Below are positions 1 through 64,000 of a DNA stretch of 64,000 nucleotides, in pieces. The first letter of the stretch is position 1. Every line of letters starts with the position of its first letter. Made by a program: the position numbers and the translations under genes. Below the pieces are notes generated by a model. That model ran no database searches. It saw only the letters and a program-made list of their open reading frames with translations, and was not told where the DNA came from. This DNA comes from Catajapyx aquilonaris (taxonomy: Eukaryota), in contig KZ538511.1 of NCBI GenBank assembly GCA_000934665.2, forward strand, positions 1-64,000, in the 5' to 3' direction.

Positions 1-111
1 CCCGCCACATTTTGCTTTCTCGACGCGTCATCACCCCCCTCTTCGCTGATTGGCTAGCGCTCGGAGCGCCCTACCTGGTGAATTCTATATACTTTGGTCC
101 TTAGTGATGCC

Positions 112-334
112 GTCAGATATGAGAAGACCGTAACTCAATGGCCACTTCCCCTTGCGCCGCTTGCGGCGAGAAAAAAAAGCAGTGGTACCAAAAGCACCCA
201 ACAGGTGGAGTTGGGATGCCGTTCCTTTTTCTCCCATCCCCCAACGCCACCTCTTGGATGCTGACGGTAACACTTGCATTCTTTTCTCGCCGCAAGGGAA
301 GTGGATAATGAGTTACGGTTCTCTCACATCTGAC
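112..334. mobile_element. Imperfect ~220-bp palindromic (fold-back) MITE-like element in a nardilysin intron
   Basis: The left arm gtcagatatgagaagaccgtaactca...ttgcggcgagaaaa...ggtggagttggg is mirrored by the reverse complement of the right arm, gtcagatgtgagagaaccgtaactca...ttgcggcgagaaaag...ggtggcgttggg. Confidence 0.7.
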
Positions 335-509
335 TGCAGTACTGGCATCCCCCAGTGGGAAGAGTTGCAGGATTAGCCGCGATATTCAACACTGAACCCG
401 GGGATAGGCCGAGAACGTCAAAAGAAAGTGTCGGGAAGAATTAAACCAGTTTTTGATCGTGTAATATTATTTTTTTAAATTGTAGTTATTTTTTATTTAT
501 TAAAATAAT

Positions 510-568
510 CGCGGCCACCCTCGACACCCACGGAGACGGCTTCGCGACCCCCAGGTTGGGAACCACTG
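510..568. mobile_element. Terminus of a hAT (Buster/Charlie-like) non-autonomous element
   Basis: Ends in cgcgacccccaggttgggaaccactg, whose reverse complement CAGTGGTTCCCAACC is a typical hAT terminal inverted repeat. The partner end was not located. Confidence 0.45.
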
Positions 569-958
569 ATCTAATACAGACACTGCCAAGTTCCATTGGC
601 TGTTAATTAGTAAAGGGAAGTTATGAGCAGTTAGAAAAACGTGGTCGGAAAGCGTGCATATGATTTAGATACATGTGCGAGTGCATGCGAATAGAGGCGG
701 TAGAGGTTGTGAATTTTTGTTCATGCAATTTTTTTTTTTTTTAAATTGCAAGGTATGGGTATGTTGAGGTGGGCAAATGCATATTTCCCAGCCAATGCAA
801 AGGTGGGATTGCAGATTGGTCGCAGGGTATAGGGAATCACATATATGTGAATGCAGGGAGGAACGGGTGAGGGTGGGGGGTGTGGATGTGATTGGCATCA
901 TCACTGGCAATATAAGTCCGAAGCGATTGAAAATATGGTGGGCGCTGTAGGCCGCAGG

Positions 959-1039
959 CCTAGAAAAGAGCGAGCGAAGCGAGCGGTTTTCTAGGCCAGC
1001 GCCCTAGGAAAATACGAGCGGAGCGAGGGTTTTCCTAGT
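959..1039 (+). mobile_element. Helitron-like 3' end (GC-rich hairpins followed by CTAG)
   Basis: Two similar hairpins, cctagaaaagagcgagcgaagcgagcggttttctagg and cctaggaaaatacgagcggagcgagggttttcctag. The second ends in CTAG-T, as insect Helitron 3' termini do. Confidence 0.4.
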
Positions 1040-1091
1040 GAACTATTTAAATCTCTGAAAACAAAAAAGATGCAATACTAATAAAATTTAC

Positions 1092-1911
1092 CTTAGTGAA
1101 TGCATCAAAAGCATTCTCAGAAGGATATTTCTGGCTGCCCATAAAAACCATGTGCTCTAGAAAATGAGCCAAACCAGGGATATCATTGGGATCACTGAAA
1201 CTGCCTACATGGATACTTAGAGCTGCTGCTGCCTGAAATGAGAAAAGAAATAAGTTTCTAGCCAATTGTGTCACAGAAAAGGATCTACTTTCAACAAAAT
1301 TTACCATCTTTTCTCCCTGACGAGATCGCCTGGTACCACCTGCATTACTTATACTTCCACTAGGACGTCTCGAACGGCAGCCCTCTTCACTGTCAGATTC
1401 AGTGAAGTCATTTTGGTCCTCATCTTCCTCCATATCCTCGTCACCCTCATTATCATCATCTTCTATGTCACCATCACAGTCGTGTTCTGGGCTCATGTCC
1501 TCATCAGCCATATTCACTGAATTGAAAATTGTAATTGAAAACGTTATAATAAGACGTAGTTGTAAACATGATTGTTGTGCATACCTTCAGGAGAGTCCAA
1601 ATTGCAGTATGTTGAATCGAGATCAGAGATGAGCATTGCCACCAGTCCATTTGGAAGTCTCACCACCCTAAAATGCATTTATTATTTATGTGAGGCTACT
1701 GCAAGGCCATTGCAAATTCCTTATCTGTTAGTGCCTACATCCCACATTCTCTAGCCCGTAATAGTCACCACGAAGGCCATTACCTGTACTCCTTTTTATC
1801 ATTAGGAGACTTTCTGGGACTCTCCAAGACCTCCAGCATCCCTTCTGGAAGTGGGATTGTACTGGACCTCTTCCTCCCAAGCTCGTTATCTGCTGCAAGT
1901 TCTTCCGGCAT
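1092..1911 (-). CDS. NRD1: Nardilysin (N-arginine dibasic convertase, M16A insulinase family), 5' part; the gene continues beyond the left edge of the window
   Basis: Phase-consistent GT-AG exons 1911-1784, 1667-1585, 1516-1305 and 1232-1092 give MPEELAAD...KSPNDKKEYR VVRLPNGLVAMLISD...(long D/E acidic insert)...EKM AAAALSIHVGSFSDPNDIPGLAHFLEHMVFMGSQKYPSENAFDAFTK. The inverted zinc motif HxxEH (HFLEH) marks M16, and the acidic insert distinguishes nardilysin from IDE. Confidence 0.93.
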
Positions 1912-3065
1912 CCTCCTGCTGCTTGTGCTTGTGGTTAACGATAGGTTCAGTCCACAGGTCCTCCCCTTGTAGCTGTGGAACAACTGCAACCTGGTGGAAT
2001 CAGAGCCGGTGCCCTTCTTGGTGGCTATGAAAATTCTGGATGCCCTGGCCAGCCACCGCACCACTGGCTCCAGGATCCAGCAGCAATGGATCAGCTGATG
2101 GCCCCAGCAGCAGCAGATTTATGACCTGAAAAGGGCAACTCACGTGGCACACACTGTCCGGAAGTTGTTCTATGCCACACTCTCACTTTATCTACTGATC
2201 TACCAGCAGTCCAGCGTGTCCTTCAGTCCTCCTCCTCCTCAGTACAGGAATAACAATGATAGTAGTGCACCCAGCTCCCCATGTGCCAGCTGGGATTGCG
2301 CACTGCGACCACCAGACCACGGTCAAGGATGCGGCCTATTTCCAAGACCTTGTTCCCACTGCGGGATATTTGCACATGCGTCTACTAGTCCAGCCAGGTG
2401 AATCTCAAGGCTGACCTTTAGGGTCGACTTTTGAATTGATTAGTAGGCAGAGGGTCAGTCTTGGGCTAACCAAGTGCTGGGGGTCGTGTATTTTGTAGGA
2501 GGTTCCATGCACTTTGGTTCCATGGTTGATGCCAAGGTCGAAGGGTGGTGTGTTCGGGTGGCTGCCATGAAGGACCGTGATGTGGAGGGAAAGTTGAATG
2601 GCCAAGATGACGGTTTAGAACACTACCTTTTCACATCTGAATTCCTGAGCGTACCATAGGGGTCAGACGATAGATTTCTTACTATTCATCGGTTCTAGCA
2701 TCTGAAAGTCAAGGGGAAGGCTATCTTGTTTGCCCAGCATTCAACAGGAGTTGAGAAATTCAATGACAAACCTCATCCCGATCCAGAGCTCTATCGGCAA
2801 CATTTTCAAATTCTTTTCTGTCACTGGTGTGCTTTCTATATTTAAAAAAAAGTATAACTCTCTCGATGAATGATTTTGACCTGCCGAGACATAGGTCGAT
2901 TTGTGTTATTTTGCCATCCACTGGGACAAATGCCTTATGTAGAGCAATCTTTCATTTAAAAACAGTGATATGGATTTCCAACGAAATACCGTTATTTTTA
3001 TTATTTTATGTTGTACCTTTATACATAAACAACTACAACAACATCAACACGACATTTTCCTATAA

Positions 3066-3215
3066 AGGCCATTTCACAAAAAAAATGTCGCGCGGCAAAC
3101 GGCGCGACTTGCGGCAAATTTTATTGTTGCCAACAATTGGCAACAATAAATATAAATAAAAATTTGCCGCAAGTCGCGCCGTTTGCCGCGCGACATTTTT
3201 TTTGTGAAATGGCCT
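3066..3215. mobile_element. PIF/Harbinger (Tourist-like) palindromic MITE
   Basis: Near-perfect long inverted repeats (aggccatttcacaaaaaaaatgtcgcgcggcaaacggcgcgacttgcggcaaatttt ... mirrored) flanked by a TAA target-site duplication on both sides (3063-3065 and 3216-3218). Confidence 0.8.
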
Positions 3216-3430
3216 TAAGAGGTAGTCAGCGATGAAGGGAGACACAAGTTAACCTCACATGAACTGCATTAAAACTTACGAAAAATAAAACTATAAACTA
3301 CCAGTCCCACCTCCCCCTCCCCCCAACCTATGATAGTAATATACGGTACACACCTTTATCCATTTATCCATACAAATAAGCTACTTTCCGTTAGTTTCTC
3401 CTACAGTTAGATAAAAATTAACACGTATTT

Positions 3431-4540
3431 TTATGGTTTGATTGAAAAAGAAATGAATTTGATTCGGTCAATTTGCCATCTTAAAAGCTTCATAAGTACA
3501 CCAGCAAGAATATTACCAATGATGCTAATAGGTTTAAAGCTCAAGAGGAAAACAGATACGAACTGCAGGAAGCGAAAATGGACTCGAGCGTACCATGCAG
3601 TGCTTTGATATGTAGACTGCGTTAGATCTGACATTTCCAGGCACCAAAGAAGGAATAGCTTCACAGCTTCTGGTTGCCAAAAGAAGAGTGCGTATATTAT
3701 ACCGGACTGGTGACTGCTCTTGACCATCATCCTCCAGAAGTATTCCTCCTGATCTCCGGAACTTCTGATCACCGGAACAGCTACCTTCGTCGTGAAGTCG
3801 CGGATAAGGTGACGGACTTCATCCAAGCTTCCATCGCAAGGGTTGAACCGGTCCTCGATACCCAAATAGCACCCAATCACCCGCCACATGTACACAAAGT
3901 CGCTGATCTTCTCGTCCAGGGTATGGATGCCTACCTTGCGGGGACAGTTGACAATGAATCCAATCGAGATGAGGACCACCATGGATAAGTCCAGCTGGCT
4001 CATGTACACACCGTCCTCTGGGGCCTGGAGGTCATGGCTGGGATCAGCCAAATCCTTCTGAATGTAGGACAGCAAGGTTTCAGCCGGCATAACGCGTTCT
4101 TTGGAAGTGTCCAGTTTGACCCCGTCCACTCGGGACTTATGCCTGTTGGCGTGGTTGCCCACCCTTCGATGTCTCTCCTTCACCACCTTCATGCTCTTGT
4201 AGGCTGATGTGCTTGGGTCCCAGAGATCGCCTTGGTACCAGTTCAGGATGTGCAGGATGATGCTGGTGTTCAGGCGGGAGAGGCTCTTCAGATTGTCGTA
4301 CTTTCCATTGTAGATGAGCATGCGGTACAGAGGAGGCCAGAAGTAGACGCCTACTCCAGCGATGTAGTGGGACAACATGACTCCCAAAAGGTGATTCCTG
4401 ACAAAGTCCTGCCCTCGTCTGAATCGATCTTTGTCCACCCAAGAAGGAGGCTGCTCCATGGGAAAAGGTTTGTGCAGCTCGCGGACTTTGCTGGCGCTTT
4501 TTACCAGGCATTCCAGACGGCCATCTGCTGCTGGGTTCAT
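3431..4540 (-). CDS. Intronless ER-bound oxygenase mpaB/rubber oxygenase (DUF2236-like) domain protein of an arthropod uncharacterised family
   Basis: ORF of about 370 aa (ATG at 4540; the frame is open to at least 4555). It has the motifs PSWVDKDRFRRGQDF, HILNWY...AYKSMKVVKERH, MSQLDL, and DFVYMWRVIGCYLGIEDRFNPC, plus a hydrophobic C-terminus. Confidence 0.8.
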   Translation of the reverse strand: MNPAADGRLECLVKSASKVRELHKPFPMEQPPSWVDKDRFRRGQDFVRNHLLGVMLSHYIAGVGVYFWPPLYRMLIYNGKYDNLKSLSRLNTSIILHILNWYQGDLWDPSTSAYKSMKVVKERHRRVGNHANRHKSRVDGVKLDTSKERVMPAETLLSYIQKDLADPSHDLQAPEDGVYMSQLDLSMVVLISIGFIVNCPRKVGIHTLDEKISDFVYMWRVIGCYLGIEDRFNPCDGSLDEVRHLIRDFTTKVAVPVIRSSGDQEEYFWRMMVKSSHQSGIIYALFFWQPEAVKLFLLWCLEMSDLTQSTYQSTAWYARVHFRFLQFVSVFLLSFKPISIIGNILAGVLMKLLRWQIDRIKFISFSIKP

Positions 4541-4693
4541 GATGGACCTATTCACCTGATCTTCACGGTTGTCTTAATATATAGTGTATCGTGAAGGTCA
4601 GTATGCACATTTCAGGTATGGTCTAGGTCTCTATGGGCCAACCCACGGTTCGCAACCAATGGGGGATACCACCACCCACCCACTCCGGGGGTG

Positions 4694-4695
<2 letters not shown>

Positions 4696-4760
<65 letters not shown>
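4696..4760. repeat. (GA)n microsatellite
   Basis: About 32 uninterrupted GA units. Confidence 0.98.
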
Positions 4761-4764
<4 letters not shown>

Positions 4765-5150
4765 TTGTTCAGCATTTGACAGCACTTAAAAATAAATTCA
4801 GACGATATTTTCCAGAAATCAGTGACGATGACCTGGAATTAGGTAGAAATCTATTCAAGTTGTCAGTTGAAAAAGATGCAGAGGATTGTCGATATGAATT
4901 TATTTAGCTGAAGTCTGATTCGGGGACAAGAGATACCGTATGTTACAAGTAGATGAGCAATCAATCACAGAAATTTGGCCCTTGATGTGCAATTCCTATC
5001 CAAAAGTGACAGAAATAGCCTTCCGTGCACTATTTTGTGTCGACATATCTTTGCGAGTCAGGTTCTTCAACTCTGCTTGAATTGAAAACAAAGAAAGAAA
5101 ACAGATTAATATTATAGGTTGAAGGTGACCTTGCAAGCATTCCTCCGTGT
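4761..5150 (+). mobile_element. Degenerate hAT (Buster/ZBED5/SCAND3-like) transposase C-terminal remnant
   Basis: Translation across stops and frameshifts gives HLTALKNKFRRYFPE...W.LMCNSYPKVTEIAFRAL..FVSTYLCESGSSTLLELKTKKENRL, which matches the hAT dimerisation motif STYLCESGFS...K.K.RNRL. Confidence 0.8.
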
Positions 5151-6139
5151 TTCCAAGAATTGGCAAAGAAAAAACAATTGCAATGAAATGAATTACAATA
5201 CCCTGGCATTCTATTGAACTTATCAATGTATTGAAGTATCCTTCAGTTAACTGACTTTAGTATGTTAAGTAATTAAAAACGACTGGATTTTGTTCATGTT
5301 TAAAAATCCACCAGCATTATCTAATGCTATTAAATTTAAATTTAAATGCTTTAAATATTACGTGCATATTATTTGGGATGCCCTTTTTATTAATCTTGGA
5401 AATGGGAGAGTCATATTCTGACAAATGGCGAAAAGTGTTCATGAGGCAAAAAAAAAAAGGTTTGGAACCATTGGTCATCAGCAATACTCTCACGGAATCT
5501 TCGTGGATTTTGCACATTTGTACAGTACATATTTGCCAATTTTGTGCTGTCATTAGTAGTCTATAAATTATATACCGATATTTTTGTCGCTGTAACCGTG
5601 GGAAAGGCTCTGGTCATCAGGGAAAAATTCAACCGCAGCTATTTACGTGAAGCTGAAGATACCACTAATCAGATGAAGCTGACTACATAGGTTATTTTGA
5701 GTATTATTAAAGCTAAGATTATTGCTCCATAAAGTCCTGTCGGGTTTCGGCCATGGTCTCGTATTTCATGTCGGAAGGACGGCGAAGTCTATAAACGTGC
5801 AAAAGTGTCGAAAAAATCCGGTAAGCATGGTTGTGTGTTCATAACTGTGATATTTCTCATTGCATGAAATGAGCGTATGCAAAATTTTGCTGAAAGTAAG
5901 TAAGTCTTTGAAGTATTCCATATGATATTTTACTAATGAATAACAATTATTGGATTCAATGTGATGAAACTAATATCTGTATCTATATTTGAGGAAGTTT
6001 GTGAGTTTGTTGTGGCATAGGAAAAAAATAGCGGAAAACATCAAGGTTAGGTTGAGAATTTCTAGAAATAAAAACGAGTATTTTGATGTGAATATACGTA
6101 AGCTTGTGTCTGTTAGGTGTAATAATAAATTGCGTAAGG

Positions 6140-6200
6140 CTCTGCTGGCTACGCCTAGCTATGGGAAACCCGTGATGTAATGTAATGAAATGTAATGTAA
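6140..6200 (+). repeat. Probable LINE/SINE 3' end with a (TGTAA)n tail
   Basis: A short GC-richer segment followed by gatgtaatgtaatgaaatgtaatgtaa. Confidence 0.35.
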
Positions 6201-8960
6201 TTTCCTGGAAAAATAATCATTAACCCTCGGGCGCGGACGATGACGTGGGCAACTTTTTGTGACCATTGATAACATTGAAAATATACCACACGTCAGCTTC
6301 GTGGGGTTAACTTGCCAACTAATAAAAGGCGAAATTATTTTAAATATTTATCACCATTTTCACAATAACATTATAACATAACTTGGTACGCCCATCTTGT
6401 CAGTCCAAATTACAAGTCCGTATGACTGCTAGAAGCGGAGGTAGCAATAGTTCTATGAAACTAAATTCTGATTAAACCCTAGCAGTTATTAGGTAGTTAT
6501 AAATGAAACATCTGAAAGCGCGGGATGAGCTATTCTATCATTGTTCCACACTGAGATTTTTTGAGCAAATATTCCGGAATTTTGGAGACAGGTGGAGTAG
6601 GGCCAAAAATGTAACTTTTTGAATTATAATCGCAATTAAGAAATTAGGTATAATGTAGTACCATATTCCCCTCCACATACCAGCCTTTTTTTCCCAGAAG
6701 GTCAGAAGCTTCAGAAGGTGTCAGAAACTTTGCACCATCCGGCACTTTTTCTTGTTGGAATTGGTATAAATTTTTTGCTGAAAGTGTGTCAGTTTGATTC
6801 TGGCGATATATATAGTGTAACTGTTGAAGACCAGCACTCCAGCAGTTTCTGGGTATACACATACTAGATGAGTAGAATGCACGGTAGAATGTTATTAAGG
6901 TTGTACTGAATAAAGACTAATATTTTGTCCAAGAGATGGCTCCATCTGGAAAATATAACCCCAAGAGGCGAAAAATCCTTTGGACAGATGTCGCCTAATG
7001 ATAGTGTATAATGCCATGTATAATTACCATTTGAAAATGGATCGGGAAAATTGGATCGGTGACATGCAAGATGTGTGCCATCAGGCCAAGTGCCGTTGTT
7101 CGAATTTCTTGATTCTAATATGGTAACAGGCTATGTTGCTATTCTGCAGGTCGTCCCGGATTGAATCATTTCTTGCAGTGAAATGCAATAATTATGATGA
7201 CGATCATGCCTAGCCAAAGATAAACAAGTTGTGTAGTAAATAATTCTGATAACTTTTCTTTATTTTTGGGTGGACATGAAATGGTTTTTACATGGTAGTG
7301 ATATAGTTCTGATAAATTATATCGATGACAAGATGATCATGGTACGTAACAGTACATCGAAGTACATGCGAATGACTACGTCGCATTCGGATATTTTGTG
7401 AAACCAGAAGCACATTGACTTCTAAGTCATACATCGAGTGTGAAAGTACCTGTGCACAAGAATGTCACTTTTCCTTCTTTAATTGCCTATGATGTAGTGG
7501 GAGATGAACTAACTACGCGATATGACACCTTGTGCAGATAATTTCACAAGTGTAGACTATACGATATTTTTGAAACACCATCATTATAGATGTTTATCAA
7601 AATTTGCCATGTTTTCAGCAGAAAAGGGTTAGCAGTGTACCACGTGGTCCATTATGAACTTCCCAAGCCACATGATATGGCAAATTTTAGACGCCAATAA
7701 ATGCAACTTTCGTTATGGCTGGATTTGCAGAATTTACACACTCTTATCAAGTGAGAATGTAGGTACTAAGGTAACAATGATCTGCTTTTGCATGACCTGA
7801 ATGTTCACAAGTAATAATTGAAGAAAATCACACCATTGTGTTATTTGAGAAGTTTTATCTTACGTTTGGCATGAATAGTTCGTAATGGACAAAACATTCG
7901 AATATATACTTTTTAAGTTAATTTTACCCTGTTGATAGTAAATCCATCCACAAGTAAGGGGATAGAGTAATATTGCACTTTGTGACGTTCTCTAGACTGC
8001 TCTCGGCATAACCTGAGACATTAAGGAACAGAGCTAAACTTTTTCATCCAAAACTTTTCTTGCATCCACCAATCATCGCTCGCTCTTTCCACCATGTCAC
8101 ATTTTATAACAAGAGCTCCTGCATAAGGGACTAGGAATTTGGGTAGAAAAATAATTGACACACAAAAAAACAGGAACGAATGCAGAGCCATACTGGATGT
8201 ACAGGTCTTCTTGCATTAGCACTGAACAGTATATGTCACAATAGGTCACTGTTACTCGAGGCAAAATAAACACCTTCAACAATAGGCGTTCCTCTTCAAA
8301 TGGTAGTTAGCCCCAGCTGATGCGCATCATAATAGTCTACTTGATAGTCTATTATTCTGAGCCTTGTCGCGCTGAGTGGGTGGGCGCCATAAAGCTTTTT
8401 AGGCTCTCCAGAGCGCCTGTCCCATCATGTCTTCTTTTTTTTGGTGGGATGTTGGGTGTTGGTAGAGGGGACAGATGCTCATCATGCCAGATATACTGGC
8501 TGTCGTGGTCATGGTCACTGCATGAGCGATGCTGCGGAGTGTACGACCAAGTTGGCACACGTCCCAGAGATATCCAGTCTTACTGGGAATGCAAAAAAAA
8601 TATGGATCAGTATCATGTCAACCAGATGGTGTCAAATTGAGTGCGAATATTTATTCATAAGTGCACAAGTGCAAAGTGCAAACACTGATGACTGAGTTTA
8701 AATTGGAAAGCAGGGGACGATGCATAATGAAATCAGGTCGTGTTAATTATTCGTGCTTCAGCTGCGAATTGTCGGATGTGGCGATAACATGTCGAAAAAT
8801 AGCCTACGGGGTGCATTACCCAGCTCTGATGACTTAAGCGTGTTACAGGGGCAGGAGGACAAATTAAATTATGGCATATCAACAGAGCGAGCATTTTTCT
8901 CTTCAAAAATATCATTGACACTATTACTTACGGATTGGTCCATACGTCCCATCAGGTCCC

Positions 8961-11900
8961 TCAGAGTCTGGTAAACTGCCTGTCTGGCACAAGATCCTCC
9001 GGTTCTGCTGTGTTCGGAGGATAGTAAACAAGAGGTGGCATAGGTGGAAGAATCCTGGTTCCATGACCCCCGAGGGAAACGGTAGCTCCTCTGGCTCCAT
9101 TAGGACCAGTAGTGGCGGTGACGGTTGTGGTCGTGGTATGCAGGCTTCCGTTGGATGGCCCGTGCCACGACCTGGCTGTGGATGACCTGAAATGTGTCCT
9201 CAGAAGAAATTTTCGCTGATCGCCATTAGAAACGAGCGAGTCGTCGCGGGTGGCGTCTGGCGACTCCTGCCGACGACTGGTGCACCTTTTACAGAACATC
9301 CGGAGGAACAGCCTCTTGAATTTGTCCCCGAAGATACAGTAGATGACGAAGTTGACAGAAGAGTTGACAGTCACCAGGAGGTTGCTGGATTTGACTAGCT
9401 GGTCGATGATGATTTCGCCCACGCTTTCCAGCACGTTGTTGACCAGTGCCAGGACGTTGCAGATGAAGAAGACGACCACCACGCAAAGGAGCATCATGGC
9501 AAGCCCGATCTCCTTACGTTGGTGGTTTGACAGACGTTGCCGCTCTGAGTTTGCTTTCCGCACCTGTTGACCATTGGAGGTGGAAAGTTAGCTACAGGCA
9601 ATATCAGGTATCGTTGTCTTTGTCGGAGTGGATTGAATGAACCATATTTTTAAAAATATCGGTATTAATCAACAGGATTATTATGGAGTATAACTTTCAA
9701 AAACTCCGGGTTTAAAATGTTTCCCTGGAGATCTGTGTGCTCCGTTGGATGTTAATAATTGTTTTAACAAAAAAGCCACTTGGGCGTAAAAACCGTTCGC
9801 CAAAGGGCATAAATTACCGGCAAAAATTAGCTTGTTGAAACTGATTACCATCCTATCATCGCATTATTCGAGGTTTTTTCGCGCTTAAAGTCACAATTTT
9901 TGCAACAAATAAATGGCGACAATACATACACTGTGCCTCTTCATAATTTTTTCCCATACACCTCCGCAGACTACACTTGTCCAGAAGGACAGACATGCAC
10001 CAATGATATAATATGCGCTAATTAGTTAGCACAAAGCTTGTAAACTCAATCTTCTTTTCATGGTTTTTGATTTTGTAAAGCTTACCAATAACCGCATGTG
10101 AAATAAATTGCTTCACCGCCCGCAGGGGAGCTTACTCGAAGCGAATACTGCTACAGCAGGCGGTACACAATGTAAGGCTGACATATTGGATATGAGCCTG
10201 AGGCAAGCGAGAATTGAAATTTTAATGTCGCCGGGTAAACTCCTCAGCACAATGATTCCCTCACTGTAATCAGTGTCGTAATTTTATATTCGAGGAACTA
10301 TTTAAAATCACATTTATGAATTCTTACCAGGAAAGAAACTCCATGAATGCCTCATCATTACAAAGCCTGTGGTCTTGAGCACAACTGATACTGTACCAAG
10401 TTTTAAATTGTAGGAGAAAACCAACATAATATATAACAAATAATATAGCGGAAATTGGTGACAGTGAAAAGTCGGAAGAAGTTGCGACTTAATAATTTTA
10501 AATTGAAATTATTTTGCAATAAACTTTTTGGTGTCACATTCACTTAATTCCACAAGTAGTTGAGGTGGCAAATTACACAAGCTTAATTAATTGCGAGCAT
10601 CAGCCAGCTAATCCCATTCCAGTGCCACTAAAACGTCAAAACACGTGGCTTTAATTAAATTAGAGAAACTTAATTTCCCCTATTTTTCAGCATTTCTGGA
10701 CGCATTTGATTAGCCCAACCAAGCCTTTTCACGTCCACTTTGCGTGGCAAACACACTGCGGATTGTTGACAAGCGGTTGTAATGTTTCCACAAGTGTACA
10801 GGGTACACGTAACACATGGGTACACGTAACACATACCTGTCTGTAAATGGCAGCGTTGAAGACGGCGAGACAGCTGAATGGAATCACATACATGATGAGA
10901 AAGTATGACCAATTGATGTATATCTGGATGTATGTTGGGTCAGCCCTCAATTCGGACGGGGTGACTTTGGTCAGCGTCAGGTTGTGTTGGGAGTCAAAGA
11001 CCTCGACCCTGGAGACCTCCCAAAAGCGGGGTAGGTTGTAGAAGAGAGCGAAGAGGGCAATGGCAGCCACGTACAGACGGGCACGACCGTACGTGCACAG
11101 AGAACGGGCCCGTAGGGGATGGCACACTGCTACCCACCTCTCCACGGTTACTGTTAATGTCAGGTAGACTGATCCAGTCTGAAGAAATGGGAAGGAAACA
11201 TTACATTTACAAGAAAAAGTGCAATGGGCTGAATCTAGCAACAGAATTAAGAAACACCCTGTATAGTATGAACGATGCTCATTTGTCGGGGTGTGACTCA
11301 ACCTGTCGCCACACACCCTGCATGGCTGCATATATCAAATGTGTCCAATAGCTACTGTCCCATGTATGTCGAAAGCCATCTAATTTATTCTCTGCTGCGT
11401 CAATTTTGATTGAACCTGGACCGTAGCAAAGTGACCAATTTATCACTCTGTTCTTCCCAAATCCCCAATAGGAATGAGACACTTTAGAAGTGGCTGTCGT
11501 CCTTGCATAATTCATTGCGCATTAGCCCTGCATGACGGCATTCTGCTTGACATTTGCAGTTGACACGTAGCAAACAAGTTTCATGTTGACAGTCACAGAG
11601 ATTCCTTTGGAAGTGCCACAGCAGTCTATAGTAAAGGAACGAACAACTGCGTTACACAAAACGCTGGGAAATTAATCAGACAGAAAGGCTGGAAATGAAC
11701 TCGGATCATAATATGGTTAAGCCAGACGTTGTAACCAGATCTAAAATATGGAAGGCAGATTAGAGTGTATTTTTGAACAAATTAAGCGACTGCAAATTGG
11801 CTCGCCGAACTGTGGGGACTTTGAGAGAAAAATGCAGACTTCCGACAATGATCAAAAGAGTTTTGGTGTTGGCTCGTTACACCCAGGTTACACAGTCGTC

Positions 11901-12677
11901 AACTTGCCTAGAAGGTCATGTTTTGAAATATACCCTTGCCGGTGATTAAAAGTGAAGAATGCTCGTGGTACGGAACACGACAAAGTCCTGGAGTGTGACG
12001 AAAGCTGTGGGCTTTGCTGATCTAGTTGCGAATGCATTCTTTTTTTTTCAACAGGCTTGTTTTTTCCTGAACGCTAGTAAATCTCTTTAGAGGATGCTTT
12101 CAGGACCAACATTGCTCACTGACATTTCTAAATCCATCACCCAGCTTTTCATGTCAAGTAGAAACAAGTCCTTCTGAAACTACCTGCCAGTCCGTTTTAA
12201 ACCAGTTGCAGTAGTTCCACTAATTATTCGTTGGCAATGAGTGTTTTTCAGTTGTAGTTTATGAAATTAATGTATGTCACCTTGTTTAGTTTTCAGAAAA
12301 GTGTTCCTTACCTGTGCAATGAGGGCAACAGGATAGACGATAGGTGCAGCATGTGGGAAGACTCGCCAGTAATAATAGACGAGACATCCTGTGTAGAGGT
12401 AGATGGAGGGCAGTCCAAAGATGAGGATGGAGGTGAGGAGAAGGACGGCGTCGAAGGTGGCCAGACCCAGCAGGAGGCAGTTGATGGATGACCTCATCTG
12501 CGGCCTGGACAGGATGATCATGGACAGGGCGTTGCCCACCAGTCCCAGCACCCCGATGCCTGTCACCAGGACTCCGTTGGTGATGAACTCGAACAGAAGA
12601 GGTGCTCCTGAACCACCTGCTGACGACTCCCCTTCCAACGTGTCGTTCCAAATGTCCAGATCCCAGCTGTCATTCAT
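8961..12677 (-). CDS. FMRFaR: FMRFamide receptor (class A neuropeptide GPCR), 3 coding exons, about 436 aa
   Basis: Exons 12677-12312, 11178-10837 and 9563-8961, all phase 0 with GT-AG. The 7TM sequence includes EFITNGVL..GLVGNALSMIILSRPQMRSSINCLLLGLA, TGSVYLTLTVTVERWVAVCHPLRARSLCTYGRAR, YNLPRFWE, QVRKANSERQRLS...EIGLAMMLLCVVVVFF and SNLLVTVNSSVNFVIYCIFGDKFKRLF, characteristic of insect FMRFamide receptors. Confidence 0.93.
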
Positions 12678-13324
12678 GGTCCGGGTCCTCCACCTCCTGG
12701 AAACCAACACTGGGATATAGGTCAGTCAGCCTCGGGTTCACATTAGGACCTGGCACCGTTAAAACTCGCTGCTGAAGATATACCTTTAGTGGTGCAACCT
12801 ATTGACCCAGTTTGTGGGTGTCAAATGTGTGAAAATACAGGTAGGTGCCCAATATATAGCCCTCAGCTGCTTAGCTGACATTGAGAGGTCGCATAAATCA
12901 TTTCGGTACTGGAGGTATACAGTACGTAAACGGAAATGCACTAGGGAAGTGTCCGGGCTAATTTTAAAATTAATGCTGCATGTGTCAGATTTTGGAATCT
13001 AGAGACTGTTGAAAAGCCCAGAGAGGAAGTGGTATTAGGCAAGTGGCACTAACTTCAGGCCATAATTGAGCTCGCTACCGGAGAAGGGTGTAATCTCATG
13101 TAATTGTCAAAATTGGGTTACGAACGCTGTTAGTCGCAAGTGGTAGTGTTAAGAGAAGTCTCGCCCAATGTAGGATACAAATAAGCTCTCTCGTTGTTAG
13201 GTACAAAAGCAGGGGCTCAAAATGTCCAGAGTTGTTGACTGGCCATTGAAATTGCAGGCCTTTGATTGGTATCAGTAATGAACCAATTTATGCCATATAG
13301 TCCTGTTGTCCAAAAATGTGCTAG

Positions 13325-13600
13325 TCCACCCCACCCCACTGGTCACTGGACATCAGGAAGTTCAACAACACTTTCAATGACAATGTGTGTGACAATGCAA
13401 ACTGTGTGTGGTTTGTGAAGACTTATCATTTACGGAAAATGACCCACAAACGACCTCAAAGCCTGAATGATCTGGATGTGAAAATTTCTGCAGCGTTCGC
13501 ACAAATTAATCACTCCGGAAATGTTACAAAACACGTGGCAGGAATTGAGCACCCGATATCAACTCTACCGAGTATGCAAAGTGGGTCATGTGGAGACCTA
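13325..13600 (+). mobile_element. Tc1/mariner-superfamily transposase remnant (C-terminal part)
   Basis: Frameshifted translation PPHWSLDIRKF...WFVK..RPQSLNDLDVKISAAFAQI.TPEMLQNTWQELSTRY...GHVE matches the C-terminal signature of insect Tc1/mariner transposases. Confidence 0.7.
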
Positions 13601-13954
13601 GACAAACTCCTATTCATAAAGATAATCACTGCTTAATTTGGATCAATTATGTATGTTATACGCATACTACAGAATTTTAAAATTATCCATACCCAAACGG
13701 ATCACCACTTTATATAGATGCAAATATACAAAATTAATATTGCAAAATTCGAAGAAAAAAAATCCTAAACACTTCCATCCCGAAGCTTTTCGGATTAAAG
13801 GATTTTCATCCTGTAATTTCATCATGTAATCCCGGTAATTCCTTTTAGGTATTGTATACAGTTGTTTTTTTTTGTGATAGCGTCAAATTTCGTATAAAAA
13901 AAGCGTTGGAATCAAAATTTGGCGCTCTTAATAAAACAGCTAATTTCAACTATA

Positions 13955-14282
13955 CAAGTTGAGAACCATTTATCCGAAATACCAATATCCCAAGAGTTTT
14001 TTTTAGTGCATTACGCGCCACAAATGAAAATTTTTATGAAAGTAAAACATGAATATCATTACCTCTATCTGTACCTATTTATCATGAAAACTACCTCCAG
14101 GGCTTAGGTAGGATTTTAAAAATTATGGATATGGATAGAACCATGTTCAGGCATTTATCCCATTCCAAAGCTGTCCGACTTTACATAAGCAAATATGGTA
14201 TACAAATAGTCCAAAATCCGAAAAACCCGGAATCCGAAACACTTCCGGTTCCAAGCATTTTGGATAATGGATAATCAACCTG
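13955..14282. mobile_element. Pogo/Tigger-like MITE
   Basis: TA|CAAGTTGAGAACCATTTATCCGAAAT at the left and ATTTTGGATAATGGATAATCAACCTG|TA at the right: imperfect terminal inverted repeats with a TA target-site duplication. A related terminus lies at about 13768-13815. Confidence 0.6.
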
Positions 14283-17200
14283 TATAAGTAATTCAATTTG
14301 GTACAGTTGCTTTTTTCTAGCTGATTTTTTTTGGGGGGGGAAAATGTCATTCCGGGACAATGCACATATTTTGTATACCTCGACACTACTTGCTTTTGAG
14401 GTAATAATCTTTTTGATGGATGTCCTCTCGCACCTGTTCTATGTGTTTTTCACCAGTGTGTTTAAATGAATATGTTTCACTGAGCAATTTATTGCATTCA
14501 GGTCCTTTTTATACTGCAATTTAAGAGCTAGACTCCTATTAGCAATAGCAAAAATTCTAGATTCAGTATCTGGCTTAAGCGAAATCATTCAGTCGCTAAT
14601 TTAAATGAACAGTAGCGACCATTTAAATCATATTTTAATCCCGCAATATTATGATCCCAATTTTGTGATAGTATTCGCATAAACAGTTAACTGAAATGGG
14701 CACGTCATTTGGAAGACACTTAATGGAGTCTAAAAGCACATTTCATGTCCATGTGTTTAGCCAAAAGCCTACCTTTCTTGCAGCGTTCCATTGATGAACA
14801 ACTCTCATTAAAGGTACTTCACTTAAAGTGTACATTCACTCTAAATATTTGGCAAATTCCAACAGGTGCAGAGCCAACTTGTATAAAACATGCTCATCGT
14901 TAATTAAGCGTCTCCTTTCAAATTAACCGCAGTGTAGCCGAATTAGCAGCTCGAATTCCGGAGGTAATCGCTTAGAAGTCAACTGTTGAAGAGCACTGTA
15001 GGCATCTTCTCAGTGCACTAGATTCGAAAGAACCAGTTTTGACATCACTTCACATTGCCGTACTACCACAGCCGTTTTCAACTCCTCTGCCTCGCTCCTC
15101 GCTGCAGTGAAAACAAATAAAACAGACTTCAAAGAGCTCTTCAAATGCCTTGAAAGTTTGGTCGTGGAACAGTTCCAAGTTTTCTCAAGTACATCACGTC
15201 ATCCTTCCATCCTGATATTATCATTTGTACCTAAACTGTAACGTTGACACTGCAGGCCATCCTTGCCTCAGTGGAGCAAGCAGAATATTATTAGGCTATA
15301 AACCACGATTTTTTTACATATTAAAATTGATGTCGTTATGTACTTGCTATGATTGAGCATTTTATTCTCTTTTTAGATGCTTTAACTCCTTTTTGAGTGG
15401 ATTTCTGGCAGCACATTTTGGAGCTATTGTAGATGCAATATTGCAGCAATATTGTCACACTAAAGATGTTATCAGTATACTTTTAAAAAGGTCGTGGCAG
15501 ATCTTGAGTGCAGCCGAACTGTGTAAATGACTTATCTCATTTTAAGTCGTAGGCCTAATACTAGAGAACTAAGTAGACTAACATGTCATTTGATTAGGAC
15601 AAAATATACTAGAACAGAACAGCAGAAATAGCTACTATCATATTGCTATGACGCAAATCAAGGTTAGGTTTGCACTACATCATGCGTCATTACCTCATAT
15701 TCTGTTTACAACATGCTATCAACAAACAGTGCAAAGTCAAATATGACAGCCTGCTGTACTGTACAGTAGTTTGCGTTTACACATATCAATAATTTCAATG
15801 AGCCTCATTTCGCCTGATTTTTATCGTTCTCTGGTGCTTGAGTACGCCTTAATTATGAATCGGCATGAATTGTTCCACAACTGGCCACTTGTTAGTAACG
15901 GTATCAGGGATGTGATGACATGCACCCGCCAAAATCCCAAATGTTCGGCTCTGATTTCTCTCCCAACCCTCATAGCATTAAAAACCCACTCGTATGGAAG
16001 GTATCACCACCTCATGCCGCATCACCCAGTTTGATAAATCAGGAAGTAATATATTTGGCGCCAGGAACAAGTATCCGCAAAGTTCTGGTCATGCACTGCC
16101 ATACAAATGCGCAAAAGTTTTTATGCAGCCAACCCTGGAAACATTCCACCCTAAACAAAAACCATGGTCCATGATAATAACGAGTGATAAAAAGCAAGTC
16201 CCACTGAAAAATTTGTCAAACTTTTGGCTATGTGGTCATTGTCTTTACCATGTTGGAAAGTGTGAGATAGATTGGATGAAGGTGTCAGAGGTCGGAAATT
16301 TTCTTTAGACCTAAATATGTGGGAATTAACATTGCTTGCTGCTGTACTCTAATCCAATTACACGCCAGTTCCCGCTCAGTCCGGATAAACGGAAAACAGC
16401 CGGTCGATATAGGACCACGCCAAACATTCCTGACGCTCTCATGCCAACTAAGATTCGCGGTTTTGGACCGTTGTCAATTGGCAACTAGTATGATGGGCAT
16501 ACCAGACCATTCCCGGAGCCCTTGGCTTTTGTGTCTGTCCCAGCCGGGCCGTGATTATAATGTTTTGCACATGGAGCAATCAGGAGGTAGCCTTTTGTGT
16601 AAGGTAACAGTGAGGGAATACTGTCAAAAGAGACGCAGGTACCATGGTCTGTAAAGGTTGTTTGTGAGTTACTCAGGGTCTAGCGGATGTGAAGCCAGCA
16701 CAACAATAGGGTCGTAGAACCAGGGAGTTGGTTCTCTGCCTGTGGAACGAAGAACGGTAACAAGCCTTTAACTGGACTGAGAGTATGAGGTACAGGTATA
16801 ATTATCATGCCTAAAGTGGAAGGTTCCGGTTCCTCAGGTAGTTGCTCTCATAGGACGTACAGTATGTTCCTCACCGACTTCCCAGATGTCGTTATTACTC
16901 AAGTGATATCTGAACTAAGGTAGCATGCATTTATTAAATTGTGGCTACCTACTGCAAAGCTTTTGATTAAGTTTCATTACCCGAACAGGAAAAATAAATT
17001 GGCAGAAGTCGTTGAACTCACGTCTCAAAAATATTTCGCTTCAGTGAGTTTGGAAGGCTTGCTTACTCAAAGTCGATCCAATTGAGAGACAGATGCGACC
17101 TACAGTTTCTCAATAAGGAAAATGTTCCAAATAACGTCCAGGCTCAATAATAATACTGCAATAGTGTATATTGTTCAGTCGTACATAGTATTTTATAATG

Positions 17201-17518
17201 ATGATTGAAAACTACAATTACTAGTTATCAGCAAGCAACACTATACAATTTGTGTCAATAAAACAAATGAATTCTTATTACCCAATGGAAATGTAATAAG
17301 TGCACTGTACTGAATATTTCATGGCTTTTACTCTCAGAACCGTATCAAAAATGGGTCGCTTCGTTTCTATCTCACGAGAATAGCAGTTTAATTTCTTCCC
17401 TTCGCTTGTCATTAGGTCTGAGCATGGAAGTAAGAGAACATAGCCCAAGGCAGGCTTCCTTGTCATACCAACAGTCCTGACCTAGACAAGGTCGGCTTTC
17501 TTCATACCCTTCCAAGAC

Positions 17519-17573
17519 CCCCCCCCCTCCCCCCCCCCNNNNNNNNNNNNNNNNNNNNNNNNNCCCCCCCCCC
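17519..17573. other. Assembly gap (25 N) flanked by poly-C
   Basis: N run at 17539-17563 inside C homopolymers. Confidence 0.95.
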
Positions 17574-20500
17574 TATTTATTCTCAAGAGGTCTAATCTCA
17601 AATCACAATCGCAGTGAAATGAAAAAGTTTTGCGCAGAAGCTGACAACATGCAAATTTCCAGTATTGTCCACACTAATATGTTCGTGTCCCCGCATGCGA
17701 ATTGAAACGGATCAAGTTGTATTTACAATGATCAGGTTGTCACCGTGTCCTGACGGCTATGGGATAAATGGCTAATAGGAATGCCCTCTAACGAAATGTG
17801 CTACTCTTTTTTTTTACCATCCCATGGGCAATCCAGAAGGGATTAGGTTTTCCCATAGACGAGGGATTTGTTATTGGTGGCCAATCCTGCCAAAGGGGGT
17901 TAAAATAGAGTGGGCAAGGTCGCAAGAAGGAAAATGGGCAACGGTGGAGATGTTCTCCCACCCACACAATTAGTTATCCGGGGGTCTGTTGGGAATGGGC
18001 TTCATCAAGATGGTGGCGTCGCTCAGGGTCCTAAATGGCGTCCACACCGTCCGTCAACTGGGCCACAGCCCTACTTTTTGCCTCTTCTAGCCGTCTGAAT
18101 CCATTCTAGGCACTCGTTTTTCACCCTGCCCCACTTACACAGAGAGCGTTTCATTCTACAAGTATTATGAGAAATAAGGCTTTTTAGAAAATAATCTAAA
18201 GGGGACATCACTAGGAATTATTTATTGAAACATACATTTGCCATCCATTCCTTCCAATGCACGTCTATGTTTCTCTCTGTATAAAATGGCAGAAATGTTC
18301 GACCCCTATCAATATTCAACTCTGCTCTCTAAATGACTGTCATATTCCTATACGGAAAGTGCGTGGAAGTGAGGCCATCCTCAAAGGTTCACAAACGTGA
18401 CATGCGAATATTGGACGATAGACCATTGGAGTTTCTCCTCCGAAGACAAACCATTTGAGCTGGGCACTTGGGGGTTTTGGAGACATCCTCTCCCCCCTTC
18501 TCCATAACGGAATTCCAGGCATGATCTCAAGTGCGAGGAAGCGCTACATGGCGAAGATGGGAGAGGCAAGCACCAAAGTGGGTTTCCCTGCCAAGAATGT
18601 TAGTGTACCCTTGCTGTATTTTTCCTTCCCCTTTTGCCACTACGGATGGAGAGCAGGCAAATGGGGCGCAAGCAGATAGGGAAGTTAGAGGAGGTTCCAG
18701 GCAAATAGGGTTTAGGTCTGAATATAACGCAATCAGAGAGAGAGGAGAGCACGTAAATCCCCATTTGACCTCCTCCTTCCCTAATGGGACTCGTCCATTC
18801 ATTCCTTATTCCCGAGACTCCGAGTTCCCTCATTTCCTTCCCATCGGGAAGCTTTTCCTGTACTGTACCAGAGAAGGCTTTCCATATATGAAATTCGATC
18901 CTACACTTCAGACCCGTTTTGAAAACCACATCTTGAAAGCCATTGTTGTCGGTCAAAATGGACGTGGGCGGAAAGTGCTGAGCGTGGACCATTAAAAGGT
19001 ACTGGGAGTTTATTATGTTGATAATGAAAGACGCCAATAACAGCAATGTATATTTTTGGCGATCAAATAGACCTCTGAAGAAATCAAAATCCCACCAAAA
19101 ACCTTTCTGTAAAAAAAAGGCCAAGTTCTCCTGACTGCTTGGCCGTAAAAAGTGGTGAGATCTGAAATATTTCCTTTTTTTATTTATGAAAGTTAGACTT
19201 GAATAACAACTGCCCCCCTTGTGGCGTGAAATTAAGTGCGAGATCGCAGTCTATGGGGCTTGGAGGTCTCACAACGGCTTTAATTAAGCTTCAGACTTCC
19301 CCCACAAGGCTTTCTTATCTCTAACCCCCCCCCCTCCCCCTTTACACCCACCCACGCACTGGCTCCCTTAATCCGCTCGTCGTCAACTAAAGAGCAATAC
19401 AAGTCCGCACGTTTCCATTGGTCACAGCTGCAGGATACAAGTTTGTCGCCCACCAACAGTCAGAGGCTATTGAATCGTGCTGCTTTCATCCGGATAAAAG
19501 CAGTTGCGAGAGCTAGCAATTAGTCTTAAATCTTCAAAGCCCTTTTTTCACAAATAAGAGAGGTGCTATTATGTGCAATAGAAGTAAACACGGAAAGTTT
19601 TTTTTGGAGACCGACGTTCTTTCCACTAATGATGCGACGAGTGAATTCATTTGAAATGTTTGACGCAAATAAGGTTGTTATTTTTTTTAAATCTGTCAGA
19701 TCAAAATGCAAAATTATAGTGAACGGACCTGTGATGACTATTCAAAGTGATTTGTTATGATGGAGCTTATTAAATTTCCCTAGCATGAATTTCCTAATAT
19801 TTTTTTTAAACATGTTACCAGCAGAGCTGATAATATCAGTAGTGCCGAACATGATAACCGATGTTCGCCCTGGTTGACATATCCAATCACACGATTACTC
19901 GCCTTTCCGCGCCTAAGCCCTTCTGCCCGATAAGCAATTTTATTAGCAAATTGAGGAGTTATTCAATTACAGTGACCTTTAATTATCATTGACATGAATC
20001 AATGTTTAATTATTTAGAACCAGCCTGTTCGGTATCGCCCACAAATTACGTCGTGTCAAGAACTTCCAAATATTTCCCCGCATGTCGAATTATTAGTTTT
20101 CTTGGCAGGAAGGCAGCAAAGTAACGTCTGCCTCTTGACGTCATTATCTGAAGAGGACAGATACGCTGCACATATGCGACGAACAATGCACCCTATTCAC
20201 CGCCAACCCTTATCAGCCATATCTCCCACATATCTTGTTGAGAAATCCCACCTGAAAATTATCACTACTCGCAACTATCCAGTTAACAACTCCACAGGAC
20301 CCACTTAATTTTGGTCCCTCCTTTAAAAAATCAAGTTATCAACTTTTCCAAACTCCAGTGAACCCTAATTAAACCCAACTTCATCGCAGTTTCCTGAACT
20401 TCTTCAAGGCAAATCGAAGAAAGAGTTTCAGCAAGTGGCTGTCAAGCACATGCAGAAAACACGAATTTGCCAACTGAAGAAAGACTAAGTTGATTGAGGT

Positions 20501-22006
20501 TTCCTTGATTATCCCAGAGAGCGTTAAAAGCGCGCCCGAGTGAGGATTAAGGGAAGCAAATTGGCTCCGAATCCGCCTGCTTTTGAGGGTGCCGCTCGGA
20601 GGTCATTCACAGGGCAGGGTCACCAACCATCAAAACCTGGTCTTATCCAGCGCGTCTTTTTCTCATTACGTTGTTGGCGTATGCTGACGATGACGACGAC
20701 GCAGTTTGAAAATACCTCTCAAGGGGGAAACAAGAGCCAATTGCAAAACCCTGCCCCCCTTTTTCCCTCCCACACCATCTTGCCGAAAAAAAGAAGAAAA
20801 AGGCGGAAGGTGTTGCTATGGTAACCTCATAAGCGGGCCAGACTTTGTCGGCACTTTCTTTAGCAGAAGGAACGAAAAACGAGCCTGAAAGTGTTTTTAC
20901 AAAATTCGAGGTTGCCAGATACGTATCCGACCTCAGGTCACAAGTTATGTAAAATGCAAATTAACTAGCAAAAAATTTATATATTTTGGTGAAAATTACA
21001 CAATTTTCGCCAAGATCGGACAACTTTGAAATTCTGACTTTCGGTGCCTCTAGCGTCGAAACGGCAAGGTAGATTTTCTTCGGCCTTCAGAACAATTGAC
21101 CCTGAGGACAAGGTCTATTAACTGACCAAGTTTCACCCAAATCCAACTGGGGGCACTTTTCCATAAGGGTTTAACCCATGTCCTTTCCTTCCAAATTTAA
21201 TTTTTTTGTGGCGCTATATACTTTTAGTAGTGTGAAGTAGTGTGATATTATGAGAAGCATTTATCGGCGCAATAAAAAAGGTCGATGGTCACCGGAAGGT
21301 CAAGTAAGCAAACAGCTGGTCTGAAATGAACGTGATTGAGCCGTTTGGCGCTTCGGGGGTGTTTGTAGCGTTAACCTCGCAACCGTAAATCAATCACAGG
21401 GCAGATAATTACTCGATCATTGATTAGATGCTTCCTGTCGGTATCACGCCACAATGAGCTTTACATACATTAATTACGAATACCACAGGGATGTTTTTTT
21501 TTTTTTCAGTACCAATTTTCAACATGTCGCCGACTGACCAGATCTGGAATTATTTCTGGTTGAAAGGAAGTAGTTATATAAGAGAGGGTACGAAGGTCTT
21601 TGCTCCCTTTAAAGAATCTCATTATGGTAGTAGGAGTCTGCGGGATATAATGAGGGCCCAATTAGGGGGTCGCCAGACTCATTACTGCCTTAAACATTTA
21701 GGAAACCTGGACTTGACACTTTGCCTCCCAGAATGACACTAGGTTTGTATGGAAAGTTCTCTGGTGAATGCTGTCAAAAAGTTACGCCTTGACGGGTGCG
21801 TCACAAAGAATGTTAGGGTATAACACCAATAGAGTTCGTTGGCTTATGATGGGCTTTTGCAATCATATTTGGTTAAGGTGATGTAATCCAATAGGATAAA
21901 TCAAAAGTAAAGAAAGTTAATGAGATATTACCACCTCAGAAGTGATCAGCTGCAATCGATTCGTTTGAGGAAAGGAGATCTATAGGGGAAAAACTCACTT
22001 GCGGAC

Positions 22007-22084
22007 GGAATTCCCATATCTTCGTTTCTCCAACGATTTTTGCTCCTAAATCTCTCTGAAGAAATCCTTAGATTGGAATTCCCC
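22007..22084. promoter_or_regulatory. Pair of kappaB-like (NF-kB/Relish-type) sites upstream of the PGRP-like gene
   Basis: GGAATTCCC at 22007-22015 and GGAATTCCCC at 22075-22084 (reverse complement GGGGAATTCC fits GGGRNNYYCC). A further GGGAAATTTTCC lies at 22691-22702. Motif match only. Confidence 0.3.
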
Positions 22085-23009
22085 TATATCTTTTCTTTCT
22101 CACCCTCCCACCATCTTCGCATCTGGCCAGGAATGAAGAAATTGGAGAAAATTACGTGTCGAGTCCAGCATTGCCAGGTTTGTATGAAACTGGCAGTAAA
22201 TCACGATTTGCTCAGATTTTCTGCGACTTGTGTCCAACCACCTCAGTTTTGTGAGAATCGTTTGTCACTACACCTGTTGCACTCATTCCACAGGATGCTG
22301 GCAGGAATCTTAAACAGGGGATTTTGTGGCCTGAGGGGAATGGTTGAACGCCCCCAAGGAGCTGGCTTTCATCCAGACATATAAACGTAGGCGTTTTAAC
22401 ATTCACTTTTGCATAGTGTGTGTAATAATGCCATATTTATGTTGCAATATGAGTGACAAAATTGTACTGAACTTTATACAGTTGCTCCGATTTTCATATC
22501 CTTACTTTGTGCATTCAGTACCTTTGTACGCAGAGACTAATTAAAAAAATTGCGCATTGAACAACTCTTTGATATATTCAGACATCAAAGAGTTTCATTA
22601 TGAATTGTGAACTTGAAAGCGTTTTAGGAACCCAAATCCTATAAAATGTTGGTATGTTTTAAAGTCAGGTGTAGTTTTGCACCAAACTGTGGGAAATTTT
22701 CCAGACTTACAACTTGTTATGCCGAAAATTCTCCCAAATGCGAACACCCCTTGAGAGGTGTTAAAACCGAGTTAAAACTTAGCAAAAGAGCAATGGCTCG
22801 TATAATTAACTTTACACCACGGGATCGGATGAATAGTAGCAATATATAAGGCTTCTTAAATCTCAGATCTGCAGATACTGTTAGCACCGACATCATTAAC
22901 GCCTACAAGTTCTTATCCCGTGTAATAGGATAATGAAAGTTGCGTACTGCAATTTATTTTGTGTACCTTGATAAGGTCTCAGACTCCATTAAACCCACCC
23001 TTGCATCAG

Positions 23010-23853
23010 GGACTATGTAGATATGACATAATAAATAAGTTGGTCGAGATGTACTTTCTGGCTGACGGTGATTCGCAGTGGACTGGATACAACGCCTTTG
23101 TATACACAGGGTTGAAATTCAGACGAAGCTTGCACAAGGTAAAGAGGAGAAGCGTTTTCTCTAAGGTGTGGGTTGGTGTGGATTGGAAGCTTGGTATCGA
23201 TTCAGGAAACACGGTTAGAGAGGCAAAGCAATCATTCGTACCTCTATCCCAGGCACTGAAAATTGCGTTAGAGTAACTCCATTTTAAAGTCCGCCTAGCG
23301 GAAGACTTTTCACAGCTTGCAGGGATCGGTTCATGATCACCGCACTCGGTGAAAAATATCACTGGATCTTGAGCATACAAAAAGCTTATTGAACATCTCT
23401 GCCAAATTCGTCTTCTACCCGCACTTTTTTTTTAAACAGCATCTTCCCAAAAGCAGTAAAAGACGGCAAGATGCCAAATGGCGACCATATCGCGAAACTT
23501 TTGTCACATCATACTGTTTTTAGTGGTAATGCAAACAAGATGGGTGAATCTATAACAGAGCAAATATTGTACTGGGACAATGCAGCTTCCAAGGCTTCTA
23601 GGGAAGATGGTCTATTCATATCCGAACAAACACGGGAGATGCTATCGGATAGTGATTATCGATCAATCATTACCAACAATGCAGGCCTATTTTTGAATAA
23701 TGGACTAGGGTAAGTGCTTCTTAGTCTCGTAAATGCACTGTGCGCTGACGTTGTAAAAGACGCAGTTTGTGTAAATAGACGGTTTTTCCTTGTTCTTCAC
23801 CTCGTTCAAACCTTGCCAGTATAAATACACCTCTTAGATCCGGAAATATTTAA
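23010..23853 (+). CDS. Divergent, probably non-catalytic peptidoglycan-recognition protein (PGRP/amidase_2-like) domain; 5' exons unresolved
   Basis: Phase-consistent exons about 23010-23272, 23440-23709 and 23820-23853 (stop) give ...MYFLADGD..AFVYTGLKF...VWVGV...VPLSQALKIALDIFPKAVKDGKMPNGDHIAKLLSHHTVFSGNANKMGESITEQILYWDN... By eye this aligns to the PGRP C-terminal half (YNFLIGGDG.VYEG...P...AL.....L...GV.DG.....Y.L..H......SPG..LYE.I..W). The Zn-binding Cys of the T.CPG motif is absent. Confidence 0.55.
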
Positions 23854-24389
23854 GTATACAAGGGTGTCATATTCTCGGAAGTTCGACTACAAAAATACCG
23901 GTGCATGTGTATCACCGCCGGATTTTGTGCCGCCTTCTGTACATACAGTGCAGGTCGTTGGTGTGTTGATGTAATACAGTGCACTCGGGCGTGATTTATT
24001 GTAGCAATAATTGTGAGTGTCTCAAAACCTTTTAGAATAGCTAATGGGACCAAATAAAATGAAGTCAACAGTAATGACTTCCTAATTTAATTAGTACATG
24101 TCGATCGTGTGGCACCGAACCAACACTGCGGCGGATAATCCGCATTGGGAATAAGCGCAAAAAATTGTTTTGCACTTCAAAAATGTCCTTCAGTTCCCTT
24201 GAAACCAAAAGATCTTTTCCACCACACTGATTTAACGTCCTCCATTACTCGAAAACGTTGAACGTCCGAAGACAATAAAGCGTTTCTGGACACTGGACAC
24301 ATTCTGAGGCTGACAAAATGCAGTGGAGAAGTGGAGCAGGAACGGGTTTGAATAGTCTCTTTAATCAGACCAGATGGAGGAGTTTCTCC

Positions 24390-24400
24390 GGGATTTTCCC
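24390..24400. promoter_or_regulatory. kappaB consensus site about 1.3 kb upstream of the NLR start codon
   Basis: GGGATTTTCCC matches GGGRNNYYCC exactly. Motif match only. Confidence 0.3.
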
Positions 24401-25289
24401 CGGATTCTGTAGAGCTTTGTTGTTGTTGAACCCTATTCAAAGATAAAACCGACTTGGCTTCACTTTTTACGAAATGTGCTGGGTGAGGGATGAGGCAGAC
24501 TGAGAAGTACTCATGGATGATAGGTGCCATGAGGTTTTATCTGTTTTATCAGTGTGCAAAGGTTATTTGCAAGGGGGGGGGGGGGGGGGNGGGAAGGACG
24601 GGAAATGGCAAATGAAGGAAAAAATCAGTGAGTGACTAGTTTTTGGATAAGTGTGGTGTGTGAGTGCCGAACTGCGCAAAAACTTGTGAATGATATGGAA
24701 TTTGGCGATTTTGGGCTGTATACAAATTAAGGCAAGGTAGGCCTCCTGTACATAGTTAATATAATAAGAAATAAATGGTTTTCGTATGGTAGTAAATTCT
24801 CTACTAATATTAAACACTGCAATTTTTTTGTTTATTTGTAATAACTGCACTTATTTTGATATGTACACACCTCTCATCTTATGCATTTAAGTTTCATTTC
24901 AAGTGTCTATTGTCTACCTGAAGGCCAAGGACTGATAATATGTGTGGCAATATTTTGTACCAGTTGCTTATATTCTCAGCTTTGTTGCATCCTGTATGGA
25001 ACAATATGGACCATGCGGAGCTGAATATAAAATGAAACTGGATGGCTTTCCATCCTGGTTAGGATATGATTGTGAAGCGGCCGTCCCGAAAATTACGTAA
25101 AATGTGGCCTCCAATCAACGGTACTAACTGCAAAAATCTTTCACCGCTGATATTTCCAAGCGAGTTGTTTGATCCGCGGAGGTTCTGGTATATTTCTTGA
25201 GTCGACAAAAAATGGCTTGGAACTGCATTATATTGTAATAATTTTTCTGTAATGTAGGCTAGTGTTTCCAGTTCGTGTATATGCATACA

Positions 25290-25402
25290 CAGTGAAATCT
25301 GCGAGGAAATATGTATGTAACCGACCATGGATAAAGCGGAAACTTGCCTGTTACGGAATTTTTTGCGGAACAGAGAGTTTCCGCTGTGTGCAGGTTTCAC
25401 TG
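25290..25402. mobile_element. Short pogo/Tigger-like MITE fragment
   Basis: CAGTGAAATCTG at the left and CAGGTTTCACTG|TA at the right. Confidence 0.4.
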
Positions 25403-25670
25403 TACAAGAATATTGGTGTGAAAATAATCGCATCACACATTCCATATTCCTGTGGTTCAAATATTTTATCTGAATAATAGGATAATTATTGACACCAGTG
25501 TTATTTGCGTCCGATAGTTAGAATTGCGTGGGTGATATTGAGAGAGATAGCCCACATATTGTGTCTTATTACATAATTATTTTTCCCATCTTACTTCATG
25601 TGTAGATCAGATAGACACTCGTGACTAACACTCATAATTCAGCATTGTTTCTGCATTTCAGTATTCCATC

Positions 25671-28600
25671 ATGGGCGGCATATGTAGTACCTGCTCTGGC
25701 AAAAAATCTAAATTATCCAGCACCACTTCAATGCGCGAGGATAGTAGTCCCCCTGAACACCAGGTTGAATGGGATCCACATCATGAGCCTCAACCAGAAG
25801 AAGCTCATGAACCTCTACCAGTACAGTGTGACAGTGTCGATTATCGCAAAGAATCCGTCACTTCTTCACTAACTATCGAAGTCCCCAGTACAGATTATCG
25901 CAAAGAATCCGGCACTTCTTCAACTATTGACGTCCCCAGTACAGATGAAGCCTTCACTGACACAGTGAAAGTACCTCGTCCGAAACAGAAACGCACAACA
26001 GAACAGTACTGCCGTTCAACAGAAAATCATATTTGGAAGGATATGCCGTCCACGTCAGAGCACATCTATTACAGTGGAATGTCATGTCCTGACTTACATC
26101 ACCAACCGGACAGCGGTATTGATACCGAACACCGAGGAAGCACTGCGGGAAGCAGCACCCATCACTTTGGTTCGGTGTCGGCCACAAATGTCCAAATAGG
26201 CGACAAGACTAACATAATTGTGCAACAGCCACCAGAACCAATAAATTACGAAGGTAAATATAAATATTATATCCTCAATATTATATCGGTCTCCACTAAC
26301 AACGACCCTCCAACATCTTTTTCAACCTTTCTTGGTCTTCTCTATTCCTCCAGACCTCCGATATATGTCCCTGCGTACTCAAGCCATACATACCTGCAGA
26401 CCTTTAAAAGCAAAGAGGGGGGATCTAGTGGTCGTAAATCATCTTGGGCATAAGTAAAGCTATTTGGAGTTTTACGGCCAGCCTCCGATCCGCTGAGTTG
26501 CCTTTGTGTAATGAGTCTTTTAGTAGGACCCACATTCTCCCTGGGTTAATACTGGGTCTTTTTTAGCACTTTCCGGGAAATACCGAACGTTATTGCCACA
26601 AAGCGGAAGAGCTCTGTTACTCCAGTAATTAGAAGTGTTCGTGCTAGGAACAATACTTGCACTAAATGGGTCCAACTTACTTCAATTTGAATAATGCATA
26701 AATTGAATTTTTAATTTTGGTTTACTATTCAGCGATTGTGCAGCAAATGCAAGGAACTTTGCGTGGATATTACTGCAACAGAGGTGCTATTTTTGTACCG
26801 ATGCCATGGGTAAATGCTGACACAGAATTCAAGATGAAGATTCACTACCTGGAACCTGTAGTAACACACAAAAATCTGCATGAAGTTGAAGAGACTTGTG
26901 GTGCACAGCCAATTGTCAACCTTCTATGCAGAAACTCATCAGGTACAGTCCCGCTCAATCTCTCTTGGTATGCAAATTTCCCCGTCTTAAGCAGGTGTAG
27001 ATATATATAGCCCTGTCATAATCCAGTGGAGTAGCTAAGTTATGTGAATATCAATCACTCCACCTAGACAGGCCCAAGTTCCTGGTTTGCAAACACAGTC
27101 AGGTTTGTCATAACTGATGAATGCAGGAAATTAACCAGTTGGGGGAAGCTACTGCAATGTGACCATCGAATATTATTGATGAAATATGGTTATCAGGCGG
27201 ACGTTGATGGAGATGACTTCTGTGTATTTCCAGGAAGACGCATATTGGTGGAAGGCGATTTAGGGTACGGAAAGAGCACTTTGTTTAAGAAGTTGGCCTA
27301 TGATTGGGCTACTGGGGAGGCTCATCCAGAGCTCCAGAACACTTATGACCTCGTTTTCCTGGTTCCACTGGAAGAAGTTGGCACAAATCTATCAGAATAC
27401 CTTTGTCAGATGGTTGAAACGGTTACGGAGGTGCAGTCAGCCGAAGACATGGAAAAGGTAAATTGTGCTTATAGTGATAAAAGCGAGACAGCTTAAAGTG
27501 ACATTCACCCAATTTACTTGCGGGCAAGTTTTTAATTTCTTCGGACGAAATTATGACAGAAAGAGTTAATATCGATACTAAAGTTCAGTGCGTCATCAGT
27601 TTATCTTCAGGGAAGAGCTCATTAGGTACTGTTCTTACTGCTGAGGATTACAGAGAATTTATAATAATGATATCACATGCATCGCATGACTGTTGCTGAA
27701 AGTAAGCTTTGATGTAACAGTCGGTCGCTTTTTCGCCATACTTTTTACTAATAGGGTCTGTTAATCCCAACAGTGCAGTGCAGTGGTGAAAATTACAGTA
27801 TGACGAAGAACCGACCTTATATTTAACAATAATTTTTGGCATGTAACTCAGTACCTCTTCATTGATGTTTCAGGCACTTAAGTATGTTGGCTCTCGCTTG
27901 CTTCTATTACTGGACGGTTATGATGAATTGACGGAAGACGAAGCTCAACGCTCCGTAAGGAAAGTGGTCCAATGCAAAATGTTTCCAAACGCTGCCTTGG
28001 TCCTTAGTACACGCCCTGTTCCTGCTCAGACAATGCTTCACTGCGATTTCAATGACAACATTTTTGCTGTGCGAGGATTCAGCGAAGAAAGCATCCGGAT
28101 GTTCATAAGCTCTTACTTTAACGGGGAGAACTCGGAGCAAAGATCCAGAAGTGCTGAGCTTGTCATATGTGGAAATCTAAGCCCCGTGAAACATTTGGCC
28201 ACTTGTCCAATGCTTTTGTATCAATTGTGCCACTTGATTGATGATGAGCTGGGAGTGTTGCCGACTACACTGACAGAATGTTACAAGGTGAAATATTAGC
28301 TGTCTCTGATGTCATTATATTGCTATTATGATTAGGTACTGCATTTAGCATATCGTTTTTTTTTGTACGTAATAATATTTGTTACTTCATATGAGTGAAG
28401 CAGGCTACTAACTGTGCTCTAATGTAATATAGGCAAACTATTATTTGTATACGTTCTGCATAAATCAGCTTTACAATTCCCTGAAAGTCATATTGACGTC
28501 ATAATGATGGATTTAGAAGTGGGAATTGGTTTTTTCACTTCAAAATTTTTAAAAAGTCTCATAGGTACACGAAGCTCTAAGTAATCTTCCCATGCAGTAC

Positions 28601-31600
28601 ACTACATTATTTTTATCCTGTCAGGAATCGGTTTTTAACGTAAATTTTTAAAATTAATCCCGACCCCCGTGGGTCTGAAATCAACTGAATTATAAACCCT
28701 ACTAAAAGGGTGATTCGCAGCCTACATTAAGTCCATATCAATAGTTTTTTAATTGCGGTAACATAATGATGACCAAACATAATCTACCCTTCGATACAAA
28801 ACTGATATTCCAACTAGCTTCTTCCGGTTTAGATGGTTCTCTTCATTTAGCATCAGTTATGATGAGTGTTTGTTCCTCTACTGTCTACTCTACTGTAATG
28901 ATACTAATCTTCCTTCATTACAGGAACTTTTGAAAAACAACATAAGACAAGGACTAGGACCTTTAGACATAGAATCGAAGGAAAATGTCAAGAGAGTACT
29001 TGAGACTCTTGGAGGTGTGTGTATGGATGCCCTTCAGAATAACCGCCTTGCATTTAAGGAGTCCGAAATGCAGCCTATTCGCGTCATGCTATCAGACGCA
29101 ATAGGATGCCCGTCTGGAAAACTAGCCAGAAGCAACGAAGACATTTTGTTGAGACTGGGCATCCTTAGCCACCAAAGAACTGTGCGAAACCGGGTCACTA
29201 CTATAAAGTTCCAGGTCATTCACAAATCGTTCTCGGAGTTTTTGGTTGCTCAGCATTTGACAGCAAAAGCTGGATCTACCCAACAATTTTACAGAAAAGT
29301 CGGCCACATTGTCAACCGGTAAGAGCCATTTACTGCTTCTAATCCTGTATGTTGCGTTAACTACATTTGCACTGTTTTGGTTACAAACAACGGCTTGTTT
29401 GTTCGCATAGCCTACATAAACTATGGAACAAATAGTGTTTGTATACTGACTGCAAGGTTGTTTCACATTTTTCTTGCCACAGCTTTGTTCTCTTACTATA
29501 TACTGTAAAAGAAAGCTACTTATGGGAACCCATGAAAGAAAACCATCTCCGTTTGTGCCGCATTCAACTTTGACATTGAGCTGCACCTCCAAATGTGCAA
29601 CAAAAAAAACCAGACCGAACTCCCCCTTGACCCTAACATTGAAAAGCGCTGAATTGACAAAGAAACCAACCTTGGAGTTTGGTCCAGTGTAGCAGCCGCT
29701 TCAAGAAGCGATCCGGTTGCCAAGCAACAGCTAATGGACACTCCAAAGCTTTGCACAAAAGGGAAACAAGCCCTCTCTGATCGGGGGGGAAAAAAAGCCC
29801 CATCGTCCTCCGCAAAGAAAATGGTGCGAAAGAACCTCTAAGGAGAAGGAATGGGATAAGGCAGCGAAGTAACACCAACAAGGCTTGCGGTGAAATACTA
29901 ACTATACTCTAGTTGCCACCATCCAACTACAAGTTTGGGCCCACCTAATGCCGCTGGGAAATCGCCAGATAAGTTCGTCAGCCTCATGATGCAGAGACTC
30001 TCGTTACAGTGACTGTTCAAAATCAGGAGGCACACTTGGAGGTGGCAGATTGTTTTTGCAGTGAAAGAAGTTACCAACTTAGTAAACTGCACCATCTGCC
30101 AGGAGAAATTGTGACGAGTTTTAGACAGATATTTATAGTCTCAAAAATAATTAAGCCGCAGGTGGCTATTTTATAGAGCATTAAGGAATTTCCCCCTGGA
30201 GATAATCCTTTCTCAAAGTTCTATGCGAGATATTCAAATTAATGGCTTAGTTTTCAGGCCAGCGACCCCGTGCCTTAAACCTTATTCAACACCTAGGGAA
30301 AGTCTATTTTACTAATCTAAAATAGGACTTAACTTTTCCTAAGCCAGAAAGAAAATGAGAGCCAGATTAATTAACAAAAGTCACCGTAGAGACACCGCAA
30401 CCGTCGTATTTTTAGACCACGTTCTTATGAAAAGGAGAGGAAGTTTTATTATTCCGGCTGAAAAGTTTATCGCTCTGAGAGAAAGTTTCGTACCACTGAA
30501 AAAACCCACCATCAGTGGTGGTGAACTTATTTTCATCTAAACTTGACTCATACTGTACTGTACAGTGTTGGACATCGCGTCATACTGCTAGTGACATTTT
30601 CTGATGCGGCAGACGTGCAAATTGAAATGAGCCGTACGAGTAAGAAATGGTAGACATTAGGTGACGTCACTGGCTGGGAACAAGCCATTTCCTCATTGCC
30701 TCCCCAGCCGGTGACGTCACTCGAGGCCTACCTCTTCTAACTCGCACGGCTCCCTCATCAGAAAATGTCGCTTAAACCTTCCCCTGGGTTCTAATACCCC
30801 ACTGGGCCACTGCACTGGTTTCAGGCTTGTCCTAAGCCATGATTGATGCTTCATATTAGTGGCCTGTTGTGCGGCACAGCTGTGCTACCAAAGGTCAACA
30901 TCCAGGCAGGGAAAGAGCCAAAAATTTGGGAGTAATGAACCCTAACGAAAACATGGCCCTAACAGCAGCCTGGGGCCATTTTGATTATAAGCACCCAAGT
31001 TAGTAGGACCCATGGCACGAGATGGATAGCTGTGGTGGCCAACTCGAGAGGGAGCCATAAGGCCAGAGATTAGCCCAGCACTATTTCACCTCCAGCTGCC
31101 ACTCTTTGTTTCCTGGTGGCGGAGGCTTATTGCCCCTTCGATCTGTCCTCCAGATCGATCCAACCTCTCACCACCGGTGGTTCCAAAAAAAAAAACTTAA
31201 GCTTATTTTTTTGGTATTTTTTTTTTGCAGGCTCTCAGAAGGTGTGTACTCCCCTGTGATGACTTTTCTGGCAGGGCTTTTGAGGGACAGACTTGGTCTG
31301 CTCCTTGAAGCCCTAGCCTACTCCCATTGCGTGGTGGAAGGCGATCGACTGTGGGATTTGCTTCAAGAAGCGGAGACTACTACTAACTCCAAGGAAACTC
31401 TAGAGGCGGCAAACCGTCACATTTTGCCAAGGTTAGACAGTGCGACACACAAAAAAAAATATTGCAATTTTGCGATGTAAGATGAAAAAAATAATTTCGG
31501 AACAGTCTGGATGTTAATCATAAATCACACCTGGTTGACAGTAATTGCGGCAAGACGCGCAATATTATGCAGGGTCCTATCCTAGCCGTCACCCAGACCA

Positions 31601-34600
31601 GGCTAGGTTTTGTTTAACTTCCGATATTCTGAACAAACGGTGACATCACATGATGAATTTTGAATAGGTCAGGGGCTGAAACCCGTGAAATTACTGAGTG
31701 TGGGCGTGGACTGGCTGGAAATATCTTGAATGGCACCTAGTTCGGTCGGAATTGCTCTGATAATTCTGAGCAGATTTTACGAAATCAGCAACTAATCAAT
31801 TAGGAAAATACGTACCTACTATAATTGATTAAAGCGGACATTATTAACAATTAGAACATTTCAATATGTACAGTAATATTTGGCAATAATGGTGATATAA
31901 TATTTCTGTTCAACAGCTACTTTCATATGAATTCTTGGGAGCATGACCAAGGGCAATACATTGCAACCGTTTTAAGTGCACCATCTTGCCAAGTTGGTCA
32001 TGTACATGCTGATCTTCAAACTTGGAAGGCTGTTCAATCCATTGAAGAATTTCCATTTCCCAAGAACCAATCGATCCACACAGTCACGATCGATGCCCGG
32101 TTTTCTCGCAGGGCTTTGCACGTATGTATATTCTCCCTCTAGTTTTACACCCAATTTGTTACCATGGACCATAAATTAACCTGGCGTGTGGCGAGTAAAT
32201 GAGTGACACATGTTGGCTATCTGAGGCTGACCACCGGAAGTTTCACAGAAACGGTTTATTGGCCACTGGGGTTAGTGTGTGTGTGTAGAGAGAGATAACT
32301 GAAGGTTCATCACTATCACATAAGATGGATTGTAAACGTGGGAAAAGCGAGACGATCCGTTTCTTTGCGACCACCCTTGGGACTATTCGTCATATGCCGG
32401 AAGAGCTATTTTTTGCTTTTCTACCCTACTATTCAGGTGAACAGGAAAAAGAGGGGCAATAAATTCAACTAACCGGAAATGTGCAACGTTCAATCCTGAC
32501 TCAGATTTTTTTTTTGGAACAGTCTCGTATATCCGGGTCATTGATTTCGTATCAACTCGCTTATCTCCACGTCCATATGACTTTATTCCAAATAGCTAGA
32601 GGCAAGATTTTGAGTGTTTCTGATTACATTTTAGGCGCGTTTGTGTAAAGTACAGATTGTGATGGAAACGCCATAGGCTACATCTTGTTCGAGAGTGAAG
32701 ATGCATATAACAAAAATGGATCATTCCAACATCTACAGGAGAGAGTTATACAGAGGATACTGGATAAACCCAGATTGGAGGAACTTGCCATCATTTGCCA
32801 GTACGATGAAGAAGCCTTGAGCATTTGTCGGGACATCTCCAGATCCGATTCTCTTCGTCGATTGGCACTCTTGTTTCAAACTCCTCGTTGGAAAACCGAG
32901 CTGAAAGCACTCAGGTTAGCAGATACCCAGATTACGTTGGTTACTCTACATTTCTCTGCTCGGTACACGGAAAGTCTGTTTAGATTTCTGGCAAATGACA
33001 CTTTCTCCTGATCGGGTTTCTCCAGTGCCCTGCAGATTAAAAACGAGAGTGGTTACGTACTACTCAGGGAAATGATGTAACGTGATGTTTAGTCTGAATC
33101 GCTGATTGGAACAACATACGCAGGGTTCTGTTTTCCGGAGGGTGCTGGAGAAACCGGGTCTGGAAGAATTCACCGCCATATGTCAGCACGATGGAGAAGC
33201 ATTGACCATATTAAATGACGTAGCTAGAGCCCGTTCACTACGCCGATTGGCCTTCTTATTTCACAGTGCTCGCTGGGGACCAATACTAGGAGAAGACAAA
33301 CTGGCGGCCCTAGAGGTTTCTATGGCTAACTCAAAGGTTAGCAGAAATTTAGGTCATGTAATTACGTGAATGACATATTGGGCACTATTTGTTAGGTGAC
33401 CTCGCTCTATCTTTATCCGCTTGAGTGCTGTACTGAGAACATGGCTTCCTTGGCGATAATAATCACCCTGGGAGTTTTGGAAGAGCTGCATCTCCCGGCA
33501 GTCAAGACGTTCCGGAGTGGTGGAGGAAGCAGAGGAAGAGATCCTCCAGGTCCCATTGCGGTCATGTTCCAAGCGTTATCATCTCCATCATGTCATCTTC
33601 GTCTATTAGATCTCAAACAAGCTGGAATATCCCCAGCTGCATGTTCTGTACTGGCTGATTTGCTGCCCAGAACACGTACACTGCAGGTACAGTTTTTCAA
33701 AATGTTTTACTTACAATCTGCTCAAACACTATTTTTTGTGATTGTAGGAGTTGATCCTTGGGGATATCAACTCGACAGGGTGTCGCTCCCTGTTTAATGT
33801 TGTTCAAGGAGCGACATACAACGGCTCGATACGCAATCTAGATGTGTCAACCTTGAATCCTGGTCCTTCTGTGTGGTTGAGCGATGTCCTGACGACTCTA
33901 GCGAAGGGAAGCATCCAGAAGCTGAACATGTCCGGATGGAGCTTCCACCTGGCACAGCGCGAACTGACCACTCCTCAATCTGCATTGGTCCGATGTCTTC
34001 GTCGTGGTATCCTCCCAGTGCGTCACTTGTTGGTCAGGGGTGCTCAGGTGACGCACACTCCAACACAAGAAGACGAAGTAACAGCGGACAACCTGGACAG
34101 CAAACCAGTCTCTGACGACGATGAAGAAGAGGAGTTGAAGAAGTTGGACGACGACTTAGTAGGGTTTGCCTTGCTAGAGAGGCAAGTGTTTCCAGGAACT
34201 ACGTCTATTCGAAAACGGGTTTCAGTGCAAGAAGTGGCTACCAGCTTGTCAAAATCAGCAGGGGCTATATCAAAGAAGTACAGCAATGAGAACTTCTCAG
34301 GCATGGTCAGGTACGTGGCAACGTAATTATGAGCACCACATCATATTATACGTCTTCACTTTACAATGTTTGCTAATCTGATCGTGTTAGATCGACGGTG
34401 GAATCGTTGGAACGCAGACACCGATTTGGGTCCGACAACAGTCAAGATGAAGACGATGTAGACTCCTACAGTCCGGCACAAATTGTGAAGGAAATAGTGA
34501 ACGTTTTTCGAAACTTGGAGCACCTGGTACTGAATTATTCAGATCTGATGAAGCTGGAAGACGCCGCACCCGGAGTGGTGACTTCCCTTCCCGAATTGAA

Positions 34601-35174
34601 AGGTCTAGGAGTGCATCGTCTGGAGGGTAACGACCAACTGAACTCAGTTGCCCGTCTTCTAACACCAATCGCAGCACGTTTGGAGGTTCTAGAACTCGAG
34701 TTTGAACGTCGAGACGAGCGAATTCCTCAGGAGCCAGACGGTTCATGGGCCATCCTACTGAGGTCTTGCGTCCACCTGAACGAGATCAAACTTGCCCTGC
34801 TTAGAGCTGGTCCTGGAGGGTCAGGAGGCGCGGCAGGTGCTGGGCTATGGCTCTCTGACCATGTGGACCTGCTGTGCACCACGGTCCAGAACCCTGGTCT
34901 TAAACTACAGTTGCGTCTTGGTGAAGTGTTGGCCTCGGAGATTCCGTCAGACTCGCTTGAAAATTGGGCCAATACGCTTGTCAAGTACTTCCGAGGCGCT
35001 GTGTTCCAACTGGTGATGGATCTGCAGTGGTGGCTGCTACCTAAGTGCTTTCCGGCTGTCTTCAGGCACACGCTTTACAAATCTGGTCGTTTCAGGATTC
35101 ACTCGGACGTGCGCTTAAGGAAGGAAATGTGCCAACTTGTTACCGCTACCACCATCTCCGACACTGTTCCGTAA
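25671..35174 (+). CDS. NACHT-LRR (NLR-type STAND NTPase) protein with an N-terminal RHIM-like motif, about 1360 aa, 11 coding exons
   Basis: Phase-consistent GT-AG exons: 25671-26253, 26733-26942, 27234-27457, 27874-28287, 28924-29318, 31231-31431, 31917-32121, 33124-33336, 33396-33686, 33748-34310, 34391-35174 (total 4083 nt). NACHT features: Walker A ILVEGDLGYGKST followed by KKLAYDW, YDLVFLVPL, Walker B LLLLLDGYDE, sensor-1 LSTRP, VRGFS, CPMLL, winged-helix IHKSFSEFLVAQHL and FLAGLL. The C-terminus has LxxLxL repeats (HLRLLDLKQAGISPAACSVLADLL..TRTLQELIL, IRNLDVS, IQKLNMS, LEHLVLN, LEVLEL). Confidence 0.9.
25839..25943 (+). repeat. In-frame tandem duplication (54 + 51 bp) in NLR exon 1
   Basis: DYRKESVTSSLTIEVPST followed by DYRKESGTSSTIDVPST. 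Confidence 0.9.
30591..30771. mobile_element. Palindromic MITE in NLR intron 5
   Basis: Terminal inverted repeat gacattttctgatg/catcagaaaatgtc, with internal mirrored blocks (gagccgtacgagt, gtgacgtcactggctggg). Confidence 0.7.
32739..33011 (+). CDS. Duplicated LRR-type coding segment of the NLR gene (candidate alternative or terminal exon, or decayed copy)
   Basis: ERVIQRILDKPRLEELAIICQYDEEALSICRDISRSDSLRRLALLFQTPRW is homologous to exon 33124-33336 (GSVFRRVLEKPGLEEFTAICQHDGEALTILNDVARARSLRRLAFLFHSARW). It has a phase-0 acceptor (caacatctacag) and a stop at 33009-33011. Confidence 0.5.
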   Translation, partial: ERVIQRILDKPRLEELAIICQYDEEALSICRDISRSDSLRRLALLFQTPRWKTELKALRLADTQITLVTLHFSARYTESLFRFLANDTFS

Positions 35175-35898
35175 TCAGGACTTGATTAGAAGGTAATGCA
35201 AGGCTATGTGCAAGTGCGATACATAAATTTTTTTGATGGAGCTTCTGTGATGAGGTTTACAGGAACTGTGTGAAATGGTACATAAAATAGTATGATGTGG
35301 TACACTTTGTCATTATTTTACCTGACAGCCTCTCGTATGATTTTATTGCCGTTTATCTCGACTCATACTATGATGCAGTTTGTCAAGGAGAATGTTGGCA
35401 TAAAAGTGTAGAGAGGCTGATAATGTTCATCGATCCGAAGTTATTATAGCTATGGGCACAGAAACGAGGGAGAGCGAATCTACAGTAGTTGGAACTACTT
35501 TTTTATTTTGCTAAAAATATTGCTTACATCCTTGTTATGCTTAATTGACTTAGTGTCCATTTCTCGATAAGCCGCCTGCTTTTATAATTTTTCACTATAA
35601 TTAGAATGTATCAATGTGAATGTGCCTTGGCTGCCTATCTCGTATTGGGAAATGTTATGTAATGAATGTTAGACTTTCTCATGTTTGAATGTATTTGGTT
35701 GTGTTATAAGTATTCAAGAATAATTGATCCACTGGATTATAGGATTGTTATTTAATCGGTGTTTTGCTATCATACGCTAATTGCATGCCCGAGTTGAATA
35801 TTATCATGCAGCGTGAGCAGTATTCCACAGATATTGTGGCAGAGGAGCATCTAAAATTTTCCTGTATTTAACCAGTAATTAACCAGTCTGAAAGAGAC

Positions 35899-36252
35899 TC
35901 ACATGTTTGTCGTAATATTATTGGCAAGTACAGTAATTGTTCTTTTCGGTACGAGAGCCAGCTTTTCTGTGTATGAGAAAAAGTCAGGAACAAGTGGAAA
36001 CGCCAACCAAATGGGCCTGTTAAAGGGGTCTGTAAAGTTTGAAGCTTTTGGAGGTTGGTCACTCGTGACTCTTTTATGAGAAATACGTTCGGGCAGTTTT
36101 ACCCCCAAAGTACAGACAGTTGAGTCTTGTGCTATAGATTCAACTGCACGTGTGTGTGGACTTTGAGAAGGGACAGTACCACAATTCCCAAAACTTTCAA
36201 CCAGCATCAGGACCAATATCATCAAGTAGGTAAGCAAATGTGACAGTTTCAT
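35899..36252 (-). CDS. Possible small secreted protein (117 aa)
   Basis: ATG start with a signal-peptide-like N-terminus MKLSHLLTYLMILVLMLVESFG and two KR sites. No recognisable family. Confidence 0.25.
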   Translation of the reverse strand: MKLSHLLTYLMILVLMLVESFGNCGTVPSQSPHTRAVESIAQDSTVCTLGVKLPERISHKRVTSDQPPKASNFTDPFNRPIWLAFPLVPDFFSYTEKLALVPKRTITVLANNITTNM

Positions 36253-39200
36253 GCTGATAATATCTATATCTGGTAATTATTACTTCCGGCTGTCCCCGTC
36301 TGAAAAGCATTCATTTTACAAAAATCCTTGAACTCCAGAATGACAGTGAGATCAGGCTGCTTGATGAGCTGCATGATGTAATACGTCAAGCGTCTAACTT
36401 CAGAAGTCACGTCGGCTTACACATGTCAAAAAATCCTCCGCTTCCAGATTCGAACTTATTAGTCACAGAAATAAAAGTGAAATGAAATTTCACCGGATAA
36501 AAATATTTTTAGTACGGTATCACTTTTGTTGCCTCTGAAGTTGAACTATATAGCTCTGTGTCGTCAAAAGAGCGTATTACTATAACTAGGAAGCGACGGG
36601 GAAGGAATTATACGGTAATCAGCTTACGGTTGGCAGATTAAGCAGCTAGGAAAATTAACATGGTCCTGGTGAACTGAAGCTTGTGGTTGCTTTGACAATA
36701 TGCTAAGCCGACAGTGAGTTGAATATACTAAAATAATGATGTAAATGGTGTGGTGTAAGTAATATCTAACTGAGTAGCATATTAGTTATGACAGGACAGC
36801 CACAATGATGACGCTGTAGGGTGTTTCATAATTTTCTTCAAAAAGCTAAATTGGTTGATACTTTATGAAAACACTGTCAGTTTTAAAATGCCTCCATGGC
36901 ATGTTATAGCCAACGTAACGGTGGTCAGTTTCTATTGGGTAAATATTGATGAACTGGCACGATTATCTATAGTTATTATAGCCATGGACATTACGTGCAA
37001 ATATTTTCGGGGGGGGATTCCAACCAGCTTGCAACATCGCTATGGGCTTATAAAGTCCGGCATAGTCAGCTCCCGGTATCACGCAGTTCATCACCACTAA
37101 AAACTCAATTTTGCTCAGAGCTTGAATATAAGCGATAACCGCACACACCGTGCGATGAAGCTTAGGCCACTGTGTCAGTGACTGCAATTTTCAAATAACA
37201 TACTTCCTATATGTTTTTTCGACACTTCAGCTTTATTGAGCCCTACATTCATTAAAAACACATCCTCTTTAAGTCAGGTTGTCAGTAAGATCTGTGGACC
37301 TACATTGGCGACAGTAGACCGCTTAGCCCCAATTCCTTCAGAGCAGCCATCTTCTCGAGTGAATCTGAATGCTGGCGGATATCCCCCTGCAGGCAAAGTC
37401 CTAACCCGAACGACAACGACCGTCGATAACCTCCCTGGTGCTCGATTATCTTCCCTCGACAACCTTCTCTAGTACTCCCCTCAGGTACAGAGGCGCAACG
37501 AGGTGATAAGCGACCCCCCACCATCGCCCCATTTCATCTTCGCTCAGCTCAGACTGCATTGTCGCAACTCGGCGTTTATCCTCCGAACTTTTGTTCGACC
37601 CACTATCTTTTTCTATGGGATAAGTGTAGGAATATGGGAATTGCCTGCTGAAGATATTACGACCCCGATGTTGGTGCTAGTTTCATCGCCATCTGTCTCG
37701 AGATGCTTTGTGTGGCATATAATTTAAGGACAAGTAAAATATTTCAGCCTTTTATTCGCAGGTGAAGTGATTATGATGGCTTGAATTCCAGGTTGCGAAA
37801 GTGAAGTCCTGGCATTTCAAGCTGATTGCCTAATTATTTTTGGGTAATTAAGGCAGTGTGAAGGAGAATTTTCTTCCGTTTAAATATGCTTCTCTGAATA
37901 TGAAAGTATGAAACCAGTGAATTTTTTGGTGACAACTATGGCCTCGAAGGCGATGACCTAGAGGGGTCAGTTACAATGCAAATCTAATTAGTTGTGTAAA
38001 TTCCGACAACTGTACAGTAATACGGAAGAGATTCACTTCCCTTCTCGAGATGTTGACAGCCTAGTAATTGAATCCTGTTATTTATATCAGAAAAAGGAAG
38101 GGTGCAAGCTAATCTATGTTGGTGTAGGTCATTAATTTCCGGATATACTACTTTTCTTCTTAGAAAATGGCGTTCTCGAGAAGAGTCGTGGCTCCAAAGT
38201 GTTTAGAGCATTATAAATATACACTATAGTTGTTTGGCTCTCGACAGGAAGTGAGCTGTTAAATTCCTCTTCGGAAGTCCTTTCTTCTGGAAAATTATAC
38301 CCTTCAAAATCGGTGTTATGAGCCTCTGAGTTTGTTTACAAATGTGGGAGGAAGTGGGCCAAGATTTCATTTCAAGTCCGTTTTTTTGCCAACCCTTAAG
38401 TAGGAGGCCAAACACTCAAAGTAACGAACCCTTGTCAGGGTTACTCACTTTCGATTTCCACTCCCACAAGACGGATGATGTGGAAATGGACCAAAGTCTT
38501 TAACCTTATATTGTTAGCCTGACCTTTACGCTTCATTTGCTTCGAATCCTGTCCATATATTACGTAAATCTGTTTCAAACCAATCTTTCACCAAAAACCT
38601 ACATTATGGTGATCTTCTTAAGCTACAAGTGTGTTCTAAAGATCTAAGCTCAGAATATTTCCGTAACTGCTCCCATAAATCGCTTCTCTATGGAAAGAAG
38701 CCTCTGTCATCCCTGAAGATAAAACCGAGTATTGTCCTCAAAAGCCTCTGGAATTTGTCACAGCTTTTTTTCCATCAAGTTTACAACCCTAGGGATTCCC
38801 AGCTTCTTTTGGACCGGATATTAAAAAGAAGGTTGGATTCGATTGGACTACTATCGTGATTCGCAAGTGTTTCTCTTTTGACTCTGTGGGCCGAGGTGAT
38901 ATTAAAGCGAAAGACGGGCGGTCCGCACGCAGATGGTACCAGCCCTCCAGGGGCTTTTGGGAGCATTCTCAAGAAGGTCGTAGAAAAGTTGCTTGGGATG
39001 TTGTGGTCGTATAGTTGTAACAAAAAAAAACAAAAACAGGGAGGTCTCTGCAGTGCCGGAAAGTGCCTCAAAAGCAAAGCAGCTACATTTGCTGCCTCGG
39101 CTGGCAGCATCGATCGTAAGAGATAAGCCGGCAGCCCCATTGTTGTTTTCTTCAACATTGAACCACATCACACTATGGCCTAACCTTTATTTTCTAGCAA

Positions 39201-39271
39201 GCTGGGAAGGAAGCCATTATGGAAGCACGCAATTTATTAACGACCGTTTTGGATATAGGTTGTTCATGCTA

Positions 39272-39390
39272 CAAGGTGTACCAGTATACGAGTATACCAA
39301 GGTGTACCCGTATACGAGTATACCAAGGTGTACCCGTATACGAGTATACCAAGGTGTACCACTATACGAGTATACCAGTATACGAGATAC
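39272..39390. repeat. 26-bp minisatellite, about 4.5 copies
   Basis: caaggtgtacc(c/a)gtatacgagtatac repeated in tandem. Confidence 0.95.
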
Positions 39391-40417
39391 GTATAGCTGA
39401 TAAATGACACCGAAAAAATAATTGGAGGTTTTACTTTACGAAGAATAGTGGTCCTCTCACGTAATCTAGGATGGGAGCTGGGCAAACAGAAAAGAAATCC
39501 AGCCACCCTTTAATGGGAGTGAGTCTTCGGGAGACAAACACAAGTGTCTAGAGTAAGATAGCGACCAAGACGTGATGTGAGAACCCAACTGCCATCCACG
39601 AAAAAGAGCTGCTCGCTAGGGATTTATGGCTCAAAAAAGGGCATGTATTTTTCTTCTAGAGCAAACCATGTTATATTCGTTCTTGCTTTCAACGCCAGTG
39701 CTCGGACGGACATATGTTCGTTCCCCCATTGTTGCTGGGGCTGCAATTAGTGGAATAGTCATTTCACGGCGAATCGGATTTGCGGCGTGGTTTGAATGGG
39801 ATGACATTCATAACACCGATCCGGATCGAACACACCAGTTTTCTGACCGAAAGCGAACGTTATTCCAGTTTTTTTATGCGCTCGCAAATAATTAGGCGCG
39901 AAATGTTTCCCATGCAATAATTGACAGAAATTAAGATGAGAGATAGCTGCAGGTGTCGAGGTCGTAATAACGTCCCATTAATAATTTCAGCGTTTTTCCA
40001 CAACCAAATTCATAGCGACTTGATGAGTCTGGAGCTTAAATTTTTGTTGGTCCTGAGGTTAGTTGGAAATGCTGGAATTATACCGTAGATAAGGAAAGGA
40101 GGAGCATAAAATGGCGGTGAAATGTCCCAGATGCGGGCCTGGATGCTCCGAAAGGAGGAAGAAAGAGATAGAGAGGAAAAAAGGGGGTCAACTGCCTTCC
40201 AGAAGCGCCATGAAACCCGAAACCAAGGATTGGGAAACGGAACGTCCGGAGAGTGGCGTGTGCGGAAAACTTCATTTCCGACTCTTGTTTTCTCGACGAT
40301 GAGAATTTTCGCTTCAATTTGCACTCGGCTTGACCCCAAAAACACGACTCCTCTATATAGGCACGTGGACAAACATTATTTCAAAAAGTTCTTCAACTAC
40401 TATTTTAAAAAACCCCG

Positions 40418-40480
40418 CCGTTAACAGCCACAAGAAGACCGTTAACGGCCACAAATAAACCGTTAACGGTCAAAAAAAAA
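40418..40480. repeat. 21-bp tandem repeat x3 (possible transposon subterminal repeats)
   Basis: ccgttaac(a/g)gccaca...-like units at 40418, 40439 and 40460. Confidence 0.75.
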
Positions 40481-43111
40481 TTAAAACGATGCACTTAGGC
40501 AATGAATTTATGTTCCGACCTTTTTAAGCCAAAATTCTACCACATGAAACATGCGTCACAAACCAACGTAGGTTTACGAGCTAGATAGCGGACGCTCGGC
40601 ATTACAGAGGCCTCAAATTGATCAAATGGAGTTTCAAAGGACAATGCAATTTTTTTTTCAACGGTGCGAATCAGCAGCAGGACAATGGCTTCCCCAAAAA
40701 GGGGGACTAATAAAATTTTTGAACAGATTCAAAGCATTTTTATGCTGCTCGATTATCTCCACATTTAAACTCTTTGATCTCCTTCGGAAAGTATGCTTGT
40801 CATACATATGGAACCTTGATCCTCTTTACACAGTGGGATGAATAATCTACCATTTAACTCAGAAAAAAACGTTCTCAGGAGATATCCATTCCCTGTGCCA
40901 ACGGCTACAGAGCTCAGAAAAACGAGAAGTGTTCCCTAGAATTTTGCCCAGTGTTCAACTGTCATGTGGAGGAAATGGAGTCTTTTGGGAGTTATTGGAC
41001 CGCATAGAAATGGCGCGGGAACGAGTGCAAAGGGCTCCAGGCGAATCGGTTAACCAATATAGAAAGGACTGGTTTTCGGAAATGGGTGCCATGTGATAGG
41101 TAGTCATAGGGACCCGTGCTTGGTGTTCTACCTCGTGATGACGAGCGGACTCCATTCAGGAAGTTCTCCTCTTCCCAGGATTCAGATTGCCAGTTGGCAT
41201 AAATAGGATTCCGAACCTGCAATTGTTTCTTTACACCTTTTGTTGGACTTCCTTTTCAAATTCGGATTGCCCTTTTTGGCCCACTTTATAAAACCGAACT
41301 TGTTAGTGTCGCAATGCGCGAGGAAAATCTTGGCAAAGTGGACTGAGAGTTTGCTCCGGTTCGCTGCATTCCAAGTGCTACATCCATTAATTTTGTACCA
41401 GTCTATCATTAATCTTGCTAAAAATCAAGGAATTGACAATATGATTTACCAACTTGTAGTTTATGATCCAACTTGCAATTTTCTTGTTTTCAATAGTGCA
41501 GAAACAGCTGTAGTTTACTGCAGTAGTGCATTTGGAGGAATAAGCAAGGGGGCAGTCCAGGCATTCCAGAAGGCGACCCACAAAAGAAGTTGATGGAGCA
41601 TTAATTTAGGCCTGTCTTGCTGGAGGAATGCGGCGCAATTTGGGGGCACCGCCATGATACTTGCGTCATTATCTTCTCCCCAGTTTTGGCTGAATCCTAT
41701 TTCTCCTTTTGTATGGTTTCTCCAACTTCAGCTGATTTAATTAATCCTGATTAATAGAAGAGTTGCGGCCTGCCACCCGCAGATCCAATTCCCTTTATTG
41801 CCAACTATAATACCGGACTTCTCAACTCCTTACAATATCGGTTTTATCGTAGGAACGGTGTGGCATTAAAACTAAACGTTTTCGGTTCATTTGCACTGGG
41901 AGTGCATTATTTATTTCTGTGAATCTATTAGGATGAATGAAGAATGGGCCATATTTTTCAGTGCCAGTGGCACTAGAAATGATTTGTCGATTGCATAATT
42001 TTCAGCAACTTCGCTGATTTTCACTTCCGGCATATTTCCTGCAACGTGCTCCATACAATGACATGCTTTTTTTTGTGCTGTACGGACCACTGAGGGTTCA
42101 CTGACCGTGTAAAGTCTTGCGGTGGACACATCGGTAAGAGGTTCTGAAACCAGCCCACGCCCACATCTCGAGGCAAATCCCTTGAGGCCGAAGTCACCGA
42201 AATGGAAAGCAATTCCGGGCTTCAAATGTCCCTTCAGCAGCAGCAGCACCCTCTCACATCCTCCCCATCTCCACCCACCCCATCCCAAACAGCCCCTCCA
42301 CCAAATCTGGCCACCAATTCGTTCTATTGCACATACCAGTGGTCATCGTAGCATCTATTTTTCTATTTTCACGTATGTTTCTCTCCGGAGCTATTCAATT
42401 TTGCTGACTTGAAACATCAGCTGGTATGAATAATTTGTTCCGGCAGACATCAAAACACGTACCATATTACTCACTAAAATTGTTTTTCCCAGTGCATCCC
42501 CACAGATGCGGGACATTTTTAACGGCCAGATTTGTCCACGGTGCAAAAAATCTGGCATTTTGCTCACGTCCGAGGTATCACGTCTGTCACGCCGTTTCAT
42601 TTTGGCAGCAGGCAAGGATTTATCGAAAGAAGTTTTCTGGAGGCTGATATCTGCACAGTCGGTGCCCCCGCGGTTGGTTGGTCCTCTTAACACCTGTCCG
42701 CTGCACCTGTACCAATTTTGTCCCACTATACTCCCTGTCCTACTAGTTTGGACGGAGACAGAGATCAAGGAAAATAAAAGAGGAAAAGCCGAAATTCAGT
42801 TCCATGAGATGTCCCTTGCACGGCTTCACCGTTTTCTCTTGGGGGCTTATGCGGCAAATCCCTATCCAATCAGTCTTTTGTTACTCCGGTTCCGCCATTG
42901 AGAAGAGTGGAATGCGAGTTGGCAGAAGACTACCAAGTCCTAGTCGATAATGCAGTGGACCATGCTAAACGGGACACTTCGCGACGTTTGGCTGTGTCGT
43001 ATATACAGAATCAAAAAGGGTACACCGGGTGATGACTTAAATAATAATGAAATTAATACGGCACTAAACACCTCAAACGGGAGTGAAATTATCTCTGCAT
43101 GAAATTTACAC

Positions 43112-43411
43112 ACTAACAAGGGAATGACCAAGGGCGGTCGCCTCCGATTTGGCTGAAATTTGCATGGTGGGTCAATCATGTGCCATAAACACAGTGGTGA
43201 AAGTCCTAAAGGGCAATGTTCAGCCGTTTCCGAGATATGAGCGACAGTGCATCCGAAATTCGGATGAATTGTCGCATATCTCGGAAACGGCTGAACATTG
43301 CCATTTAGGACTTTCACCACTGTGTTTATGGCACATGATTGACCCCCTCATGAAAGATTCCGCCAAATCGGAGGCGACCACCCTTGGTCCATTGTCCATT
43401 CCCTTGTCAGT
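43112..43411. mobile_element. ~300-bp near-perfect palindromic (fold-back) MITE
   Basis: The arm acaagggaatgaccaagggcggtcgcctccgatttggc...gggtcaatcatgtgccataaacacagtggtgaaagtcctaaa.ggcaatgttcagccgtttccgagatatg is mirrored around about 43258. Confidence 0.85.
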
Positions 43412-46400
43412 ATGTTACTTAACAGTTTGCACATGTGAAAGGCAGCAGATGTGTGTTAACATTCCTAACCAATAGTTGAACAAATGTGGCATAGGGCAGA
43501 CCTGAGCCTGAAAGTGATATAGCGTAGGTTATTAAAGTACTGTATATGCACGTGCAACCTGAGACACGCAATGTACCGTTTGTAATGAAGAAAAAAACTG
43601 TTATTGTTACCTGCAGTAATATCATGCGGCACACCTACCCGTGCGTAAATTTTGCACATCCATGTTATTATGCTGCGAGTGAAAGTTACAGTGCGCCAGA
43701 AAAACCTCATTTCCTCTCAGCATATTATTTTTCATCTGGACCATTTTTGCTCGTCATAATATTGTAGTTCTTCGTCTGGAATAATATGTCGTTTGATCAC
43801 ACTCCGACGAATCATTTCACTGTCACATAGATGACACCAGGTATGATATTTTACAGAACTGTAAATGCCATAGATGACAATTTTTAAAAAATTGGCCGTC
43901 ACCCCACTTTCTACGTCCTTACGTAATAGACTATAGTCTACAGCTGCTATTGTTCATACCGACAAAAAATTGTTAAAGCGCACGTTACCCAAGACCATAA
44001 TTATGTCTGACGCCCAGACTTTGATTTATTCTCCTGCTTGGTCTCCAACCGCCATTCTTTTGCAGTGCCGAGTCTTAATGATCTTGTCGCAAATTTGAAG
44101 AACAGTTTATCTTAATTTTTGAGATACTGCGGGTACATCCTTTGTTACACACTTTTGAAGAACGAGTCTAATCTGCATTCAGCAGAGAAGAAGGCAGACG
44201 CAAATTGGTGCAATTACTTCCAAACAAATGAAACAAAAAAAAATATTGTGGCTGAGAGACACGTAGATGGCAACATCATCGCAGATTCTAGCGTCAAACG
44301 GAGTCAATCACGAAAGTTTAGATTAATTGCAAATGGCTGAGGAAAGGCAATCACCCTTTTTGCTCTTAACTCTCCTTCCAAAATTCACAGATCGAAGTTG
44401 CAAATTTCCGTACTTCTCCCCACACTCCACCCAAGCTTCTTTCCACCTGGTAACACGACAGCGCAAAATGTCGGCAAAAGAAATATCGTCTGAAATTTTG
44501 TGGGAGAGAACTGCCGGAGAGAGGCAGAAATGGAAAGGGTGAAATCAATAAGATCGCGGATCCGTGAAATATACATTCTCAAAGTGCTTTCTCAATCTAG
44601 AGAGAGAGAGCTTGGAAACAAACCGACAAGAGAGAAACTTTCGCTCTATGGCAAACAGCACTGGCAATTTCACGCTAACATTAAGGCTGGAATTGACGGT
44701 TGTGCTATTAATCAGACGAATGTTCCGAGTCGATGAATGCTACTTACTAAATGTGCTGCCAAAAGTAATTTTGGCTTACGAGGTCATATGACTATGATTG
44801 TCGCCATTGTTCAAACAGCAGGTTATTAGCCAGATTTAGATGTCATTTGCAGCTATTTACAGAGTTCGGATGTGTGTATTTCTGATGTGTCTTTAAGAGA
44901 ACGGTCATTAACAGTACAGTCTGTATAGCACCATATCAAATATTAAGAATCGCCTTTGATACCATAAAATCAAAGGAACTCTTGAACAGAATATCTAACT
45001 GGCCTTTATCATAGCCTTGTAATTGCTTGTTACGTTAAAAAATCGAACAAAAAACCTCTCATTAAATTGGGAGCTCCGATTTCCATAATTTCTTCCAGTT
45101 ATCAAAGCAGAACGTGCTTACATATATCATTTCATGACGTAAGCATCAGTTCCGCAAGGCAAAGACTTACAGAATTGGAATCTGATGTTCATCAAACTCT
45201 AAAACCTCATCACCTCTGGAAACTGTACCCAAAATTATTTTTTTTCCTGTAAAAAGAAGGGGGCAACCCAACTTTCTCCATACCGGTTACATCATTCCGG
45301 ATATAGACAGATCGCTGCGTTTGATCGATGTGCTCGGTGATGGACCTTCTGATTCGATTACTTAGGCAGTCAAGTCAAACAGGAAGTGGGTCAGTTTGAT
45401 AGTGGACCTTTTTATGGGTAAAGTCACGAGGAAATGGAATCCCGGGAAGCAATAAACTATCGAAAACTGTATTCATAGCATGAAAATTGAGTTAACTTTT
45501 ACATGATTAAACAGTACATCATGTACCTATGCTAATCATCTGATGTTCCAGTTGTACAGCACAGTACTAGGCAACTTCTACCCAGCTATGAAACATTTCC
45601 AATAATAAAACTCATGTCGTTCGTTGGCCAGTCTGAGACGACGACAGTAAGAACAAATATGGCGGAGTGATGACAAAGTGATGCGTGACTTTTGCTGTCC
45701 CAAAGAGGTGTCTAGAACAAACGGAGAGAAGAGTGTGCTGGTTATATAGGACCTAAAACCCACCTGATGCTTCTTCCTCGCCTACACGCGATCTATCTCT
45801 GTCAATATTGATCATCAGGGTTAGTTAGTGGACGAGGACTATCTGCTTCTCCATTAGCTGCGGATGGACGCCTCTTTGGGACTAAAACCACAAACCTTTT
45901 AAAGACTTTAGGTTCGATACGGGACAGCAATTATTGGGTTTTTATTATTCAGGTGGCAATATTTGTTGAACACAGGTAGGTATGTGGAATATTCATGGGA
46001 TGCAATTTTGCGGATGATTAACAATGACGGATTGTTATTCGGGAACCGGATTTGTTGAATGTAAAGGCTATTATGATACATTTAACAGCTGATGGGATAC
46101 GGTTTTGTTTTTACGATGCGAATTTCATCATGTTTGATTAATTACCCCATCACATGTTTTCGACACTACATCTTGTTGTGTTGCATATTGATTTTTTTAT
46201 TAGCAAGGGTCTAATGCAGATTTGCTTCTTAGAATTTTGTAAATAGGCAACGTCTATAAAACATCGGATGAAGTACCGTACAAAAATGAGAACACTCCAG
46301 GTTCATCATGCAAAAAATATGAACAGTATAGGCCAAAGAAGTTTATTAAAACATTTTGTGAGTCTCTCTCTGAATAAGCAAATTATTGTTGTCAGAAGCG

Positions 46401-46840
46401 ACTTTTCCATTTTGGCCTATGTCTCTTAGTGTGCTTCCGACTGTTCACAGAAAGCCCTGAGAGCTTGTCAGCTTGACATTCACATTCTGATGCAAATTAG
46501 AAACATCGTCGTTGTACTTCCAGTTCCTCCAGATGCTTATGAAGGAAAAATCTCTACAAACTTTTGAGTAACAAGTCTTAGAGGCTGGAAAATGAGATAT
46601 TTACTACCCGGCTACAAAGTAGTAGCCTCATCTGAGGATGTGTATTTAACAAGACTGCAATTTCTGGCAATTTCACTGCACGTTGTTAGAGTCTGCTTTC
46701 ATGATTTTAAAGTACCCTCCCGTACACATTTTAAAATAATAAGATGTAAGTTACATTGATGCTGCTTAATACACCTATAATAAGTGGGTAGTAGTTAGCT
46801 CCAGGGACAGAAAAATTTCTAATATTGTAACAGTTTTGAT

Positions 46841-46902
46841 GAGTTCTCTCCATGTTGGCGTAAGTTTTCTCGGGATGCTCCTGTTTCCTCCCACATTCAA
46901 AA
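46841..46902 (+). mobile_element. SINE fragment with a V-domain-like central motif
   Basis: gttttctcgggatgctcctgtttcctcccacattcaaa resembles the conserved SINE motif GGGTTTTCTCCGGGTACTCCGGTTTCCTCCCAC. Confidence 0.5.
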
Positions 46903-49900
46903 TGTATCCCCAGTGCAGTGATTAATTAAGTCCCTAGAAATATAATCTTGGTACAAAGCAGATTATGGGTCTGCGATAGGCAAAATTTTAGCGAAATAGG
47001 ATTTGCGCTTCGCATTACCGTCTTTAAGAGCCTTACCTGTAGAGAATAATGTCCTAAATTTATTTCTCCATATCTTCTTCACTATCATAGTATCATCCAT
47101 TATGCAATGGCTATTTCAAGGGGTATTACGGTTATTAAAGAGTTCCATATGGACGGCACTGAGACTAACCGGAGCTAATCCTTTAACGGAGATATCAAGA
47201 TTACAAGGGCCTTAACCTTGTCACATTATGGATAGTATCTATAGAGACATGACCGAATAGCTCATTTCCTATTAATAAAAGAATGTGATTATGCAACATT
47301 CGCTGTGACATCGTACAATAACTATGATAGGTTTCCTTACTTAGCAATCGGTATAACCAAACAACAACCACGGTAATCCCAACATCAATTAAGAAAACCG
47401 CAGGTGCAATGCTCTCCTCCACATTTAAGTACCACATTTGCATAATTGATATCCGACACTCTAATCTGACATAATCCTTGCCACAAAAATATGGTAGTGT
47501 AAGTCATAGTTCTAACCGCCTGCACATGATTGGTATGGATCTGGGCTTAGCATAAGGTCACCATTATCCTCCTTTCTTCGGAACATGAAAGTGTAGGAGT
47601 CGTAAAACGGAAGCCGCAGCGGATCGTGACGTCCCAAGTCCATCGTTCCGTATGTGTCCCCTAAGAAGTCCCAGGAGTAGTTGGGGTTTAGGCTCGTAAA
47701 ATCCTCTTTCCTCTTCTTCCATGCCCTTGTTCTCTCCCATACTTTGCCCATGTCCTAACGGCCACCTCTTAATCAGACTTCATCTCCCGAGGCAATTAAA
47801 GCCAGACGCCTTTATCATCTTAAGCCACGCTCCATTGGGAGCCCTGCACGCCACTGACTACAACCCACGGGTGCTAGTGCAAGCCTATAAGATATTTATC
47901 AGTAGCAGTGTACAACGTGTCAACCGTTTTGACTTTAAGGCAAAAAAAATTTAAGTGCGGAAGGGAGGATTCATCGTAAGACAATGTGGCAGTGTAATGA
48001 ATCGCGGGGGTATTACTTTGTAGGCGGTAATTGTCCTGCATTCGGCCTTCGCTTTAACTGCGTTCATAAAATGGGATTTATTCTTCAGTTAATGCTGCAG
48101 CAAAATAATCCCGCACTATTAGACCTATGCTGCGAGCTTGCTTAGGTTTTCTGCGAAATGAGCTGATAACGTGCGTGATGTATGTGAAAAGTTTAGATAT
48201 AAGTAGAAGGTAATTTTTAATCCGCCTTCTGCACCACCATAATGAGACAGCCTGGGGATTATTATTCTGAATGACTGACGAATATTTAATGTTTATTACA
48301 TAACAAGACAGTGATACTTGAGTGCTCGTATATTCCATTGTCTGTAAGCTCAAAATGGATTCTATGGCAAAATTTTTGATATGAAAAGCCTTTTGAGCCA
48401 CCCTGAGCTGTGTGATAAAAGAATAATAGGAAGCGACGAAGTATCCTAGTACCTACAGTATCCCCCTACAGTATTACAGATTAATATCCGTGCAGTTACG
48501 AAATATAGATCCGGAGCTCTATCCCGCTGCGATTACGTAAAGATAAGTTTCCGGTACAGTTTTTCAGGCACACTTTCACCACCTGAAGCTGAAAAAATGT
48601 ACCGACCCAAGGCGAGTGATAGACCTGGTTTGCACTTATAACGACGACAAGTTTGCCAATTAGTGCCTGCTTCTGCTTCGTCTTGCGAGTGCAGATGAGG
48701 CAACAAGATGGATGACGTGTGAAGGAGAGGGGTCGGAGGCTCCTTGGCAACAACCCCTAAGCCTGAATGAATATCCATGATCCAATGATGCTGAGGTAGC
48801 GTCTGATAAAGGACGCTCTCAATAGATGGCACTATCTCAGCACATTTTTTCTGAATTGGGTAATATTTTACACTGTAATGTGTTGAAATATACACTGGAG
48901 GCAAGTTGCACAAGGATGATTATTTCCGAGTGAGCGGCTCACTCCACAGGTATTCCCGGAGTAGTCATTGCATCTTGTCCCCTGTCAACATGCAAATTTA
49001 AGCAGGGAACCTAAGGGGGATGCTCAATTTTCTGTTGCCTCTTAAGGGATGATTAAAACGGAGGCAGCAATATCTCTATATCCCGCGGGCACGTTTAGAA
49101 ATCAAAATGAAATTTCTTTTTTTGTAATATTCGGATGTCTCATGTAGATGAGGAGGCCAAATGCTCATATCAAAAATAGACCGGATATTTAGATTATTTT
49201 TACCTGACTTATTCGTAACCTGTGTGCGTACGGTTGACTGGCTCACTTTCATCTGAATGACCTTAATTGGATGGCGGATCATGTCCTGTTGCACACAACT
49301 GTACACAAGCATACATGTAGCTCACTGCTCATGATGGTAACAGGTTGCTGCATGAGACGGGTGAGGGGGAAGGCGGGCGTCCTCCAATAAATCATGCATG
49401 TTTAAACTATGATATTGCATTTTCATACCCATTCGTTCAATTCTAATTAGTTCCTATCGTTACTCAGAGACAGCAACATTGTTGTGCCTAGTAACAAGTT
49501 AGATCATTGGAGGACGGGAATTGATCATCCTGCACTATTGCATTGTGGGGCAATATGAAGAGAGCACAGAGAAGTCCCAAAATGAAGCTGCAATTTTTTT
49601 TTTTAAATTTTCGTATTTGGCTTATTTGCAATAACTGTCATGCCCCGTCATGCCCGAAGTCATGCCTATACCTCGTTTGATGAAATATAAAAATTCTTGA
49701 TCAATAATAAAGCCAGAGGGTTTGCCACAATGCCACCTAAATTTGAGGTTTAATGATAGGCCCCAATAATTACAGTATGCTGTAGTACACACAGTATATG
49801 TACCCATACTAACAGTATACTATGTGCTCTGAATAATTTGGTCCATAGATTATCTCACCCTATACGTCCTTCCAGTGACGTACATCTAAGATCACACGAG

Positions 49901-52900
49901 TTCAGCTACCTAGTTATAATTAGCTTGATCTTCCTTACAATATAGGTACAATACTGTGAGTAGGTATTATGTAAACGAACCATGACCAATATTTGCGCAC
50001 AACCTATTTGAATTACGATCTGGACCAAGTCCCTTCAGCAAATAATAATGGTTGTGTCAATAAAGTCACTTTTCACTCCTTTGACTTCAGTTAATATGTT
50101 CTTCCTGGCTGGGTCGTAGTTCCAGAACAAGTAATGTTAGAAGCTGGTTAGCAAAGTTGGCCAGATTCCCCGAAATCAGAGAGATATTGGGCCATAGGTC
50201 CTACCAAGTGTCCAGCAGGGTCGACCACTGTAAGGTTTCGCGCCAGAGATAAAAGCTCAGCAGGCCGAATTCTGCGGTTTTTGCTCGACTTAAACCTCAG
50301 AATATTCTACCCCAACAGCCCGACACATTGTGCAGATTCCAAGACGCCTCTGGAATCCTTCTTGCAAAATATCCTGCACACTTACCCCTCTCCGGAGGGT
50401 ACGTCTGGTAGGATCTTGAAAGCGCAGTTGGAATTAGCCCGCATTCAAAATCCTCTGCGGGATTCAGATTTCCCCATGTAATCGGGGGGTGCCACATTTC
50501 CAAATGCGGTTCTTAAGTTCACCCTCTCCCATTTTTGTAACGTCATTCGTGCGTCATCTGCAGGTCCGGGTGTTAATATTCACATCCATAGCCTGAAACG
50601 TGATTTTTTGGAGGGTTCGTAAGTGATAGCAAGATTAGAGGACACGGAATGTAGGCCTGGTATTCGTCACGTGCCGGGTTAATTTAATGGCGGTGTAGGT
50701 TATTGTCTGTTTACCAAAGCTACATTATGCAGGCTGTGGCTAACGCGGCAGTTTTCATTTGAATATTATCATAGATGCATAATGCATGCGATTAAAATGA
50801 CGCCAACGACTTGGGCTGGACAACCTAGTATCACTGTCCCTTTATGCTTGCCCTTGAAGTACTGCGGAAAAGATTACGAATTTACGACCAATTGCAATAT
50901 CTGTCTGTAATTAACTCACTTTATTGTAATGGAATTGCGTTAAAATGTAGCAAACTGGAAGTGCAAAGTAGTTGACGACTTTGCCCCAAATGTTCAAATT
51001 GCATGATCTAGTTTGTCGCCTGTTTGACTGCTCTTGTGCAGTTCCCTAAGGCCAAATGGTCTTTCCCACGGACCAATTGACCAGAATGCCCTGCGGGTAG
51101 GCAGGTACACCGCCAATCAAGTCAACCCCTACGTTCAACTGAAATGCCCCTTGGCTCCTCGATCCGCACCATTTTATGCCTCCAAGCTAGCTGGACACAA
51201 CCATGATGGAAAAACCTCAGGGAACCACGTCGCTCCAAATCTGTCATGAATTTTGACACCTGCCTTTCATATTTTCATACCTATATAGTAGTAGTAGTGC
51301 TGAGTCTCTCATGAACTATTAGTAAAAATGGACGTGATTTATGACGGAGCGAAATTTAGTTCCGTACAAACCAGCAGATGTCGCTGTTCGACACTAGAGA
51401 CATCCGCGGATTTTGAACAAACCTTCTCTTGACGTCACTGTCTTTTTGCTCGGGACTTTTCCTGAGAAAAATGGTCACTAGGCTGCGGTGTGCGGTGTGG
51501 AAAGAAGGTGTTGGCTAGGAGTGATGAAGCGATGCGTCCCCCAAAGGACATCGGCGTGCGGGGAACTAACTGACTAATTAGCCCTTCGCTTAATTCTGCC
51601 GGGGTCTCCAGACAATAAAGGCTTGCAACAGGGACTGTTTCCCTTCTCTCCACCTCTCAACTCCCAATCCGCAAATCCCCTTCAACCTGCTCTCCACTTC
51701 TCATTAGAAAAGCCTTGCAAAAACCTGCAGCATAGAGTAGTCAACTGTCAAGCAAAGGATATAACATTGTCTTTGTGGAACTCCACTGTCGGTATGCGAC
51801 GATACATATGGTCTTAGGGGTGATACTCCATTGTGGAACAAGCTTACCAGCAGGAATGTCTACTGTGAGAAGCTGCAGAAGCAGCAATTATGTGCAACAA
51901 TGAGCATTATATTCTGTACATTATCAGCCTGGTAGAATCTCACATTCCGAATTATACAAGGAATTTACTCATGTGTAAATTTTTATCATTGAGTGCACTC
52001 TAACCTTTTAGAGCCAGGCTTGAATCCCACCCTTAGAGAGATATAAGCAAGCACTAGGTGTGCCTGAAAAACTTGCACAGATTAGATTTAGCCCTTCCTT
52101 TCCTCATCCTACTCTGTTCATACCAATCTCGGAAATCCCTTCCCAAACCAGATCGCGATTGATTCTTGGTCCTGGCACTAGAATCGCAATTGATTGGACC
52201 TGAATCCCTTCTTCTGCTGGGTCGAACAGATGCAACCTGACACTTAAGGACTAGCGCTTTTTTTTTTGTACCAAGCTTGGCTCCTCTTTTTTTTTATTAT
52301 TTCTTGCCCTGAAAGCAGCTGCTATCGAGTCATAACTTATCTTCGCGTCTCCTTCCTTAAATAACTTAATTTTGACTACCTCCGAGTGGATGACTAGGTA
52401 TATTAGTTGGCGACACTTACCGAACGGAAACTTGATCCTACCACGGATTTTCCATCAAGGGAGCAAATTTGGATCCGGTTTGATATCCGGGTATGTGATG
52501 TGGCTGACAGCACTGCCCTTTTGGACGGATTTATATGGCACTAGTTTGCTACAGTTATTTCCAGCTGGGGGGAAAAAAAAGCCGACGGAACCTTGATCTC
52601 GGCGGCGTCTTTTAGTGCCTATATCATTGCGATCGTAAAAATATTTAATGTCAACTCCCTGACATCATATGCCACGCAACTTATAGGAAAACCTCAGAAT
52701 GTGAAGTAACTTGCTCTACGTGCTCTTATGAGTGAAATACGCAAATATTTTGACACATAATTTTGACCAGGTATTTTCCATGACGTATTTGGTGAACCAT
52801 TGTGTATGGTGTATGCCATTGGTCTTCGAATGTTCCAAGAAATGAATAATTCTTTAGTGTGAACACCTTCAAGATCATCCTAGGTCCATATTCAGATGGC

Positions 52901-55900
52901 TTACAGGACCAGAGCCTGTCGTGATTTCTGATACAGTTGAGCACACCTAAGCCACGAAGAAACCCTAACAGTGTCCACTATCCACCAAAAAAATGTGCTG
53001 CATAAGCCCTCTTCCACTACGATTCCAAAAGTGATGGACATTATCAGCAAAAATATGCCAGCAACCCTGACAGATTTGAATCCTGAGCATTGCACATTTT
53101 CACACTCTCTATTCAGCCAAAATGATGCATTATGGGGCTTGGCTTTTCACAGTTGTCATCCTGCATAAAAGGGATTCACTGTCAACAAGTTACCGCGCCT
53201 TTGCAAAACTTTTCCGCCAAATTTCGAAAAGTTAGGACATTATATGCTGGGAGCCCTCTTTGAAGACTCATCTTGCTCGAGAGTAACAAGCCAAGCCGCC
53301 ATTATCGGGTTATTATCCAACACTGCAAGTTCCATGCTCGAGTATCGTCCTAATATGCCATTGTGATACATATTATGCGATGTGGGACAGTACACTATTA
53401 GTGACGCTGTTTTAACATTAGGCTGAAAATTCAACAATAGGCGACCACTATTGGTGGGAAAAAATTCGGGCCAGTGACTTTAGGCTTCATCAAAATGAAA
53501 GAAAGGTTAATTACATGGAGGGAAGCGAGAAGGTGGAGTAAAAGTTGGCGCTTAATCATCTGAAAATGAAGAGATAAGCGCCTGGGTTGGGTAATGAGAG
53601 GTAAAGTGGGATGGTCTATTTCCTTCAATTTTCAACCCCCGAGTGGTCTGAGAACAAAATCAAGGAAGAGAGAAAAAAAAGGGAAGGTGAACCTCCTTCA
53701 GTTGGATGATTCCCAAAAAAGAAGAGAAAAGGACCTAGAGAAGACGGCGGAAGTAGCTATGCCGGAACCCCTTATTAATTCAATTGACTGTGCCTCGTGT
53801 CAAATGGACACCATTTAGGGACTTTGGTATGGCTTCGTTCGTCGACATTTCCAAGAGTCTGTCCCTTTTTTTGAGTTTTCTTCATTCTGTGTGCACTAGC
53901 TGCAAGTTAGTCTCTAGTACACTATAGGTCATTGGACTTTCGAGAAGAATCATTCCCTGGAGTTTATGGTGAAGCACTCGTAACATGTATGAGCAATTCA
54001 AGACTGTAAATGGGCAATACCATTCTTATGTAAAAAATATATATACAATTTATTCGGCGGTCAACGACATTTTGGCAGTGGTTGTATGCAAAACAAGATT
54101 TTTATTCGGACCCAGACCCACCAGACAACATTTCCTTTCTCATGTGTTGGTCATAATGCCTCAACTTGATAAAAGTCGTTCATCGATGTAAACACCGTAA
54201 AGCCCAACAAGAGGCTAAAATTTGTCTTTTACTTGAGCAAATAAAGCCCCTTATTTATTCTAATTTTTTCTAGAAAAAAAATATATTTCGACTTGCAAAT
54301 ATCCGGAGAGAAAACTGTCATGTCAACATGTTTAATTGACCTATTTAATATGCCCAACAAGCTTGGAGTGTAGAGTGAAAAAAGCTGTAAACTCAATCGG
54401 GATACTCGGGCTGCGTATCCTCTAGGAAATTGCGGCAAAGTGCACACCAGTGTTGCCATGTCGCTGTCGATCCGAAAAAATGGGTGTAAATACAAAGGCT
54501 CTTTATTCACGAAGCAATTGTTTTATTGTGAGGCATTTGTCAATTATACACTTCAAGTGTAGTTATTTATAACCAAATGCGATTGTAAGAAACTGGAGTT
54601 TATAATAGAAGTAGGCTAGGGTAGGAGTCAACCGCACATACTGTAGAGCTCTCCTTTCCTGCTGCAATAACAAATCACTTCTGGGCTCATTATCTTCATT
54701 TCATGCAATCAGATCACTCCAATCAACCGCTCGGCACACTCAACTTGGACTTGTGACACCACCATTCAATTACTGAAATGAATTTCTCATTGCACTTCAT
54801 TCGAGGGATGTCTTTAAAGTGGAACTACCAATGTAAGTGGAAGTTTACAATAGTATTAAATTTGATTTCCAAATATTATTTTACCATGTCTGAAATTATA
54901 GTTGAACAGCTTCTAAAATAATCCATGTTTGAGGAGATTGAATGTTTTCGGTTATTCACTTTAGTTATTAAGACGAGGCATACCAGTAGGGATTTATGAC
55001 CACTATAAAGTGCCGGTATAACGTACAGTACCATTTTAGGAAAAAGTGAAACAAAAAAAATTAATACAACTGAGAGGCCCATAAATCGTAGACCTCAAGA
55101 GGCATATAAATTATTAGAGTATGTCTTTCCTATTTTATTTTTTTTGAGGTTCGGCTCGTAACACCAAACTTCAGAAGTGCTAAAATGCACTTGCCCGGTT
55201 GCCTTTTATTTTTTCCGAGTGAAATAAATGCAAATGCTGAGAACTGTGGTTTAGTCCCATGCGTTTTGTTTTGCAGTCTGAGCACGTCTCCAATCTCGGC
55301 CTTGCAAGGAGAGAACCCGTCACCCTTTCTGTATATTCCACGCATCCTACATTTGGATACCATTCGGATGCTGCACTCGTACGAAAATGCAAGATCATCA
55401 CCTGAAATTATGTAATTTTATGTGCAAACTGTCGCTGCTGGTTTGAACTTTATTCATTATGAATATAACCACATATATTAAGTTTAGTTTGCTAACAAAC
55501 ACGTGGGTACTAATTTCATCCTGCGCGGCATGACACCCACAAACCTCTTGTGTTTTGTGGTTTGCCGACGGGTAGGATATTTTTGTTGCAGCCTGTTAAA
55601 TTAACATGTAATGAATCTGCAAATTTAAAATAAAAAACAAGCTTGGAGTAATTTGTAAAAATTCCGTTTTTTGAACCACATATTGTTGTTATTATTGTAT
55701 GTTGTCATCGAGGAAAGTAACCATTCATTAGATATTAGAAGAAAGAGTAATGGGGGCACATTTTATTGAAGTTATTTATAGAAGTTAGAAGCAATATGTA
55801 GATTGCAAAAATAAATACTAAAAAATCCCGTACAATGTACATCCACACAATATGTTATTTATATCTATTTATAGAGCACATACATGCTGCGGATTTCCCC

Positions 55901-58900
55901 CCAGGTATTTTAAGCCTATTTGTCAGAGAGTCATATTCAATCACTGCACTGGCTTTACTGTGTACAGGATAATCAGGCTTTTACACTGGCCTTTCAAACA
56001 TCCAGTGTAAACGAGTGTAAACATGGAATTTTTGTGACTGCTTCATCATCCGGCTGCTTCAGAGTTCCATTTTATTTGGATTTTCCATTTTATATATAAT
56101 TTAATTTACTCATACAGTAGTCGTTTACTATTATAGCAGATTGTGTGGCAAGTTGATTATAGATACATTCATGGCGGTATAAAAACAAGATGTGGGAAGC
56201 AGTGAAATTGTATCGTCGCGTCGGAGAGGACCACCATGGCAACAGAAAAAATATGTCTAAAGATAAAAATAGAAATGTCAATCACAGGAAATCTCCGCTA
56301 GGTCTTCAGGAAGCATCCTGCTCTGAATAATTTTCATATCAGCCTGAGTGGCACTTTACAAAGTTGAAAGAGCTGCTGTGATTTCTTGTGTACCTCAACA
56401 ACATCTCTGATGCGCGATGACTAAGCACTTATGTGAAAACTGGTGAGATAAATTACACAAGGGTGAAAAATTAATAACTTTGATTGGGATTTTCTTCACA
56501 CTCTTGTTATCGAAAGGTCACCATACATGAACCATATCTGTCATGTTAAAATTAAGCAACTCCCCAACCTTTAAAAGTGTGCAATTATTCCGAAAATAAT
56601 GAGCCGTGTGGTCAAAAAAAAGATAAGAATAGCTTGAAATGAATGCCATTGTCAGTCTAATTAGTCCATGTGCGCAGATAAGTAAGTTTGTCTGACACGA
56701 CAGACAATCCATCCGAGTTCATTAACTAATTCGCAAACAGCTGTGCCTAGCTCCATTCTGTGATAATTGTTACGTTACGCGAAGAACCATGGTGTCTAAC
56801 TATGGAGTAAACATGAGATGTTCGAAAAAAGGGAAAGGTTTAAAGTCTTCGAGTTAAATTTTGAATCGCCATTTTCATATATTAATGAACAGCTTCTGAG
56901 TGTGACATAATCACTTATAAACACCATTTAGTTGCTCTTAAAATCATTATATAACTACAATAATGTTTCAGTGAAAGAGCGCTGTACTAATTTGTTCGTT
57001 CCTCATCAATTGAGCCGATATTTTCCCAAGGTTCATACTAATTGCCCACCAACATTGTTAGCGACGCAATTAACAATGTTGATCAGTGTCGTACGTAATT
57101 TTTAGAGAGATTGCAGCAACGCATTATTTGTTTAATTTTTGTAATGAGAAGTGACACTTGACTTCTTTTTTTAAAAACCGCATGAGTTATTGTTGATCGT
57201 ACCGAAGGTCGCATTTGAACTCATTAAAGATGCCTCACCAACAATGTTGTGTTTATGTAATATTTGAACTTAGCTTCACTTACTGAAGAGCCTTTGATCG
57301 TGTTTAATGATTGGCAGAATTTGATTGACATTCTCCTGAGTTTCTCCAACGGATCGTATTGACCACATAGGCTCATTGGAATTAGTTTCGCTAGCATTCA
57401 TATTTCTTCAAAGAGAGACGAGTATTAATTAATTACCGGCAGCATTTATTACATGTTGGATTCAAATCTCATTCGGAATATTTGCAGCAAAGGGATATAC
57501 ACAGTACAACGTAGGATACCCCAATACCCAACGGCAATATTGATGTAATCTTCGAATAATGACACAACGCACATATGTGGATATGAATGTACTCTATCAA
57601 GGGAATTATCATACACTACACTTTTAAGGACAAGTACATGAATATTTCCGGCTCAATGCACTAAATTACATTAGTTTACATCCTTTTTCTTTTGTACAAA
57701 TTTGCCTTCTACTTCAGACCTCTTAGGTACCGTATATCAAAGTAAAATATACCAGACGCATCTAAGTGAGCCCAGAAGCACTATTTGTTATGTAAAGGGT
57801 GTTAAGTTGTGGCGTCGACTTGATGAGATTCAGCATGAAGCAATTTAACACTAGGAGACTAGAGTCTGGTGAGAGACTTTATCCGGATGCAAATAATTTG
57901 CACGAACAGTAGCCTTTGCTGGCAGCTGCAAGGCAATATGATTTGCCACATGGTGGCAAAGCAAATCTACCAATTTCAGGACAAACTACAGCAGTGAGTT
58001 ACAAACGCATATTTTGATCATCTCATGTACTTTACCCATCAATTTGGGTAGAAGTTAACTTTTCAATTTGGTTCAAAGAAAAGTTTTTGTTATGAACATT
58101 AATTTTGAACAGGCACTCGGAGTACTCTTTTATACGATGTAGATATTTTGCAAGGTAATTCAAAGTAATTTCAACTACGCCACAGAATGGGTTTGATTCA
58201 TTTTTTTGTTGGCAACCATTTGAATGCATCTGTGGGTCACCCTTGACTCAGCCCTGTCATGTACTGTACATTACCTAACAGCATCAAAGCAAACCTTTAA
58301 TATGTTGAAGTGCCTATCAATGATAAGTTGATTTCCCAGCTGCGTCGCTAATCAGTTTGGTTTAGTTTTAAAACACAGAGGCAGGCAAGCGTCTGACAAA
58401 CTCGATTCCGCAATGTCTACAAAGGCTAATTTCCGAATCTATTTTCAAACACTGTCAATGGCAACTCTGGCAGGCATATGCGGGGTGTTGACCAAAAGGC
58501 TGATGGAGAGCGAGTTCTGGCAAAGCCCCTCTACAGTTAGCTCAATGGCAATAACCAAGGCTGACAAGTAGCATGAATCAATTGGTCGTCTTCATCCACC
58601 CGGGGCACAGCACCGCCGATACACGACCAGAGAGTGAGCCACGACGATAAGCGTATGCAGATCAGGCTATGACGTGACACTCCTCTCATTCGTGCGATTA
58701 AGTTGTTACACAAGTGGGTTACGTGAAATGGGATCATGATCAGACCGGAACATTGTTAATGACTTTTTTGGTGTGATAATTGGCCCAATTTTTTGGTCGG
58801 TAATGCCCCAAAAATAAAATTTGATATCAGTACTATTGGTTAACTTGTTATCAGGTCACGTTAATGTACCTACTGGTAAGTGCTTCTACGAAACATTTTA

Positions 58901-61900
58901 ATGTGCGAATAGTTTTTGTTAGAGTAGCACGCTAATGCCCAGTATGTGAACATCACGCACTTGCATATTTCACCATATTGATTGCACCATTGCCCCGTGG
59001 TTATTTTCTTTGGCCGAGTTAGTTGAATATTAAAAGCATTTGCAAGATCGGGTTAGACAAATAATGGATTGTAATTGCAAGACGGTTAATCCCGGATATC
59101 TATTCTGCTCTACATTTACAAACGACCGCGATCGCTTGCTAAATTGCATGTGCTTCTCGAAAAGCATTTTGGAGGTCGTTTCTGTATAGTCCGAACAAGG
59201 TTATTACACCAATCCATATTAGACGTCAGATAAGTATGGGTCGCACTTATCTGAAGGATGAAGGTGATTGTATCGGTGATTACCAAACTACATTAAAAAT
59301 TTAATTCAAACCTACTCACTGACGCTTTTCCGATCCTATCTTTTGGTCTAACACTTAAAATATTGGCGTTGTTCAACTACTTTCTGCATGCATAATATCA
59401 AAGGCTTAAAAATATCTCACGGAACATTAAAGGGGACCATTTGCACCCGGAGAAGCGTGGGACAATTTTTTTCCATATTGAACGTTCTCTCCCAGAAATA
59501 AATTCACTCCAAAGAAACGCCCACACGAAAATTAATGATATTGTGGGAATTTGTGAATATTTGTACGACTTTTTCATATGCAAAATATTTTCAATATATG
59601 CAAAAAAATTATCTAATTGTTCCTAACTTAATTACATGACGGTAGCACATGCATAACAATTAAGTGCAGCAATTGCCTCCAGGTCTTTATTGTATCCGTT
59701 GCAACACAAACTCTATTACGTGTCATGCTGCTAAGCCAGCTTATTATCTGACACTTGTTTCGCGAAATTCAGCGTAATTTCAGTTTAGAAACACAGAGCT
59801 TGCACTACCCTCGGGACTAATTAGCACCTTAGGAATGGTCATGTAACAATTACGGGCTTTCCTGTTCACCGATGCTTCTCAGAATCCAGCCTAAAGGCTC
59901 TTTGAAGCCTTAGTTAAGATAGCTATAGCTGTTTTGATCTCCCTAAATGTAATTGGAACTAGTTTAGGTATGAATCTGAACCTCCATGTTTGGTCAAAGG
60001 CCATTTTGTAAATGAAATTGCAAGGTTATATCTATGAATTTTGGATCAAAGTAATAAAGTGGATTGCATGCTGGAGGGTCAACTATGCCCACGAAACAAA
60101 GACCCTCTATTTATCATTTAACGTGGATTCCGCTTTGTCAGATTTGCCACCCCTTTGGGACCAGCCAAGCGCTCCATGAAAGCCTCTCTGATGCATATAA
60201 TTCTTAATAGCAACTACATACAATTTTAATAAGATATTCAATTAGAACCTGAAAAGGCTTAGCCCGCCCTTTTTTTTGTTGTATTTGAATACGAAATCTT
60301 GATTCCAAAAGGATGAATTCAGTAAATGGTGGATTTGCCCATACCGATATCGAGCAAAATGTTAAAACCAGTTCTGCCGACTTAAACCGCAAAGAGTTTC
60401 CGACTATTGCCTCATTTAGATTCCATTAACGTAACCGGTCGGGGATTTAAGATTTTTGAGCAAAATCGGTGAGTTGTGCAAAAACCCTATTGGGAATAAT
60501 CCAATTTTAGCATAATAGTTTGTCTATACAAACTTCAAATGATCCCCCATTTATCTGGATCATTTGGAAATGCAGACACTATTATGGTCCAACCCCGCCA
60601 GAGGCAAAAACTAATTTTGTTCGGATGTTCCGAAAACTGATTTTATTGCTAAACCCCCTTAGGGGGTTCTGAGATGGCACAAGATACAGAAAAGCTGGTT
60701 TTGCTGTAGTTGATATGATTTATTTGTTGTAGCATGTTTTGCAATAGTTTGTCACGTCCTGGAACCACTCTATTGAAAGTTTGCTGTTGGCTCCCATAGG
60801 GGAAGGATTTCCCATAGGGACAGTGAACACAACCTAATAAATTTAAACAACTGTTATTTTTGGCTTCCTCAACAAAATTGGCACCTACCTTTTCTTTTAA
60901 GTTGACAAAAAGTTGGATGTCACTCCTATGTACATTCCGTCTCAGCTGACCCCTGCAATAGTGTGCTCACTAACTAAAATAGATTCAATCACTGTCAATA
61001 TCAAGGGGGACCAGAAATAATTTGCAGAAGATCGGGAGGAAGCAGAGGAGCAACTGTGGCGCGGATTATTGGAACAAGGGGATGGAGGGGAAATAGTAGT
61101 TGGCGGCGACTCAGGGAGGGAGGGAGTGACGCTTTTGGGGTTGGGTGGGTTCAGGATAGTGTGGGGAGGGAGACGCAGGCGTGGAGTTTTGGTGGCGTCA
61201 CAAGAAGAGCGTCACCATCCCCAAGGGACGGTGAATCTCTTCGGCATTTATGGCTCCCTGATTAGCAACATGAGGTGTATTTTCTAGGGTGTTATCAGCA
61301 GGCGTAATGGACAAAAAGTTAAAGTTGGGCATGCAACATCGATTCCCGTTTTTTGCATACAGTGTGAGACTGCGTGCACAAAAAGCTGAAGTCAGCACTT
61401 TTGATATACGAATAGCATCTAATTTGTAATTCAATGATCCGAACTTCGGATGTGACACCATGATTCAGTAGTCCAATCCAAGACGATTGATCGTCGGAAG
61501 AGCAACCCTCAGTTGTTACTTTTTTATCTAATTTTTACACCCTTGTTAAGTTTACGATCCACAAAAGCTGACCAAACGAGCGTCTTTGGTCTCCAAACTC
61601 GCTGCCGGTGACCAATCTTTGCTTTATGAGCTCGCAGCCATTATGTCCCATTTCAGACTCCATCCAGCTTAAGGTGTGTGTCTCTATTGCTCACCAAACT
61701 AGTTCCTTTGTGTTGCTCCAGCTTCTGTTTACGTCTTCTCTCTACCCCATTATGGCCATCCTTGCTCTAGAATCTTTCATTTTCTGACACGTTTACTTAC
61801 TTTCAGTCCTTGGCTCTCCATTTGAGGGTAATAACATTGGGTGCTGTTTACCTGAAACGGGCTGAACATCCCAAATTGGTAGATGTTCCAATTCAGTGGA

Positions 61901-61937
61901 ATTTTTCGCAGTCTGCATTCTGTAATAGTTTGATTCA

Positions 61938-62238
61938 ACCTTACCTTATATCTTACCTTATAACCTTACCTTATAACCTTACCTTATATCTTACCTTATA
62001 AGTTTATAACTTTACCTTATATATTACCTTATATATTACCTTATATCTTACCTTATAAGTTTATAACTTTACCTTATATATTACCTTATATATTACCTTA
62101 TATCTTACATATAAGTTTATAACTTTACCTTATATATTACCTTATATATTACCTTATATCTTACCTTATAAGTTTATAACTTTACCTTATATATTACCTT
62201 ATATATTACCTTATAAGTTTATAACTTTACCTTATATA
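61938..62238. repeat. AT-rich minisatellite built from ttaccttata units with a ~57-bp higher-order period
   Basis: The agtttataac marker recurs at 62001, 62058, 62114, 62171 and 62216. Confidence 0.95.
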
Positions 62239-64000
62239 ACACCTTTATTGCCTTATTTGTGCGATAATGTGACACTAGGGTGTGTATTGCTGGTTCGGGA
62301 GTGATATAAATAGAAATGGGATGCATCAGTAATTCCAACGAAAATATAGTCTTTTCTATCCTACTGTGCTCATAAAGGAGACATGTAATCCTCTACATTC
62401 AGGTTCGTAAACATCCTCCTCATTAGGACCGTTATACCTTAACTTCCAACTTATATTATGCCATATTTATATACAAATTGAAATTACGTAACTCATTAGT
62501 TAATAAAATCTTCCCACGCAGTTATTCGCATGAAAGTTAGAAAATATGATTGTTTTGGGTAAGTCTGAGAATAGTGGCCAAGGGATCAAAGCGTTGGTCC
62601 AACGTCATTAAACTAGCAAATGAGCTCGAGCTAGAATGAAAAACAGGTGCCAACTGGCAGCTCCTCGCCCACTTTCAAATTTGCTCCCTTACGCTCTCCT
62701 TTAATGAGGAAACCTCGTTAACCTCTTCCCGACTGTTTGCAAATGAGGATCCAGTCTTAATTTCCTCCCTGACTTTGTTGTTTAGCTGCGTCATTGTGCT
62801 GAGTCCTTTTTGCAAAACTTTAGGAAAATAGCATGAAATTGCATGCGAATACATATTGCGTGAGAAATTTTCAGCATGTTTCCCACGATTCAATGGGCTT
62901 ACTTGGTTCATTAGAAATCGACTAAATAGACTAATACCTAGAGACACCGTGACATTTTATGACACGACATATTGCATGCTGTGACCTTATCCTCGTTAAT
63001 TAAAAACCGTATTTCAGTATCAGCATTTCTATGTACCTTTTGATGCTTTTGGCACTGTGAGGTTTAACAGATTTTGCATCGCTGCTTTGAATAAAATAGT
63101 GCCAAATGCAAATTATGCGTGATTATGACGTAAGTCATTAGAACATTTTAAACTAGCAACGCTAATGTAAATCATGTACTTATTTCCATTTCTATGAATC
63201 AGTGAATTGAACTGATTCAATCAACCCTTTTTTTCTTGGATATGTGTCTATAGCCCCCCCTGGATCCCAGTGGAATATAGGCCGACATTTGAGCGTCAAA
63301 GGCCGCCTTCACGTCGTCGTCGCATTTGAATTGGCCCGTTTCCGATGAAAATAAGGCGCTCTGAACCGGGATTCGTCTTTCTGGATTAGTTATGGGAATG
63401 GTGCGTGGACGTTGCCAGATTCCCGGGGCAAAAGCAGCGTTTATGTTGAGAGCTCTGTTTCGAGTCGTGAACAAAGATATGTAAATATTTAAAAGCAAGC
63501 TTTGCTGCAGGCAGGAAGTTCATTAAATCCCCGGTCCGGTTGGCAACAAAACGGGTGGAATATCTTCCAGCGCGTGATGAATCAGTCCTGCTTAATTAAA
63601 CTGTCTCTGGGTCAAGATAATTACTGCAGTGTACATGTAGCTACGTATGACATTGTAATATTCCTTCCCAAAATTCATACAGCGTACCGGTATCTAAAAA
63701 TAAATTATTTTAATCTAATTGCACATATATTGCTAATCAATATCCTGCACAAGACGATTACTGGATTTGAAAATTCCCATCACTCGTCAATAGCATAAGC
63801 CTTCTCCTTTAGTGCCATTACACGTCAGGGTTCTATAATTGAAGATAAATGTCCATGGGACGTCGAAGGTTTATTCCTGCGCATTGAGCATGGCGGCGGT
63901 GAATGAGACCATTGATCAGGAATATTTTGGTGGAAAGGGGCAGGTTTTTTTGGTCGTGTCCTATGACACTGAACAAGGTCCAAAAGGGAGAAAAACTGCT

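Follow-up and report, generated by a model that had tools for sequence, protein, structure and literature searches.

A RHIM-like island in the putatively disordered N-terminal tail of an arthropod-type NACHT-LRR gene from Catajapyx aquilonaris

The window analyzed here is the whole 64,000-nucleotide stretch of contig KZ538511.1 from Catajapyx aquilonaris. At positions 25671-35174 (+ strand) it carries an arthropod-type NLR gene that appears intact, with all 11 exons in frame. Exon limits were picked by GT-AG sites and reading phase. The resulting 11-exon model has one open frame of 4125 nt, or 1374 codons, in which the only stop is the terminal one; since exon ends were selected to preserve the frame, this shows that the model is consistent but does not prove it independently. 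The coding exons are listed below.

25671..26253, + strand: coding exon 1 (residues 1-194 plus one base), S/T/E/P/D-rich, domain-free, predicted to be unstructured
26733..26942, + strand: exon 2, pre-NACHT region, phase 1 to phase 1
27099..27457, + strand: exon 3, first half of NACHT (Pfam NACHT, 6.1e-08), with Walker A GDLGYGKST at 27254-27280
27874..28287, + strand: exon 4, second half of NACHT (Pfam NACHT, 1.2e-10; NLRP3, 7.4e-05), with Walker B LLLLLDGYDE at 27898-27927
28924..29318, + strand: exon 5, presumed helical/winged-helix region with IHKSFSEFL, placed by splice sites and a weak NLRC4 match (E = 0.46)
31231..31431, + strand: exon 6, linker to the repeats, placed by splice sites and phase, without a Pfam family match
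32756..32914, + strand: repeat exon, paralogous to the 33141-33336 exon; the least certain boundary in the model
33141..33336, + strand: repeat exon, sharing the donor context gttagcaga with the 32756-32914 exon
33426..33686, + strand: ribonuclease-inhibitor-type LRR exon (ribonuclease inhibitor, 1.2e-15; NLRP14, 3.7e-08)
33748..34310, + strand: LRR-like exon followed by an acidic linker, placed by splice sites, with the pattern recognized by eye and without a Pfam family match
34391..35174, + strand: last exon with LRR-like LxxLxL stretches and the stop TAA at 35172-35174, placed by ORF and splice sites

The Pfam NACHT model (PF05729) matched two consecutive exons out of the 11 ORFs scanned, with E-values of 6.1e-08 and 1.2e-10, both exceeding the gathering score. 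In the PDB, the second NACHT exon matched 16 chains, every one from the NLRP family and the best of them NLRP3 (7.4e-05), and both the Walker A and Walker B motifs are intact. The winged-helix region, without a Pfam family, gave a weak match to NLRC4 (E = 0.46) over the stretch FHKSFQEY / IHKSFSEF. Within the repeats, the 33426-33686 exon matched ribonuclease inhibitor at 1.2e-15 and NLRP14, 7, 9 and 3 at values from 3.7e-08 to 1e-4, while the Pfam LRR models had zero matches at E<=1 among the ORFs scanned. For the last exon the single-sequence AlphaFold2 model was poor and all-helical (pLDDT 47.6) and does not confirm an LRR fold. The sequence-only reading had described a complete NACHT and LRR gene, and such a gene is indeed present and looks complete: the NACHT is identified by Pfam and PDB matches, the ribonuclease-inhibitor-type LRR by sequence, and the frame runs through 1374 codons.

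The least certain part of the model lies among the repeats. The acceptor at 32756 is weak, and the junction is possibly wrong or an exon is possibly missing there. The exon itself (32756-32914) shows 46.6% identity over 73 residues to positions 33112-33330 by tblastn. This internal pair of repeat exons was the sole match when the exons were searched by tblastn against the window, and no paralogous NLR was found in it.

The first coding exon contains, or directly adjoins, four further features.

25661..25670, + strand: untranslated 5' portion of the first coding exon, immediately 3' of the strong acceptor tttctgcatttcag (AG at 25659-25660)
25671..25706, + strand: acylation-like start MGGICSTCSGKK, with Gly2, Ser6, Cys5/Cys8 and a basic patch
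25839..25946, + strand: tandem duplication (54 nt, 2.1 copies, 89% matches) encoding DYRKES..TSS..I(E/D)VPST twice
26154..26225, + strand: RHIM-like island STHHFGSVSATNVQIGDKTNIIVQ, residues 162-185

Pfam searches of exon 1 returned no families at E<=10, and an AlphaFold2 model, weak in that it was built from a single sequence, had a mean pLDDT of 47.6 and zero secondary structure. Neither approach revealed a death-fold, TIR or other effector domain in exon 1. The search for an effector domain was equally negative in the 136 ORFs of at least 75 aa elsewhere in the window and in the 86 ORFs of 35-74 aa on the + strand between 13000 and 25700. The earlier statement that the N-terminus has no recognizable death-fold or TIR domain is thus borne out, both by the empty Pfam result for exon 1 and by these 222 other ORFs. 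Judging from the predictions, exon 1 would encode a 194-residue disordered tail in place of a folded effector domain.

Splice consensus and phase suggest that exon 1 is joined to the NACHT exons: the junction between exons 1 and 2 has a consensus donor (GAAG/gtaaat, the slash marking the boundary) and acceptor (ttactattcag/C) with matching phase 1. At the other end, the strong acceptor 10 nt ahead of the ATG implies an upstream exon, which was not located. That exon is probably 5' UTR; if coding, it would be in frame. An in-frame stop occurs at 25635-25637, within the presumed intron, and exon 1 is surrounded by an open frame of 271 codons that stays open across the acceptor.

The consensus for N-myristoylation is MGxxxS/T. 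We take MGGICSTCSGKK to resemble an N-myristoylation plus palmitoylation signal, as it combines a Met-Gly start, Ser at position 6 and nearby Cys, the pattern of dual acylation, if the ATG is the true start. The tail probably begins with a myristoyl/palmitoyl membrane anchor. The acylation-like start and the acceptor upstream of the ATG were both absent from the sequence-only reading. Further into the exon, the recent 54-nt duplication is typical of fast-evolving filler sequence and counts against a RHIM model.

Within this tail, the only element that looks ordered from its sequence is an island of 24 residues, proline-free and beta-prone, around VQIG. The island contains HHFG (26160-26171), VQIG (26190-26201) and then TNIIVQ, and QPPEP comes after it. 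VQIG lies exactly where it had been placed before, at residues 174-177 (26190-26201), and no other [IV]Q[IV]G, the RHIM core tetrad, occurs among the 1374 residues of the protein. Composition-matched shuffling of exon 1 produced such a tetrad in 98 of 20000 cases (0.49%), compared with 4.6% when the whole protein was shuffled; in the six-frame background there are 4 occurrences in 127996 residues. Within the exon, beta propensity is highest in the windows of residues 164-186, and the longest proline-free stretch spans residues 147-186. Hydrophobic residues flank the tetrad in the manner of strands (F166/V169 before it, I182-I183-V184 after it), a qualitative and post hoc observation. The corresponding post hoc pattern (tetrad plus hydrophobic flanks, proline-free) arose in 15 of 200000 shuffles. 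The other three six-frame tetrads in the window are all outside recognizable genes, and since one of the three also passes the flank test, the test is not specific outside the composition of exon 1. We also considered and provisionally rejected the possibility that the island is part of a folded pre-NACHT region, as some 140 residues separate it from Walker A and QQPPEP stands between it and exon 2.

Profile searches did not recover a RHIM. Peptides of 41, 53 and 194 aa matched no Pfam family at E<=10, the RHIM and related amyloid-motif models included, although, given the HMMER filters, an absent Pfam match means only that E is above roughly 0.1-0.3. A phmmer search of the 53-residue piece against PDB chains likewise gave no matches at E<=10. 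As worded in PMC7885112, the fuller RHIM core is G-phi-Q-phi-G with flanking N/G; here N replaces the first G (N-V-Q-I-G), so the fuller core is not present. The island is a candidate RHIM that agrees with the core tetrad and not with the Pfam RHIM model or the G-phi-Q-phi-G core. The tetrad VQIG itself is canonical, as proposed, matching the core of the RHIM switch in mammalian cell death and being the exact one of mouse RIPK3 (448-VQIG-451; PMC7955032). The suggested likeness to Imd is likewise real as far as the letters go: HHFG shares HFG with the Drosophila IMD tetrad LHFG. According to PMC10268257, the IMD tetrads, which HHFG and VQIG resemble, are LHFG in fly and VHIG in shrimp, and crustacean IMD signals via cRHIM amyloids. 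There, the fourth-position Gly alone is conserved in the cRHIM, and the functional motif of SRB2 is ARNG. Both HHFG and VQIG have this Gly in fourth position (the VxxG type), a criterion almost without specificity. Since the cRHIM definition is so loose, the resemblance of HHFG and VQIG to it carries little weight and is not support.

Exon 1 has no detectable relative among the collections searched and, on sequence comparison, appears to be an orphan. A phmmer search against 1.84 billion representatives gave five matches at E<=0.001, all of which we rejected as repeat artefacts: the proteins are internally repetitive, each aligning in 4-17 stretches, of which the best fall within residues 2-143, and residues 162-186 are covered by none of the five. 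Comparison of exon 1 with longer proteins (1044 candidates) gave none at E<=0.01. The NACHT exons fared similarly, with 0 of 692 candidates at E<=0.001 for the second and 0 of 47 at E<=10 for the first. In the protein atlas, exon 1 had no usable match and the NACHT exon only bacterial NACHT clusters. Metagenome scans yielded 194 pattern matches for the NACHT exon and 72 for exon 1, none of them confirmed.

The reading that we place first, tentatively and at somewhat less than even chances, is that of an NLR with a RHIM-type signalling island in its disordered N-terminal tail. Starting from the observed gene, its domains, the lack of a known effector domain, and a motif that is rare by chance, we infer amyloid formation and a signalling partner along the following lines. 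Ligand sensed by the LRRs would release the NACHT, which would oligomerize and gather the N-terminal tails at a membrane. The clustered islands would then nucleate a RHIM-type cross-beta assembly, and this assembly might recruit a RHIM- or cRHIM-bearing adaptor, the obvious candidate being IMD. The scheme would parallel the action of PGRP-LC or shrimp SRB2 on IMD, and that of NWD2 on HET-S in fungi. A stronger version, which we regard as unlikely, holds that in a lipid-anchored arthropod NLR a bona fide RHIM replaces the death-fold domain and that, upon oligomerization, it seeds a signalling amyloid of IMD or of another protein with a RHIM/cRHIM. If true, it would mean a cytosolic NLR input into the arthropod IMD/Relish or a necroptosis-like pathway, and the persistence of the fungal/bacterial NLR-to-amyloid relay in protostome animals.

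The strongest contender, which we rate almost as highly, is that the tetrad is a coincidence and exon 1 a fast-evolving disordered linker with a lipid anchor, signalling being left to NACHT/LRR contacts. The tail would then position the receptor on the membrane or bear phosphorylation or docking sites, and the signalling analogues would be shrimp LvNLRC and mammalian NLRC3/NLRX1 with STING. LvNLRC, the one shrimp NLR studied so far, binds STING via its NACHT and has a 349-residue N-terminus without an assigned function (PMC12370184). The absent RHIM profile match points the same way, as do the orphan status of exon 1 with its recent internal duplication, and the MGxxxS-type start, which suits an anchor role. 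A tetrad turns up in 4.6% of whole-protein shuffles and about 3 times per 100000 residues in any translation, which favors coincidence; against it, VQIG falls within the single beta-prone, proline-free island of a Pro/Ser/Thr/acidic-rich tail, for which the chance per exon is 0.49%, and its flanks mirror the three-strand layout of a solved RHIM.

Two other explanations concern the gene rather than the motif. Exon 1 might be foreign to the NLR message or not its true N-terminus, which seems to us quite improbable; the message could instead begin with another first exon, at an ATG inside exon 2, or with an upstream coding exon, in frame at 25661, that carries a conventional effector. The strong acceptor 10 nt 5' of the ATG, with the frame open across it, leaves room for such versions, as do an assembly gap upstream (17539-17563) and the fact that the junctions rest on splice consensus and phase. 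Nevertheless, the donor and acceptor are consensus sites with matching phase 1, the open frame around exon 1 extends over 271 codons, and the ATG not only stands in a favorable context (ATCATGG) but also precedes a motif of acylation type, functional only at a true N-terminus. Moreover, death-fold, TIR and other domains are absent from the 222 ORFs examined outside the gene. A decaying or non-functional gene copy, with features that lack function, is very unlikely: although relatives of the exons are absent from the protein collections searched and the acceptor at 32756 is weak, all 11 exons are in frame, Walker A and B are intact and the only stop is the terminal one.

A RHIM-type island would bear on a wider question. 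Arthropod NLRs have been reported without an N-terminal effector domain (PMC11508797; for LvNLRC, PMC12370184), which raises the question of how they signal, and crustacean NLRs with N-termini of unassigned function are already in print. The island offers a concrete and cheaply testable answer and could explain how such receptors signal. If this is true, it would link NLR sensing to the relay by cRHIM amyloids in the IMD pathway, hitherto separate fields, and bring protostomes into the amphioxus/fungal/bacterial theme of NLR-amyloid signalling. Should the tetrad be coincidental, the locus simply adds another divergent NLR to those of arthropods, of note chiefly for its probable lipid anchor.

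Among known systems, the nearest solved relatives are vertebrate NLRP3 by the NACHT (7.4e-05) and ribonuclease inhibitor by the LRR of its type (1.2e-15). NLRP3 differs in that the present gene has no pyrin domain, and its exon structure and N-terminus are unrelated. The Branchiostoma floridae protein BF82280 combines NACHT and repeats with a RHIM in the place of the effector (Kajava et al. 2014, PMC4262963), which in part pre-empts the novelty first attached to a RHIM-NACHT-repeat architecture. The likeness, judged by described architecture, is that the RHIM precedes the NACHT and C-terminal repeats, where a death-fold usually sits, and the authors draw the same analogy to NWD2 for the amphioxus RHIM proteins. 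However, a RHIM profile detected the amphioxus motifs at p<0.01, and the present motif fails the Pfam RHIM model; the present gene is also arthropod-type, has an acylation-like N-terminus and contains one tetrad only. Searches of open-access papers and bioRxiv turned up no description of a RHIM on an arthropod NLR; besides amphioxus, Kajava et al. 2014 refer to 'several other invertebrates', itemized in their figures and supplements.

For shrimp LvNLRC (Litopenaeus vannamei), action through NACHT-STING contacts and through contacts with cyclophilin A has been reported (PMC12370184). Compared by description and not by sequence, it differs from the proposed mechanism in signalling through NACHT binding to STING and not through the N-terminus, which counts against a RHIM model; RHIM has no occurrences in that paper. 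The mouse RIPK3 RHIM core (441-VFNN, 448-VQIG, 455-SLV; PMC7955032) shares the tetrad and the succession of hydrophobic strand, short loop, VQIG, polar turn, hydrophobic strand and proline, as well as the unstructured surroundings. It differs in lying C-terminal to a kinase and in the Asn after the tetrad, which is one position further from Gly in the present motif, and the profile searches showed no similarity between the two.

The fungal NWD2/HET-S pair, the PP-motif NLRs and bacterial BASS3 resemble the proposed mechanism in that a short N-terminal amyloid motif templates an effector (PMC7885112, PMC7889193, PMC12261475), and the PP and BASS3 motifs have the phi-Q-phi-G core in common with RHIM. 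In these fungal and bacterial NLRs the first ~30 residues contain the motif and the effector is encoded next door, whereas here the island occupies residues 162-185, and the tetrad search revealed no partner gene with a matching motif in the window. PGRP-LC/LE and SRB2 are transmembrane PGRP or scavenger receptors and not NLRs, yet, like the proposed receptor, they are membrane-associated and seed amyloid of IMD through a RHIM-like motif in the cytosol (PMC10268257, PMC9387487).

The NLR gene is a multi-exon eukaryotic gene on the + strand of the window (25671-35174), delineated by reading the DNA together with a scripted splice-site listing. Exon ends were set by GT-AG sites and reading phase and were picked so that the frame stays open. 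The resulting 11 exons join into 4125 nt, or 1374 codons with a single terminal stop; because the boundaries were picked for frame, this demonstrates merely that a consistent model exists.

Exons of the NLR gene model
25671-26253, + strand, exon 1
26733-26942, + strand, exon 2
27099-27457, + strand, exon 3
27874-28287, + strand, exon 4
28924-29318, + strand, exon 5
31231-31431, + strand, exon 6
32756-32914, + strand, exon 7
33141-33336, + strand, exon 8
33426-33686, + strand, exon 9
33748-34310, + strand, exon 10
34391-35174, + strand, exon 11

The weakest point of the model is the purine-rich acceptor at 32756 (exon 7). Exons 7 and 8 (32756-32914 and 33141-33336) are paralogous repeat exons (46.6% identity across 73 residues) with a common donor context, AG/gttagcaga, and their ends differ in phase through an indel. 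Long - strand ORFs (e.g. 29125-29700, 192 codons), which may represent a repeat element, lie in the 1.9-kb intron between exons 5 and 6 (29319-31230).

Pfam detected NACHT in two of the 11 ORF translations, those of exon 3 (E 6.1e-08) and exon 4 (E 1.2e-10), and the gene has both Walker A (GDLGYGKST) and Walker B (LLLLLDGYDE). In comparison with solved chains, all 16 matches of exon 4 at E<=0.1 were NLRP-family members, with NLRP3 at the top (7.4e-05). Exon 9 matched 43 chains at E<=10, including ribonuclease inhibitor (1.2e-15) and NLRP14 (3.7e-08); judged by these matches, it is unmistakably a ribonuclease-inhibitor-type LRR. Thus, the sequence-only reading was right in proposing NACHT, winged helix and LRR; of the three, support is thinnest for the winged helix (exon 5, weak match to the corresponding stretch of NLRC4, E 0.46).

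In exon 1 (residues 1-194), Ser (14%), Thr (10%), Glu (9%), Pro (9%) and Asp (7%) are abundant, and even a cut-off of E<=10 gave no Pfam match. AlphaFold2 modeled it without secondary structure (mean pLDDT 47.6), although a single-sequence run is weak evidence. A recent 54-nt tandem duplication (25839-25946, 2.1 copies, 89% matches; repeated unit DYRKES..TSS..VPST) suggests a fast-evolving tail. No death-fold, TIR or similar domain was found in 136 of the 165 window ORFs of at least 75 aa (the other 29, at 24566-35074, lie in the NLR gene and on its opposite strand), nor in all 86 + strand ORFs of 35-74 aa at 13000-25700. Word-indexed protein searches, a protein atlas and metagenome scans yielded no relatives of exon 1 or the NACHT exons. 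A phmmer search of exon 1 against 1.84 billion representatives gave just five matches, dismissed as repeat artefacts. Upstream, on the opposite strand, lie a rhodopsin-type GPCR gene (8964-12725; three ORFs matching 7tm_1, 2.6e-09 and 3.6e-05, and Srw, 5.7e-06), a metalloprotease gene exon (1050-1586; Peptidase_M16, insulinase, E 9.9e-15) and a 380-codon open frame (3434-4573; no Pfam families at E<=0.01), the longest window ORF outside the NLR gene.

The predicted protein begins with MGGICSTCSGKK (25671-25706). Judged by the acylation consensus (Met-Gly, Ser/Thr at position 6, a Cys nearby and a basic patch), this start looks like a dual acylation signal (a putative myristoyl and palmitoyl membrane anchor), a feature absent from the sequence-only reading. 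Acylated NLRs occur in plants and palmitoylated NOD1/2 in mammals; we know of no N-myristoylated animal NLR.

The RHIM-like island, STHHFGSVSATNVQIGDKTNIIVQ, was confirmed from the DNA at exactly 26154-26225. No [IV]Q[IV]G other than its VQIG (residues 174-177) occurs among the model's 1374 residues. All the top beta-propensity windows of exon 1 fall at residues 164-186, inside its longest proline-free stretch (147-186), which is ended by QQPPEP. The layout parallels the solved core of mouse RIPK3, described as 441-VFNN, 448-VQIG and 455-SLV (PMC7955032), with the same tetrad. The island's HHFG has HFG in common with LHFG, the IMD tetrad of Drosophila, for which shrimp IMD is reported to have VHIG (PMC10268257). 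However, in the cRHIM, as described there, the fourth Gly is the sole conserved residue, the functional SRB2 motif being ARNG; the definition is so loose that cRHIM likeness counts for nothing. Pfam models of RHIM and related amyloid motifs matched neither the island nor exon 1, HMMER filters hiding E values above about 0.1, and a 53-residue piece matched no PDB chains at E<=10. The extended core is reported as G-phi-Q-phi-G (PMC7885112), whereas the island reads N-V-Q-I-G. Overall, the observed NACHT-LRR gene with its VQIG tetrad is confirmed, and the proposal of a RHIM as signalling N-terminus has partial support.

We tentatively favour an induced-proximity model in which the island seeds a signalling assembly. 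LRRs would sense ligand, after which NACHT would oligomerise and draw together the N-terminal tails, probably membrane-held by acylation; the island would then nucleate a cross-beta assembly that might recruit a RHIM/cRHIM adaptor such as IMD. This RHIM hypothesis is plausible, specific and cheap to test.

The main rival, rated almost as likely, is that VQIG arose by coincidence and the tail is a fast-evolving anchor or linker, in which case NACHT/LRR contacts would carry the signal; in its favour, shrimp LvNLRC is reported to signal via STING contact (PMC12370184). By chance, [IV]Q[IV]G arose in 0.49% of exon 1 shuffles (n=20000) and 4.6% of whole-protein shuffles (n=5000), and four occur in the 127996 residues of the window translated in six frames. 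The tetrad with at least two hydrophobic residues on each side and no proline appeared in 15 of 200000 shuffles, but this pattern is post hoc, and it is unspecific in ordinary sequence, since of the three further six-frame tetrads in the window one satisfies it as well. It is unlikely that the gene model is wrong or incomplete at its 5' end. A strong acceptor, tttctgcatttcag, finishes 10 nt upstream of the exon 1 ATG and therefore implies a further exon upstream; we would argue that this is 5' UTR, because of the ATG context and because the putative acylation signal works solely at a true N-terminus. Assembly gaps upstream comprise a 25-N run (17539-17563), which could hide sequence relevant to the 5' exon, and a single N at 24590. 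That the gene, with its open frame, is a non-functional copy seems very improbable.

Among known systems, crustacean NLRs with function-unknown N-termini have been described (PMC12370184), and that paper, on LvNLRC, nowhere mentions RHIM. According to a survey, arthropod NLRs have no effector domain (PMC11508797). The closest layout to that proposed here is RHIM-NACHT-repeat, published in 2014 for Branchiostoma BF82280 (PMC4262963). This amphioxus precedent reduces the novelty of the architecture. Literature searches of open-access papers and bioRxiv yielded no RHIM-bearing NLR from an arthropod. Should the motif prove real, the Catajapyx gene would represent a novel version of the architecture, in which a lipid-anchored protostome NLR bears the RHIM.
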